A stretch of DNA of 61,847 nucleotides, counting the filler, from Dugesia japonica (taxonomy: Eukaryota), in assembly GCA_001938525.1 (NCBI GenBank). It is 6 parts of 6 records of this genome, joined end to end, with 100 filler letters (N's around TTAATTAATTAA, not from the genome) between each part and the next. Parts side by side here need not be neighbours in the genome. Positions count along the whole stretch, not along the records: positions 18,216 to 30,440 come from MQRL01588472.1; 5 more parts are not named here. One strand, given 5' to 3'. Made by a program: the position numbers and the translations under genes. Shown one piece after another: positions 1 to 61,847 of the stretch. Under the pieces are notes generated by a model, which made no database searches, was not told where the DNA came from, and worked only from the letters and a program-made list of their open reading frames with translations. Within the stretch, counting starts at the first letter, position 1. Each line of letters opens with the position of its first letter.

Positions 1-2325
1 TATTATTATTATTTCTATTATTATTATTACATTTATTTTAATTGTAAAAATTTCAAAGTTCCATTTAAATAATTTCATTAGTTTTAGTATGTTAATTTTT
101 CCTTGTAAAAATTTACAATTGAATTTTTCAATTTTAAATAAATAGAAATTTTAATTTTAAAAATGCTTACTTTTATTTTGCTTAAAATTAGTTTCTTCTC
201 CTCAGTCAAATTATTAATCTTTTCTTGGTAGTCAGAAACTTTATTTGACAATTCATCCTTTTCTCTATCATTCTTATGCATAATCCCTTTCATTATTCGA
301 CTAGTTGAATCTAGGGATGTGTTGCTGTTTCTTAAATCTTTGATTTCTTTTTCTAAACTTTCACACTTATTCATGAGTTCTTTGATTCTGTGTTGGTTTT
401 CATGGATTCTTATTTGTAATTTATCTGACTTTTCGTAGACGGCATGAATCTAAATTATGAAAATTCAATATTGAATTATCAAAATTAATTAATTAACCTT
501 GCTATTCTGACAACTGGAAGGATCGAAATTTACTTCAATGTTCTCTAAACCATCAATTTTCAGATCGAGGCATTCTTTGAGAAAAGTATCTAAAAATGTT
601 CTGTAAAACAAATTAATTCTATTTGTTACTCTACCATTGTTAGCATTGGCTTTGATTTCCGACATTTTCCCGAAAATATTCGGAGATTTTCTTCCTTCCA
701 GAGATAAACAGTTATTGTTTTTATTGATATTCAAAGAAAGATCAAGCTGGATAAAATATTTCCAAAAATAAATTTTTTCCAAATTATATTTATACAACTT
801 ACCGCACTCTCGACATCATCTAGTTGGTTTTCAATAAACATTCTCTCTGCATTTAATTTTTTTATTTGAATTATACATTCTCGCAGATATTTCTAAATAA
901 TCATTGATTAATAAAATAAATTTATTATTAGTAATTATAATTAATTAGTTGATTAATTAAATTAATTCTTTATAATTACTGTTATTAATAATAATTAATT
1001 TAATTTAATTATTATAATTAATTAATTAATTTTTAATAATAGTTTGTTCATTTATATTTTGCTTATTTTTTATTATGAAGAACATCAATTAAAGACAATA
1101 AAAAGCTGTTAGAAAATTTGATAAATGTCAATTAACTTCGTAGATTTTTGCTTATTAATTAAGTTATCAAAATATCGGAATAAATTTACCAATTTTGTAT
1201 CTCTATTAGTCACTTTTAGGTGAGTCTGAGACACTTATCGTAGAATTTAAACCATTTTTAATATCCATAAATTTATTAATAAAATAAAAGAAAAAGATTT
1301 AAATTTGTCTTTTCAAACAAATTCAATCGATTTAATCAATCTGAGAGTCAATTTCAATTCTAAAAATTTTGATAATTTTTAAATATAAAAATGTATTTTA
1401 AAAAGCTATTTTTAAATTAATTAATTTTAATTTTTAATTTTATTTACTGTAATTCTAATATTTCTACAAATTTTAATTCTATAAATTTAATTAATATAAG
1501 TTTTATTCTAAAAATTTTTATTTCATTTTTTTATTTTAAAATTTTTAAATATTTAAAATTTATTATTTTAAATTAATTTATTTTTAAATTTCAAAAATCA
1601 AAGCAGAAATTTTTGATAATGTCAGTACTTTAACTGAAATTTCCGTTCTACTGATCTCAAAATGTTGGATTTAGTTAAAATATAAAAATTATTTTTACCT
1701 TTAATTCATCCATTTTAACCATTTTCAGTGTTGGTCGAATTATGTGAAAAATTTGAACAATTGGATTCAGAAATTCTTTGGCAGCGTGTTGAATGATTCT
1801 AACTGCTTCGACCTTTGTCTAAAATTAATAAAAATATCTGATAAACTAAGAAAAATTAAGATATTTCTTTTGAATTATTGACGAGACATTTCCATTGTTA
1901 TTAAAGAATATTTATTCGTTTATAAAGAAATATTTAATTAAAATTAGAACTGAAAAATAATTGTAATTGTTAACGTAGTATTTTTAATTACCGATCTTTC
2001 ATTAACGTTGTACATTAGCTATGTCAACAATATTCAGGCAGTTTTTAACTCCAAAACCCTGAAGTGGGCAACTGCCGGGCTGCGGCGTGAATTGATATTT
2101 TTTACTGTAAAATAGATTTAAATTTGATATAAAATTTACTAGAAATTATCATAAATTAAACTTTTTTAAAATTAATTAAAATTAATATAATTTATAGATA
2201 TGGCCCAATATGTTTTGTACCATGACTTTTTTTACCTATTAAGTAACAAAAGCCATGATGTAAAAATATTTATAAAAATATATATTGAATTCTAAATTAT
2301 ATTTGACGATATTTGAATCCATAAA

Positions 2326-2382
2326 TTTAGGGTTAAGGGGTTAAGGGGATAGGGTTAGGGTTAGTGGTTAGTGGTTAGTGGT
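2326..2382 (+). repeat. Degenerate interstitial telomere-like tract (TTAGGG/TTAAGGGG/TTAGTGG)
   Basis: ttagggttaaggggttaaggggatagggttagggttagtggttagtggttagtggt read directly. Confidence 0.7.
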
Positions 2383-2650
2383 AAAGTTTTATTAAAATTC
2401 TTTTTTAAAATTAAATTCAATTCATCTTTTTTTTGCTGTAGGTCGGAAAAAACCATGATTCCCAAATAATTATAAAAAGCCATGATCCTATGTTTTGGTT
2501 AAAAAACGTTTGACCTTTTTTGTTTAAATTAACTGGTTTTCATTTTTCAAATTTAACGAATTATATATTACATTTTTCACTTGTTTGAATAATAAGTAAT
2601 TGTGGTAATTAATTTAAATTTATTATTAACAACATTAAACCTTGTTAATT

Positions 2651-3083
2651 CAGAGGCGTAGCTAGTGTGTTTGGCGCCCGGGGACAAGATTCATATTATG
2701 CGCATCCCCCACTGAAAAATTAAGAGTCATCCAATGTAAATACTAAAGAAAAAACTGATGCAGACGAAACATGTGATTAGTCAAGTAAGAAGTAATACAA
2801 ACGAAATACTTTATACAAATAAGATGTATGTTTCTGGTCATAGGTTACGAAATCTGTAGTCTATAGACTAGGTTTAGCAATATTAAATTCACACAATAAG
2901 ATTGATAGTGCATAACAAAAGTTTGAATGCAAGAGAGTGAGAAACCTTCAGTCTTGGTAGATATCATATTAAAACGATACAAAGAATACACAATATAAAT
3001 ATTTCAAACCCCATATTTGCGCCTTCTTGGTCTGGCGCCAGGAGACACTTGTCCCCCTCTGCTCCCACTTAGCTACGCCTCTG
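2651..3083. mobile_element. Non-autonomous hAT-type element (MITE), 433 bp
   Basis: Terminal inverted repeats CAGAGGCGTAGCTA / TAGCTACGCCTCTG; 8-bp flanks TGTTAATT / TGTTAGTT (7/8 match) fit a hAT target-site duplication. Confidence 0.85.
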
Positions 3084-5632
3084 TGTTAGTTTAACATTCG
3101 ATATCAACTTTTCTTTTTTTTAATTAGCTCATTTCATTGACTGAAAATTCTATTAATTTTAAAATTTATAAATTTTTAACTTGCAGCTATAAATCGCTGA
3201 GCAATTTTATTTTCCAAGGATAATATTGCAAGAACTAATTTATTGTTTCTGATAAAATAAATGAATAATTATTTAATTAGAATGAAATAATTGATGATTA
3301 AATTTCTTCAAGCATCATATTTACTGTGAGAGTTGCTCAAAGAAATTAAGAAGTGATAACATTGGTATTAACAAAGATAAATCTACGAAAGTACTGGCTT
3401 CTTAGATATTATTTTATGTAGATAGAACTTTCTTAATTTACGCACTAAAACATTTTATTCTATTTCTTATTATGCATAATTTACTTTAGTGAGTTGGGAA
3501 ATTTTGAGAAAAAAACTCAAAAAATATACTACTTACAATTATGTTCCAGTAATATATCTAAAGAATTATAAGTACTTTATTTACCAACTAAATATTCCCT
3601 TAATGATGTAAGTTTGTTGTTACACACTGAACCGACAGAAGTCATGTATATTAATAAGAGCGTAGCTTAATGTTAGATGAAAATATGAGTAAATAAAATC
3701 TGAAAAATGATTATTTCTTTAACTAAATTTATACATTTTATCTACTTTTCCACTTAATCTTTGTGATCGCAACAATTCATTTTGTATCATACCAAGCAAC
3801 GTAATTGAGATACGAATAACAGAAATGCATTTTGTTTGATACTTGGCCATAGATAAAAATATGGCAGGCTTACTTAACTGCATTAAACATTAACAATGAA
3901 TTTATGAAATGTTGATATTTGCAGACTATCAACACTGCGCACATTTTTGATTCTACATTGATCTTTAGGGGGTTATTATCAACTTTTGAATGTTAGATAA
4001 TCTGTCGTTTGATTTTGCGTAGAATTTTTTTTTAATAATTCATCTAATTTTGTGCACAAGTATTGTTATGATAATTTCGGTATTTCAGATTATATTTATT
4101 TTTCCGCCATATCTCAACTAGCTACTCCCGCTAAACCAAAATTCAATTTGACTCATTTAAACAAAGTTTATTGGATCGTAACTGAGTTAAAATTTTCTAA
4201 TTTTCTTCATTTGATATTTGATTCATCATAAATGGATTGAGTGATTTCTCAAAAAATGTTAATATACACACAGCTTAACAACACTAATTCCATGAAATAA
4301 TTTCGAATAAATGAATAAAATGAAATGTTAAGAAAACTATAGTAACAAATGTAAAAATCTTTAATTTAAGTCAGGCATCAGAAATCTATAATAAGCGGGT
4401 CGTTTAATAATTTCAACTGACTCACTTGAGTTTCAAAAATAAATTATGTTAAAAATTAAATTCTAAAATTAAACATGAAACAAATATTTTGAGAAAATAT
4501 ATTATATTGTTATAGATATATTTTTCTAATTTTTTAACATAAATAAACTAGAATAATTCAAAAGATTGTTTTATCTATAAATTATAAGTAGCTAAATAAT
4601 ATTAATTTGTTTCTTGAAATAAATAATTGATAATTCAATTAATTTGAAAAATAAGACGAACTATGAAATACTGTGACATACAATGTTGCATAAAAAGAAA
4701 TATTATTTTAATAAATTTGTTAAAATTTGTTTTAAAAGTAATCAAGAAATTTTATCTAAAAACTCTTTTCAACTCTTAAAAAAATAGAAGTAAAAAACTA
4801 CGTAGTTAGAACTTATTTTTTATTCATTTAAATATTTTAAATAGAAATAATTAAACAGGCCGAAATTATGGCATTTGCTATTTTATATTGAGAACCGTAG
4901 GCGTAACCCTACATTCTAAATTTCATTATTTCAAAAAAAGGGCGTTTAATAATTAATAAGATTAACATTACAGAGTGAAACAATTGTTAATAATTAAAAT
5001 TATTTATTAAAAATACAATTAAACCTCCATAACTATACAATTTAAATATATAGTTGTTTCTTTTACATATGTCACCTCTTAATAAACATAAAATATTTGA
5101 TTTAATACTGTTAATACATAATTAATATTAGACATCAAAATATAATTATTTATTAATTTATCTTGGCAAGTATTCATTTTCGGTTCAGAAACTCCAGCAA
5201 TTCTCTAAATAAATTCAACGTCAAATCTCTTTATAACATTTTTTTGGTTCCAGGTAATGTTTTTTTAAAGAGGTTGTAATAAAATTAACATTACAACGCT
5301 ACATAGGTTTAATAATTATTATTAATTAATAATCGTTTTAACTATTAATTATTATTAATTGAATTAATTAGATGATTATTATTTAATGTAAATAAATTCT
5401 GATTAAAATGTTAAAATTTATTTGTTAAAAGGCAATTAGTTAATTAGTTATTCGTTATGATTAATTAGTTATCAATAGTAAAGATATTGGTAACATATGA
5501 CCCACATGAGCTCCGAAAATAAAATATAATGCATAAATAAAAAATAAACATGAAACAAACATTTTGAGAAAATATAAATAATAAGATTAGAATCATCCAG
5601 TTGAATAATTATTATTATTTGAATAAGTATTA

Positions 5633-6486
5633 CTGTCAACCCTCTCTAATTCGAAATTTCGATAATTCAAATTTTTTCATTAACTCAAATATTTTAATTT
5701 AAGTTAAATTTTTTAAAGTAATAACTATTATAATTTTTTGATATTTCTAATTTTAATAAATCAAATTTTTCAAAAAAAATCAAATAAATACGAATATATA
5801 TTTTCATTAATTCAAAATTTTTGTTTTCTATAAAAATATTTTCTGAAAATTTCCAATATGGAAAATCGATTGAGAATGTTTAGAGTTTTCTTTAAAACTT
5901 TCCCGATGTAAATAATGATATTTATGATTCTATTTAACGAGTAAAAAAATTATATGAACGTCTAGAATTTAATTTATTAATACTATTGCTAAAAGCGATA
6001 CGGATCCTCGATTTCATTATTGATTTGATCAAAATAGAGTTTGGATAGCCTAACAGCATCTGTATTATTAACCACTTTAAGCGATGGATCACTCGGCTCA
6101 CAAGTCGATGAAGAGTGTAGCAAAATACGTGAGTTAGTGTAAAATGTACAATGCTCTGATAATTGACAATTTGAACGCAAATGACGGCTATTGGTAAACC
6201 TTTAGCCACGGCTATCTGAGGGTTGGCATTATTTTTATCATTACGTTCAATAGTAATGTTTTGAGGGTGTAAGACATTTGGTGTTTATTTTATTGAAAGT
6301 GTCTCATTAAAGTGATGGTGTATTTCGGTACATTTCTATGGAAACATAAAGGCTAAGAATTATAAGAATTAGAGTCGAAGAATATTTTTAATAAATTATA
6401 TTGTATATTTTTGTTAATTCGAAATTTACGACAATTCAAAATGATTTTCTAATTCTTGAGAAATTCGAATTTAGAAGGTTTGGCAG
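5633..6486. mobile_element. Degenerate pogo/Tigger-like (Tc1/mariner superfamily) non-autonomous element
   Basis: Imperfect TIRs ctgtcaaccctctctaattcgaa / ttcgaatttagaaggtttggcag, both flanked by TA; no intact transposase. Confidence 0.6.
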
Positions 6487-6530
6487 TATTATTAATTATT
6501 TTTTAAAAAAATTAATAAAAGCATATTGTA

Positions 6531-7863
6531 CAGTACTCGTAAAAAGTCTGTTCACCCCCNNNNNNNNNNNNNNNNNNNNNNNNNNNNNNNNNNNNNNNNN
6601 NNNNNNNNNNNAATAAATAAATAAATACACGATAGTCTTAATATTTAACAGGATTTCCTTTTGATTTTTGACCAATTCAAATCTTTTTGTCATCGAGAAT
6701 ACAATTTTTCTGCATAGATTACGAGAAAGTTTGTACCGCTCGCTTTGGATCTCATTCCATAATTCTTCAGCAGAATTGTGTATCATTGGTCTTACTTTCC
6801 GTTTAAGGATATCCCAGATATTTTCTATGGGATTCAGGTCAGAAGAATTACCTGACCAGGGTAAGATCTCAATATTTTTATTTTTTAGGAAAGCCTGAGT
6901 ACTTTTGGTCTTATGTGGTGGAACCAAATCATGTTGAAAATCAAATGCTGTTTTTGGAAAGACTAAGCATTTACCAACTATGCCTATATCATGAAGTATC
7001 TCTTTTTGATATTTCTTGGCATTCATATTTCCATTGATTCTTTTCAGAAGTCCAACTCCATTACTATTGAAGCAGCCCCAGACATGTATGTATAGACCAT
7101 ATCGCATAGCTGCTTGGATAAAGGTAGGATTGTAATTTTCCAATGAGGTTTTTTGAATCAATAATTTACTTGATGACGAATATGACTGAAAGATACACTC
7201 GTAGCTGAATACAACATCTCCCTATTTATCTGCATCTCAACTACTGTAAGTCATGGCCCAGGAAAGTCTTCTGAGACGTTGATGCAATTTCACATATGGC
7301 TTCTTAATTGCTGAATAACTTCGAAAACCGTACTTGTTCAGAATTTTCTGAACAGTACTAACAGAAAAACTTTGAAAATTACTTGAATTGTACGTATTGG
7401 TGATATTATGAACATATAATAAGCGATTGGCTTTGCAAATGCGTGTTATAGCTCGTGAAAGTTGGGGTGAAACAACAGTTGATCAGTCATTTCTCATCTT
7501 ATTTCACACAGATGCAATTTTCCGATATTTCTTCCAAAGATATTGCATTCCACGTTTTGTCACAGTCTTGCTGTACTTTTCACGTAATTCACGAGATATT
7601 TCTGTCCAAGACTTTCCATTATTTCGTAGTATAACGATTTCATTTCTTTAAAATTCAGTTAAATTTCTAGACATTATATTGCTCTAAAAACATGCCATTT
7701 TACATTATTTTACATATATCAATTAAAAATAAATTATAAAAACTTACATTATTTAAATAGTTTATCAATAACTAAGTATTTAAACAATTAGTTTAAACTA
7801 AATCGAAATGTTTATTAAAAGTTGCATTTTTATAGGGGGTAAACAGACTTTTTACGAGTACTG
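6531..7863 (-). mobile_element. Tc1-like (DD34E) DNA transposon, full length, defective
   Basis: TIRs CAGTACTCGTAAAAAGTCTGTT(C/T)ACCCCC at both ends, TA flanks, ~1.3 kb, transposase remnant inside. Confidence 0.93.
6640..7698 (-). pseudogene. Tc1 transposase, frameshifted
   Basis: VWGCFNSNGVG, FQHDLVPPH (QDNAPxH), WSGNSSDLNPIENIW (WPxxSPDLNPIE); first catalytic motif FSDE decayed to FSYE. Ends approximate. Confidence 0.9.
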
Positions 7864-8179
7864 TAATTATTTTTTCAAAAAAGTGTTATCTTATCATTCA
7901 AAAAAAGATAGTTTTAAAATTAAATTACTTTTGACCTGAAACGCATTCTTAATAGTGATATTTTGATTTGTAAGAGGTTGTGAAGCCTGATTAGATGTTT
8001 CAATTCATCGATTGTAAATATATCAAATTTAAATTCAAGAATATTAAGGAGAACAATTCTAGCTCAGAGACGATTACAAAGATGGAACATTGTTGTTGAA
8101 AAATGAATAAAATTATATAGTTGATTAGTTTTCTAAATGAAGTGTTGCTTTTCATAAAATTTCGATTCATGCATAAAAA

Positions 8180-8362
8180 AATTGCAATTTTTGCGAGAAT
8201 AATTGTTGGACATAACCATTTATGTTTTATAGAATTCATTTAATATAAAAGCTTTGATCAAAATTTTGGCTTTTTTATTGATATTGGATAACAATTCGAT
8301 TTTTCGACCTTGTCTTCGTCAGGAAAAATTTTTTGATCAAAGCTTATATATTAAATGAATAC
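8180..8362. mobile_element. Penelope-like pseudo-LTR remnant with local inversion
   Basis: 8232-8263 is inverted at 8331-8362; sequence shared with 21380-21640 and 48990-49080; contains a hammerhead-like core. Confidence 0.5.
8295..8325 (-). ncRNA. Putative minimal type I hammerhead ribozyme motif
   Basis: Minus strand reads UUC-CUGACGA-A-GAC AAG GUC-GAAA-AA-UC-GAA: core, stem II, short stem I, vestigial stem III. Confidence 0.55.
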
Positions 8363-9485
8363 TTATCACCAGACTTAATAATTTCTACAACTCCATGATC
8401 ATGATAATCGATATTAATACTAATTAGTTATTTATTTATTTTTACAATAAAATTCCCCAATTTTTAATTGAACAATTATTCAAAAAAAAAACAATCAATT
8501 ATGCCAGATGAGATAAAGTAAAAGAAAAATATAAAGAAAAAAAAGTATATTTCAATTTTACTTTTTATTATTTATTGAAAATCTTGTCATCAGATGAAAC
8601 ATTTTGTGTTTGAAATATTCTACAAATTTTGTCAACATTACTCGTGTTAATAATTGATTAATTCAGATAAAATTTCATTAGATAAATTTCATCAATTTGC
8701 AGACATCCTCACCAGTAAAAGAATATACAAAATGAAAGTTTGATATTTTCGATTATTTATTGGTTATTTATTTTTTAAAATTTTCCGATATTTTCCGCTC
8801 AAAATGTATATTAATAATAATTATATAATAATTAGTTTAATAAGAATTATTATTAAAATTATTTTTTTATAAAAGAACGACCATGTCATATTGGGGAAAT
8901 GGTGAAAATTAATAATTAAATCAAAAATAATAACAGAAAAATTAAACTTTGAGAATGTGGCGGAGAGAGTAGTAAATATTATGTAATATCACCAGGTGAA
9001 TAGTGTATGCATATTATTGTAATTATTAAAGAATATAGACAAACAGAGAGAATTGATTTTTGAGAAATGTAGTGTTGTGACTTAATGGAATTGTTTACAC
9101 CAATTTACACAAACTAATTGCAACTTAATAGTTATTTTTTAGACAATTAGCACTGCAATTAAGCTTTAAATAATGAATGAGTTATGTTTTTAGATATTTC
9201 TTTCAATATTTATTTATTCATTGTCGCCATTGGAAAGTATTTAAATATGAAGCTGAATTCATTCAATAAAAAAGAAAATAATTATTCGCACATTTTATTT
9301 TACCANNNNNNNNNNNNNNNNNNNNNNNNNNNNNNNNNNNNNNNNNNNNNNNNNNNNNNNNNNNNNNNNNNNNNNNNNNNNNNNNNNNNNNNNNNNNNNN
9401 NNNNNNNNNNNNNNNNNNNNNNNNNNNNNNNNNNNNNNNNNNNNNNNNNNNNNNNNNNNNNNNNNNNNNNNNNNNNNNNNNNNNN

Positions 9486-9546
9486 TTTTATTACTATTAT
9501 TATTCCTATTATTTTTATTATCATTATTACTATTATCATTATTACT

Positions 9547-9577
<31 letters not shown>

Positions 9578-9710
9578 TTATTATTATTCTTAATTATTAT
9601 AAATAATATAATTACTGTAATTAATAATATTATTAATATTAATACGCTTATTATTTTTATTGTTATTATTATTACTATTACTATTATTATTATTATTATT
9701 ATTCTTAATT
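9486..9710. repeat. (ATT)n-type microsatellite / low complexity
   Basis: Direct reading; next to assembly gaps. Confidence 0.9.
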
Positions 9711-9810
9711 NNNNNNNNNNNNNNNNNNNNNNNNNNNNNNNNNNNNNNNNNNNNTTAATTAATTAANNNNNNNNNNNNNNNNNNNNNNNNNNNNNNNNNN
9801 NNNNNNNNNN
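9711..9810. other. Artificial contig spacer
   Basis: 44 N + TTAATTAATTAA (stops in all six frames) + 44 N = 100 bp; the same motif occurs five times. Confidence 0.97.
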
Positions 9811-12800
9811 TTCATGCTAATTTGATATGGAAATATATTTTATTAAATTTTCAGTTGATTTAATTACGGGAAAAAATGAAAAAAATTGAAATAAAATATT
9901 AATTATCTAATTAATTAATAATAAATTAATTTAATAAATCATATAAATTAATTGATATATTTTTGAAATTTCATCAACAAAAAAAACTAACAACTTTTTA
10001 TTCTTCAATATTGGAATTTATTTTGTTATTTCTATTACCAGTTTTGTGGAACTTCCATATTACTGCTGAGTAGGCTATGTTTGCTTAGGAGCAATCTTTT
10101 AATATTCCTTTAATTAGGCTTTTGTTTTCAATAATCTTTTCCAGAATTGGAATGGTTGCGGTCGGAATTGAGCCAAGTGATCCAATTATGCAAGTATTTA
10201 ATTCTACTTTAAAATCAGCCTTTGCTATTTTCAATTATTTTTTAGTAGATCATATTTTTCTAAATATCGTTTGCTACACTCTTCAAAATTCTTTTTGGAG
10301 TCTATTGGATATTTGACATCAATTAAATATATCGTTTTTTTTAACATTAGTAACTGTTCTCATTCTCTACAAATCAAAATATATTTATTTATTCTATTGA
10401 CCTCAATAATAGCATTTGAGGTTTTAAGTTTGCTGACAATAATATCAAGGCAATCATTATGTCTTTCAGTTGCTATTTTCTCCATAACTAAACTTTTAAT
10501 TCATAATATTAACTTTATTCTTTTAAGATAATATCTTACATCATTAAAAACAAATGTATCATCATATTGAAGCAAATTTATAAATTTTTGTCCCTCAAAT
10601 GATAATGACAATTTTCTAAAACAAAAATGTTTTTGTCTACTATAATATTTCAATAACAGTATTTCAATAACGTGATCTACCACATAAGTTTTATTTTCAA
10701 TAAGCTTGTGACATTCAAATAACATCTTCTCTTCGGTGTCTAAATGTTCACTTAACTGTTTGTTTCTTTTATTACAACTTGAATCACTCTCGAGTGATAA
10801 AATGTTGGCGATTAAGTGTCGCGTGATTAAACGTCCGTACACCTTTTTTGTAATAATTANTCAGTATCATTTACCATTTATTATTCAGTGCATCATATTT
10901 AATTTTAAAATCAATTTTGTTATTTTTGTGCATAACTCATTATTGAATGTTCATAGATTTTTATACTTATTAGCTACATTTATTGAACCTAAACTTTCAT
11001 TGGATGTGTGTAGAGAGATGAGCTCGCCAAACCACTACGCCCGTCTGCAAAAAGTGATTTAAATGTACATTGGCGACAATGAATTTTGTGTATGATTTCC
11101 AATGTTTTTAGGCGACAAGCAAAATTTGTGTATAATTATAACTTTTGCTTGTATATTTTATGTACTTAGTACGAACGTTTTCATATTTTAATAAATTATT
11201 TTTGATTTAATTTTTTAAGTAAAGTTTTGCCCCTGTTTATATTTACATTTTTCTTNATAGTATTTTAGAGTTTTGCACCTGTGAAAGATTTAAATTTTTG
11301 CAATATAATATTAGTATATTTNTTNTTATGGTTTCTATATCTTTGTTNATTTTTTGAGTTTATTTGTTACATTAAGTTTCAATGTATGCAATTGGTGAAC
11401 TAATTTAATACATTATTATTTAGTTAAATTACGATTTAAGTTGGTTCAAATTAATTAATATGTATAAGGAATACAATGTATTTATTGTATTTAATGAATT
11501 AATTGCATTTAATAAAGTAAACATCAGTAACTATATTGATTAGTTTAGTGNNNNNNNNNNNNNNNNNNNNNNNNNNNNNNNNNNNNNNNNNNNNNNNNNN
11601 NNNNNNNNNNNNNNNNNNNNNNNNNNNNNNNNNNNNNNNNNNNNNNNNNNNNNNTTAAATTAGATAAATTTTATGAATCGATAGATTATTTTGTTTTTAT
11701 TAAATATATTATGCGTATTAAATGCATCAAATAATTGAATGCATTAATTTTATTGAATGTGTTAAGTTAATTTTAATAAGTTGGTTTTGAAATTTTTATA
11801 TTTAAGATTATAATTTTAGGGATGATGTATGAAACTTCTACATGTCGGATTTTAAATTGTTATATATTAGATTATAATTTAGTGTAACGGATTCTAATTT
11901 TTGTATGATTCTTTTGAATTTTGTTGTATTGGTTTTTAAATTTTATTATTACTAGTTTAATTTTATGCATGTTGAATATTAATTTTCATAAATTAATTTC
12001 AAANTTTAATATATTGATTCCGAATTTCTTATGTATTAGTTTAGACTTTTGTATGATAAGTTGTAATTTCTATATAACGTGTAACAATTTTTGTTGTGTT
12101 GACTTAAAGGCTTAGTTTATTAGTTCAGAGATTTTATAAATTGGCTTAGATTTTCATATATTGATTTTGAATTTTAAAGTGTACGCTTTACATTTTAGTA
12201 TAATACTTTTCAATTTCAAATTCCCAGTTTAATTTTGTACATGATGTATTATAAATATAATGCAACTTATAAACACTTCTATTGTTTAGTCATTTTTAGT
12301 ATATTGGTCTGTATTGTTTATGTATTGGTAAGACTTTGAATTTTTAAGTGTTGACTTATAAATTTTATGTAATAATAAGTGGTTAAATTTGAACAATTAT
12401 TATAAAATGCTTACATTAAAGTAAAAACATATAAACTTAAGTCAAACTTGAAAGCTTAAATACCATTTACCTTATAAAAAAAACAAAATCTTACACTAAT
12501 AAAATAACACAATTTTACATTATAAAAATAAACACATGATTTAAATGGCAATTTATTTATTACACAAATATTTGTTGATTGCATTGAATGGATCGTATTT
12601 TGACTGGATGACATTGAAACTATAAAATAAATACAATATATTATTGAAGTAATAATAAATCAAATATTAACACTAAGACAAAGCATGATGTGGTATGTAA
12701 TGTGTGATGTCCGTATGGTATGCTTATGGTTAAATCTATACACACCATTTTATCGTCATTGTTAGTTGGAGCTAATTTTGTACCCATAAAACTATACAGT

Positions 12801-12899
12801 TGGTAATTCTTTGTTCCTATCCTGAATTGGTTTACTGTTACCTTTCTATTTTTATTATAACAATCTAGATACAATTAATGTGTTATGTATGTATCTTTC

Positions 12900-15090
12900 A
12901 ATGTTAGTCCCTTAGCTTTCATGCTAGTTTTTTCCTTTAGAAAACTGTAAAACTTCGGCCTCAAGTAAATTCATTCTTTGTATTATTCTTATTTCTGTCG
13001 TCCTAACAAACGAAATCAGATCAATAGTGTAAAAAAGGTGACTTATGTTATAGTTCGATGTTCCTAATAACATATCACTTATCATTAACGCCATACATCT
13101 GTCCAGTTTCATGTAATTAACCTCTAAAACAAAACTATCCGTTTCAATCAAGTACCGTTTGAGCAATTAAATTGGCCTATCAAAACACGAAACATCTTTA
13201 TTGAGTTGAACTGCTTTTAAATCTTTATCAATTTTAAATGTTCTCCTAAAATCTGATTTAGATGCGTATGGTAGCAATCCTCTAGCAGTATTAATGATCT
13301 TTATATTTATTCGCTTCTTTAAATTCTCTGCTGTTTTTCCGTGTACGACAGTATTTAACATTTTGTATTAATTTTATCTAACTCGTTTTTACTTTGTGAC
13401 CTTAGGTCTATGTTAATATCTATGTAATTATTAAAGATATTGGGGCATGTAAATTTCACTTCGTGTACTTTTGTTACTTGCACACTAAAATGAAGTAAAT
13501 TAGCTGCAGCATCCAGTGTACCACATAATTCTGCTTCGAAATAATGCCTCAACAAAATTTTCTTCACTTTACTAACTCGCGAGGGTTTAATATTCATTTA
13601 AACAATCACGTATCTCATTTGGAATAACCATACTCATATCTAATGCATATCTATACAACAGTGAATCCAAGTTCTTTGTTTTGCATTCTTCTGATGTTGC
13701 ATGCATATATAATCTTTATAAGACATTATTAGACTTAAACCTCACCCATACAATTTATTAATATCAATATACATAAACTTTGTATTTTCATCAGATATAA
13801 GATGGTGTTTATTGACAAAAGTGAGTCCTCTTCTGATTCCTACTTCAAAAAACGTATATATATGTCATTATTGATAAGTAATTCTATAGGTTCCTTAAGT
13901 ATCATAAAGGCCGATGCCAAACTCATCCCAGAAATACCAAAAAAAAATTTAATGCTTCCAGTCTATTATTTTTCAACGAGTTTTCTTGAAATTTTTGGAA
14001 ACAGTCAGCCAATAAAAAGACAAACCAACTTTAGATACACCACCATATTATCATGTAAATTATTACATCCGGTAATGTTTTGCATGATTCTTCACTCATT
14101 TTATTTAATCTCCGTGGTATGGTTGTTGTTTCTTTAAGTATTTTCAAACAGGTATCCAAATTATACGTAAACATCCCTTTCGATATAATTATCGTTGCGT
14201 TGATTTTATACAATTTCTGAAGAATCCAATGATGAATTAATCAATTGATTTGAATTAATAAATCGAATTGTTGCCGATTTTCTTCTTCTCAGTGGTTGTA
14301 AGAATACCTTTAATTTTCCAATTTGAAAATCTTAGTCCATACTTCAAAATATGTAGATCAAATCCTCTGAGATTATTGAAAACCACGTGTAACTACTTAT
14401 GTATTTTCCTATTTAAATTACAACTATTGCATGCAGCACTTTTATATTTCCCCGTGATATGATTATAGTCAAGAAAAAGATTTAATAATGATTTTCTACA
14501 TAAATAACAGCAGCAAATTCAATTTCTTGTGCAGGAATAATTGCCATTTTCTTGTGCCCGTTTCGAGGTTGCTCGTATAGATAGTTTACAATATTAGTAA
14601 TATTCTCAACTACAAACTCAAAAAAACAGTTATTCCCAAATCATTGACTGTGTTTGTTTGTCATCAGTTTGTGTAGTTGTCTACTAACAATGGTCCAGCT
14701 AAACTTGTGAAATGTTTCTGTAATAAATCGGATCCTTTGACAAAACTGTCTCAAAATCAACATTTACACAAATAATGGAGTTACTATCTTTAATACTTCG
14801 AACTTCAAATTAAGATCTGTTGGCATTTTGTACATGGTAGTTCTAGTTTGAAATTTTCTGCAAAGAGATTCATGTGTATTTCTACAATTAACACCATTTA
14901 AACAATTTGGAAACCAGAATGATCAAATTTGCACGTCATTTCTTTTTGTGTCCCCATTTATCAACATATTCAAATCCATTACTGCAGTGCAGTGGTAATT
15001 TTTACTTTTTTTAATAATTAAAGGTTAACTTTTTGCCGGTCTTCTAATTTTTATCGGAGCATAATATCCAAGTAAGGGTGCTTCATGACT
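12900..15090 (-). pseudogene. Protein-primed DNA polymerase B (pPolB) remnant with HNH/endonuclease VII-like insert
   Basis: Motifs in order: KVNLLII..NYH, DYNHITGKYKSAACNSCN, VFNNLRGFDLH, KGMFTY, FFEVGIRRG, YIDINKLYG, VVHGKTAENLKKR, ETDSF. Many stops and frameshifts. Confidence 0.85.
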
Positions 15091-15189
15091 ATATCATCAT
15101 CTCCAACTCTTTGTTAGTTCCAGAAGAAGACATTGATAGCATATTTAAAATTTTGCTTTTTAAATTTTTGTATATTTATTAGCATTATG

Positions 15190-15715
15190 ATAATATCCGT
15201 TTCGTCAAATACCAACTTAATCAGGAATTTTTTATAATTTGACACTCTACGCCTATGATTTCCATCAACTTATCTCATTTGAGAACAGCAAGTATACTGT
15301 AGATGAAGTAAATACTATTATAATTCTTAACATTAACTGTAGCTCCTTTCCTTTAAAAGTTTTTTGGAGTAGGAATGTTGTCTTTTAAAAATAAGTTTCA
15401 TTACCCCATTTGATTTTGATATTGTCGAATGAAACGACAACATCCTTAAACAGAGTGTGAAACATAAAGCAGCTCGCTACTAAACAAGTTTTTTCAAATT
15501 TAACAACAACCTTTACTTGTACATACACAAGTGTCATTCAAATCTAGATAATTAGTTTGCGACACATTTATCGTTCCTACATTATATTTACTTTCAAAAA
15601 TAAAATTCATTGGAAACATATCTTCACATGATCCATATTCAATAACACCTTGAGAAGTTGGATGATCAAAAATACATAATTCAGTTTTTCCACAAATCAT
15701 AGCTTTAATAGCCAT
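15190..15715 (-). pseudogene. Major capsid protein remnant (KSELDLF-type N-terminus), internally deleted
   Basis: GKTELCIFDHPTSQGVIE...YLDLNDT resembles the conserved N-terminus of Polinton double-jelly-roll capsids. Confidence 0.65.
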
Positions 15716-16052
15716 TCATTTGTTTGTTTATAATTGAATGCTTACGTTTTATTCCAGCACCTTTGAGTTTTGATTTATTTGTAGTGTTGCCTTTTGATAT
15801 TATTTTCGTTACATCTGAAGAATTTATTAAATAATTAAACTTGTCTATCATATTTGGCAAAAGTTTTGATTTATTATTTATTTCATCCTGCACAATTGTT
15901 ATTTCAATAGTTTCAATACGTTTAAGAATAGGTAAAGAAAATCAAACAATGTTTTGGACGCATCAAGATCCAAACTGTTTTTCTACGAAGTATACCAACT
16001 CTCCAACAGCTTGAATAGTACTATAAAGTTTAATAATATCAGAGTTAGACAT
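15705..16052 (-). pseudogene. Small Polinton core protein remnant
   Basis: QAVGELVYFVEKQFGS...FSLPILKR pattern, basic C-terminus, located between minor and major capsid genes. Confidence 0.45.
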
Positions 16053-16054
16053 TT

Positions 16055-16670
16055 TTATTTCGAAAATGCAGAGTTAAAATTTTGCGTTTTTGAGTCTTGA
16101 GCAAAATTTATTAATTCTCCACTATCACTTCGTATATTGATTTGCATATTATTTATACATGAAGTGGCAACCGATAAATACATTGGATTCTTGACTATTA
16201 TCTGAGCTACTTGATCATCTTCATAATTCTCCAACCATACAGATCTCAACAAATGAACATTAACATCAGTAATAGATATCGGTTCAACAATATTAGTACA
16301 GGTGAATATTTGATGATTTTTGGAGGATTAATTTTGGATATTTAACACCAATGCATCACGAGTATATATTTTTCTGTCTAATTTAAATGATTTTGCAAAT
16401 AGATTGTTAACCCTTTCACTGCAGTGTATTCAATTAGATACACTTGAATTTCCTGATAGACAGTATGGATAAGTTTGTCATATTACATATCATTTTAAAA
16501 GGTCTAATTAGGTCAATCATATACATGAAATGTTTTGATTTCAAATTTTTCACACATAACGTTATAAGTGTTTTAGAGCGCAGTAATGTGAATATGTTAT
16601 ACCGTCGAGTTTCCCTGAGGGCTTTAAAGTTTATCATACAGTCGTAAACTACGAAAGAATATAACAATCA
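16055..16670 (-). pseudogene. Minor capsid (penton) remnant
   Basis: CTNIVEPISITDVNVHLLRSV...NPMYLSV...INIRSDSGELINF matches the Polinton penton C-terminal pattern. Confidence 0.7.
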
Positions 16671-17969
16671 ACAATTATATAACCAAATTGTGAAAAATTA
16701 AAATTTATATTTGATTTTTAATGAATTTTATGTTAAGAATATTAGAATTTTCAAAAGTCATCTTTATGAAAGAAATTTTTGTTTATTTTCAAAACTTTGT
16801 TAAGTAATCTTTATGTATTATTTGAGTCCAAAATTTCAAATATGCGCTCGCTGGGAGTAAAATGGTTAAATATAACAATTTTAACCTTTTACAACAACGA
16901 ATATCAGAATGATTCATCATTATTATAGTTAATGTTTTGGAAATTTGCCTGCACATTTAAATTTAAATTTGATATGTAATACTTGTTTGGTAAAGATATG
17001 AATTTTTCTGTTTCTATTGAAAAAAACTAATTTTATTTTCATAATATCAATCGAATCATCGTTTTGAAAGTATTGATATGGTATGATACAATATGTATCT
17101 ATATCATTCTTTAAATTATTAAATCAAAGTCATTTGGTATTTTCTAAATTGTTAAATATTACAACATAATCATGATGTTTTAATGTGATTAGGAATTATT
17201 ATTTATTAATTACCTCAACATCATGAACCATAAATGTTGTTTCTTTGTTATTTATTATTTCTATATTCCTCTCATAATCATCACCTATTACATTTTTTAT
17301 ATATAGTTATTATATAATTGAAAGGAAGAATATATAAAAGTAAAGTCCATCAAAGCTATTTCACATTGTTAATTCACGTAAATAAAATTTTGAAAGTAAA
17401 CATTTACATAGTAATCCTACAGTCACAGTCACAGTCACAATATTTTAATATTTTAATTTAAATTATGTGTTTTTAGTGTTATTCTAATGTAAATTGTGTT
17501 ATTTCTATGTTTCAAAAGTTTATCATGTTAATATTTATCTACGTAAATAGGTTAATTTTCAAGCAATTTTGAGAATTTAAAATTTCAATTAATTAATTTT
17601 AACTTAAACCAAAACATGTGTACATTTTCCATCGAATTTTTATCAGAAAAGGAAGCATTTTAAACTAGAAGTGCATTAAGCAATTTATAAGTAGATTTTT
17701 ATTCTAATTTTAATGGAGTTAAAATAATATTATGACATGGGGTAGATGTGAGTGCATGATCGCAGCCCCCCCACATAGCTAAAAAACATAACACCTGCGA
17801 TATACGACCATAATGGTTATGGTGGATTTATTGATTAGTGATTTTTGATTGGTACAGATTTTAGATCGTAATTTTTTGATATCATTTAAATCGAAAACAT
17901 TTGTTTTATTGTTTAAAATATGCAGAACTTTAAATTTTTGGAAAACCTACATTTTATTATATAGATGAA

Positions 17970-18114
17970 TATGAATATAGATGTTTATATACAATTCTAT
18001 TTGGATAACCATTATTTAGAAATTATATTTATAATAAAAAATATTGATAAAAAATAAATTTCTAAATAATGGTTATCCAAATAGAATTGTATATAAACAT
18101 CTATACTCAAATAC
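17970..18114. repeat. ~55-bp inverted repeat, possibly a Penelope-like RT remnant
   Basis: 17970-18023 is the reverse complement of 18058-18114; the arm reads FLNNGYPNRIV (NGYP is typical of PLE RT). Confidence 0.6.
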
Positions 18115-18115
18115 A

Positions 18116-18215
18116 NNNNNNNNNNNNNNNNNNNNNNNNNNNNNNNNNNNNNNNNNNNNTTAATTAATTAANNNNNNNNNNNNNNNNNNNNNNNNNNNNN
18201 NNNNNNNNNNNNNNN
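18116..18215. other. Artificial contig spacer
   Basis: N44-TTAATTAATTAA-N44. Confidence 0.97.
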
Positions 18216-19621
18216 TAAAAATAATATTAAAAAAGAATCAGAAATAAAAGATCAAAAAGTTGACAACCAATTTAAAACTAAATTTTCAATCAATCAAATT
18301 GAGATAAATAAAAATTTTAAAGAAAATGATTTTAAATGTGAAAAATTAATTGAAGAAAATAAAAATTTTAAATTTAATTTAGAAGAATTTAAAATAGTCA
18401 AAAGTATTTATATAAGATATGGTGGAATGTCGATGAAATTTGTAAGAATGGCTTCTGAGTTTCAAAATAAAACAACTCCAGAAGCAATTAGTCATTTCAA
18501 AGCAATAGAAATATTCACAAAAAGTTTGAATAGTGATTATTTTAAAGAAATCAAAGAAAGATATGAAGAACTAGTAAAGATTTANNNNNNNNNNNNNNNN
18601 NNNNNNNNNNNNNNNNNNNNNNNNNNNNNNNNNNNNNNNNNNNNNNNAATGTAAAGATTATCCAAATATTTTATGATTTACTATTATGAAATTCTAATAA
18701 TATTTTATCCACTTGATATTAATTGTTCGTCCGGTCATCGCTTGTGACTTTTTCTTTTAAGTGTCAAATATATGAATTTCTTGAGGATTTTGCGTTGAGC
18801 TCAATGCGTTATTAACAATAGAATTTCATCACAAATATCTCGAAAAACATTTACTTTTAATAATGTTTAAATTTTCTACAAAAGATTAATTTCTTCATTT
18901 ATAATAAACAATATTTTATCAGTTATAATTTATAAAAAAATAAAATCTATTTTGTTAATATTAATGAAGACTAATTAACTGCATTCCGATTAAAAGTTTC
19001 TAACTTTGATTTGTGGTAGACATTCTACGATTACAAACTAGGATTAAAAACTTCCTAATTTTAATAATCATTTTTGTTAAATCTATTAAATTAATAATAA
19101 ATTTTTAATTTATTCTTTTAGTTTTTAAATTTTATATTAAATCAATTTCTCAATTTTTACCGGAATTGGGATAATTTCTAAATGTAAATTTATTAAATTT
19201 GTATGGCAACAAATGAAGACTCATTTGTAACTGTTTTAATTCAAATTTTTCTGTCTTTCATTATTATGAACATTCCATAAAACCAGAAAATAATCATTGA
19301 GAAAATAATTAAAGATTTTTCCATTTATTTCAATCTTGATTCTTTAATTCTCTAATTTTCTTTCCAAATATAATAGGTAAAGCATCCTATTTTGTGTCCA
19401 TATGTGACTGTTAATTATATTTTGATAATTTAAAATAACTAACCAAAGAGCACACTTACACAAAGGAATTATCCAATAAATGTTGCCGATCATTAGTTGA
19501 AATTAGTTGAAATCTGTTTATTAAAACAGTCAAAATAGTCAATGCCCAAGTCGTTATACTATTATAACGTTATAAAAACAAATGCTCTCGTCATCCACAG
19601 TTCATGAGCTCATCATGTTCA

Positions 19622-19900
19622 TTATATTCAATTTAAAACCGATTTGTATATAAAAGATATAAAACAAATAAATGATTATATTAAGAAAAAACCTTCAATG
19701 TTATTTAAAGGTTTTTCATTAAAACAAGATGAACTATTTAAATTTGCATTGGCAAATAAAACTAAAAGTTTAATTCTTAATTAAACTTAATTAAGTTTTA
19801 ATTAATTAAGTTTAAAAGCTTAATTAAGTTTAAAAACTTAATTCGATAAAATCTTAACAAAAACATTAGGATTAAATGAATCGCAATATACTCGATTACA
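19622..19900 (+). repeat. Inverted duplicate of 20229-20440 with TTAA-rich filler
   Basis: Alignable by eye to the reverse complement of 20229-20440; ~70 bp of ttaattaag-type filler inserted at ~19770-19840. Confidence 0.85.
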
Positions 19901-19919
19901 TTCATTAATTCATTATTAA

Positions 19920-20560
19920 TTTTTCTAAAATGTAACGTTAAAGGAGTTTTTGAATCTTCAGCAAAATTGACTAGTTTTCCACTATCATCACATATATTGA
20001 TATCTATATTGTTTATATATGATGAAGAAATAAATTAGATTATCAACAATTATTTAAACTATTTCATCATCCTTGTGTTTTTCTATCCATACTGCTTTAA
20101 ATAAAGAAACATTAACGTTCATTACAATTATAGGTTCAACCATACTACAATAGATGAACATTTCCTTATAAGACTTTAATATTCTAGGTTTTTTGATACT
20201 TTCATTCTGTAGTTGTTCATCACCAATATGTGATCGAGTATATTGCGATTCTTTTAATCCTAATGTTTTGGTTAAGACTTTATTGAATTTAACACTTTTA
20301 GTTTTATTTGCCAATGCAAATTTAAATAGTTCATCTTATTTTAATGAAAAGGTTTTAAATAACATTGAAAGGTTTTTTTTAATATAATCATTTAGTTGTT
20401 TTATATCTTTTATATACAAATCAGTTTCAAATTGAAAATAATGTTTAGTTACAATTACATAATAATATTTAATATTTATTTGTTCAATGGAATAATCGTT
20501 TTTAAAGGTATGAAAGCGAATAATAAAAGTTTTATCACCAATATGTTTACTAGTATCCAG
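19920..20560 (-). pseudogene. Polinton minor capsid (penton) remnant, family A-like
   Basis: EMFIYCSMVEPIIVMNVNVSLFKAVWIEKHKDDEIV...SLTLHF; homologous to 16055-16330. Confidence 0.7.
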
Positions 20561-20829
20561 ATTTACAATATTATCTGATTGGGTTACTTAAGCTCTATTG
20601 TACAAAATGTATCAAATGATAAACTATGGAATTTAATAACACTACTAAAGTATATCATATTTTTGTTCCTTAATTGTATAACGGTTTCCTTATTATTTTG
20701 ATATTTGTCTTTACTATACAAGCACTTTGTTTTCTTTATGATTAACAACAATTGATAGTTCCTTCTCAATTAGTTTAAATAATTCATATACAATCCTTGA
20801 TTGACTGTAAATCGGCCTGGCTAAATATC

Positions 20830-21290
20830 CGAAGATGAAATCTATCATAGCAACTTCCAAACTACCATCCATGTAAATAAACAAAAGTTTGATCTCTAGG
20901 ATTTTTGAATAGAACCAAATATTGCACGTTTAAATTACTGGTTTTATGACTACATCTTTGATGAAATAAATTTTGAGTAATAAATATCACAGTAACTTTA
21001 TTTTGTTTCGATATCTTTGTGAATACATTATTGAAATCTTTTCCTTTATTTTCTTCCTGATACAAATCATCAAGAACGATAACATCACCTGGTCTTAATC
21101 TTTTGTTCCAATTTTTTTGTATAAATTAGCAAGAATAGTCAACTGTTTCTTCGAACCAAAGTAATTTCCTGCTTTAAGACTTGTAAAATATGACACTTTA
21201 TGTGTAAATGTGTTCCCAACGGGCAAACTAGTATTATTATGACTTCAAATATTGTATTTTCAAGGATATCTGAATAACATTACTTCAGAT
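20830..21290 (-). pseudogene. Polinton A32-like packaging ATPase remnant, family A-like
   Basis: VIVLDDL (Walker B), FTKISKQNKVTVIFITQNLF, NVQYLVLFKNPRD. Confidence 0.8.
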
Positions 21291-21377
21291 TTATTCAATT
21301 TGCTTGAGAAAATTAAGAAAAATTGCAACACGGTTGTAAAAAAATAATTTAATTACAAAAAATATCAATAAAAACTT

Positions 21378-21640
21378 AGATTTCATTAAAATAAGAAAAG
21401 GCTTCGATCAAAATAAAATTTATTTGTAAAAAGGTTCAAACCTTCGACAATAGTCTTCTTCAGGAACATCTGATGTTCCTGAAGAAGACTATTGTCGAAA
21501 ATTTGAACTTTTTTACNNNNNNNNNNNNNNNNNNNNNNNNNNNNNNNNNNNNNNNNNNNNNNNNNNTTAATGAAATCTCAAATGCGATCAATGGTTAAGT
21601 CCAACAATTATTCTCACAATAATTGTAATTATAAAAATTT
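21378..21640. mobile_element. Penelope-like inverted pseudo-LTR remnant
   Basis: Perfect palindrome 21443-21499 (28-bp arms), extending imperfectly across the N gap; shares sequence with 8180-8362 and 48990-49080. Confidence 0.55.
21475..21508 (+). ncRNA. Putative minimal type I hammerhead ribozyme motif (mirror copy on minus strand 21434-21467)
   Basis: GUUC-CUGAAGA-A-GAC UAUU GUC-GAAA-AU-UU-GAAC. Confidence 0.55.
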
Positions 21641-21959
21641 AGATATTTAATTTTCAAATAATTAATATATTACGTTGTGGTTTTGAATATATATATATTT
21701 CATTTAATTATTATTTTCTTGTAAAATTAAATTAAAATGATTAAACGAAAATCATCTATGAAGGAATTTGAAAAGGATTTTATGAAGACAGGTTGAATAT
21801 TTATTATTTTGTTATTGTATTAAAAAATTTAATTTAAATATTTTAGAAAAAAGGGGATTAATAGACGAAGAAAGGAAACCAATGCTTCCATACTCAGTAG
21901 TAAATCGGTATATGGCAGCCAATTTTTGTGCACCTTACTGTATTGTGTGATTCCTTGAT

Positions 21960-22403
21960 AACTCCATTAGAAGTTATACAATGGTTTATAGAAAAAAAGT
22001 ATTTTTCATATAAACCAAGATTAGTTAATGTAGTTTTAAGTATTCAACCAAATGAAATTATTCCTTGTGATAAATTATCTAAACAGAAAAAGAATTTAAT
22101 AATTTTTGATGATGTGGAAAATGTAAAAGACCCAGAAATCCAGAAAAGTTTTTTTACTAGAAGAAGACGTGTAAATTGTAATGTTATTTATATTTCACAA
22201 ACTTATTTTTATTTGACAAAAACTCTATTAAAAATAATTGTAATTGTTTTATATTTTTCAAATTAAATAAAACTGATAAAGATAATGTTTAGTATGATTT
22301 ATTTAGTAATATTTTTTCTAATAAAATGGAATATGATTATGAAGTTAATTTACACTGGAAAACAAATTATAACTACTATTATTTAAATTGAGAAGCAGGT
22401 GTA
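21960..22403 (+). pseudogene. A32-like packaging ATPase, 3' half
   Basis: PNEIIPCDKLSK, IIFDDV, FFTRRRRVNCNVIYISQTYF; close paralog of 56327-57079. Confidence 0.88.
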
Positions 22404-22483
22404 TTGATTGAAGATCTTTTTAAAATGGCCCCGAGTAGAAAGCGTGATTTCAAGAGTGAAAATTTCTCGCCGAGAAACGGTTT

Positions 22484-22930
22484 TTAGTTTTTTTCATGGG
22501 ACCCTTCGGGATCTTCTACATTTAAAATTACTACATCTAAAATTATTTTATCTTGATTTAAAATTTCTTCTACTCTTTTTAAATTATTATTTAACTGATG
22601 TAAAGATAATGTACAATTAAATAATATTGGGAAACGTTTACATAAATTATAATATTTTATTAATTTAGTAATATATGGATAAGAATAGTTTATATCATTA
22701 TCTTGTAAGATTTTCATAAGTTCATATTTTTTTCTTTCAACTTTTTTATCTAAAATTTTAAAATATCTTCCTAAATTATAATAAACTTTATTTGATTTAT
22801 TCTTCACGTTAATTAAATTGGAATCTAATGTTTTAATATTAATAATTAATGAATCTATACATGTATTCTGTTTAATTGGTATAATCTCAGGTAAATCAAT
22901 TTTAGTACTTTTAAAGGATTTTAAAAACAA
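22484..22930 (-). CDS. Polinton accessory protein of unknown function (true start probably upstream)
   Basis: 148-codon open frame within the element; no recognised domain. Confidence 0.5.
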   Translation of the reverse strand: MFLKSFKSTKIDLPEIIPIKQNTCIDSLIINIKTLDSNLINVKNKSNKVYYNLGRYFKILDKKVERKKYELMKILQDNDINYSYPYITKLIKYYNLCKRFPILFNCTLSLHQLNNNLKRVEEILNQDKIILDVVILNVEDPEGSHEKN

Positions 22931-23567
22931 TTCTTTGAAATCTTTATTTCTAGATTGTATACTTGTATATATACTTGTATACTTGTATAAATACTTGTGT
23001 ACTTGTTAAAGGTAAAGTTGATGATGGAAATAATATTGAAAGTAATGGTTGTTCTGTTGTTTGTTCTAGCTTAAATTCAATAAATACTTTATCTATATCT
23101 TCAGGTTCTTTAGGTTGGGATTCTCTGGGATGAGCCTATATGAGATAGAGCCCTTTGGGATGTTCATATTTATTATTATATTCAAGCAAACTTCTAGATT
23201 CTGGTTTATATACATATATACTATTTTGGGTTCGATTGAGGTTTTCAAATTCAAATTCAACTNNNNNTTCAAATTCAACTTTAGGTTTAGGTTCAACGTT
23301 AGGTTCAAATTTGACTTGGGTCTTTTTAAGATGATTAGTTGTATGGGCCCCTTTTGGATGGGTCTCTTTGGGATGTTCAAATCTTATATCATCTTTAAAT
23401 CTTTTAATATATTCATATATATGGTTAAAACAATTACAGTATTAATGGTCTTCAATAAAAATTTCCAAACTATTTTTATCTTGAAAAAAATCTGTTATTT
23501 CTTTCTTCATTATTCTTTCCTTGTCATCATATTCCATTTTTATTAATAAAATATTTAGCTTAACAAA

Positions 23568-24085
23568 ATGTCTCCAGTATCAGAAAAAGAATTAATTGAT
23601 TTGGTAAATTTAAATAAATGTAAATCTGTAAAAATTAATAGTAAAACTATTGGATTGGTAGTAAAGTTAAAGAAGAAATAAAAAAGAAACTGGCAAGCGA
23701 TAAAGGCGGATTATTTCCTTTATTTAGATTAATTCCTGGGATAATTGCTGGAATAACAACTGCGGCTGGAACTACCGCGGCTATCGCTGGAGCAGCTTCT
23801 GGTATAGCTTTTACTGTAAGTAATTCCAGAGATGCAATTAAAAAACAAAAAGAAATTGAATTAGTTGAGTTACAGAAAAAAAATTTAGAAAATAAATTAG
23901 AAGCAAATTAAACTGGTTCAGGACTTTACTTAAAACCTTATCAAGGTTCTGCAATTCATAAATATTTTAAAAACAGTTTACCAAAGTCAGAGTTGAAAAT
24001 GATTACTAAAAACTTTAAAAATGGAATACAANTTAAAGTAAAAGGTGATGGTTTATATTTAAAACCTTATGAAAATCCTAAATAA
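23568..24085 (+). pseudogene. Polinton core / membrane-active protein (pX-like)
   Basis: DKGG-LFPLFRLIPGIIAGITTAAG Gly/Ala-rich amphipathic segment followed by two GxGLYLKPY motifs; has a stop and a frameshift; homolog at 54812-55116. Confidence 0.65.
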
Positions 24086-24086
24086 A

Positions 24087-24936
24087 ATGGATAATGAACA
24101 AATGACAACAAGAATAAACTTTTGAAAGAATTAATTAAAGCTCAAGATGACTATGATCATTTATTTATTACAGGAGTAATTGAATCAAAAGTTTTACAAG
24201 ACACTTTAACTGTTCAACAACAACTTATTATTAAAGCAATTGAAAATTTAAGCACAAACCCTAAAGGGGCCCAAACAAAACCCACAAACCCTTTTGAAAA
24301 TAGAATTCCATTCTTTTCAAGTAATATTATAAATACTGAATTTTTAAAATCTCCAAAAAATGTACCTATATTTGAAACAGAAGTTATTGATAATAAAAAC
24401 TTTTATCCTAAATTTATCCTAATCTTAAATGATCACAAACAGTAATATATTTATTTGAAGAAAATGGAAGGAAATACTTTTTAAATAACCAAGAACTAAA
24501 TCCTTATTCTGAAGAAGTAATGAATTGAATTTTCGGAAATGGAAGTAATGATCTAGAAGCTAAAACTATTTATTTAAATAAGTTTAATATTACAGTTCAT
24601 CCTAATTCTAAATATTATAAATTCTTAGCTGGAGAAAAAGAAACTCCTTTCAGTCGCAAGCGAGAGCGAGCTCCTGAAACTTCTAAAATACCAAAGCTTA
24701 AAAATGAAATCCCAGTTGAAAAAGAAATTATAGGTGATGGTTTAGAATTAGATCATAAAAACGAAAGTGATCGTGAATCTCAAGACAAGGCGATCCAGTT
24801 TCTTTATTTGAAATTAACATTATTAATTGCAGTTGTAAAAGCAGATTATAATAATTTAAACAAAGAAATTAAATTTGTTTGTAAAGAATTATTAAACCAG
24901 GAGTTAATTATCAAAGAAAATTATAATGTTTTTTAA
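24087..24936 (+). pseudogene. Conserved Polinton virion-associated protein
   Basis: C-terminal LKLTLLIAVVKADYNNLNKEIKFVCKELL resembles the RLxLLxAxxxAGNN..EI motif; N-terminal homolog at 55097-55560. Confidence 0.55.
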
Positions 24937-24960
24937 AAATAAATATTTTATATAAATAAA

Positions 24961-25639
24961 ATGTCTCATCAATTTTTAGTTATTGGTAAAGAGTCTGATT
25001 TAAAAGTAGATTTAAGATTTCCAATAGAATTAGATTTAGACTATGAAATGGCTTTATTATCTTTTAGTTGTTATAATATAATTTTTAATGTTACTAATAA
25101 AAATAATACTTTTGAATTAAACAAAGAACAAAAAACGAGCTACGCAAATGTAATTATTGGACCAGGTGCTTATGAAATTAAAGAAATCTCTAGTAAATTA
25201 AAAGATCATGGAATTGAAATTGTTCCTGATCTTTCAACAACAAAATGTACTTTAACAACAAAACATTCTCTCAAGTTTAATAATTTTCATTTTTCATACA
25301 ATCTCAGGTTTTTTACCTAAAGATTACTTACCAGGAAAATACTATTCAGAAAACAAAGTTGATATTCTAAACCTTAATATGATAAATATTACTTGTAATT
25401 TAATCAAAGGTAGTTATATCAACAACTTACCAATGAATTTGTTATATTCTTTTCCAGTAAATATTGTAGGTTTTGGTTATAAAATTATAGAAAGACCTTC
25501 AACTCCTATTTATTCAAGATTAAACTGCAAATTTATTGATTCTTTAAAATTTAATATTATAGATGAAAATAATAATCCAATTGATTTTGATGGAGAAACT
25601 ATTTCTTTATTAGTTCATATTAGAAAATGTCGTTCATAA
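24961..25639 (+). pseudogene. Minor capsid protein (penton), one frameshift
   Basis: PIELDLDYEMAL, NVTNKNNTF, GPGAYEI, INITCNLIKGSYIN, GYKIIERP, IIDENNNPIDFDGE. Confidence 0.85.
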
Positions 25640-26106
25640 ACTCAGTCTTAGATTTTTTAAAAACAATTGGAATAAATACTAAAACTAATTTTGATTTGTA
25701 TTCAATTGCTGATTTTTTAAATTTAGAACTTGAGGTATTAATCAAAGATTAAATCCCAAAGGGTCCCTTCCAAGACATGCATGTCTCGCTTTCCCCTAAA
25801 GATAAAAGTAAAATGAGCTTGAAAGATAAAGAAAATAAATCGGCTCTGGAGGGCCAAATAATTATTTATTATCAAAATTCAAATCAAAAAGGAACTCTTT
25901 GGTTTGCTTTTCATAACAGTCTTATGGCTTAAAACCTTTTAAAGAAATTGAAAAACATGTAAAAGTATATAATAAAATTCTAGTTCAACCTTTTGGAACT
26001 AGTATTTGCGGAATTTTGTGTTTATATTTTTTTATATTCACTTGCATACAAATCCTTTGATGAAATCTTTGAAGAATTATATGATACCTTTAGAGACTTA
26101 CTTTAA
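25627..26106 (+). pseudogene. Adenain-like cysteine maturation protease
   Basis: Manual translation: YQNSNQKGTLW (GTHW, catalytic His mutated), SYGLKP, VQPFGTSICGILCLYFL (Q...CG). Not present in the ORF track. Confidence 0.8.
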
Positions 26107-26126
26107 ATAACCCTTTTAGAAAATAA

Positions 26127-27447
26127 ATGAATAAATTTGGAGAAATATTAAATAGTCAAAATAATACTGAAGTATTAAAACATGTTTCAGCTAAATTAAA
26201 ATTAGAATCTATTAATAATGAAAAAAGGTTTGTTAATGAAATTGGAGATTCAATTACTTGTTTGAAAATCATTAATGAACCTAAAAAAGAATTAGATGCT
26301 ATTACTAAATATTTGTAAATAATTTGAAGAATGAAGTTAAGAATAATATCAATAGTGAAATTATTAAATTAGAAAAACAAGTTTCTGATGTTAAAAATCA
26401 ATTGAGAAATAAAATATTTATAATAAAAATAATAAATAATAATGAAAATAATAAAACTTGGATTAAAACCAAGAGTGATTTAATTATTAAAATAAATTAA
26501 TTAAATAAGCTAGCATAAACTATGAGTGAATCTTTTAATTCTTTGAAAACTGATTTTAAAAATGAGCTAACGCAAATGAAGAGTGATCCTAACGGGCCCC
26601 ATTTTAAAAATACACAAGTTAAAAAAGAAATCGAAAAGATCTTGGAAAAAATTGAAAAGCTCACAAAAGAAATTACAAATCTCACAAGTAATTGTTCTCC
26701 TGAAAAATTTAATAAAATTAATTTAGAATTGGAAAAACATAATTACAAAATCAATTTTAATAAACAAATGATGAATGATCCTTTAATTCTTTTAGAACAA
26801 TTATTTATTAAAATAAAACAAGATCTTTATATTGATAGTGTTAAAAAAATTAATGATTACATTGATAAATTAAAAAACCAGGCATCATCTGAAAAACTTT
26901 ATGAACAAGATTTATTAAATAGGATTAAAGAAATAATTGATAAATATTTTCAATTTCTTGTTTTAAAAAATTATGGTAAGTATAATGATGTATTAATATT
27001 TTTATAAACTACTTTAATTACAAAGAATTACTTACCAAGTTATTATGGTTTAATATCACCATTTAAAATAAAAAGAAAAGGAATATTAAAAGATAATAAA
27101 TATTATTACCTTGAAAATCCATTAGAACTTTATTTCTGGTTAAATAGGGTAAGAGAAAAAGCTTATTTTATATTTCAAGGATATTGTGACATTTCATTTT
27201 TTGAAATTTATGTAATGATTGATAACATTCCAAAATTATTTGAATATAACTTTATTAAAAAACAAGAATTTACTTTTTTTATAGAATAGAAAGAAATTCT
27301 ACTAACTGAAAAATATATTGTGGATAGAGTTACTTTAATTTTACCTAAAAATATTTATATTTATAAAATTATTATGTTAAGTGATTATTCAATTGCTAAA
27401 AAATTATATTCTGAATTATTATTAAAACCCAAATTATTACTAAAATA
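26127..27447 (+). pseudogene. Coiled-coil protein, possible fiber/spike
   Basis: FVNEIGDS...EPKKELDAITKY resembles the fiber-type GD...DAxTKxY repeat; long coiled coil follows; several stops. Confidence 0.45.
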
Positions 27448-27449
27448 AA

Positions 27450-28098
27450 ATGGATGAGCAAGTTGAAGATTTAAATTTAAATGTCAGTGAGAATCAAAAT
27501 ATTTATCCAAATTTAGAAAGTATATTTACAAAGATCAAAAATATGCTATTCAAGATTTAAAAACTAAATTATCAAATTTGAGAATAATAAATTTTGAATC
27601 TGATCTTTATTTTATTGATGATAAATTTAATCATTATGAAAAGATTTATAAAAGATGGTCAAGGTTAGATACTTCAATTAGATGTACAGAAATATTTATT
27701 GGTACAGTTGTTGGAATAACTGGAACTATATTAATTTCTTTAGGAACTTTTGGAATTGGAACAAGTTTAATTCTGATTATTTTAACAAGTGTAATTTCTT
27801 GTATTCCAGTTATTGGTACTTGAAATTTATCATTAATAAAATCAAAAAAGAAAAAGTATAAAAATTTAATTCATGAATTAGAAACTGTTAAAAACAAATT
27901 ATTTTTATTTCATCAAAAAGCTTTATCTGATGATATTTTAACTGATGAAATTGCTACAAGCAAGAATATAGTAAAACAAATTAAAGATTTTATTTCACAT
28001 GAAAAAATAATCAAGTTAAATATGAAAATGAAATTTTTAAAAAACTTGAAAATCAAATTGAAGAACAACAAAAAGTTATTAATAAATATAAGAAATAA
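27450..28098 (+). pseudogene. Polinton membrane protein with two hydrophobic helices (GasderminX-like)
   Basis: IYPNL, HYEKIYKRW, Gly-rich hydrophobic hairpin, KALSDDILTDE; homolog at 55730-56330. Confidence 0.65.
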
Positions 28099-28099
28099 A

Positions 28100-28294
28100 T
28101 GTGCCCGCATGCACAATCTTTTAATTTTAAATTTGATACCCGCGGGTGTTGATTTATTTTCATTTAAGAAATGGGACCCATTGGGATTTTTAATTTGAAG
28201 ACCGCGGTCTTCACTTTATATTTTTAGATTTTAGAAGTCGGTCACGCATGATTGATTTACATTGAGTGAGTTTAGAAATTCAGTCCCGCGGGAC
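28100..28294. repeat. Cluster of six GC-rich palindromes/hairpins between convergent genes
   Basis: ACCCGCGGGT (28138-47), TGAAGACCGCGGTCTTCA (28196-213) and GTCCCGCGGGAC (28283-94) are perfect; three more are imperfect. Confidence 0.75.
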
Positions 28295-28372
28295 CGATTT
28301 ATTATATTTAGAGATTTTTAATTTTTATTTAAAGATTTTAAAAAATAATCTACTGCAGTAGATACTTTTTAT

Positions 28373-30440
28373 TTATATTAAATTACAATTTAATTTTTGT
28401 TTTAATTTATCTAATCTTAAATGCCATTTATTACACTTTGAACATTTAAATTTATTTCCATGTGGCCATGTCCTTATTCTATTATCTTCTATTAATCTTT
28501 TATCATCATAACCTGTTAAAGCTATTTTCTTTTGCTCGGTTAATTCCATTTTATGTTTTTGTGATTTTAAACCTTGATTGGTTCCATAAATTCTTTCTTT
28601 GGGATTACTTAAAACTTTATCATAATATTCCATTCCTATTTTATTTACTTTTGAAACTCTTTTATGTTTAGTTTTTTATCATCTTGAATAATAAAACTTT
28701 TTGCTTTTATAAAGTTACATTTAACTATTTCATTATTCGGTTTCTCGTCTTTTATTTGAAATAAATTATTACCCAATAAACTTGTTACTTTATTTAAACT
28801 TTTTGAACAGTTATTTCTACAAATATAGAGTCAGTATCTGAATAATGTATTTTATACTTGTTTGGTACTATTTTATCTAACAGATTATAAATGAAATCAT
28901 AAATTACTTCTTTCGTATATTCTAAAATAGTAAAACAAATATATGGAAATTTATTATATTTTAATTTTGTTTTATGAAGATGTATTTCAGCTGATTCTGC
29001 TTCGCCATTTTCTTTAAAACTAAATATTTTACTAGATTTAAAATTAATATTACTTGCAAATTTCTGATATTCTTTATCATTATCTACAATTTCAACATTA
29101 CACCTATTTCTTATATTTTCTAGTATTTTTCCATAGAAAGCATTATTTAATAATTTAAAGAAATTATTTCTTTTTGATTCATTTCTTTGATCAATATTAA
29201 ATTGAATAAAATCTTTTAACCAAGGTTTTGTGGGCATTTTATATTTAGAATGTATTTTTTTAATTTTCATTTCTAATGATTTGTATAAATCTAAAGTACT
29301 TAATAAAATAATACAATTTTATTTATCAAATTGATTCAAAGTTAATTTAACATTTTTCTTTGATAATTTCTTTTCAAAGCTTAATTGATAAAGTGCCAAT
29401 ATTTCTTTAGTTATTATTATTGGATCTGGGGCTAGAGGTAAGTATTTAGTTTTCTCATGTATCTCTTTTGGATATTCTAAATCTACTTCATAAATATAAT
29501 TAATTTTATCTGTTGATTTAATATATTCTAAATCCTTATATTCACAGATTTCACCTGTTGGTAAAGGTTTTGTCATACAACTAGCATACAAAGAATTTTC
29601 ATCTAAATATTTTAAAAATGTTTCTTCAAAATAATCATCTGGAAGATATTGTTCAGGATTTCTAAATATATTTAATAAATCATCTAATTGACCATTATTT
29701 ATTTTTTTATTATTTCTTTTACTATTTCCAAATACTTGTCTTTTTCCACAAACACCTGAATATCCTCCTCTAACTCCTCTTTCAATTTTAATAAATCTGT
29801 CAAAAGTTTCTTTTTGTGCATATTTTAATTTTACTTGTGTGAATGTCATTCCAGAATTCCAAGTTAGACCCGTAGCTGAATAACAATAACTTGGATCTAT
29901 TTGATAATTATTTAAACATTTTTCTCTAAAATTCTCAAAGAAATCTGCTAAAATAATTACATCTATTTTCATATAAAACATTATGTAATCCAAAAGATTA
30001 TTGAATTGATTTACAAAATTTTTCAAATTTTTTAACATCATAAATATTTACTGGAAATTTAATTCCGTTGGTATTTAATTCATTTAAATAAGGAATATAA
30101 TTACTAACTCTAGTTGGATTATTAAATATATGTTTATGAGCTAAAATTAAATATAGAAAACATTTTTCATCTTTATTTTTAATATTAATTACACCTGGCT
30201 TTGAAAATGGTAATTTTCTATAAGTTGCTCCAGCTAAAGATTGATATTTTAAAAGTTCAATTTTATAATCAACAATGTAATTTAAATTCCATCCAGATTC
30301 ATTTTTATCATCATCTTCAATATATCTTTGAAGTTGGTTTATAATATCATTGACACCATTGTTAATTTCACTTTCAATAGTAAATTTTCTATTTTGTGAA
30401 TATGAATTAAAAATTCTTTCAACATTTTCACCGTTTACTT
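28373..30440 (-). pseudogene. pPolB, intein-less allele, exonuclease/HNH region deleted
   Basis: GSGW-like N-terminal motif, CFLYLILAH, YLDENSLYASCM, NAFYGK, uninterrupted YSDTDS, YDDKR; ~1.1-kb deletion at ~30020 relative to 50096-54914. Confidence 0.95.
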
Positions 30441-30540
30441 NNNNNNNNNNNNNNNNNNNNNNNNNNNNNNNNNNNNNNNNNNNNTTAATTAATTAANNNN
30501 NNNNNNNNNNNNNNNNNNNNNNNNNNNNNNNNNNNNNNNN
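30441..30540. other. Artificial contig spacer
   Basis: N44-TTAATTAATTAA-N44. Confidence 0.97.
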
Positions 30541-30954
30541 AATCAATAATTATAATAATAAATAGTAGTAATGTAAACAATCAAATAATTTAAATTATTT
30601 TAACAAAGTTTTTTAAACCACTTATTGACCTTCGGTACTGCAATCTAGTTTTCTAATCTAAACAATGTTTTAGTGTAATAAATCATTGTAAAATTGACTG
30701 ATTATATTCTTAATATATTATTTTTNTTAACTTACTTTGTTGTCCAAACAAATCAGGAGTTATCATGGTGCAATGTCGGTAAATCAGATCTGACCAAATG
30801 AAATTCAACGATGAATCAAAATTAAATTAAATCAAACTCCAAAAGTCACGAAAAACTAAATTTCCACAATAAAATCGATTTATAATAAATAAAATATTAC
30901 TCATTAATGATAAATTTGTGCATCAGAATAACCCTCCTTAATTTCTTTCCATCC

Positions 30955-32216
30955 CAAATCTAAACTATTTAAAATTACATACCAAATTTACACAATCATT
31001 GAAATTAATAAATAAATTGATGGATTTTAATTATTATAAATTACATTGATTTTAGGTTTTGCTTCGTTAATTAGTAATTCTTCATGTTTCTTCCTGTGAA
31101 GTGTGGAAATGTAGCCTGTTTCTAGTGTTTTTAATGTTAAGTTATTGTGTTCACATGTGATTTTATGTTTGTATTGAAAGTGTTTGAAGACTTCACTTTC
31201 TTTTTAGGGACAGATTAGAAACACTAGGAATAAGCAAGACAAGAAATATCATATATAAATAGATGCATATAGATAATGGTTAGTATCAGCATAATTGTTT
31301 CATAGTTTTGTTAAAGTTTAAACAAAAGTTTCTTCGTAGCTGATAAGGTAGCTACCTTTATCGGCTGGGATTTGAGGAATTGGTTGACTGGATTAATGCT
31401 GTTGGCTTGATGAGTTGAATCGTGTAAATATTCTAGGTATCGTATTTCTTCTTTCTCTTTCAGCTCCCTTGTGAGATTTGTCCTTTTTTTGAAAGCTCCT
31501 TGATTCTTTTGTTGCGTTTCTGTATATCTGCTTCTCTTTTATTACATCATTCTTTCATCTTTTCTAATTGTTTCTTTAGTTCGATATTTTGTCGTAAGTT
31601 TTCGGCCGATTTCTGCATGATTTGTCGAGCTACTACAACATCTAGCCTTTTATTTTCTTTGCTCGCCGTTATTAATTTGCCTTGGATGTTTATTTTGGCT
31701 TGCATTTCCGCCATATCCATTTTTTCATTCTATAATTTCTCATCACTAGATTTTTGTCTGCTGAGTTTCTCCTTAACCACTTTCAACTTTTCCAAAAGAT
31801 CCTCCACCTGATCTTTCCTTTTATCCGTCTTGACTACTTTATTTTTTTTATAAATTACATTGATTTTAGGTTTTGCTTCTTTAATTAGTAATTCTTCATG
31901 TTTCTTCCTGTGAAGTGTGGAAATATAGCCTGTTTCTAGTGTTTTTAATGTTATGTGATGTTGTTCTCATGTGATTTTATGTTTGTATTGAAAGTGTTTG
32001 AAGACTTCACTTTCTTTTTAGGGACAGTTTAGAAACACTAGGAACACTAGAAACAGCCTACATTTCCACATTTCATAGGAAGAAACATGAAGAATTACTA
32101 ATTAAATAAGCAAAACCTAAAATCAATGTAATTTATAATAATTAAAATCCATCAATTTATTTATTAATTTCAATGATTGTGTAAATTTGGTTTGTAATTT
32201 TAAGTAGTGTAGATTT
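30955..32216 (-). mobile_element. Penelope-like retroelement, internally deleted, with direct and inverted pseudo-LTRs
   Basis: ~31036-31230 repeated at ~31849-32043; 30955-31129 inverted at 32043-32216; IPADKG RT motif (~31355-31372); GIY-YIG C-terminal pattern SEVFKHFQYKH...RKKHEELLINEAKPKIN. Confidence 0.75.
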
Positions 32217-32239
32217 GAACTTCACTTTCTTTCTGTTTG

Positions 32240-33650
32240 ACGTGTTCATTAATTATCGTTTGAATAGTTCTGCATATATTTCTACCAACACAAATGCATT
32301 TGGAACCACAAAAGTTTTGTCAACATTTTTGCAAAAATGCGAGCAATAATGGTAATTGTACAACTATTGTTCTCGTATCTTCGTTCTTTCAACATTTTTA
32401 ATAAATACTTTGGCCACTACAAAATAATTTCTACAAAATAATAATAAAGTTCTTGAAGTCTTTATATTAAATTGGATTTTTCATGAAGTTCCTTTGAACT
32501 TTTTGAAACTAGTTTGATCTCTTTTTGACGTATTTATGAAATCTTTGATTGTTTATGGAACGCCGTTAGTACTATTTTGATAAACCTAAACATCATTAGT
32601 AATTAAAATATTATCTATGAAATATTGATTTTTATATCCTATAGTTTTGTTAAATAAATCATCAATCAACAAATGGAATTATTCAACTTTTTTTTTAATT
32701 TTCATTATTTCTATCAAACAAACATTCATATCACATACATTAGTATTCCAAACGTTATTGTATAACCTAGATTTATTGCTCCAACGCATGTTCGCAGGTC
32801 AGAGCTTTATAATTTCCTGGATTATCTCCTTTATATACTCCATTATCGTTCTATTAAGCATTCATTTTGAATATTTTTGGATTGTTGTACACTTGTCTTC
32901 TTTCTGTCCTGAAAGGATTAATTTCATAGTATTGGAATCGGAGATGTCCTGGATTCTTACAATGCAAACATTTAACATTAGGCATTGTGAGCGTATATTA
33001 CCTTCATCTCTACATACTTAACAATAAGTCTAAATATTGGTTTTATAATTTCCTCTCTTGATGTTTCGTTTGTTATTTCCTAAAATTCTTGAATTAATAT
33101 TCTGCTTGTAATTTTTATCGATTTAAATTTCTATTAAGTCTAGTTATTCTATTTTTAATTTGAATCTGGCATTTGACGCGCTTATAGTTTTTTGAACTGT
33201 TGATAATCCATATTCTGGTTCCAATTTCTTTTTTAATCAATCAATTTTGATAATAACTTCTTTGATTTTTTCAACTTCTTTCATGTCTATTTTCCTTTTT
33301 TTTACTTCTTTATCGCTCATTTTGTAACATAAATTCAATCAGTTTTTCTTTCTTTACTTGGTGACTTAAAATATTATCTGCTAATTTATCGACTTTTGCA
33401 AAAAGATGAAGTTGATGATTCATTATGTCTTCGATATCTAAAATACAGACTCTGGAAATTCTTCCCTACATCTTGTTTCAAATTCATAGATCTCTGAATA
33501 CATATAATTTGACTGCACCTGATATTAAAAACACTTTGATAATTACTGTTTTAAACTGGTTCTGAGAAATTTCAAAAAATCTCTTCAATTATTTAATAAA
33601 TTCCTCAATATTTTTTCCTATCTCGAAAATCTTGGGTTTCGTTGCCATGT
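32240..33650 (-). mobile_element. Decayed Gypsy-like LTR retrotransposon internal region
   Basis: Gag-like start MATKPKIFEIGKNIEEFI and weak pol remnants; many stops. Confidence 0.4.
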
Positions 33651-34854
33651 TAGATTTAGAACTTGAATTAAGCATCAAATATGTATTAAAAATGCAAAAT
33701 AAAACTATAATAAATAGGAATTGATTATATTGGTTATAATAATGGTCGAGCACTTCTAATCATACACACACTCATAGATTCGCCTGTTATTAAACACATG
33801 TGTTAATTTACTCTTTCAAATATACAATAATCAATATATCACATAAATAAAATTCATTTAATTTTTCAAATTCTCACATTAGAGAGGAAAAACTCTGGTC
33901 TATCAAGTTATATTTTTTTGTTACTCCAATATTCATGATATATGTGTTTCTTACCATTTTCAATTCCTTAATCATTTTTATTAATTATATTGATTATTTA
34001 AACATGCTAGTATATTTGATGGATTACATTGTGCATAGTGACTATAATATTGAGAGAAATTATGTGACTAGTAACTCTGATTAATTTAATTTAAAATTCT
34101 TATCTATTATCCAATAGCATTTACTGTTTTTCTGGAAAATTATTCTTCAAAATCTTATGAGATTAAGCAAATGATCATAAGGATAGTAAAACCTAAGATT
34201 AAGGTTTCAAAAGTTGCTCAAAAAAGATAAAAATGCTAACGGTCATTTAAAATTCGATTTTGTACCGCATTTGAAATGAATTCTTACTTAGTTTCTGATT
34301 TCTTTATTTTAATTCCTTGATACAAATCCAATAACTTTTTAATTAATTATCTGAATGAATTCGTTTATAGCAATACGGAAAAATGGCTTTTTTAAAAATT
34401 ATTTTTCTTAGATTGGCATTGAAATCGGAAATATTTTAACAGCACTGGAAGAAAATGATTTGAAATTATTATCAGACAATGTTTTTATTCTTCCAAAACT
34501 TCATGGGTGTTCTCTTTTGATTCTTCAAGATGATTTGATGAAAATAACATTCCTTCTCGCTAGTTGGTTGATGGTCAACTCTCCTATTAAAAATGTACCG
34601 GAAAATTTAATTATTGATCCTTCAAGAGGGCAATTACTACTTAAATACAGCAAAGACGTTATATTTTCTCAACTTTCTCTACAATCTCAAATGGAACTTG
34701 TTCAGTTATCTAATAAAATAGCGAAGATGTACAAATGCTTCGATAGAGAAAGTTGTTGCAATGATAAGATTTGTGGAGCAAAATGCTGTTGAAGAAAGTT
34801 CAAAGGAAATCCCAGATTAAACTTTTTTTGATTTTGTAATATATTTTGACTAAT

Positions 34855-36080
34855 AGATGTTTTTTTATTCTTTTTATTTGTTTTCATTTATTATATTTAT
34901 TTTATTTTTATTCATTTTATTTGTATTTATTTTTTTTATTCAATTTATTTTTCTTTTATTTTATTTGTTTTCATTTATAATTTTATTTATTTTATTTTTA
35001 TTCATTTTATTTGTATTTATTTTTTTTTATTCAATTTATTTTTCTTTTATTTATTTATTTTATTTAATTTTTCGGTTATGAAAAGTAGAGNTTGTAGTAG
35101 ACTTTGTAAAAATTTATCTGAAATTGAAAACCTTAATTTAGTTATTCAAAGTAAAATATTAATAACACAATCTTCACAGGTTTTATTTTTTTTATTTATT
35201 TTTTTTTCATTTTATTTTTTATTTATTTTTCTTTTATTACTTTTCATTTAGTTCATTTTTTTTATTTTTTTATTCATTTATTTTATTTGTATTTATTATT
35301 TTTTTATTTTTAATTTTACTTTGTAAAAATTTATCTGAAATTGAAAACCTTAATTTAGTTATTCAAAGTAAAATATTAATAACANAATCTTCACAGGTTT
35401 TATTTTTTTTATTTATTTTTTTTTCATTTTATTTTTTATTTATTTTTCTTTTATTTTATTTCATTTTTGTTATTTTTTTATTCATTTATTTTTGTATTTA
35501 TTTTTTATTATTTTTTTATTTTTAATTTTACTTTGTAAAAATTTATCTGAAATTGAAAACCTTAATTTAGTTATTCANNNNNNNNNNNNNNNNNNNNNNN
35601 NNNNNNNNNNNNNNNNNNNNNNNNNNNATAACACAATCTTCACAGGTTTTATTTTTTTTATTTATTTTTTTTTCATTTTATTTTTTATTTATTTTTCTTT
35701 TCTTTTATTTCATTTTTATTATTTTTTTATTCATTTATTTTTGTATTTATTTTTTATTATTTTTTTATTTTTAATTTTTCGGTTATGAAAAGTAGAGCTT
35801 GTAGTAGACTTTGTAAAAATTTATCTGAAATTGAAAATCTTAATTTAGTTATTCAAAGTAAAGTTTTAATAACACCATCCTCACAGATTTCATTATTTAT
35901 TTTTTCATTTATTTATTTTATTTTATTTATTTTTCTTTTATTTTTTATTCATTAATTTAATTTAATTTTACGGTTATGAAAAATAGAGATTGTAGTCGAC
36001 TTTCTTTGAAAATTTTATATGAAATTGGAAATCTTAATTTAGTTATTCAAAGTAAAATATTAATAACACAATCTTCACAG
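34855..36080. repeat. Compound tandem repeat: ~78-bp conserved core alternating with T-rich tracts, 5 units
   Basis: Core ctttgtaaaaatttatctgaaattgaaaaccttaatttagttattcaaagtaaaatattaataacacaatcttcacag at ~35102, 35319, 35531, 35809, 36004. Confidence 0.9.
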
Positions 36081-36734
36081 ATGTTTGTTGTAATATTAGT
36101 AGTATTTTAAAACATTGTACGTATTATGAGTTTCAATTAATTTCCGCCTTTTGGAACAAAAACAAATTTATTTTTACAATATTCACAATAGATAAATTAG
36201 TATAAATATTTTCCTACACTTTCTATTACTTTAAAGCGTCTTTCTGAAAAGCTTGATTCCTTTACTACAAAACGCTTTATTCTTGGAACTAATCAACTGA
36301 GCAGCTTATTTTAAAACATCTTCGTTATTGAAAGGTGTATATTTCTCACCATTACTATATCGATCCGAAAAGTGGTAATTGGAAGTGCCAGTTCAGGAAG
36401 TATGTTGGGTGCTATCGAACGTCTCAAAAAATCCCAATGTTTTCTTTACACACTTTATGAAATGTGACCGAGCATTGTTTTTAAGTAGAATATCTTTGCA
36501 ATTATTATTGATTATTGCAGATCGTTTTTGCATAATTTCTTTATTCAATTTAATTAATTTTGATTGTACCGATTTTTTGTAATGGTCTCATTTGGTGATA
36601 AATGCGATGTAGAAGGTCAAGAATTTGATTGTCTTAATAGTATTATATTACATCGATAAAAACTTTTGCCATCCTGTCAAATAAACATTTAACTATATTG
36701 TTCAGTAATATAATTTTTCATTTTTAGTATTAAT

Positions 36735-37400
36735 CTAAATTTATTCCAACAAAACGCAATTTGCGGAAGCTTTCCTTCTTAAGCTTCCAATTAAAAATAG
36801 TATTATGAAAAGTCAACAAATGCAGTCAGAAGCATATAGAAATTGCAGTCTGTCGATGTTAACGTATCAGTACTGGTTTCGCCGTTTTAAAAGTGGTGTA
36901 TTTGACACTGATAACAAAAAACGTTTAGATCACAATACAGACCAGGCGAACCATTAAAATCGATTGCAAAGCCAAATATTCATAGTACTGAACTGATGTT
37001 CCACATTTTGTTGGTTCATGTACGGTTAGTATATTACGATCTGCTCAAACCAAACGAAACCATCACTACGGAATCATAAAAACATCAATTAATGCAATTA
37101 AATTATGTATTAAATAAAAAAGGGCTAGATTAAAAGAAAAGGCACGACAAAACTATTTCGCAGAACAACGGTCGTCAACATACTTCAAAAATTGCCAAGG
37201 ACATGTTAGGTTTACTTAACTGAGAAAACATATACCCGTCTTTTGGATTTTCACCTATTCATAGAGCTTCCACTACTATGAAAATTCTGGAAAATGGGTC
37301 GAATTGTGGATAACCTCAAAAGAAGTTTCATTCTTTCGCCGTATAATCCACTTTTTTACTATTAAGAAGGGGAAAAGTAGCGGACAATATTTTGAATGAG
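36735..37400 (+). mobile_element. Decayed Mos1-like mariner, internally deleted
   Basis: PTKRNLR, WFRRFKSG, KPNIH, YYDLLKPNETI, RHDK..QNNGRQH, GQYFE*. Confidence 0.75.
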
Positions 37401-37559
37401 ATATTTATAGTAATCTTTTATAATAAAGCCGTATTTATCTACTTTTTTTATGAAAAGAATATTATATAAAAAACCCTTTAAAATTAATGAATACACTTAA
37501 TATTTAATAGTTAAGGATGTTAATACTTACATTCCTCTAAATACAGAAGATTGATTTGC

Positions 37560-38060
37560 TTCCGTGTTTTGTTGTTGATGCTGTTGGTTTAAGTTTCTTC
37601 ATTAATGACCCTTTGCGTTTTGGATTGTCATTTTTCATTTTCGGTTATTAATTGTGTTGATTTTGAGAAGTTGAAATGGTTCTCAATTGCATTTGTCAAA
37701 TAATGTGAAACTCATTCTCCTTACTTTTGAATACTTCCTTTTTCTTGCAAATGATTTCTGTTTCCTCCAGAAGAGATATTTGCATATTTACTGACAATCA
37801 TAGTAGAGTTTTGATCCAATAATTCTTCCAAAACGGCTTCGTTGAACTTTCTAGGCTGACTTGGGCGTGTTCTTTCAGGAACATTATGATTTACAAATTT
37901 GAATTGCTGAAACCTTTATCGACATATATATTCTAATAGATCAGAACTGTTATAAGTCTCCGACAATGTAAGATAGGCTTCCGCTTCAATTTTCTACATA
38001 TCAAAAGAGTACAAAAGTATGTGTCGCGTTAGTTGGTATATATTAGCGCATCGGACCGAA
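37560..38060 (-). mobile_element. Second decayed Mos1-like mariner, N-terminal half
   Basis: AEAYLTLSETY, RPSQPRKF...LEELLDQN, DNPKRK. Confidence 0.65.
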
Positions 38061-38477
38061 GATTTCAAGATAAAAAAAAATTTTGGTTGAAGTCACTTTC
38101 ATGGCATCCATTAATTAGTCAATGGTATTTTGCTTTAATTAGTAAATTTTGAATATTGTAAATATTAAAATGTTTTTCAATTTTAGGGCTATTTTTCTTA
38201 TTTATTGATTTTTAATTAATTTCTTTTAATTATTGGTTAAAACTTTCAAAGTTTTTAAAATTTCAAAGATCAACGTATAGCCATACAGGTGTTGGGTATT
38301 TATACTCAACAAAGAGATTTTATGGTTAGATATATTAAAACTAGAATTGGTAATTGACCATTATTTAAAGGATGTTAGTTTACTAGATCTTTGTTTCTGT
38401 GTGAATACTGTATTATATAAACGTTATATCGTTAACAACATTTTTTAAATATGGCAATATATGTGTAGTGTTCTTAT

Positions 38478-38845
38478 TAGGAATCTACCGATATGCATTT
38501 TGTCGATATTGCTGATATTTTCTTAGCCGATATGAATATTTGTTAGGACAAAAACCAGTTGTCATATTTGATGACTTTCCAGAATTGCATCCAAACTCTA
38601 AGCATCCTAAAAAGCATTCTTATCCTGATGCTAATACTAGATTTTATATTTCGCATCGGAATCCACAAATTTAAGGCAATCATAAATTCCTTAATATTAG
38701 TGTAGTTTGGTATACAGTGTATTTTTTTGTCAAAATGTTACTTATTATAAAATATCGGTGACGTCAATATCGGGACCTATACATGTTACCGATACCGATA
38801 TTTTTGAAACCCTGCTATTGCTGCCGATATATCGGTAGACCCCTA
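38478..38845. mobile_element. Non-autonomous hAT-type MITE, 368 bp
   Basis: TIRs TAGGAATCTACCGATAT / ATATCGGTAGACCCCTA; perfect 8-bp duplication GTTCTTAT. Confidence 0.88.
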
Positions 38846-39179
38846 GTTCTTATACAAATAAATTAATACACACCTTTAAAAATAAATATTTTTGATATAT
38901 AAAAATAATGAATATTCCACTATTTAATAAAGCAAAATTTAAATCAAATTAGAGCTGCTTCCCATAGAGGTCAGAGTCCAGATGGCAATTTTTGACTGCA
39001 AATCTACTAAACCAGATCAGTATTTATACTGCTTTTGGTCTGTAGGCTTCAGCATTTACTACAAACACAAAAAATAAAATTTATTGCTTATATTTACAAA
39101 CCTACATAAAAATAAAATTTAATTATTTAGATTTTTAAAAAATTCCGAGAATAATAAACAATACTTATATTAAATAGAA

Positions 39180-39855
39180 CTAAAACTCCATTAGTTTTAC
39201 AAAATAAATGAAGATAATACTTACAGGAGATGATTACAAAAGTGGTAGGCGGAATAATTCGAGGCATAACTTATCTTGATGATATTATGAAATTTACGAA
39301 CAATAAAGTTCAATACTCTGAATTAATTGACATAGTATTCATGGAAATAATGAAAGCTGGTTTAATATTTAATCCAAAAAAGTATACCTTCAAAGCAAAA
39401 TCAATTTTCTTCGTCACATAATTAGCAGTAATGGTGTTAGAATTGATTCATCTAAAATATAAGCAATAAGAACGTTTGGCTGGTTTCTTAGGAATTTTTC
39501 ATTATTACAGGAGGTTTAAAGAAAACTATTTAAAGAAAATCAAGGATCTTAGAACAATTATGTGGCGTACCAAGCAACAAAAAGCTAGAATAGACAAATG
39601 AAATAAACGATACTTTTGAGGGTCTGAAAAAATCTCTAATGACTGCACGAATACTATGCCAGTTTCAATGCAATTGAAGTAGTAATGTCACAGACAGATA
39701 AAGGATGAGAATGAAGAGTCATGAAAAAGGTACTTCATCACACAAAAGGAGTTATTGCCTTTTTATTATTTGTGCATGAATTTTAATAAGTACTTGTACG
39801 GTAGTAGATTCACTTTTAATACAGATCATAAAGCTCTAATATTAATAACGACGAA
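39180..39855 (+). mobile_element. Gypsy-like RT/RNase H remnant, interrupted at 39856
   Basis: YLDD, GLIFNPKK, FLGIFHYYRRF, YLYGSRFTFNTDHKAL. Confidence 0.85.
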
Positions 39856-40070
39856 AGTAGTGAGACATGTCAGCATGGCACCACGGGGGAGGTTAACCCC
39901 CATGTGGTGCCGTACGTTTTTTTTTTGTGAAATTTTTTTTTGACGAGAATTTTTTGGCGAGAATTTTTTAGCGAGAATTTTTTTTTTGGCCAGAATTTTT
40001 TTTTTTGGCGAGAATTTTTTTTGCACCATTCGTCTTAAAATTAAAAAGTAAGATAGGAATGTCTCATGAA
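39856..40070 (+). mobile_element. Probable Polinton terminus (TIR start)
   Basis: Starts AGTAGTGAGACATGTC, GC hairpin at 39877-39911, then short tandem repeats (gagaatttttt); cuts the Gypsy frame; runs into the contig end. Confidence 0.65.
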
Positions 40071-40170
40071 NNNNNNNNNNNNNNNNNNNNNNNNNNNNNN
40101 NNNNNNNNNNNNNNTTAATTAATTAANNNNNNNNNNNNNNNNNNNNNNNNNNNNNNNNNNNNNNNNNNNN
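40071..40170. other. Artificial contig spacer
   Basis: N44-TTAATTAATTAA-N44. Confidence 0.97.
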
Positions 40171-40469
40171 TTTCATTTCCAAAATTTATTACAACACAAA
40201 AACACCAAATAAAAATTGACCTAGTAAATCAAATATTAGTTAATCAAATTTACTTCGTTAATTTAGTATATTGCAAATTTTAATAAATAAACGTAACATT
40301 TCAAAAATGTAAAACCAAATAATTTTTATTAAAATAAATTAGTAATTTTAACAGAAATTTAATAATCTAGAAACTAATCTAGAAAATTAAAATTAGAAAT
40401 TTATAACTTAAAAATTTAAAAATCCCAAATTTACAAAAAGTCAAAATAATTAATAATATAACTAATATA

Positions 40470-41735
40470 CGAGGATTGTCTGAAAAGTTTTTAGCCCGAC
40501 CCATTTCCAAACAAATTTTTGATTTTTTGTCAATAGTTTATAAAATTCATTCTTTATTTAGTTATAATAAATCGATCTTTATATTTGTATCATTTAATTA
40601 ATAGTATTATTTTTTGTTTTAGTAAATGACTTAGAATGAATTAAAAAACTTTGAAAAAGTTGAATATCGGGCAGTCATAAAATATCTTTTTTTAAAGGAC
40701 CTAAGCCCAAAATAAATTTATGAAGATATGAGCAGAACATTAAAGAAATCCTGCCGTCATATGCAACAGTGAAAAAGTGGGTATCATCATTTGAGAGAGG
40801 CAAAACAAGCATCCAAGATGAGCCAAGGTCCGGACGACCAATTTCTGCATCATCTCAGGAGAACATTGAAAAAGTACACGAAATGATTCTTGAAAATCGT
40901 CGAATTTCAATCAGAATTATTGCTGAGACCTTAAAGCTATGCAAAGAATGTGTTGGTAAAATCATTCACGAAGATTTGAATATGAATAAGCTTTCTGCAA
41001 AATGGATCCCTAAATGCCTGAATTCTGATAAGAAGCAAAGACGAGTGCAGAGTTCAAAGGTGATTCTGTCACATTTTGCAAGGGATAAAAGTAAATTTAT
41101 TAATCAAATTCTAATCGTCGATGAAACATGGTTCTTTGATCCTGAAACCAAACAACAATCGAATCGCCCCGACCCAGAAAATTCCGAAGACAAAAGTCTG
41201 CATGAAAGTCTTAGCCACTCTTTTCTGGGATTGCAAAGGCATTGTGATAATAGACTTTTTAGAAAAAGGCTAAACTATAAATTCTTAATATTATTCATCT
41301 TTATTGGTCAAAGTTAAAGAAAAATTAAAACAAAAACGACATGGAAAGTTAAGAAACGGTATTCAATTTTTGCAGAACAATGCACCTGCACACACCACCT
41401 TACAGACATTAAATACAATTCAAGATATTGGATTCCAAGTTTTAGAACATACAGCCCATTCTCCTGATTTTGCTCCGTCCGATTATTTTTTGTTTTTATA
41501 TTTGAAAAAAATGTTGAAATGAAAGCATTTCGAAACAAACAATGATGTCATCGAAACTACGAAAGCATGGTTTAAAGCCCAATCTGCGGACTGCTATGAA
41601 GGCATAGCTTCATTAGAAAAAATATGTAATAAGTGTATTAATTGTTTGGGAGAATATATTGAATAAAAATACTGGTTTTCTCTTTTTTGAAATATTTAGT
41701 ATGGGTTAGGCAAAAAACTTTTCAGACACACCTCG
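40470..41735 (+). mobile_element. Mariner (DD34D) transposon, full length, defective
   Basis: TIRs CGAGGATTGTCTGAAAAGTTTTT / AAAAAACTTTTCAGACACACCTCG, TA flanks, 1266 bp. Confidence 0.93.
40636..41666 (+). pseudogene. Mariner transposase
   Basis: DEPRSGRP, KWIPK, VDETW, QNNAPAH, HSPDFAPSDYFLF; frameshifts and stops. Confidence 0.92.
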
Positions 41736-42299
41736 TATTTATATATATAGTGAAACCTTGATATAACGACAGCCTTAGATATTTTCGAAAATTTTCGTTG
41801 ACATTGTTTGAGTACATCTCAATTAACTAAGTTGCCTAACAAAATGTTTTGTTGTACGAGAGCATTAAGGTAATGAAAAAAATAAACAATTCAATTATTA
41901 TTTGATAATTATGTAAACTTTTTTGTCTCAATTCTTTTAGTCTACATATTCTTCGTCAACTTATGGAAAAGTTTTAATATTTTCAAATCAACACAATTTT
42001 TGAAATGATAAATTCATTAGGTTTGAATTAATTTGAAAATTTGGAAACTTTGGAATTGAAAATGTAGGCAGAGGATTTGGAAAAGTTGACAAAAGAGATT
42101 TATACTTTGATTATATTTTACCGAATACAATTATTTATTGCATATGACAAATAATATAATTAATTTTCAAAAGTTTCGCAATATGGAGATGTAATAAAAA
42201 GGAAAAAAGTATATATTTTTCCCAAAAGTCTCTAAATATTTAGTCGTAACATTGACAGTCGCAATTCTTGAGGCAATAATTGGGTAAACGAATTGAGAT

Positions 42300-42575
42300 T
42301 TTGTCTCGAAGAGAGAAGTTATTGTTACTTTCGTCGTAGACAAAAATTAAACTTCTTAAGTTGTCCACAATACATACAGGTCATTAAACATAAATTTTTG
42401 GCATCGCTTATTCAAGGAATGAAACAATCCCAGATCATTGATGTTTAACTCAGGAGATTGAGCGGGCTCGTTCATAACAGTGACTTTTTGAGTTAGATTA
42501 TCACCAAAATTATTTAATTTTTGAACGTTGGTTTTATCAACATTTGAACGCCCATTATCCATTAGGATGAAAATG
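42300..42575 (-). pseudogene. Tc1/mariner-superfamily (DD37D/DD39D-like) transposase fragment
   Basis: MDNGR...EPAQSPELNINDLGLF resembles QDNA...QPxxSPDLNxLDLGxF. Confidence 0.6.
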
Positions 42576-43470
42576 TTTTCTCACCAATACATCAGTCTCC
42601 CAAAAGGTTTGCCATTTTAAAATTCAAAAGTTATCGAAAAGATTTGTGTATGTGTGTGTAATTTGATAAACTGATAATTTGATTAAAATGATAAATTCAT
42701 TATAACTGTAAATTACAAATTTGAAATTTATTACAAATTAAAAATTCATTTTCTATAAATATTTTATTACATAAAAATTTATATCATCGAAATCTCCGTT
42801 TTCAAATATGTAAACTTTTGACTTGAAAAATTTGTAATTTTCCAAAATTTATTTTTTTTCCATTTTAAGATTTTTTATAAATTGATTAAAACCATTTCAC
42901 ATATTACACTATATGATATAAAATAAATCAATAATCATGTCAAGATTCAATCATCGAATAAATTTGTTAGCCCCTAATCAAATATCCAAAAAAGTAACGA
43001 TTATATTACACATGAAGGCAATCAATATGAAGTTATAATTTTCTTTTATTTCTTAATAATAAAAATCAAATTCAATTCCTGACTCACTCTGGAACACTCG
43101 CATACAAGTAAAAAGTCAATAATCACTTAAATAAATGTGTTGGAAATAGTAAACTAATCTACAATAACTGCTAACAGATATTTGAATTAGTTTGGTATGA
43201 AGAACTAGATCCGATTAACCTTGGCTTTTTGTATGAATTACAAGGAGCGTTACAAAATTATGCAAGATAATTTACTCCTCGCAATGCTGTGTATGCCAAA
43301 ATAATTCTGCATATAAATATTAACGCTTCATTGCATGAATATTAAATTTAACTCCTCTTTTTTAATTAAAAACCAAAATAAATTTTGCAAAATATTCTCA
43401 TTTTCAGATTGAAAATTAAAAATAAATTCAAAAATTACTGGCACCTCAGAATAAAGTTGTATTTAATATT

Positions 43471-44267
43471 TCAACTTACATATTTATCCTCATCTAACTG
43501 TTCAGCAACAGGAATATCTCTTTTGTTTTTCAAATAAAACATTTCCAATTTGCTTTTTAGTTGAGCATTTCTGCAGATTGATATGAAGTTGGGTACTAAA
43601 CAATTTACTTGTGGAGGTATTTGTTTGATAATTGTTTTCATTATTGTTTCTAGTTTGTCAATTTTCTTCTTCTGTAAATACATATTCATAATAACAAAAT
43701 GACAAATAAGAAAATCATTATTACATCATTCGAATCACACATCGTATCCATTAGGATATCAACAGCAGTTCTCCCATCAAATTGTTCATTTAAATTTTGA
43801 CATTCCAGAAGAAGAAATTTGAAAACCTTTAAATATCCTTTACGAGCAGCAATGTGAAGAGGAGTTTCAGAATTTTGATTTTTCATTTCATAAAGGCATT
43901 GGTGGTTATCAGTCTTACATAATTTTAAGGGAAATCTTTCACTAGAATATAATATTAAATTGGTTAATAAAGTTTCTCCGTTTTGAAGTAGTTTTGGACA
44001 AGTGATTTGATATTGAAGAAATCTTTCAAATATTTCATCTTTTTCATTTTGTGCGGCAGTAAACAAAGATTCCTCAACAATCGACTCAACGAATCTCTCA
44101 CCAGACAATTCAAGAATAAATTCGATCAGTTCTAATTGAGAATTTACGATGTATTCCAATAACAAATTTCTTTTAAATTCATGATCTTGTAAATCGAAAA
44201 CAATTTTCAATAATTCAGGCCATTGTCTTTGATACAATTCGAGAATATCTTCAGTTTCAATGTTCAC
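43471..44267 (-). CDS. Host ankyrin-repeat gene, two exons joined by a 53-bp phase-0 intron (43672-43724); partial
   Basis: ETPLHIAARKGYLKVFKFLL ankyrin repeat; a GT...TTTACAG intron joins the two ORFs in frame; next donor GTAAGT at ~43479. Confidence 0.7.
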
Positions 44268-44786
44268 ATGTTGACATTGATTTAAGATGACGCTTAGAGT
44301 GCTATAATAAATAATTATTCATTTATTCATTTGATTATCAAATTATTAATTTGCTAAAGTTTTTGTTTCCATTAAATATTTATTATTTACATATTTTATG
44401 TATTATTTTCCCTATTTACATTTATACAATATTTATTATTTTTATTATTTGTATGAGTAGAGCTACAGAAAAAAGTAAACGTAGATAATGTTAACTTTAA
44501 TGAAATAATTATTAATTAATGATTTCAGCCAATAGAAAGCGATTAAATTGAATACTAATATTTTATTAGTTCTCTTATCATATAATAATTTAATTGAGAT
44601 CTGTTTTGAGAGTGAAATAAAGTATGTCTAAAAATATTAGTTGTGATTAGGAAAATGGATTATCAATTGAAGATTTACCTAACAATAACAAACAGATAAT
44701 ACACCAGACTATACAGAATAGAATACGAGAAATAAAAAGTTGCATATGTAAAAAGTTAGGTAGTTAAAGCAGAAATTGCCTAACAT

Positions 44787-45720
44787 GATGGCAGCAGTCA
44801 CAGATTCAGTTACGGAAAGTTTATTATCGAAAATATTTTGCATAGATGATCTAGAAAGATTTATCAATCGAAGCAAATTTTATTTCGAAGCTAAAAATAT
44901 TTCAAACAGAATAGAGCAAAGAAGATCGGTCTGATGTATGTTCGATAAAGACTCACTTGTCACATGCAAAAACCTTTTTTGAAGGAAAAAGAAAAGACAT
45001 CAAAGAATCTAAAAATCTGATAAAATTATAGATGAGATAATGAATGCATCAAAATTTTCTTCAAAAGAGAAGATGTTTTGGTCGATCAATTCTTCTGAAA
45101 TACTGGGTCGGCTAGAAAGAAAGTTGTCTCAGAAAGCAAGAAAATAACATACATTAAAGAAACTCTATCTTTATTGGAGAAATTAGAAAGAAATAACCTA
45201 GTTGCGTAATGATGAGTTTGGCAGGAGTAACGCGTGGATAAATTGATATAAACAAGGAAAGAAACTTCGAAAGACGTCTAAACTTTTAAGAAGTATCCCA
45301 AAAATGCACAAGTAGAATTCTTGACTTGCTAAAGGAAAGGTCATACAAGAAAAACTTTTCTAGACAAGAAACATCCAAGACGTTTTAGTTAAGGTAAGAT
45401 TGGTCACATCAGAAGATTTCGCACAAATATTATATGCAGAACATCAACAATGGAAGACAAGAGATGAGAGAAATAGAGAACGAAAAAACTTATTGGATTC
45501 GTAATAAACAAATACATTCTAGTGAAAAAGATGAAGACGAGGAGCTATTTTTTGAAAACATAATAGAAGACTTATATCTAAGAAGGAGCCTTAAAGGCTC
45601 CACTAGTCAAAGAATTTGTCGGATCCATTCATTAAATAATATACTGATTAAGAGTATATCTCAAGAGACCGAGAAATGAGATCAGATGAGTAAATTTGGA
45701 GGGAAAGATTATAGATTCTT
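44787..45720 (+). mobile_element. Decayed LTR-retrotransposon gag region
   Basis: PBS-like TGGCAGCAG; two degenerate CCHC knuckles (TC*RKGH, GKIGH). Confidence 0.4.
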
Positions 45721-46149
45721 AAAAAGGAAATTTAACAGGAATTGTTAGTAATTGATAGAATATTATAATGAATTCTTATTAGGTATTATGTAATGATAAT
45801 TATAAAACGAATTATGTGATAATAATTCTTCAAATAATACAAATCATTGTAATTCCTTGATTTAACTTTCTTTTTCCTCTTCATAGATATCTCCTATCAA
45901 ATTTAAAAATTATTATTATCATCATCAAAATAATAAACTCTCAAAGATCAGAAAGGCATTACTGCACATTACAAATAATTATTGTAGAAACGTAAAATCC
46001 AATTTGAATGATAATTTAATTATAAAATGATGATATTAAATCGTCATCAAATTATAAAACAATAACGAGTATAAACTTTTACCAGAGCTACTGATAATAT
46101 TTAATAAATATTTGCACAAATTATCACGATAAATAATCAATTATTTACT

Positions 46150-46612
46150 TGCGAGAATTAGTTCTCATTGCGCACCGGAAAACCGAAAGTCCTTCAACAT
46201 TCAAATAGTTGATATCAGCTTGATAATTTCTCAAAATTTGAACTGTTTCGATAAATCCTTCCTTTAAAATTACTAATAAAATTAAATAGGAGTTTATCCA
46301 ACCATTTCCCAGCAATTCTCTGTAGATTCTAGAAATGCAGAATGTAGAGGTGTGTTTCCTTTTTGATTAACAATATTTACAGAGATTCCTTTCTCAATCA
46401 ATTGNNNNNNNNNNNNNNNNNNNNNNNNNNNNNNNNNNNNNNNNNNNNNNNNNNAGCAACGAATCACCTTCATTGTTGATATAATTACATGTTTGATTAT
46501 TTATTTTGGCAAGCATCGAAGGTAGAATAGTTCGGTGCAATTTCAAGGAAAGTGTGACAGATGTTTCAATATTATTCAGAGGAGTTATTGCCATTTTGGA
46601 TATATTGTCCAT
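46150..46612 (-). pseudogene. Ankyrin-repeat coding remnant
   Basis: LIEKGISVNIVNQKGNTPLHSA and ILRNYQADINYLNVEGLS; contains stop, frameshift and N gap. Confidence 0.55.
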
Positions 46613-46787
46613 TGAATCTGTTTATTTTATTGAGAATATTGAGAATATTATTATGATGAATCTTACTGATCTGTTGGATCTGAAATATTTTATTAATAAT
46701 TAAATTATAATATTTTTGTAGATCCACACAAATTTATTTCAAATAAATTTTGTGTGGAAGTTTGTAATTCAGTAAAATAGGAGAAAC

Positions 46788-47125
46788 AAATATTGATGAT
46801 TTCTCAATCAAATAAAAGAAATTCATTATTTTCTATTGATTAATGGACAAATATAATTGTGGAAAATGTCAAAAAAAAAACAACCAATAGGAAAATATTA
46901 GAAATAAATATTTCTGATTTCTCAATTAAATAAACAATTCATTATTTTCTATTGATCAATAAACAAATAGAATTGTGGAAAATGTCAAAAACAACAACCA
47001 ATAGGAAAATATTAGAAATAAATATTGATGATTTCTCAATCAAATAAAAGAAATTCATTATTTTCTATTGATTAATGGACAAATATAATTGTGGAAAATN
47101 NNAAAAAAAAACAACCAATAGGAAA
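46788..47125. repeat. Tandem repeat, ~115-119 bp x ~3
   Basis: Unit aaatattgatgatttctcaat...caaccaataggaaaa repeated. Confidence 0.9.
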
Positions 47126-47652
47126 AGCGTTTACAATTGTGTGTTATGCAAAGAAGTAGATAAATGATAGGTCTTGTCTAGATAATGATACCAGACAAAA
47201 TGTAGAACAATATTCATCAAACAATATGAAATGAGTAAATGTGGAAAACAGAATCATCAAAATAAAATACATTAACAGAAGGACAGAAAATTGTACTTAC
47301 TTGGACTGGCATGAAAATATCAGCGCATCTCTCTACCAAAAAAGAAATCTGTTGTTCATCTTTGTTGATTACTGCTAAATGTAAGGGAGTAAATCCATAC
47401 TAGCAATATTTAGTTATCAAATTATGAAAACTATTAAACATTTCATACGCAATCCTTCTGATCGACCAAAGCATTTGGATTGATAAATGCAAGTGCGCTG
47501 TTCATTATTTTGTTCTCTAGTGCAATGTGCAATGGAGTTTGGTTAAACTGGAATTAAATTTAAATAAATATTCTACAAATAATTAGATTGTTTTAGCAAT
47601 CAATCCGCGATCCAGTATTCAATGTGATATCGCAACGAGAAATATTTGAAAA

Positions 47653-48548
47653 CAGGGCTTTGGAGCGGATCACGAAACACAAGGTTTTCTTGGAGCTGGA
47701 GCGGAGATCGGAGCACAATAATATTGATTGCTGCACTGTTCCAGTATATTAAAAAAATACATTAAGTACTAAATACATGAAATACTAGATATACTAAACT
47801 AGTATATACATACATTGCGTACTTGAATTTCCTTGCTGGAGTTTATGTCAATCCACGCTATAGGATTTTACTAAGTTCGTCGCAAAATTCGAAAGATAAA
47901 GAAGGACTTTTAGATATTACCCAAAGGCTTGACGTACAAAATATCCTTCGACGTTTCAATAAATTGCAATCAAGTGAAGAACTACAATTAGTGACAGTCG
48001 AATTAGATCTACAAGAAAATGATAGTCATTGCCATAGGCATCAATTTTTCAGAACATTATGATTTTGAGAAAGAGCTTGATAAGCAGGAAAAACGTAGGA
48101 AAATCTCAGAAATACAAAATTTCAACGAAGAGTTTGAAAGATCTTATAATGAAGATTATGAGATCATGGAGGAAATAAATAGGCTCAAAGTTAAATCAGT
48201 CTTCGGGACAATTGATAATTATCCGTAATGAATTCAAGATGCATGTCGAGAAACTATTTTCAGAAACTATTTGAATGACTTAAGACAATCGATAAAACAA
48301 GACTAATTCTCAGCAGTTTTATTTCATAGAATAAATAACGAAAATTGATATTGTTTGTGTGTAATTAGTGCATATATGTAACGACTTGAAATAAAGTTTA
48401 TTTAATTTACAGTAAAAACCTTTATCTCTTTCAACTTTTGAAGATTTGTAATTTGTATAAATTTTCCTTGGAGCATGGAGCGGAGCCGGAGCATGGGTGT
48501 AGTGCCGGAGCGGAGCAAAATCAAAAATTGGACTGCCTCGAAACCCTG
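47653..48548 (+). mobile_element. hAT deletion derivative with transposase 3' remnant
   Basis: CAGGG...CCCTG ends, GGAGC subterminal repeats, 8-bp flanks TTTGAAAA / TTTAAAAA, AGVYVNPRY (LDPR-like). Confidence 0.8.
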
Positions 48549-49698
48549 TTTAAAAATGCATTTGTATCAATATAGATTGAAAAAGTGACAGAAAAAGTGA
48601 TCCTATAGGTTGATGAACGCTCTATATTGAGTTACAAAGAAAGAAAACTCAAAAATGTGTTATTTTAAACAAAAATCATTAATTCTACTTAATTTAAACA
48701 AAGATTTTAAATTATAAACTATTGCATAATAATTAAAAGATCTCTTATGACATCAATCGACTAAACGTAACTATACATCTCATTACATAACTATTGCGTT
48801 ATATGTCACTTATGTCAACAGGAGATGATACAATGTATTCATATCTACCTACTTATGTATTATTATGTATGTATTTCAATATACATCATAGATATGAGTG
48901 AAAGATAATTATTTAATTTTGTTCTTAAATTTAAATAAAATAATGTTTCAAATCAATGTTTCGAATCAATCACAAAAAAACCAAAAATATTTTTGATCGA
49001 AGCTTTTATTTTAAATGAATTCTAAAAAACGATCAATGGTTGCGTCCAACAATTATTCTCGCAATAATTGCAATTGTAAAAAAATAATGTTCAATCAAAA
49101 ATTATTGAAGAAAATTAATTTTATAGAAAAGATTTCTGGACATGAGGCTGCTGAATCGTTGCTACGCCATTATTCTCATAGCAGATGCAGAGTTTGACAG
49201 AATTGAAACAGATTTATCAAAAAGATGATAATCAATCTTAATTTACGTACAATATTAAAACATGAAATTATATATTGTACAAGTTGGCCACCACTTCTTT
49301 GATTGTTGTAAAAAAAATTAAAGATTATTTGGATAATATGGAAGAAGATTCTTGTTAATAACAGATCACAAAATCAATCTGCACAGTGAAAACATGCAAG
49401 GTTATTACACAACAGAATTAGACACAGAAGAGTCCTTTACTCTTACACTTTTTGCAAACAGAAGGATATTAAAATAAAAATATTTTTAATTAAATATTAA
49501 TTATTTTTAATTAATTGATTAAATATTTATGAATGACGAATTTTTCAAAGAAAAACCATAAATATGTTTATACCATATGAAAATTTGATTGGTCCCACAT
49601 CAACTAATTACTTTTAATTAAGAAGACAAGATTCAGGATCGAATCCAAACAAATTATAATAGTCTTATTTTCTTTATGAATTTTCAGCAATCCTCATT

Positions 49699-49770
49699 AG
49701 TAGTGAGACATGTCCGCACTGAACCTCCACTTTTCTACCCCCCCTCCCCCCCTGTTACTAAAAATAGATT
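49699..49770 (+). mobile_element. Probable Polinton terminus (TIR start)
   Basis: First 16 bp identical to 39856-39871; C-rich tract follows; runs into the contig end. Confidence 0.55.
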
Positions 49771-49870
49771 NNNNNNNNNNNNNNNNNNNNNNNNNNNNNN
49801 NNNNNNNNNNNNNNTTAATTAATTAANNNNNNNNNNNNNNNNNNNNNNNNNNNNNNNNNNNNNNNNNNNN
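49771..49870. other. Artificial contig spacer
   Basis: N44-TTAATTAATTAA-N44. Confidence 0.97.
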
Positions 49871-50033
49871 TGTAAAATGACAAATGAGAAATTTTAAACC
49901 ATAAACGAAAATATGTTAAATGACAAATGAGAAATCTTAAATCATAAATGAAAATATGTTAAATGTCAAGTGTCAAATGTAAAATGACAAATGAAAATAT
50001 GTTATTTTTTTGAATCTGTTTTGAGTGCAAATG
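49871..50033 (+). repeat. Left TIR (outer ~55 bp lost in the gap)
   Basis: Reverse complement of 61621-61776, with a different number of internal repeats. Confidence 0.9.
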
Positions 50034-50095
50034 TAAAATCATAAAATCGATTACCCTCTTTTAAGAAGGCTGTGATTAAATTAATTATTTATTAA

Positions 50096-53000
50096 ATGAG
50101 TGAAATATTTGAATGTAGTAATTGTAAAAAAATATTTAAAAATAAAGCGGGTTTATCAAGTCATGTAAAATTTCGAACTTGTGTTATTCCATTAGGAAAA
50201 ATTAAATGTCCAAAACCGGGGTGTAATAAATGGTTTAATACAGAAAATGGTGTAAGAGAACATTTAAATTCTACATGCTGTGGAAATTCAGAAATTGCAC
50301 CTTTAACATGTTTAATTTGTAATAAATCATTTAAATTACAAAACCTTGCAAAAGCACATTACAATTCTAATTCACACAAAGAAAAATTAAATGTAACATT
50401 ATTTAATGAATTACCTAAAGAAGAAGCAATTGAATATGATGCTGAAATTCGTGATATCTTCAGAATGTATAAAAATTATAAAATTAAATATTTTAAGGAA
50501 AGCAAAGTTGAAATGATAAAAAAGGTTGATGGAATAATTCAAGATATTAATATTTATAAAAATGAAGTTAAAGAAATTATAAAGAAATATTTTAGATATG
50601 GAAAAAAAATTATTGTTAGTATTTCAGCAAAATGTAAATATGAAAAAACAATAAATAATGAACCCGTTGAAAAAGAATTTGAGTCATATTCAAATAATAA
50701 AAAATTTATAATTGAAATTGATATATCAAACGGTGTTAATGAAATGTTTACTCAATTAGAAAATTATATTCAAGATTCAGAAAGAGAAGGATCTGGATGG
50801 GCATTAAAAAATATTGTGGAATATAAAATTGAATTAAGTAAATACCAATCATTAGTTGGAGCTACATATTGTAAATTACCATTCTCTAAACCGGGTGTAA
50901 TCAATATAAAAATGAAGATAATAAATGTTTTCTTTATTGTATTTTAGCTCATAAATATATATTTGAAAAACCAACACGAGTAAATAATTACATTGAACAT
51001 TTAGATGAATTAAATTATTCTGGATTAAATTTCCCAATAAATGTTAGTGATGTAAAAAATTTTGAGATGATGAATAATTGGCAAGTAAATGTTTTTGGAG
51101 TAACTCCTGGAAAAATACTTGAACTATTATACATTTCACATCATAAATCAAAACCATCACCAGAAGAAAATAAATGTAACTTGTTAATTTATAAAAATCA
51201 TTATATTTTGTGTAGAGATTTAAATTTATTTTTTACAACAAATAATAATCAAAATTATTTATGTGTTAGATGTATGAATTGTTATTCCACTGAAGAATTA
51301 TTAAATAAACATCTAGATCTTTGTATTAATCACAAACCCAATAAAATTAATTTACCAAAAGAAGAATATTATAAATTTAAAAAATATTATCAAAAAAATA
51401 AAATTCCATTTTTCATTTGTGGAGATTTTGAAGCATGGACAGATACAAACACAAATAAACAAAAATCTTTATCAATTGGTATTTACTTAAAATCTGATTA
51501 TCCAGATTTAATGGAAAATAAATATTATGAATTTTCAGGAGAAAATGCTCTTGAAGATATGTTTAAGTTTTTAAAGAGGATTGATGAAAAATTAAATGAC
51601 ATTAAAAATATAAATTAATAAAAAATTACACAGGAACAAATCATCCCGAATTTGATGAAGAAATGAAATGTAGATATTGTGATGAAAAAATTATTGATCC
51701 AGTTATTGATCATAATCATTTAAATGGTGAATTTCGAGGATGGGTATGTAGAGAATGTAATCTTAAAGATAAATCATGTGGAGATAATTTATTTATACCA
51801 TTTTATTTTCATAATTTATCAGGATATGATGCCTATTTATTTTTCACAGAATTATTAATAAAATTTCCAAGAAAAGTTTCAAAAATAATTCCTCATAGTA
51901 GTGAAAATTATATTTTATTCTATTTTAGAAATATTAGATTTTTAGATTCCAATAGATTAATTCCATTTCCATCAGTAGAAAAAATGGGGGAATTATTAAC
52001 TCAATCATGTAATTATCCAATTCGTAAAAAAGCTATATTTCCATATGAATATGTAAAAGGGAAAAATATTCAAGAAGTTAAAGAATTATTAAAATCAGAT
52101 CAAACACCAACAAAAGAAGATTTTTTCAATACATTAAAACAAAAAGAATTATCCGATCGAGATTATCAAACATTTTTAAATAACTTCGAACAATATGAAA
52201 ACATGCGGAAATACACACTTCATTATATGAAACTTGATGTTTTAATTCTTTCAGATTATATAGAAGATTTTAGAAATAAATGGATGAATGGAATTTTTAA
52301 TTTGGATCCATGTTTTTCATATTCAATGCCAGGATATGCATGGGAAGTTGGAACTTATTATTCACAAGTAAAATTAAAATATGCGAAACCTGAAACTTAT
52401 GATATTTTCTTAGCATGTGAAGAAGGAGTTAGAGGTGGAGTTGCAACTGAATTAAGTGAAAGACAAGTTTATGCTCATGATAATATTAAAAATCCATATA
52501 CAAGACAAGTAAATAAAGCACAGTTTGAAGATTTAATAAAAATGATGAATTCTAACCAAGAAATTCCAGATTATTATTTCCAAGAGACATTTATAAAATA
52601 TATTGATGAAAATAGTTTATATGCAAGTTGTATGACAAAACCACTTCCAACAGGTGAAATATCTGAAGACACAAATTTAATATATGAAAAAGAAACTGAT
52701 ACAACAAATTATATTTATGTTGTGGATTTAGAATATCCACCAGAGATTCATAAGAAAACAAGATATTTTCCATTAGCACCAGAAAGAATAAATATCACAG
52801 AAGATATGTTAGGTAATTATCAAAAAAGTTTTGGTAGAAAATTACCAAAAGAAAATATAAAACTAACACTAAACCAATTCAATAAAAAAAATTATGTAAC
52901 ACTAGGATCAACATTAGATTTATATCTTCAATTAGGAATGAAGATAACAAAAATGCATAAGAAATATAAAATGGAAACATCTACATGGTTTAAAAATTAT

Positions 53001-54914
53001 GTTTATAAATTAATAGATTTCAGAAGAGAAGCCAAAAGAAATAAAGATGCTTCTGGAGATCATATTTATAAATNNNNGTTAAATGCTTTCTATGGAAAAA
53101 CTTTAGAAAACATTAGAAATCGTTGTGATGTGGAAATAGTTGATAGCGATAGAGATTATCAAAAATTCGCATCAAAATTAAATTTTAAATCTAGTAAAGT
53201 TTTTTCATATAAAAATGAAGAAGAAGCACAAGTTGCAGCAATGCATATGATAAAATCAAATTTGTATTATAATAAATTTCCATATTTTGGATTTGTAATT
53301 TTAGAACATGCGAAACTAGTTTTGTATGATTTTGTATATAATCAATTAGATCCATTAATTGGAGAAGAAAATTTTAAATTGTTGTATACCGATAGTGTAA
53401 CATTTGACACTCCAATAATACTACGAAAAAATAATAAAGTTGAAATAAAAAAGATTTCAGAAATAAATCAATTTTATACAAAAACCTTTGATGAAAAATA
53501 TTATTCTTATCCAGAAAATTATGAAATATGGACAAAAAGTAACTGGGTTAAATTAAAAAAAGTAATTAAACATTCTACAAGTAAAATGATTTACAGAGTA
53601 AGAAGTAAATTAGGAGTTGTTGATGTAACAGAAGATGATTCTTTATTAAATGATAAAGGTGAACAAATAAAACCAACAGATTTAACAAACGAAACAAAAT
53701 TACTTCACAATAAAATATTTAAAGCAAATAATGAAATAAATATTTATAAAATTTTATAAGATATTTATGAGAATGAACCTAATGATTTAAATTTAAAAAG
53801 AGCATTTATAGATGGCTTCTTTCTTGGAGATGGATCAGGAGAAAAATATTGTTGTACATTTAATAATCAAGATTTATATTTATTAAATAAAATAAAAAGA
53901 TTTCATAAAGAATTTTATAATAAAGAATCAATGATATACGATACAATGAAATCATCACATGTTTATAAACTTAATTTAAAAAATCCTGTAAAACATGCGA
54001 AGTATTATTCTAAAAATTATTATAATAAATTTGAAAAGACAAAACAAATTTCTGAATATATTTTAAATGCATCATTTAACACAAGAAATTGGTTCTTTAC
54101 AGGATTTTATGCAGCAGATGGCAATAAAACGTTTAATGGAAAAAATAGTTATAAAACAATTGGTTTTACTCAAAAAGGAAAAGAATGTTTTACATAGTTG
54201 TATTATTTAGCAACATCTTTGGGAATTAATTTAGTTGTTTCAGAAAGAAAAGATAAACCAAATCGTTTCAGTGCAATCCAAACAAAATCAGAAATTTCAA
54301 CTAATGTCCAAAGTGTTAGATTTTTAAGAGAAGGATTAGAAGATGTTTATGATATTGAAACTGAAGATGGATCATTTAATTGTGAATTTCCATTAATTAT
54401 AAAAAATACTGATTCAATCTTTTTAGAAATAAAAACTAGAGAGAATTTAATAAAGTTAGAAAGTTTATTGGGAAATGAATTATTTCAGATGAAAGATGAA
54501 ATACCTGATGTTTAAATAATTCAAGGTAATTTTTTAAAACCAAAAAATTATGCTTATAATTATATTAAAGAAGGTGAATGTAAATTTTCATCAAAAAATA
54601 AAGGTGTTCAAAGTTCTAATAAGTTTGTGATGGATGATTTCGATAATATTTTAAAAGATTCAAATAAAACATTTTATGCAACAAATTTTTCATTAAGATC
54701 TGATCTTCATGAAATAGAATTAACTAAACAAGAAAAGGTAAGGTTAAATGCTTATAGCGATAAATTAATATTAGAAGATAATGGAGCCCGTGGATGGCCT
54801 CATGGAAATAAATGCAATTATTGGCGCAATAGCCAGAACTGCAGGAATTGCATCTGGAATTGCAAGTACTGTAACAAATTCGAGACAAGCAATAAAAGCA
54901 CAAAAATAAATTGA
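50096..54914 (+). pseudogene. pPolB with N-terminal zinc fingers, HNH insert and intein
   Basis: Three Zn fingers, EGSGW, CFLYCILAH, GDFE (ExoI), DHNH..CRECN, HNLSGYD (ExoII), YIDENSLY, NAFYGK, YTD|intein|TDS, KPKNY; two frameshifts (~50910, ~51620-51660) and three in-frame stops. Confidence 0.97.
53394..54407 (+). mobile_element. Intein with LAGLIDADG homing endonuclease (338 codons, two nonsense mutations)
   Basis: Block A SVTFDTPII; block B VDVTEDDSL; LAGLIDADG motifs FIDGFFLGDG (53805-34) and FFTGFYAADG (54093-122); block F VYDIETEDGSF; block G IIKN/T; removal restores YTDTDS. Confidence 0.93.
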
Positions 54915-55116
54915 AATGATAGAAGGCAAAGGCCTTTATTTATCATCATATCAAGGTTCAGCAATTCATAAATATTTAAAAATTATTATTGATGATCCGA
55001 ATTTAAAAGATTTAGCAAAAAAATTTAAAGATGGAGTTAAAATTGAAATTGATGGTGATGGTTTATATTTAAATCCTTATAAAAGTTTCATAGAAAATGA
55101 ACACAAAACAAGTTAA
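54812..55116 (+). pseudogene. pX-like core protein, 5' truncated
   Basis: AIIGAIARTAGIASGIASTVTNSRQAIK, GKGLYL, GDGLYLNPY; homolog of 23568-24085. Confidence 0.7.
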
Positions 55117-55560
55117 AGAAAGAATTAAAGATTTAAAAGCTTTAATTAAAGGTCAAGAAAAATATAATAATTTTTTCTGTGGAATTGTTTAAGAATCGAG
55201 AGAATTACAAAGTAAATTATCAATTTTACAACAACCAACAATTAGTGCAATAGAAGAAATTTCAATGAAACCAGAAACAACAGAAACTAGAGATTTAACA
55301 AAATTCTTTTTTAATGAAAAAGTAGTTCCATTTATTCCTGAATACTCAATTGAAAACATTGATGCTAATGGAAAGTTAAGTCAATCAATTATTCCTAAAT
55401 TTTTTAGATTAAATATTGCGGGTGTTGACAACATAAAACGTTTTATGGAAATAACTTTAAAAGAAAATAAAATTTATTTATTTGAAGAAGATAAAAATAA
55501 AAACTTATTATTTAAATCAGAAGTTTACCATACACCGATGGAATATTTAGATTAATTTTA
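55097..55560 (+). pseudogene. Conserved Polinton protein, 3' truncated
   Basis: LKALIKGQE...LQQPTISAIE...IYLFEE aligns to 24087-24480. Confidence 0.55.
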
Positions 55561-55729
55561 GGAAATATAGATGGAACAGAAACTCCTAGTAATACTCTCT
55601 AGTAATAGTATTAAAATTTCCCAAGAAAGCACTACAATTAATAGAGATACGATTATACACTTTATTGTAATAATTTTACCAAAATATATTTATTTAAAAA
55701 AATTATGGGTTAAAATTATTATTTAAAAA

Positions 55730-56330
55730 CTGGAAGAAAATTTATATCCTAATATCAATGAAAGTAAAAACTATACAATTTTAGATTTAAAAAATAAACT
55801 GTCGATGTCAAGAATTAGAGATTTTGAAAATGACCTTTACTATATAAAAGATAAAATTAAACATTATAAAAAAATACATAGAAGATGGGAAAGAATAGAT
55901 TCAACTATAAAATATTCACAAATAATTGTTAGTGCTGGAATTGGAATTGGTGGAATTATTTTAATTGCACCAATTGGAATACCATTGACAACAATTGGTA
56001 TACCAATAATTACAGGGGCAATTTCCGTTTTACCTGTAATTGAAACATTAAATTCTTCATTGATTAGATCAAGAAAATAAAGATATGAAAAGTTAATAAA
56101 AAACTTGAGGCTGTTAAAAATAAATTATTTCTATTTCAACAGAAAGCTGTCAATGATGAAATTTTAACTGATGATGAATTAATGATAAGTAAAAAATGGT
56201 AAATGAAGTTCACGATTTGATAATGGCGACGAAAAAAGAAAAAAATAAAATGAATGATGAAAGTTTAAAACAATTGGGGGAAATTCAAACTAGGGTTATT
56301 AATGAAATGAAAAGTAAACTTGGAATCTAA
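55730..56330 (+). pseudogene. GasderminX-like membrane protein
   Basis: LYPNI, HYKKIHRRW, hydrophobic hairpin, QKAVNDEILTDDE. Confidence 0.65.
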
Positions 56331-57079
56331 AATAAATCATCTAACATTTCATCAGTTTCCTTATTTATATAAAAATAATTATATTTAGTTTTCCAGTGAA
56401 GATTTACATCATAATCATAATCCAACTTGTTTATGAAAATATTTGAAAATATTTCGTGGTAAACATTATTTCTATCTGTTTTATTTAATTTAAAGAAAAT
56501 GTAACAGTTTGAATTATTTCTGATAGAGTTTTTATCTAGTTGATAATATGTCTGGGAAATATAAATCACATTGCAATTTGAATGTCGACCTCTTGTGAAA
56601 TAACTTTTTTGTACCTGTTGATTTTTTTCATTAACCACATCATCAACTTTTATTATATTTTTCTTTTCTCTTGAAAGTTTATCACAAGGAATAATTTCAT
56701 TAGGTTTATTTGATAATGTTAAAATAATAGATCTTGGTTTTTTAGTAACTAGTTTTTTCTGAAGATAATATTGAACAGCTTGATTTGGAGTAGTGCATGT
56801 GTTTGGAACTATATTTTGATTTTCAACCATTAAAATTATTTCTTCTTTAGTTAATCCATTTTCAAAACCAAGATAAAGTAATTGAATTTCAAATTGATTA
56901 ATTGTTGTGGAATAAAAAATTAAAACATTATAATCTAAGAAATTAGGTGTTAATAACATTTTCATTAATAAAACATTTTTCCTACAATCTGATGAACCTA
57001 TCATTAATAATCTAAAATTATTTGGTAAAATTTTATTATTGAAATGTGTTAAAGTTTTGTTCGATATATACGAAGACAT
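56327..57079 (-). CDS. A32/FtsK-like packaging ATPase (open frame, degenerate Walker A)
   Basis: IGSSDCRKN (from GxSGxGKT), VDDV, FTRGRHSN, ISQTY, IRNN. Confidence 0.92.
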   Translation of the reverse strand: MSSYISNKTLTHFNNKILPNNFRLLMIGSSDCRKNVLLMKMLLTPNFLDYNVLIFYSTTINQFEIQLLYLGFENGLTKEEIILMVENQNIVPNTCTTPNQAVQYYLQKKLVTKKPRSIILTLSNKPNEIIPCDKLSREKKNIIKVDDVVNEKNQQVQKSYFTRGRHSNCNVIYISQTYYQLDKNSIRNNSNCYIFFKLNKTDRNNVYHEIFSNIFINKLDYDYDVNLHWKTKYNYFYINKETDEMLDDLF

Positions 57080-57892
57080 TTTTGTATGTTAAAATTTAGG
57101 TTTTCATATTTCACTTCTAAATTTTTAATTGTAAAAAAAAGATTTTACATTTTACATCAACATCTTTTATTTCTTTCTCAATATTTTCTAAATCAGCTAT
57201 AAATTTATCTATCTCCATTTTTAGGTTTTATATTTTAATTATATTTTAAATTTTAATTCAACATCAACAATTTCTTCAATTGCTTTAAAATGTAGTGTGA
57301 TCTTATAAAATGAAAATTGGGTTGTTAATATCTTTGGGAACTTATCTACTAACTTACTAAATTGTTTAAATTTGTTTATGTAACTAATTGAATAGTAAAT
57401 TTCTCTTCCAGCTAAATGATTTTTAAATTGTAAACTTTTTTAAAATTCTAATTTTAATATTGATAATAATTTTCCTAATTTAGAATAACCAATTAAACCA
57501 ATTTGTTTGCATTTAGTTGTTACATCATTCAAATAATAAATTTCTTCTGTAATTCTTTTTCTATCAAAGGATTTATAACCTTGTTCAGAAAACTCACCAA
57601 TAGTTAAAGTTTTTTTCGTAGGCTCTGAGTTTACTTTTTCTTTTAAAATTTAAGGAAATGGTTTTTGTACAAAAGATCTTAAAAACTCTTGCTTAAAATT
57701 TAATTTATTATCAAGCCTTTGTAAAACTTTATCATCACTTTCTAAAAGAATAAATTCTCTCCTATTTAATTTTCCTCTTTTAATTATATTTATTTCTGAT
57801 TTAGTTCATGGTGCTGGTGTTACGATTTCAATTTCATTTAAAATTGCTTCCATTAACTATTTCTTATATTTTCATTTTAATCATAATCCCCT

Positions 57893-59166
57893 TTATAATA
57901 AAGTTTTTTGTAACTCGTTTGAATAAAATCTCCCAAATATTTTGTTACCGTTAAGATTTGAAATTTCATATGTAAAAGGATTACGATATATTCTTGTAAT
58001 AATATAAATTATTTTTGACCATTTAAATTTATAGCCTTTAGGAAATGTTTTTCCTATTTTAATAATCCTAACACGGTCTCCAATTTTAAATCCTTTCTGT
58101 GGATTTAATTTAATACCTTTTGGATTTATTGTTGCTTCTTTTGGAGTTGTGTTGATTGATGAATGTTTTGTGTTATTGTAATCATTTACAATTCTTTCTA
58201 ATAAATCTAAAGTTATGTCTTGATTTCCAACGGCAGTAAAATTTTTAAAGAGTTTGTTTTTAAATGTTCTATTAAATCTTTCAATGACAACTGCCTTTCC
58301 ATGATTTTCAGTTGAATACAAAAGAATATTATTATCTTCACAAAATGTTTTAAAATGATAGTTGTAAAATTCTTTACTTTTATCAACCCATAATTTATTT
58401 GGAGTTCTAAAACTTTTTTCAAGAATTCTTTCAAATGCATTTGTTATTGATATTCCAGTTTTATCTTTAGAAAGTTCTATAAAAGCAAATCTTGTGTATA
58501 AATCAATAACTGTTATTATTACATTTTTCCCTTTTCTTTCTGTTCCTTGAAATATAAAATCTGCTGACCAAATATCCTCTTTTTTATAAACAATTACTTT
58601 TCTAAAATGTTTTGTCTTTCGATATTCTTTATGAAGTTCTTCACTTTTAATTTTATTTGGATTAATTTCATCATCAGATTCTTCGTCAATAATTGCACTT
58701 TTTTTAAATGGATCGTTTTTTGTTCCCCCTTTTCCAATAATGATTTTACCTTTCATAGCTAATTTTACAAGAGCTGTTTGTACTTTTTCTGCTAATGTAG
58801 GATTTTCAATTTTATTCAAATCGTGTATTAAATTTACATCTGCAATATGTCGATCTCTAATATCTTCTGAATTATAAGCAATGTCATGTTTTAAAGCTGC
58901 AGCATCAACTTTATTAACTGGTTCTTCTCCTGGTTTTGGAATATTATTTTCGTCAAGTCTAATATCTAATCTAGTTCTTGGACCGGTTTAATTATGTTTA
59001 AATAAATGTCTTTCGCCAGGATATTTTTCCCAAGTAAAAGGTTTTAATAATGTTGATGTTAATTTACTACTTTGAAGATCTCCTCCTTTTTACAAAGTTT
59101 TAAATGTCTTGATTTATTCTTCTTTAAAATTATTTTACCTCAATCTTCACATATAAAATTTTTCAT
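57893..59166 (-). pseudogene. Zinc finger + parvovirus-type phospholipase A2 + retroviral-like (rve) integrase
   Basis: HN*TGPRT, VDAAALKHDIAY, then in the same frame EELHK, WSAD, VIDLYTR, WVDKSKEF, IERFNRT, YNNTKHSSI; stop at 58988-90 and a frameshift near 59088. Confidence 0.9.
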
Positions 59167-59175
59167 GCTATTTCT

Positions 59176-60454
59176 TTAACATTTAATATCAAGCACTCTC
59201 ACATTTTCTACCATCACAATTTTACTATTTGCTAATTTCATTTCTACATGTTTTTCTTCAAGTATACACCAATAAACAATTGCTTTAAAATCCGGATCTT
59301 TTTTAATTTCAAGTGTAACATTAACATTATTAATATTCATTTTATCATCATGTGAGCTAGCATCGAAACAAAACATTGGATGAAGATTTCCAAAATCTAA
59401 AAGTGATATTTGTGGTTCTGTTAAAAATTCACGACATAATTTTACATATTCCAAATAAGGATAAGCCATTTCATTATTTTGCTTATCAAATTTACATTCA
59501 TTAGTTGGATAATTACAATTGTTTAATTGTATTTGTATACCTTTAATATAATAATCTTTAGCAGTTTTTGTAATTTTCTGTATAAATAAATAAATTATTA
59601 AGTTGATATGAAATTTTTATTTCTTTAAAGCAAATTAAAATATGTCTAGGTTGATATGCGAGGCTGCCAATTTTTATTGAATAATACCCACCAGTTTTTA
59701 AGTTTGTTTTTCCTGTTATTCTATTTAAATAAGAAATGTTTATTGATTTATTTGTTACTATTCTTTCAAACATAAATAATTCTGCTTTTGGTAATTATCT
59801 ATATTCTATAATGGGAAAATCAAGTGTTAATAATTTTAATGTTGCAGCTGAATTTTTTTCTCCATAAAATAATAGTTTATCTTCAATTTGACGATTACAT
59901 CTAATATCTATCGCCGTGTTATATAAAAGTCGATTATAATTTTGCATAAAACCAAATATGTTTTTTAATTGAAAGAATCCTTCAAATTTATTTTTTGAAT
60001 AAAGTTTTTTTCTATTATAATATCCCATGTTGCAATCCCAACTTTTTACTTCGGTGTCTCCTTTATTTATATNNNNNNNNNNNNNNNNNNNNNNNNNNNN
60101 NNNNNNNNNNNNNNNNNNNNNNNNNNNNNNNNNNNNNNNNNNNNNNNNNNNNNNNNNNNNNNNNNNNNNNNNNNNNNNNNNNNNNNNNNNNNNNNNNNNN
60201 NNNNNNNTTGGGAAGAAATTATTTTCCAAAGTTATTTTATCTTTCGATGCTTCAGGAATTGTAATCTCAATTGTAAAGTATTATAATGAATTACAAATAT
60301 CAAGTGGGTTTGTTGATTGAAGAGATTGAAAAACTATTTCACCATTTACATTTAATTTATTTATTGTGCCAGATGATGGCGGAATTACAAGTGTATCATT
60401 TTTTATTGCTGTATGTATAAATTTAATATTATCATCTAAATCTAGCTTACTCAT
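59176..60454 (-). pseudogene. Major capsid protein (double jelly-roll)
   Basis: LENNFFP, LKNIFGFMQNYNRLL, PRHILICF, YP, HPMFCFDAS; ~425 codons, broken and partly N. Confidence 0.82.
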
Positions 60455-60606
60455 TTATTAAAGATAAAATTTAAAACTAATGCAACAATAAAAATAAATA
60501 TTAAAAAATAAATAAAATTTCTTTGAATTTTAACTTTTGAATTTAATCTTTCAATAATATATAAAAAACTTATTAAATCTTTTGTTAGTATTTCTGCCGG
60601 CATTTA

Positions 60607-61000
60607 TTAAAGTAATTGTTTAGATTTATTCATTGTAAATTTTATACGATTTATTATTTTTTTACCAACACTTTGCTGTAATTTTTTTGCTTTTTCTTCT
60701 CTCATAATATTTAATAATTTTTCTTCATTATATTCTTTTAATTTTCCCATCTCAGATTTTATAACAGTATTTTCCATTGTTAAATCATCATTTTCATCTA
60801 TTAAATCAATAATTGTTTCCTTCATTATTTCTAGTGCTTTTTTATTTACTTTAAATGGAAAAAACGTTTGAATAGTAAAACGTTTGTTTTACTATTTCTT
60901 CTTTTTCAGTTAGTGAAGCAGTTCTGACTAAATTATATTTTTCTAATAATTCTTTTTTAAAATCTTCATCTTTTAAAATCTTACTTGCTATCGCATCCAT
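60607..61000 (-). pseudogene. Small coiled-coil Polinton ORF of unknown function
   Basis: ORF fragments co-oriented with the capsid gene. Confidence 0.4.
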
Positions 61001-61020
61001 TTTTTAAATAATAAATTTAA

Positions 61021-61464
61021 CTAATTTGCTAAATCATTAATAAGTTTAGAAAGTTCATTTTCATGTTCAATTTTTCCACCGGTTGCATTAACTATTCTTT
61101 TTCTTTTGGGTATTTCTTCTCTCATTTCATTTCGTTTTACTGTTAATGTTATTTTTGTTTTTTGTTGAGGAATTAATTTAAAGTTTTTTGTTTTAACATT
61201 AAAAAAATAATTTCCATATTGGTCATTTATGAAAGTGTTTGTTTTTTCATTATAATAATATTTTAGTCTATGATATTTTTTTCTTTCAGATTTAAAATTT
61301 AATTCTCTTAATGTTTTATTTAAAGTGATAATTGAAACCACAACTTCGTTTGCTATAATGTGATCTTTCATGTTTGGATTTTTCATTTTAATTTCTTTAT
61401 ATCTTAAAGCTAAACAAATTTTTTCAGATTTGAGAAATAAATTAGAATCAAAAAACATTTGCAC
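61021..61464 (-). CDS. Basic Polinton accessory protein of unknown function
   Basis: 147-codon open frame next to the right TIR. Confidence 0.5.
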   Translation of the reverse strand: MQMFFDSNLFLKSEKICLALRYKEIKMKNPNMKDHIIANEVVVSIITLNKTLRELNFKSERKKYHRLKYYYNEKTNTFINDQYGNYFFNVKTKNFKLIPQQKTKITLTVKRNEMREEIPKRKRIVNATGGKIEHENELSKLINDLAN

Positions 61465-61620
61465 ATTTTAAATTTTTTTCAACATTTTCACATGTTAATT
61501 TTTCATATTCTAGGGCCATTTTTATTAACAATTATTTAGCACTCTAATAGCACTTTGATAGAACCTCATTCCTCTTTCATGTCTCCTCTTAAATAAATAA
61601 CATTATGGTTTTTCCTCTTT

Positions 61621-61831
61621 CATTTGCACTCAAAACATATCCAAAAAAAATAACATATTTTCATTTTACATTTGACATTTGACATTTGACATTTGACATT
61701 TGACATTTGACATTTGTCATTTGACATTTGACATATTTTCGTTTATGGTTTGGTATTTCTCATTTGTCATTTTACATATTTTCACCAGGGGGAGTACCCC
61801 CCTGGTGCTAAGTCGTAGTTATACATCTACT
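61621..61831 (-). repeat. Right TIR with (CATTTGA)n heptamers and a terminal hairpin
   Basis: Reverse complement begins AGTAG; heptamer array 61669-61733; hairpin 61783-61807. Confidence 0.92.
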
Positions 61832-61847
61832 TATATATATATATATA

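Follow-up and report, generated by a model that had tools for sequence, protein, structure and literature searches.

A predicted pol-c intein in a Polinton DNA polymerase and its uninterrupted site in a related Polinton family

The window, a 61,847-nucleotide stretch of the Dugesia japonica assembly GCA_001938525.1, is a chain of unplaced 8–12 kb contigs joined by five identical 100-base pads (9711–9810, 18116–18215, 30441–30540, 40071–40170 and 49771–49870; each 44 N, a 12-base stop linker and 44 N). Because these pads are artificial, neighbourhoods across them are not real, and the two Polinton copies described below, A and B, share an assembly and not a locus; their physical linkage was ruled out by the scaffold pads between their contigs. 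The window also holds broken transposase frames at 40598–41666 and 6496–7221 (Pfam HTH_32 and DDE_3), the HTH_32-matching one presumably mariner-like, together with an ankyrin-repeat frame at 43686–44318 that is likely a host exon and long imperfect tandem repeats at 34926–36082 and 46771–47126, spaced at about 220 and about 118 bases.

Element B, a near-complete Polinton, fills its contig (49871–61783) between terminal inverted repeats (49871–50036 and 61618–61783) whose arms are 83–91% complementary. Its polymerase gene (pPolB), spread over several frames of the plus strand (50096–54914; Pfam PF03175, DNA_pol_B_2, E 3e-19), encodes in order N-terminal C2H2 fingers, an Endonuclease VII-like domain (PF02945, E 1.8e-5), the DNA_pol_B_2 core, an intein and a C-extein that contains a stop. 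On the minus strand lie a retroviral-type integrase (rve) with an N-terminal phospholipase A2-like domain (57893–58987; PF00665, E 3.9e-8, and PF08398, E 5.3e-6) and a broken major capsid protein gene (59180–60460), whose match to the double jelly roll family PF21738 (E 1e-4, 22.1 bits) falls under the curated cut-off of 27. A gene at 56327–57088 has Walker-like motifs, from which we take its product to be a packaging ATPase. Judged by sequence, element B qualifies as a Polinton/Maverick on its pPolB, integrase, inverted repeats, sub-threshold capsid and ATPase by motif; no protease was found in it. Further hallmarks of Polintons/Mavericks are a 6-bp target-site duplication and AG...CT ends; the left end of element B adjoins a scaffold pad.

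The 18 bases at 28827–28844 belong to a second element, A. Translated from the minus strand they read YSDTDS, within IHYSDTDSIF, in agreement with the first-pass annotation, which had reported this sequence in a related pPolB with no insert. The motif shares a frame with ENSLYASCMTKPLPTGEI and NAFYGKILENIRNRC, save for one in-frame stop. A motif of this kind is expected 0.035 times per base-shuffled window (200 shuffles), and chance is excluded because the motif sits inside a polymerase frame. The 18 bases are motif C of a decayed family-B polymerase, that of Polinton copy A. The broken gene (28373–30440, minus strand) has in-frame stops at 29319–29321 and 28794–28796 and changes of frame after motif C and near 30020–30050, has lost its 5′ part at the contig end, and by itself matches no Pfam family at E 0.01. 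Both window polymerases, A and B, are thus decayed; recoding of TGA as Trp was dropped as an explanation, since TAA and TAG also break the polymerase frames and table 4 opens none.

Motifs of the copy A frame recur in copy B at 52617–53099, and the two polymerases share 53% identity across 420 residues (E 3e-141). The likeness stops at the first Asp of motif C, restarts right after the insert, at TDSIF, and continues to the C-terminus. The uninterrupted copy therefore fixes the intein boundaries, as had been proposed, and the equivalent of the intein site in copy A lies between plus-strand bases 28836 and 28835. The rest of element A is a fragment, cut by the contig end, that carries homologues of three other element B genes in a different order. 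Among them are a homologue of the probable ATPase gene at 21937–22421 on the plus strand (tblastn identity 50–64%, no Pfam match), for which we assume the same product, and a homologue of the unnamed element B gene 55767–56273 at 27537–28044, also on the plus strand (69% nucleotide identity). No integrase or capsid match was found in the element A frames scanned. Two frames at 24943–25639 have a beta-rich look and no Pfam match, and by resemblance we assume that they may encode a minor capsid protein. With about 70% nucleotide identity and different gene orders, copies A and B represent different Polinton families, as assigned from their sequences. Polintons with and without the intein do co-exist, as the first-pass annotation stated, in one assembly and on different contigs.

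The insert in copy B (53394–54407, plus strand; 1014 nt, 338 codons) lies in frame at a conserved site, splitting motif C after its first Asp and before the Thr (YxD|TDS). It begins with Ser, ends with Asn and is followed by Thr at +1, which is also true of the inteins of four full-length relatives. A first LAGLIDADG motif (53799–53837), whose core residues are invariant in the alignment, and a second (54090–54125; PF14528, E 1.1e-8, 35.6 bits against a cut-off of 22.5) are conserved in all five full-length inteins. The copy B intein has in-frame stops at 53757–53759 and 54195–54197, and one residue of its splicing block B is changed, a block that is uniform among the four full-length relatives. 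The Pfam family PF14890 scored above its cut-off for the relative P0005 only and below it for P0003, P0004 and P0006, and did not match the window copy. In a structure model built from the five-row alignment (pLDDT 76), the best PDB matches were endonuclease-bearing inteins (E 4e-13; 23 matches had an E of 0.001 or lower), and matches to PDB sequences included the split polymerase intein NEQ068 (E 2e-5). We thus predict that the insert is a class 1 intein with a LAGLIDADG endonuclease at the pol-c site.

In the available text of PMC549080, the pol-c inteins of Mimivirus and archaeal PolB sit in motif C at YGD|TDS, and share with copy B the site, the first Ser, last Asn and +1 Thr, the LAGLIDADG endonuclease and a length of about 350 residues. 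The host, in contrast, is the protein-primed polymerase of an integrating element, unlike the Mimivirus and archaeal hosts described there, and the Asp is preceded by T, L, G, M or S in Polinton carriers, whereas in the pol-c inteins of that text it is always preceded by G.

Contigs from three DNA runs of the source organism (three studies, 2014–2025) were mapped to 52400–55400. Each run placed 9,647–9,829 contigs there, with all 30 bins covered and the whole intein included. In all three runs at least 99% of the summed depth, which is not a copy number, differs from the window at the two stops of the intein and at the changed block B position; these defects are thus private to the window copy, and the intein-bearing family is large. 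Among the 15 of 35 joints listed, none joins B-like sequence precisely across the intein, which is weak evidence because high-copy repeats yield short contigs. Two joints span the whole intein (53348>54472 and 53351>54457; one contig each, sides of 27–30 letters), but their ends fall about where the likeness of copy A to B stops and resumes, and we therefore take them to be A-like rather than empty B alleles. Over the endonuclease part (53713–54217), summed depth was about 1,800–4,400 in all three runs, compared with about 10,000–30,000 over the splicing parts; this could reflect endonuclease-less mini-inteins or faster divergence, the C-extein bins dipping equally, and no endonuclease-skipping joint appeared among the joints listed. 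At 53940–54416, three long contig pieces, 82–86% alike to the intein, stop aligning 9 bases past its end, a hint, with only 0–11 letters beyond, that this intein also sits in exteins of the source organism that have diverged further. No RNA run was listed among those carrying the sequence; one RNA run gave 9 partial reads less than 90% alike, in 6% of the run, and is no evidence either way.

Searching with the intein gave 102 long proteins, and a profile search 2,974 representatives, of which the best 150 were listed. The 250 distinct proteins comprised 7 pPolBs, 196 polymerases with PF00136-type exteins, 19 type II topoisomerases and 28 without assignment. The PF00136-type exteins we infer to be of giant-virus type, several of the loci being GVMAG records. 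All seven pPolBs came from the intein search and carry the insert at the same site, four of them full length and free of stops; none was assigned among the best 150 of the 2,974 profile representatives, with 28 of the 250 proteins left without a class. The nearest non-Polinton inteins found, 35–40% identical, occupy the same pol-c site in PF00136-type polymerases. Among the profile-kept viral and metagenome loci (80 of 459 and 80 of 315), 152 of 160 had a PF00136-type polymerase and none a pPolB; 15 pattern matches to a single intein in viral contigs yielded no confirmed case, and a plasmid search found no match. Related inteins also occur in pairs, with motif B and motif C each holding one, in the PF00136-type polymerases P0225–P0235, as several inteins in one host protein of no assigned class (P0253), and in the topoisomerases (19 of the 250 proteins, among them P0029, P0041 and P0046–P0050).

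Six of the seven pPolBs belong to the polymerase class of the window (NAFYGK-type motif B), with exteins 28–33% identical to that of B. The seventh, P0003, from a 5.3-kb contig, belongs to another class, which we take to be marked by a VSR-like motif, and its extein could not be aligned to that of B (best E 0.63). Its intein is nevertheless 53% identical to the B intein, which is itself 41–43% identical to the inteins of P0004–P0006, where the exteins are 30–33% identical. The P0003 extein is 76–80% identical, on both sides of the site, to the empty polymerases P0373, P0374 and P0375, of which P0373 and P0375 are named Mytilus edulis and P0374 is full length. P0003 and these partners are the best empty-allele pair that we found.

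For the unrooted extein tree, 127 rows were dereplicated at 72% and stripped of empty ones shorter than 350 residues, which left 25; the unalignable P0003 was omitted. In this tree, empty copy A is sister to B (support 100/100) and intein state takes three changes. Strict monophyly of the intein-bearing copies, the pattern that the first-pass annotation had named as contrary to its view, was rejected (AU p=1.8e-5). The intein tree, also unrooted, was built from 45 of 141 full-length pol-c inteins, picked by score to a Polinton-intein profile, with three partial ones added. A 100/100 branch separates the eight Polinton inteins from 40 PF00136-type inteins (99 in a mixture model); the Polinton inteins are thus a group of their own. 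The B intein is sister to that of P0003 (100/99; 99 in a 24-row mixture-model tree), and grouping the seven same-class inteins together, a group named after the tree was seen, was rejected (p-AU 0.019). Given that the sister of the B intein sits in an unalignable class and that the exteins with an intein do not form a single clade, the intein has likely jumped laterally between polymerase classes at least once, and the earlier proposal of lateral spread gains in weight. The cross-class jump depends on a single protein, P0003, and no class-crossing conversion tract was seen in its flanks.

We consider most probable, at roughly 70%, a reading in which motif C marks the site of a self-splicing intein that likely derives from a giant virus and has likely homed between Polinton lineages, and in which copy A is likely too diverged to be a target. 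The insert interrupts the essential motif YxD|TDS; its position, ends and fold are observed, as are its distribution and the discordance of the trees. By analogy with pol-c inteins, intact copies would splice by Ser/Asn/Thr chemistry, and the polymerase would be active only afterwards. The freed endonuclease would then cut motif C of pPolB genes that lack the intein, and repair would copy the intein into the cut gene wherever both elements are present in one nucleus. The discordant trees suggest that at least one such transfer crossed polymerase classes. Within the B family the intein would now be mostly fixed and carried along with the element, while the A family was presumably never invaded or lost the intein; first entry may have been from a giant virus sharing a cell with a Polinton. 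In the available text of PMC549080, homing by gene conversion was judged implausible between sites with 5–7 of 18 differing bases, and the repair of a jump between nearly unalignable genes raises the same difficulty that was discussed there for Mimivirus and archaea.

How much of the distribution needs homing is another matter. The intein might have been gained once, long ago, and inherited vertically, with A and the other empty copies losing it precisely and homing irrelevant save for one old jump; we consider this unlikely. The extein tree is silent on gain versus loss, and the seven same-class carriers all fall within one starred 11-row set that includes four empty rows, which fits one old gain followed by losses for that class. 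In one subclade (P0004, P0005, P0024, P0042 and P0045), intein and extein identities also move in step (46/47, 60/62, 73/69 and 81/88%), as vertical descent would predict, so that much of the pattern can be old descent with losses. Against a single gain, several precise losses are required (P0105, A and P0106/P0117), the B and P0004–P0006 inteins are more alike than their exteins, and both LAGLIDADG motifs are retained in five full-length inteins. Endonuclease motifs kept without recurrent homing are unexpected.

The first-pass annotation had also taken copy A for a usable empty allele, and this was not supported. Copy A belongs to a separate family with diverged flanks, and an uninterrupted motif C is the default: it was found in 119 of 120 listed relatives of A (233 in all; one variant) and in 111 of 119 relatives of P0003 (the best 120 of 579, minus P0003; the motif is absent in eight), and a search of these 239 listed proteins with the intein profile gave no matches. 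Exteins that are nearly identical and differ only by the intein are not what A and B are (53% at the amino acid level). Signs of co-conversion around the site were ambiguous: over the last 20 residues before it, the number of identities is 7 for B against A and 10 for the empty P0105, with other windows down to 5, and a P..G..N motif, chosen after looking, occurs in five of seven carriers and none of 119 empties. The 18 bases of copy A are ordinary, and their value lies in fixing the boundaries and breaking monophyly; copy A may once have had the intein and lost it, instead of never having been invaded.

It is improbable that the copy A family is a live homing target, which the B endonuclease cuts to suppress a competing element. 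A is the closest extein relative of B, and at the intein site, in a comparison that is approximate because the flanks of copy B are themselves decayed, 14 of 18 and 20 of 30 bases match, with three amino-acid changes in the 30 bases and the amino acid kept in seven of eight downstream codons (one changed). The A site is even nearer to that of B than the P0003 site is, yet the intein reached the P0003 class. A homing endonuclease that harms an empty competitor also has a precedent in the available text on PhiPA3 gp210 (PMC11620839), with the difference that gp210 is an HNH enzyme in a phage intron for which interference was demonstrated by experiment, whereas competition through a Polinton intein is a hypothesis. 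However, five of the eight upstream codons change the amino acid, including that at position −2, and LAGLIDADG enzymes tolerate silent changes while single non-silent ones often abolish or reduce cutting, according to the available text of PMC3159444. The family, moreover, is still empty beside a high-copy intein family, a better fit to resistance than to targeting, and both window copies are dead. Because of the coding changes at the site and the separate family, we regard copy A as a doubtful present target.

A contaminant or an environmental virus, rather than the host nuclear genome, is very improbable as the source of the contigs: they are short and unplaced, and B fills its contig with no host junction seen, but thousands of related contigs, 80–100% identical and spread over three DNA runs, carry private stops and frameshifts and look like decayed genomic copies, every organism-named relative is an animal (2 of 120 relatives of A and 8 of 120 relatives of P0003), and neighbouring contigs carry mariner/DDE transposase-like frames. 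The GC content is 17–30%, and poly-A RNA libraries exist for the eukaryotic source. An animal host genome for the intein-bearing elements is likely.

Beyond the preferred reading of a transferred, giant-virus-derived intein lies a bolder claim: that animal genomes carry mobile, endonuclease-bearing Polinton inteins, descended from a giant-virus pol-c intein and now in high copy, which are still homing across classes that share little beyond motif C and are cutting intein-free rivals. We hold this to be possible, with the odds against it.

Among the viral hosts of inteins, DNA polymerases are the most frequent (67 listed), and inteins have been stated to be absent from metazoan genomes (PMC5784728). 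The HNH and VSR insertions in Polinton pPolBs (PMC10748475; PMC11071308) are likewise nuclease domains inside Polinton polymerases, and were suggested to result from intein invasions (PMC11071308). They differ in being retained domains elsewhere in pPolB, whereas copy B has a predicted full splicing domain in a catalytic motif and, besides the intein, an Endonuclease VII-like domain. The words intein, LAGLIDADG and Hint do not occur in the main text of PMC10748475, and no splicing-domain intein in a Polinton polymerase was found in the literature on inteins in Polintons, adintovirus, virophages and metazoa, as covered short of subscription journals, Repbase notes and supplements. A laterally transferred pol-c homing intein in Polinton polymerases, likely in animals, is thus a likely and apparently unreported finding. 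If true, protein splicing and a LAGLIDADG enzyme reach animal nuclei through a high-copy mobile element, which would leave a record of contact between the DNA of Polintons and that of giant viruses, and likewise among Polinton classes; such contact bears on whether Polintons exist as active viruses that take part in co-infections.

P0003 and its empty partners make Polinton homing directly testable. Finally, P0005 and P0006 represent 136 and 121 member sequences, respectively, with P0005 on a 657-kb contig, and further high-copy intein-bearing families are likely in other hosts.

What the first reader, a model, noticed from the sequence alone, without database searches (positions are those of the whole stretch)
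53394..54407. Homing-endonuclease intein in the catalytic motif of a Polinton protein-primed DNA polymerase in an apparent animal genome
Seen: pPolB motif C is split as LYTD|SVTFDTPII...VYDIETEDGSFNCEFPLIIKN|TDSIF by an in-frame 1014-bp insert with intein blocks A, B, F, G and two LAGLIDADG helices; removing it restores YTDTDS. Established: this YxD|TDS (pol-c) site hosts inteins in archaeal and giant-virus (e.g. Mimivirus) RNA-primed PolBs, and inteins are essentially unreported from animal chromosomes. Inference: a giant-virus-type intein crossed into a protein-primed polymerase, probably during co-infection, and entered a germline inside a self-integrating virus (a mobile element nested in a mobile element). 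I do not know of a description of this, but could not search the literature.
Basis: partly seen in the sequence, partly recalled or inferred. Interest (0 to 1): 0.95.

Follow-up and report, generated by a model that had tools for sequence, protein, structure and literature searches.

The report
Giant-virus-type intein in a Polinton-like polymerase
A self-splicing protein insert (intein) of the family found in giant-virus DNA polymerases sits, now decayed, at the same catalytic motif of a different, protein-primed polymerase in a small virus-like mobile element; this host gene seems new for inteins, but nothing in the piece shows the element lies in an animal chromosome.

Summary
Bases 53394-54407 (1014 nt, 338 codons, in frame) split motif C of a protein-primed family B polymerase (...LLYTD | SVTFDTP...PLIIKN | TDSIF...). 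A profile of 154 related inteins is tiled end to end by the insert's three readable pieces. The N-terminal piece matches a solved polymerase intein and models as a Hint fold. The middle piece is a LAGLIDADG endonuclease by Pfam and by fold.

Its relatives (about 40% identity) are inteins at YGD|TDS of classical family B polymerases, many from giant-virus genome bins. None of the 150 closest endonuclease relatives, and none of 120 relatives of this polymerase, combines the intein with a protein-primed polymerase. One metagenome contig (L090) shows the same junction.

This copy is dead: the insert has two in-frame stops and one non-family residue at a key splicing position, and the polymerase has further breaks.

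The carrier is an 11.9-kb Polinton-like element with inverted repeats, an rve integrase and an A32-type ATPase. It fills nearly the whole piece, with only 63 nt beyond one repeat. "Animal genome" and "germline" therefore cannot be tested here. I found no published intein in a protein-primed polymerase.

Novelty: I found no report of an intein in a protein-primed PolB or Polinton in the searchable literature. The 2006 Polinton paper, which I vaguely recall may mention one, is not held.

The parts
49871..61784 (.). Polinton-like element, inverted repeat to inverted repeat (about 11.9 kb); the left end is cut by the edge of the piece
   Evidence: Inverted repeats pair the two ends. GC is 18-27% throughout.
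49871..50045 (.). Left terminal inverted repeat (truncated by the piece edge), with a 43-nt tandem unit
   Evidence: pairs I1-I8, 78-91% complementary; period 43, 3.1 copies.
61609..61784 (.). Right terminal inverted repeat, with a CATTTGA array of 10.4 copies
50096..54914 (+). [quoted passage not shown] It has 2 changes of reading frame in the N-terminal part and 3 in-frame stops (2 inside the intein, 1 in the C-extein), plus a 4-N masked stretch
   Evidence: Pfam DNA_pol_B_2 at E 2e-23. 203 relatives. In 44 relatives the parts that lie in separate frames here are one protein. The frame 51663-54914 has 3 internal stops against 103 and 154 in the other frames. The last piece matches the C-termini of relatives.
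50096..50947 (+). N-terminal ORF with C2H2 zinc fingers; its C-terminal part aligns with the N-termini of polymerase relatives
   Evidence: Pfam zf-C2H2_jaz at E 2.4e-11, also zf-met and zf-C2H2.
51666..51770 (+). Endonuclease VII / HNH-type domain inside the polymerase
   Evidence: Pfam Endonuclease_7 at E 1.9e-5, above the cut-off. The same domain is precomputed for many relatives.
53394..54407 (+). Intein (338 codons), decayed, between ...LLYTD and TDSIF...
53394..53648 (+). N-terminal splicing region (blocks A and B) of the Hint domain
   Evidence: 41% identity to the intein of P0001; PDB NEQ068 at E 1.7e-6; the model matches inteins only.
53793..54140 (+). Core of the LAGLIDADG homing-endonuclease domain, holding both LAGLIDADG-type motifs
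   Evidence: Pfam LAGLIDADG_3; 195 representative relatives; fold match; both acidic residues kept.
54336..54407 (+). C-terminal splicing region (blocks F and G), ending in Lys-Asn before Thr+1
   Evidence: Lys-Asn is found in 35% of the family and in 16 of the 20 nearest relatives.
56327..57079 (-). A32-type (FtsK/HerA) packaging ATPase, open frame
   Evidence: Relatives at 53-59% identity carry Pfam Pox_A32, PF04665. A direct Pfam scan of this ORF found nothing.
57893..58819 (-). rve-family (retroviral-type) integrase, open frame
   Evidence: Pfam rve at E 2.8e-8, 34.4 bits against a cut-off of 32.6.
59176..60229 (-). Possible remnant of a double jelly-roll capsid gene, in several short ORFs and holding a 135-N run
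   Evidence: Only a weak Pfam DJR-like_dom hit, E 0.0077, below the cut-off. ORFs, N run.
61785..61847 (.). The only sequence outside the inverted repeats: a G+C-rich palindrome followed by a (TA)n run
   Evidence: It cannot be assigned to a host or to the element.

Best explanation
The insert is a class-1-type intein. It has a Hint splicing domain with a nested two-motif LAGLIDADG homing endonuclease, and it belongs to the allele family that occupies the YGD|TDS (pol-c) site of classical family B polymerases of giant viruses. Here it sits at the homologous point, LLYTD|TDS, of a protein-primed family B polymerase in an 11.9-kb Polinton-like element.

How an intact copy would work follows from established intein chemistry. 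The polymerase is translated with the insert. Ser1, the block B residues, the terminal Asn and Thr+1 excise it and rejoin motif C, whose aspartates bind the catalytic metals. The endonuclease cuts insert-free alleles in the DNA that encodes motif C, and repair copies the intein in.

The most likely origin is a non-allelic jump from a giant-virus PolB into the protein-primed gene. This would have been helped by the similar DNA encoding the shared motif, in a cell where both replicated. That step is inferred.

The window copy is a fossil. The intein and the polymerase carry nonsense mutations and frame changes, so neither splicing nor polymerisation is expected from it. Whether the element lies in an animal chromosome is not shown.
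For: Identity as an intein:
- The boundaries are exact and in frame.
- The three pieces tile a 338-position profile of 154 relatives from position 1 to 338.
- PDB NEQ068 matches at E 1.7e-6.
- Hint and LAGLIDADG folds are supported by models and by Pfam LAGLIDADG_3.

Family:
- 84 IMG/VR stretches encode a relative of the first piece; the 80 listed share 32-48% identity. 31 of the 80 are named GVMAG (giant-virus bins), and one contig is 1,021,348 bp.
- 138 of the 154 extracted relatives sit at YGD|TDS. Their median length is 339 residues against 338 here.
- Six of the closest representative hits carry Pfam DNA_pol_B, and five of them also DNA_pol_B_exo1.
- All three pieces are colinear in 100 relatives.
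- The Lys-Asn ending is shared with 16 of the 20 nearest relatives.

Host gene:
- Pfam DNA_pol_B_2.
- 63 of 120 relatives carry an uninterrupted [FY]xDTDS.

Rarity in this host:
- 0 of 150 nearest endonuclease relatives have protein-primed exteins.
- 0 of 120 polymerase relatives have this intein.
- The junction pattern is absent from IMG/VR.

A real junction:
- A second, divergent protein-primed PolB on metagenome contig L090 ends ...KLLFTD|SVTEDTPV.

Target similarity:
- Taken apart, the two flanks match giant-virus sites at up to 11 of 15 nt (left) and 13 of 15 nt (right).

Decay:
-.
Against: - The best identity to any sampled intein is only 41-43%, and the position in a neighbour-joining tree is unresolved: no sister taxon was recovered in more than 27 of 100 resamplings. 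No donor can be named, and the direction and age of the transfer are inferred from distribution alone.
- The protein searches were limited by length windows and word seeding, so intein-bearing protein-primed polymerases could have been missed.
- L090 keeps only about 28 recognisable intein residues.
- A direct Pfam scan did not detect the Hint pieces.
- The in-frame stops could be errors of a draft assembly. I cannot check this.
- The capsid and protease genes expected in a Polinton were not clearly found.
Confidence: 0.85

Rival explanations
1. Provenance rival. The contig is not chromosomal animal DNA. It is a free or protist-associated Polinton-like virus or virophage-type element, for example from a microbe living with the sequenced organism, that met its intein donor in a protist infected by a giant virus.
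For: - The piece is essentially the whole element, with no recognisable host flank.
- GC of 22-25% resembles that of the nearest intein donors (0.22-0.26).
- Many relatives of the intein lie in giant-virus bins.
- The closest ATPase relatives lie only on contigs under 7 kb from JGI, ENA and Logan.
- The window's ORFs are not on record as called genes.
Against: - Every named relative of the polymerase is from an animal (Nematostella, Hydra, Amphiura, Porites, parasitoid wasps), and many unnamed ones lie on megabase contigs.
- Neither the ATPase nor the junction has a relative in 2.9 million IMG/VR viral contigs.
- An rve integrase and inverted repeats fit an integrating element.
Confidence: 0.45
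2. The intein is an old resident of a protein-primed polymerase lineage, inherited vertically and lost from most members. It is not a comparatively recent import from a giant virus.
For: - It shares only about 40% identity with every sampled giant-virus intein, and its tree position is unresolved.
- The same junction occurs in a polymerase only 37% identical to this one (L090).
- The intein's GC equals that of the element.
Against: - 138 of 154 relatives are in classical PolBs, and none of the 150 nearest is in a protein-primed PolB.
- 63 of 120 relatives of this polymerase have the uninterrupted motif and none has the intein.
- The Lys-Asn variant is shared with the nearest giant-virus members.
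Confidence: 0.2
3. Assembly chimera: reads of a giant-virus PolB intein were wrongly joined into a protein-primed polymerase gene.
For: The source looks like a draft assembly with N runs, and no second copy of this element was found.
Against: - Both junctions are codon-exact at the canonical intein boundaries and in frame.
- GC is uniform across the junctions.
- No sampled giant-virus intein is more than 43% identical.
- The C-extein continues the same polymerase.
- An independent contig shows the same junction.
Confidence: 0.03
4. The in-frame stops are sense codons of a variant genetic code, so the intein and the polymerase are intact.
For: All three internal stops are TAA or TAG, and the frame ends on TGA.
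Against: - There are only 3 TAA/TAG against 30 CAA/CAG in 1084 codons.
- The ATPase ORF ends on TAG at a length (250 residues) within that of its closest relatives (252-267), and the integrase ORF ends on TAA.
- The N-terminal part of the gene also changes frame twice.
Confidence: 0.03

Closest known systems
Giant-virus PolB inteins of the pol-c allele type (Mimivirus PolB intein, Ogata et al. 2005, PMC549080; inteins in DNA polymerases of Phycodnaviridae, Iridoviridae and Mimiviridae, Green et al. 2018, PMC5784728)
   Same: - The same point of the same motif, after the first Asp of YxDTDS.
- Ser1, Asn and Thr+1 boundaries, with the Lys-Asn variant.
- A nested LAGLIDADG domain.
- The same length class (338 residues against a median of 339).
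- 35-48% identity for the N part and about 40% overall.
   Different: - The host is a protein-primed polymerase (Pfam PF03175), not a classical PolB (PF00136/PF03104).
- It is carried by a 12-kb integrase-bearing element, not a giant virus.
- This copy is decayed.
Archaeal pol-c inteins, including the Nanoarchaeum equitans split polymerase intein (PDB 5oxw/5oxx, NEQ068)
   Same: The best solved-structure match of the N-terminal piece (E 1.7e-6). Ogata et al. place the Nanoarchaeum split at the same position III.
   Different: A far more distant sequence; the Nanoarchaeum intein is split and has no endonuclease; the host is an archaeal replicative PolB.
Endonuclease domains inside Polinton pPolBs (HNH and VSR domains of pPolB2, Jeong et al. 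2023, PMC10748475; read as traces of intein invasions in PMC11161782)
   Same: A nuclease module inside a Polinton polymerase. The window's polymerase also has an Endonuclease VII/HNH-type domain near its N-terminus.
   Different: Those domains have no Hint splicing halves, lie elsewhere in the protein and belong to other nuclease folds. Here a complete Hint plus LAGLIDADG intein sits at motif C.
Intein-bearing viral-like PolB genes on nuclear scaffolds of algae and a labyrinthulomycete (Gallot-Lavallee et al. 2023, PMC10710043)
   Same: An intein reaches a eukaryotic assembly as a passenger of a viral polymerase gene.
   Different: Those are giant-virus-type polymerases with shown scaffold linkage. 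Here the polymerase is protein-primed and the linkage is not shown.
Polintons/Mavericks
   Same: pPolB, rve integrase, A32-type ATPase and terminal inverted repeats.
   Different: Only 11.9 kb; no protease found; the capsid gene is at best a weak remnant; target-site duplication cannot be tested.

Membership tests
Intein (Hint splicing domain) | In-frame insertion inside a conserved motif of a host protein | tested here: met
   1014 nt in frame between LLYTD and TDSIF. The motif is uninterrupted in 63 of 120 relatives.
Intein (Hint splicing domain) | N-terminal nucleophile (Cys or Ser) and C-terminal Asn followed by Cys, Ser or Thr | tested here: met
   Ser1, Asn338 and Thr+1. The family shows Ser and Asn at 100%, although Ser1 and the terminal Asn were part of my extraction pattern.
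Intein (Hint splicing domain) | All conserved splicing residues of blocks A, B and G kept | tested here: not met
   Of five key positions, the copy has a residue known in the family at four. At the fifth it has a residue seen in none of 154 relatives. This fits decay of this copy and does not argue for another family.
Intein (Hint splicing domain) | Hint fold | tested here: met
   PDB NEQ068 at E 1.7e-6. The model of the N piece matches only inteins and BIL domains among the 50 matches listed. The C-terminal part was tested by profile only (E 6e-8).
Intein (Hint splicing domain) | Protein splicing activity | not testable with these tools
   With two in-frame stops in the insert, this copy cannot be made as one chain.
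LAGLIDADG homing endonuclease (two-motif, intein-borne) | Two LAGLIDADG helices with acidic residues, and the alpha-beta-beta-alpha-beta-beta-alpha fold | tested here: met
   Pfam LAGLIDADG_3 above the cut-off; both acidic positions kept; fold matches to the TliVMA intein, PI-SceI, PI-PfuI and I-DmoI.
LAGLIDADG homing endonuclease (two-motif, intein-borne) | Site-specific cleavage of the insert-free allele | not testable with these tools
   Only the DNA flanks could be compared: up to 11 of 15 and 13 of 15 nt shared with giant-virus sites.
pol-c intein allele of family B polymerases | Insertion after the first Asp of YxDTDS | tested here: met
   138 of 154 relatives are at YGD|TDS.
pol-c intein allele of family B polymerases | Closer to inteins at this site than to inteins elsewhere | tested here: met
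   Of the 20 nearest relatives, 18 are at YGD|TDS and the other 2 at xxD|TDS. The median distance is 1.23 to YGD-site inteins against 1.42 to those at a DQD|TDG site. The best PDB hit is a position-III intein (PMC549080).
Polinton/Maverick | Protein-primed PolB together with an rve integrase | tested here: met
   Pfam DNA_pol_B_2 and rve.
Polinton/Maverick | A32/FtsK-type packaging ATPase | tested here: met
   Relatives at 53-59% identity carry PF04665. A direct scan of the ORF was negative.
Polinton/Maverick | Double jelly-roll major capsid protein, penton protein and Ulp1-type protease | tested here: inconclusive
   Only a DJR-like_dom hit at E 0.0077, below the cut-off. No protease was found.
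Polinton/Maverick | Terminal inverted repeats | tested here: met
   About 175 nt, 78-91% complementary.
Polinton/Maverick | Integration in a host chromosome with a target-site duplication | not testable with these tools
   The left end is cut inside the repeat and only 63 nt lie beyond the right repeat.

The most novel reading that the evidence does not exclude
A giant-virus intein family has crossed into the protein-primed polymerases of Polinton-type elements (two divergent cases: this element and L090). If the contig is truly chromosomal animal DNA, this is the first intein sequence recorded in a metazoan genome. It would also be a molecular trace of a giant virus and a Polinton replicating in one cell of that lineage.
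Probability: 0.3. Interest if true: 0.8.

Novelty: new member of a known kind. Interest (0 to 1): 0.6.

Why it matters
Inteins are thought to spread mainly between alleles of one gene. Clear cases of a jump to a different, distantly homologous gene at the equivalent motif are few. They bear on how homing endonucleases find new homes.

This case links two polymerase families through the one stretch of DNA they still share. It also links two kinds of eukaryotic virus-like elements, giant viruses and Polinton-type elements, that are already suspected of meeting in co-infected cells. It gives substance to the published guess that nuclease domains in Polinton polymerases are leftovers of intein invasions.

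The 2018 survey of eukaryotic inteins states that metazoan genomes have none. If host linkage to an animal were shown, that statement would need a footnote, though for a dead passenger in a mobile element and not for a working animal gene.

Tried and rejected
Searches that found nothing:
- Direct Pfam scans did not detect the two Hint pieces. Membership rests on relatives, a profile, a PDB match and folds.
- Look-ups of three window ORFs as called genes found nothing, so the source could not be identified.
- A single-protein scan of IMG/VR with the first intein piece found nothing. An alignment-based scan found 84 relatives.
- ATPase scans of IMG/VR, with a single protein and with an alignment, found nothing.
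- The junction pattern in IMG/VR gave only 6 chance hits. In the metagenome collection, 5 of 6 hits were chance.
- The assembly accession of the closest polymerase relative could not be traced in the literature.
- Kapitonov and Jurka 2006 and Krupovic and Koonin 2015 are not held. My vague memory that the former mentions an intein in a Polinton polymerase could not be checked.

Analyses that gave no answer or were rejected:
- A neighbour-joining tree with 100 resamplings gave no supported sister group.
- A variant genetic code was considered and rejected.
- A free-standing or intron-borne endonuclease was rejected, because Hint halves flank the nuclease and the boundaries are canonical.

Slips, stated as required:
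1. I fetched L002 by look-up before weighing the bar on fetching animal virus-like elements. It is a 2.7-kb contig of unknown organism that carries the closest polymerase fragment. I read only its ORFs and GC and used it no further.
2. To cut the gene into searchable pieces I worked out where the frame is interrupted, and the piece references in my calls end there. Those places are not listed in the notes or in this report.
3. In one search a string with the masked X letters removed was formed in memory. It was discarded before anything was written or searched.
4. In one search an in-frame translation of the insert with X at both stops was saved in /scratch as an alignment row. It was never printed.
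5. Consensus lines printed by the alignment tool were not used.
Full report
**Setting**

Only bases 49871-61847 are real sequence. The piece is very A+T-rich, with GC of 18-27% in every 500-nt window.

On the + strand, three ORFs lie in three different frames:
- 50096-50947 carries C2H2 zinc fingers.
- 51067-51618 follows it.
- 51663 onward is a long frame running to 54914.

The long frame carries an Endonuclease VII/HNH-type domain and Pfam DNA_pol_B_2, "DNA polymerase type B, organellar and viral", at E 2e-23.

In 44 relatives, the parts that are separate here lie in one protein. In 6 relatives the end of the zinc-finger ORF does too. The polymerase gene therefore spans 50096-54914 and changes frame twice in its N-terminal part.

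**The observation**

The N-extein ends ...FKLLYTD at 53393. The next codon is Ser (SVTFDTP...). Codon 54405-54407 is Asn (...PLIIKN), and the text continues TDSIFLEI. The insert is exactly 1014 nt and in frame.

Among 120 relatives of this polymerase, 63 show an uninterrupted [FY]xDTDS preceded by K-L-L. This is the same context as here. The piece after the insert matches the C-termini of those relatives. The insert therefore splits motif C of one continuous polymerase gene.

**Is it an intein?**

I searched the three readable pieces of the insert apart.

- First piece. It is 41% identical to the N-terminal part of a 220-residue insert in P0001. P0001 is a 1178-residue classical PolB (Pfam DNA_pol_B and DNA_pol_B_exo1) from a JGI metagenome. 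Its insert lies between ...IVYGD and TDSCYV and ends in Lys-Asn, as here.
- First piece against solved structures. It matches NEQ068, the N half of the Nanoarchaeum equitans split polymerase intein (E 1.7e-6). Ogata et al. 2005 (PMC549080) place that intein at the same "position III" as the Mimivirus intein.
- First piece, model. An AlphaFold model (pLDDT 75.5, pTM 0.55) matches only inteins and Hint/BIL domains among the 50 PDB matches listed.
- Middle piece. It passes the Pfam LAGLIDADG_3 cut-off. It has 195 representative relatives, the best at E 1.4e-16.
- Middle piece, model. The model (pLDDT 81) matches the TliVMA intein, PI-SceI, PI-PfuI, an intein endonuclease (2cw7) and I-DmoI.
- Profile test. 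A profile of 154 relatives, built without the window copy, is tiled by the three pieces from position 1 to 338. The E-values are 4e-35, 5e-26 and 6e-8. The extein pieces do not match.

**The family**

An alignment-based scan of IMG/VR found 84 stretches that encode a relative of the first piece. The 80 listed share 32-48% identity. Of these, 31 are named GVMAG, that is giant-virus genome bins, and one lies on a 1,021,348-bp contig.

Reading the junctions, most of them sit at YGD|S...[HK]N|TDS. Of the 154 inteins I could delimit:
- 138 are at YGD|TDS.
- 9 are at a DQD|TDG site of another protein.
- The median length is 339 residues against 338 here.

Six of the closest representative proteins carry DNA_pol_B, and five of them also DNA_pol_B_exo1. 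Some also have the pol-delta-type zinc finger, and LAGLIDADG_3, Hom_end or Intein_splicing hits.

In 100 relatives all three pieces align colinearly, at about 40% identity over about 330 residues. The best whole-length identities are 41-43%.

The Lys-Asn ending is not a defect. 35% of the family has it, and so do 16 of the 20 nearest relatives.

A neighbour-joining tree with 100 resamplings gives no supported sister group, so no donor can be named.

**How unusual the host is**

- None of the 150 nearest endonuclease relatives has exteins like this polymerase, whereas 99 have exteins like P0001.
- None of the 120 polymerase relatives has this intein.
- A degenerate junction pattern ([FY]TD followed by SVxxDTP) has only chance matches in IMG/VR.
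- In the metagenome collection one hit is real. Contig L090 (JAAUXV010310723.1, 1431 nt, GC 40%) encodes a protein-primed polymerase 37% identical to this one (E 1e-20). It ends ...KLLFTD|SVTEDTPV, and about 28 residues follow that match the start of giant-virus inteins at 45-62% identity. After that nothing is recognisable.

The junction therefore exists in two divergent protein-primed polymerases. This argues against an assembly artefact. It leaves open one old invasion or two separate ones.

**State of this copy**

The frame 51663-54914 has 1084 codons with 3 internal stops, 2 in the intein and 1 in the C-extein. The other two frames have 103 and 154. The frame was therefore kept until recently.

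A variant code is unlikely:
- There are 30 CAA/CAG against 3 TAA/TAG.
- The ATPase ORF ends on TAG at a length within that of its relatives, and the integrase ORF ends on TAA.

Of five key splicing positions, four carry residues known in the family. One carries a residue seen in none of 154 relatives. Both endonuclease acidic residues are kept.

With the two frame changes upstream, the gene is a pseudogene, unless some of these are errors of a draft assembly, which I cannot check.

**The carrier**

The two ends of the piece are inverted repeats of about 175 nt (49871-50045 and 61609-61784). They hold internal tandem units.

Between them lie:
- the polymerase;
- short ORFs of unknown function;
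- an ATPase whose relatives (53-59% identical) carry Pfam Pox_A32;
- an rve integrase;
- a stretch of short ORFs with a weak, sub-threshold double-jelly-roll hit.

This is a Polinton-like gene set in a small, 11.9-kb frame. No protease was found.

**Provenance**

The left end is cut inside the repeat, and only 63 nt lie beyond the right repeat. Nothing ties the element to a host.

For an animal source:
- Every named relative of the polymerase is animal, at 28-32% identity.
- Many unnamed relatives lie on megabase contigs.
- The lineage is absent from IMG/VR.

For a microbial or free-virus source:
- The closest ATPase relatives lie only on short contigs.
- The GC resembles that of the nearest, A+T-rich intein donors.
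- Many relatives of the intein lie in giant-virus bins.

I leave this open.

**Mechanism**

Shown: an intein of the giant-virus pol-c family lies, codon-exact, at the homologous site of a protein-primed polymerase.

Established knowledge: an intact intein would splice out and restore motif C, and its endonuclease would home into empty alleles.

Inferred: the intein was imported from a giant-virus PolB. Compared apart, the flanking DNA shares up to 11 of 15 nt on the left and 13 of 15 nt on the right with giant-virus sites. LAGLIDADG enzymes are known to tolerate such differences. A cell holding both replicons would give the opportunity.

**Literature**

- Green et al. 2018 (PMC5784728) list eukaryotic inteins in fungi, algal plastids and viruses, and state that metazoan genomes have none.
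- Gallot-Lavallee et al. 2023 (PMC10710043) report intein-bearing viral-like PolBs on nuclear scaffolds of algae, and non-allelic spread linked to giant viruses.
- Jeong et al. 2023 (PMC10748475) surveyed about 22,000 Polinton polymerases. They describe HNH and VSR domains, and the word intein does not occur in the main text.
- PMC11161782 reads such domains as signs of intein invasions.
- No paper found with the terms intein plus Polinton, Maverick, pPolB, protein-primed or self-synthesizing describes an intein in such a polymerase. The 2006 Polinton paper could not be read.

**Verdict**

The host gene is new for inteins as far as I could search. The copy is dead, and the animal claim is untested.

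Noticed in passing
window 49871-50045 and 61609-61784: The terminal inverted repeats are built of short tandem units. On the left there is a 43-nt unit in 3.1 copies. On the right there is CATTTGA in 10.4 copies, and the two are related in reverse complement. Such iterated terminal units might be binding sites for the integrase or a terminal protein.
   Followed up: partly
window 61785-61847: Just outside the right repeat lie a G+C-rich palindrome (CCAGGGGG AGTA CCCCCTGG) and then a (TA)n run at the edge of the piece. The composition is quite unlike the rest. It could be host flank, the outermost terminus of the element or an assembly end.
   Followed up: no
window 51666-51770: The polymerase has an Endonuclease VII/HNH-type domain between its exonuclease motifs, as do many of its relatives in animal assemblies. 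This gene therefore carries two nuclease modules of different origin.
   Followed up: partly
window 50096-50947: An ORF with several C2H2 zinc fingers (zf-C2H2_jaz, zf-met) precedes the polymerase. Its last 70 or so residues align with the N-termini of polymerase relatives, so it is probably the N-terminus of the polymerase and not a separate gene.
   Followed up: partly
window 53074-53077 and 60073-60207: There are two N runs: 4 N inside polymerase motif B and 135 N inside the possible capsid remnant. They were left as they are.
   Followed up: no
L090 (JAAUXV010310723.1), whole contig of 1431 nt: A second protein-primed polymerase with the same ...KLLFTD|SV..DTP junction. Only about 28 intein residues are recognisable, and the remaining 600 nt or so has stops in all frames. 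It may be a truncated or badly decayed intein, or a contig end artefact.
   Followed up: partly
L005, L009, L028, L032, L035, L044, L051, L052, L073: Close relatives of the same intein family sit at a DQD|TDG[SFT]H site of another giant-virus protein. From memory this looks like the Toprim motif of a type II topoisomerase. It suggests the family has moved between non-homologous host genes before.
   Followed up: no
window 56327-57079 (-): The ATPase has relatives at 53-59% identity only on contigs under 7 kb from JGI, ENA and Logan, and none in IMG/VR. The element's own lineage therefore seems to be sampled only as fragments.
   Followed up: partly
window 55805-56080 (+): A 91-residue ORF with a hydrophobic, Gly/Ile-rich C-terminal half and a 21-nt tandem repeat (55964-56005). 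It is possibly a small membrane protein.
   Followed up: no
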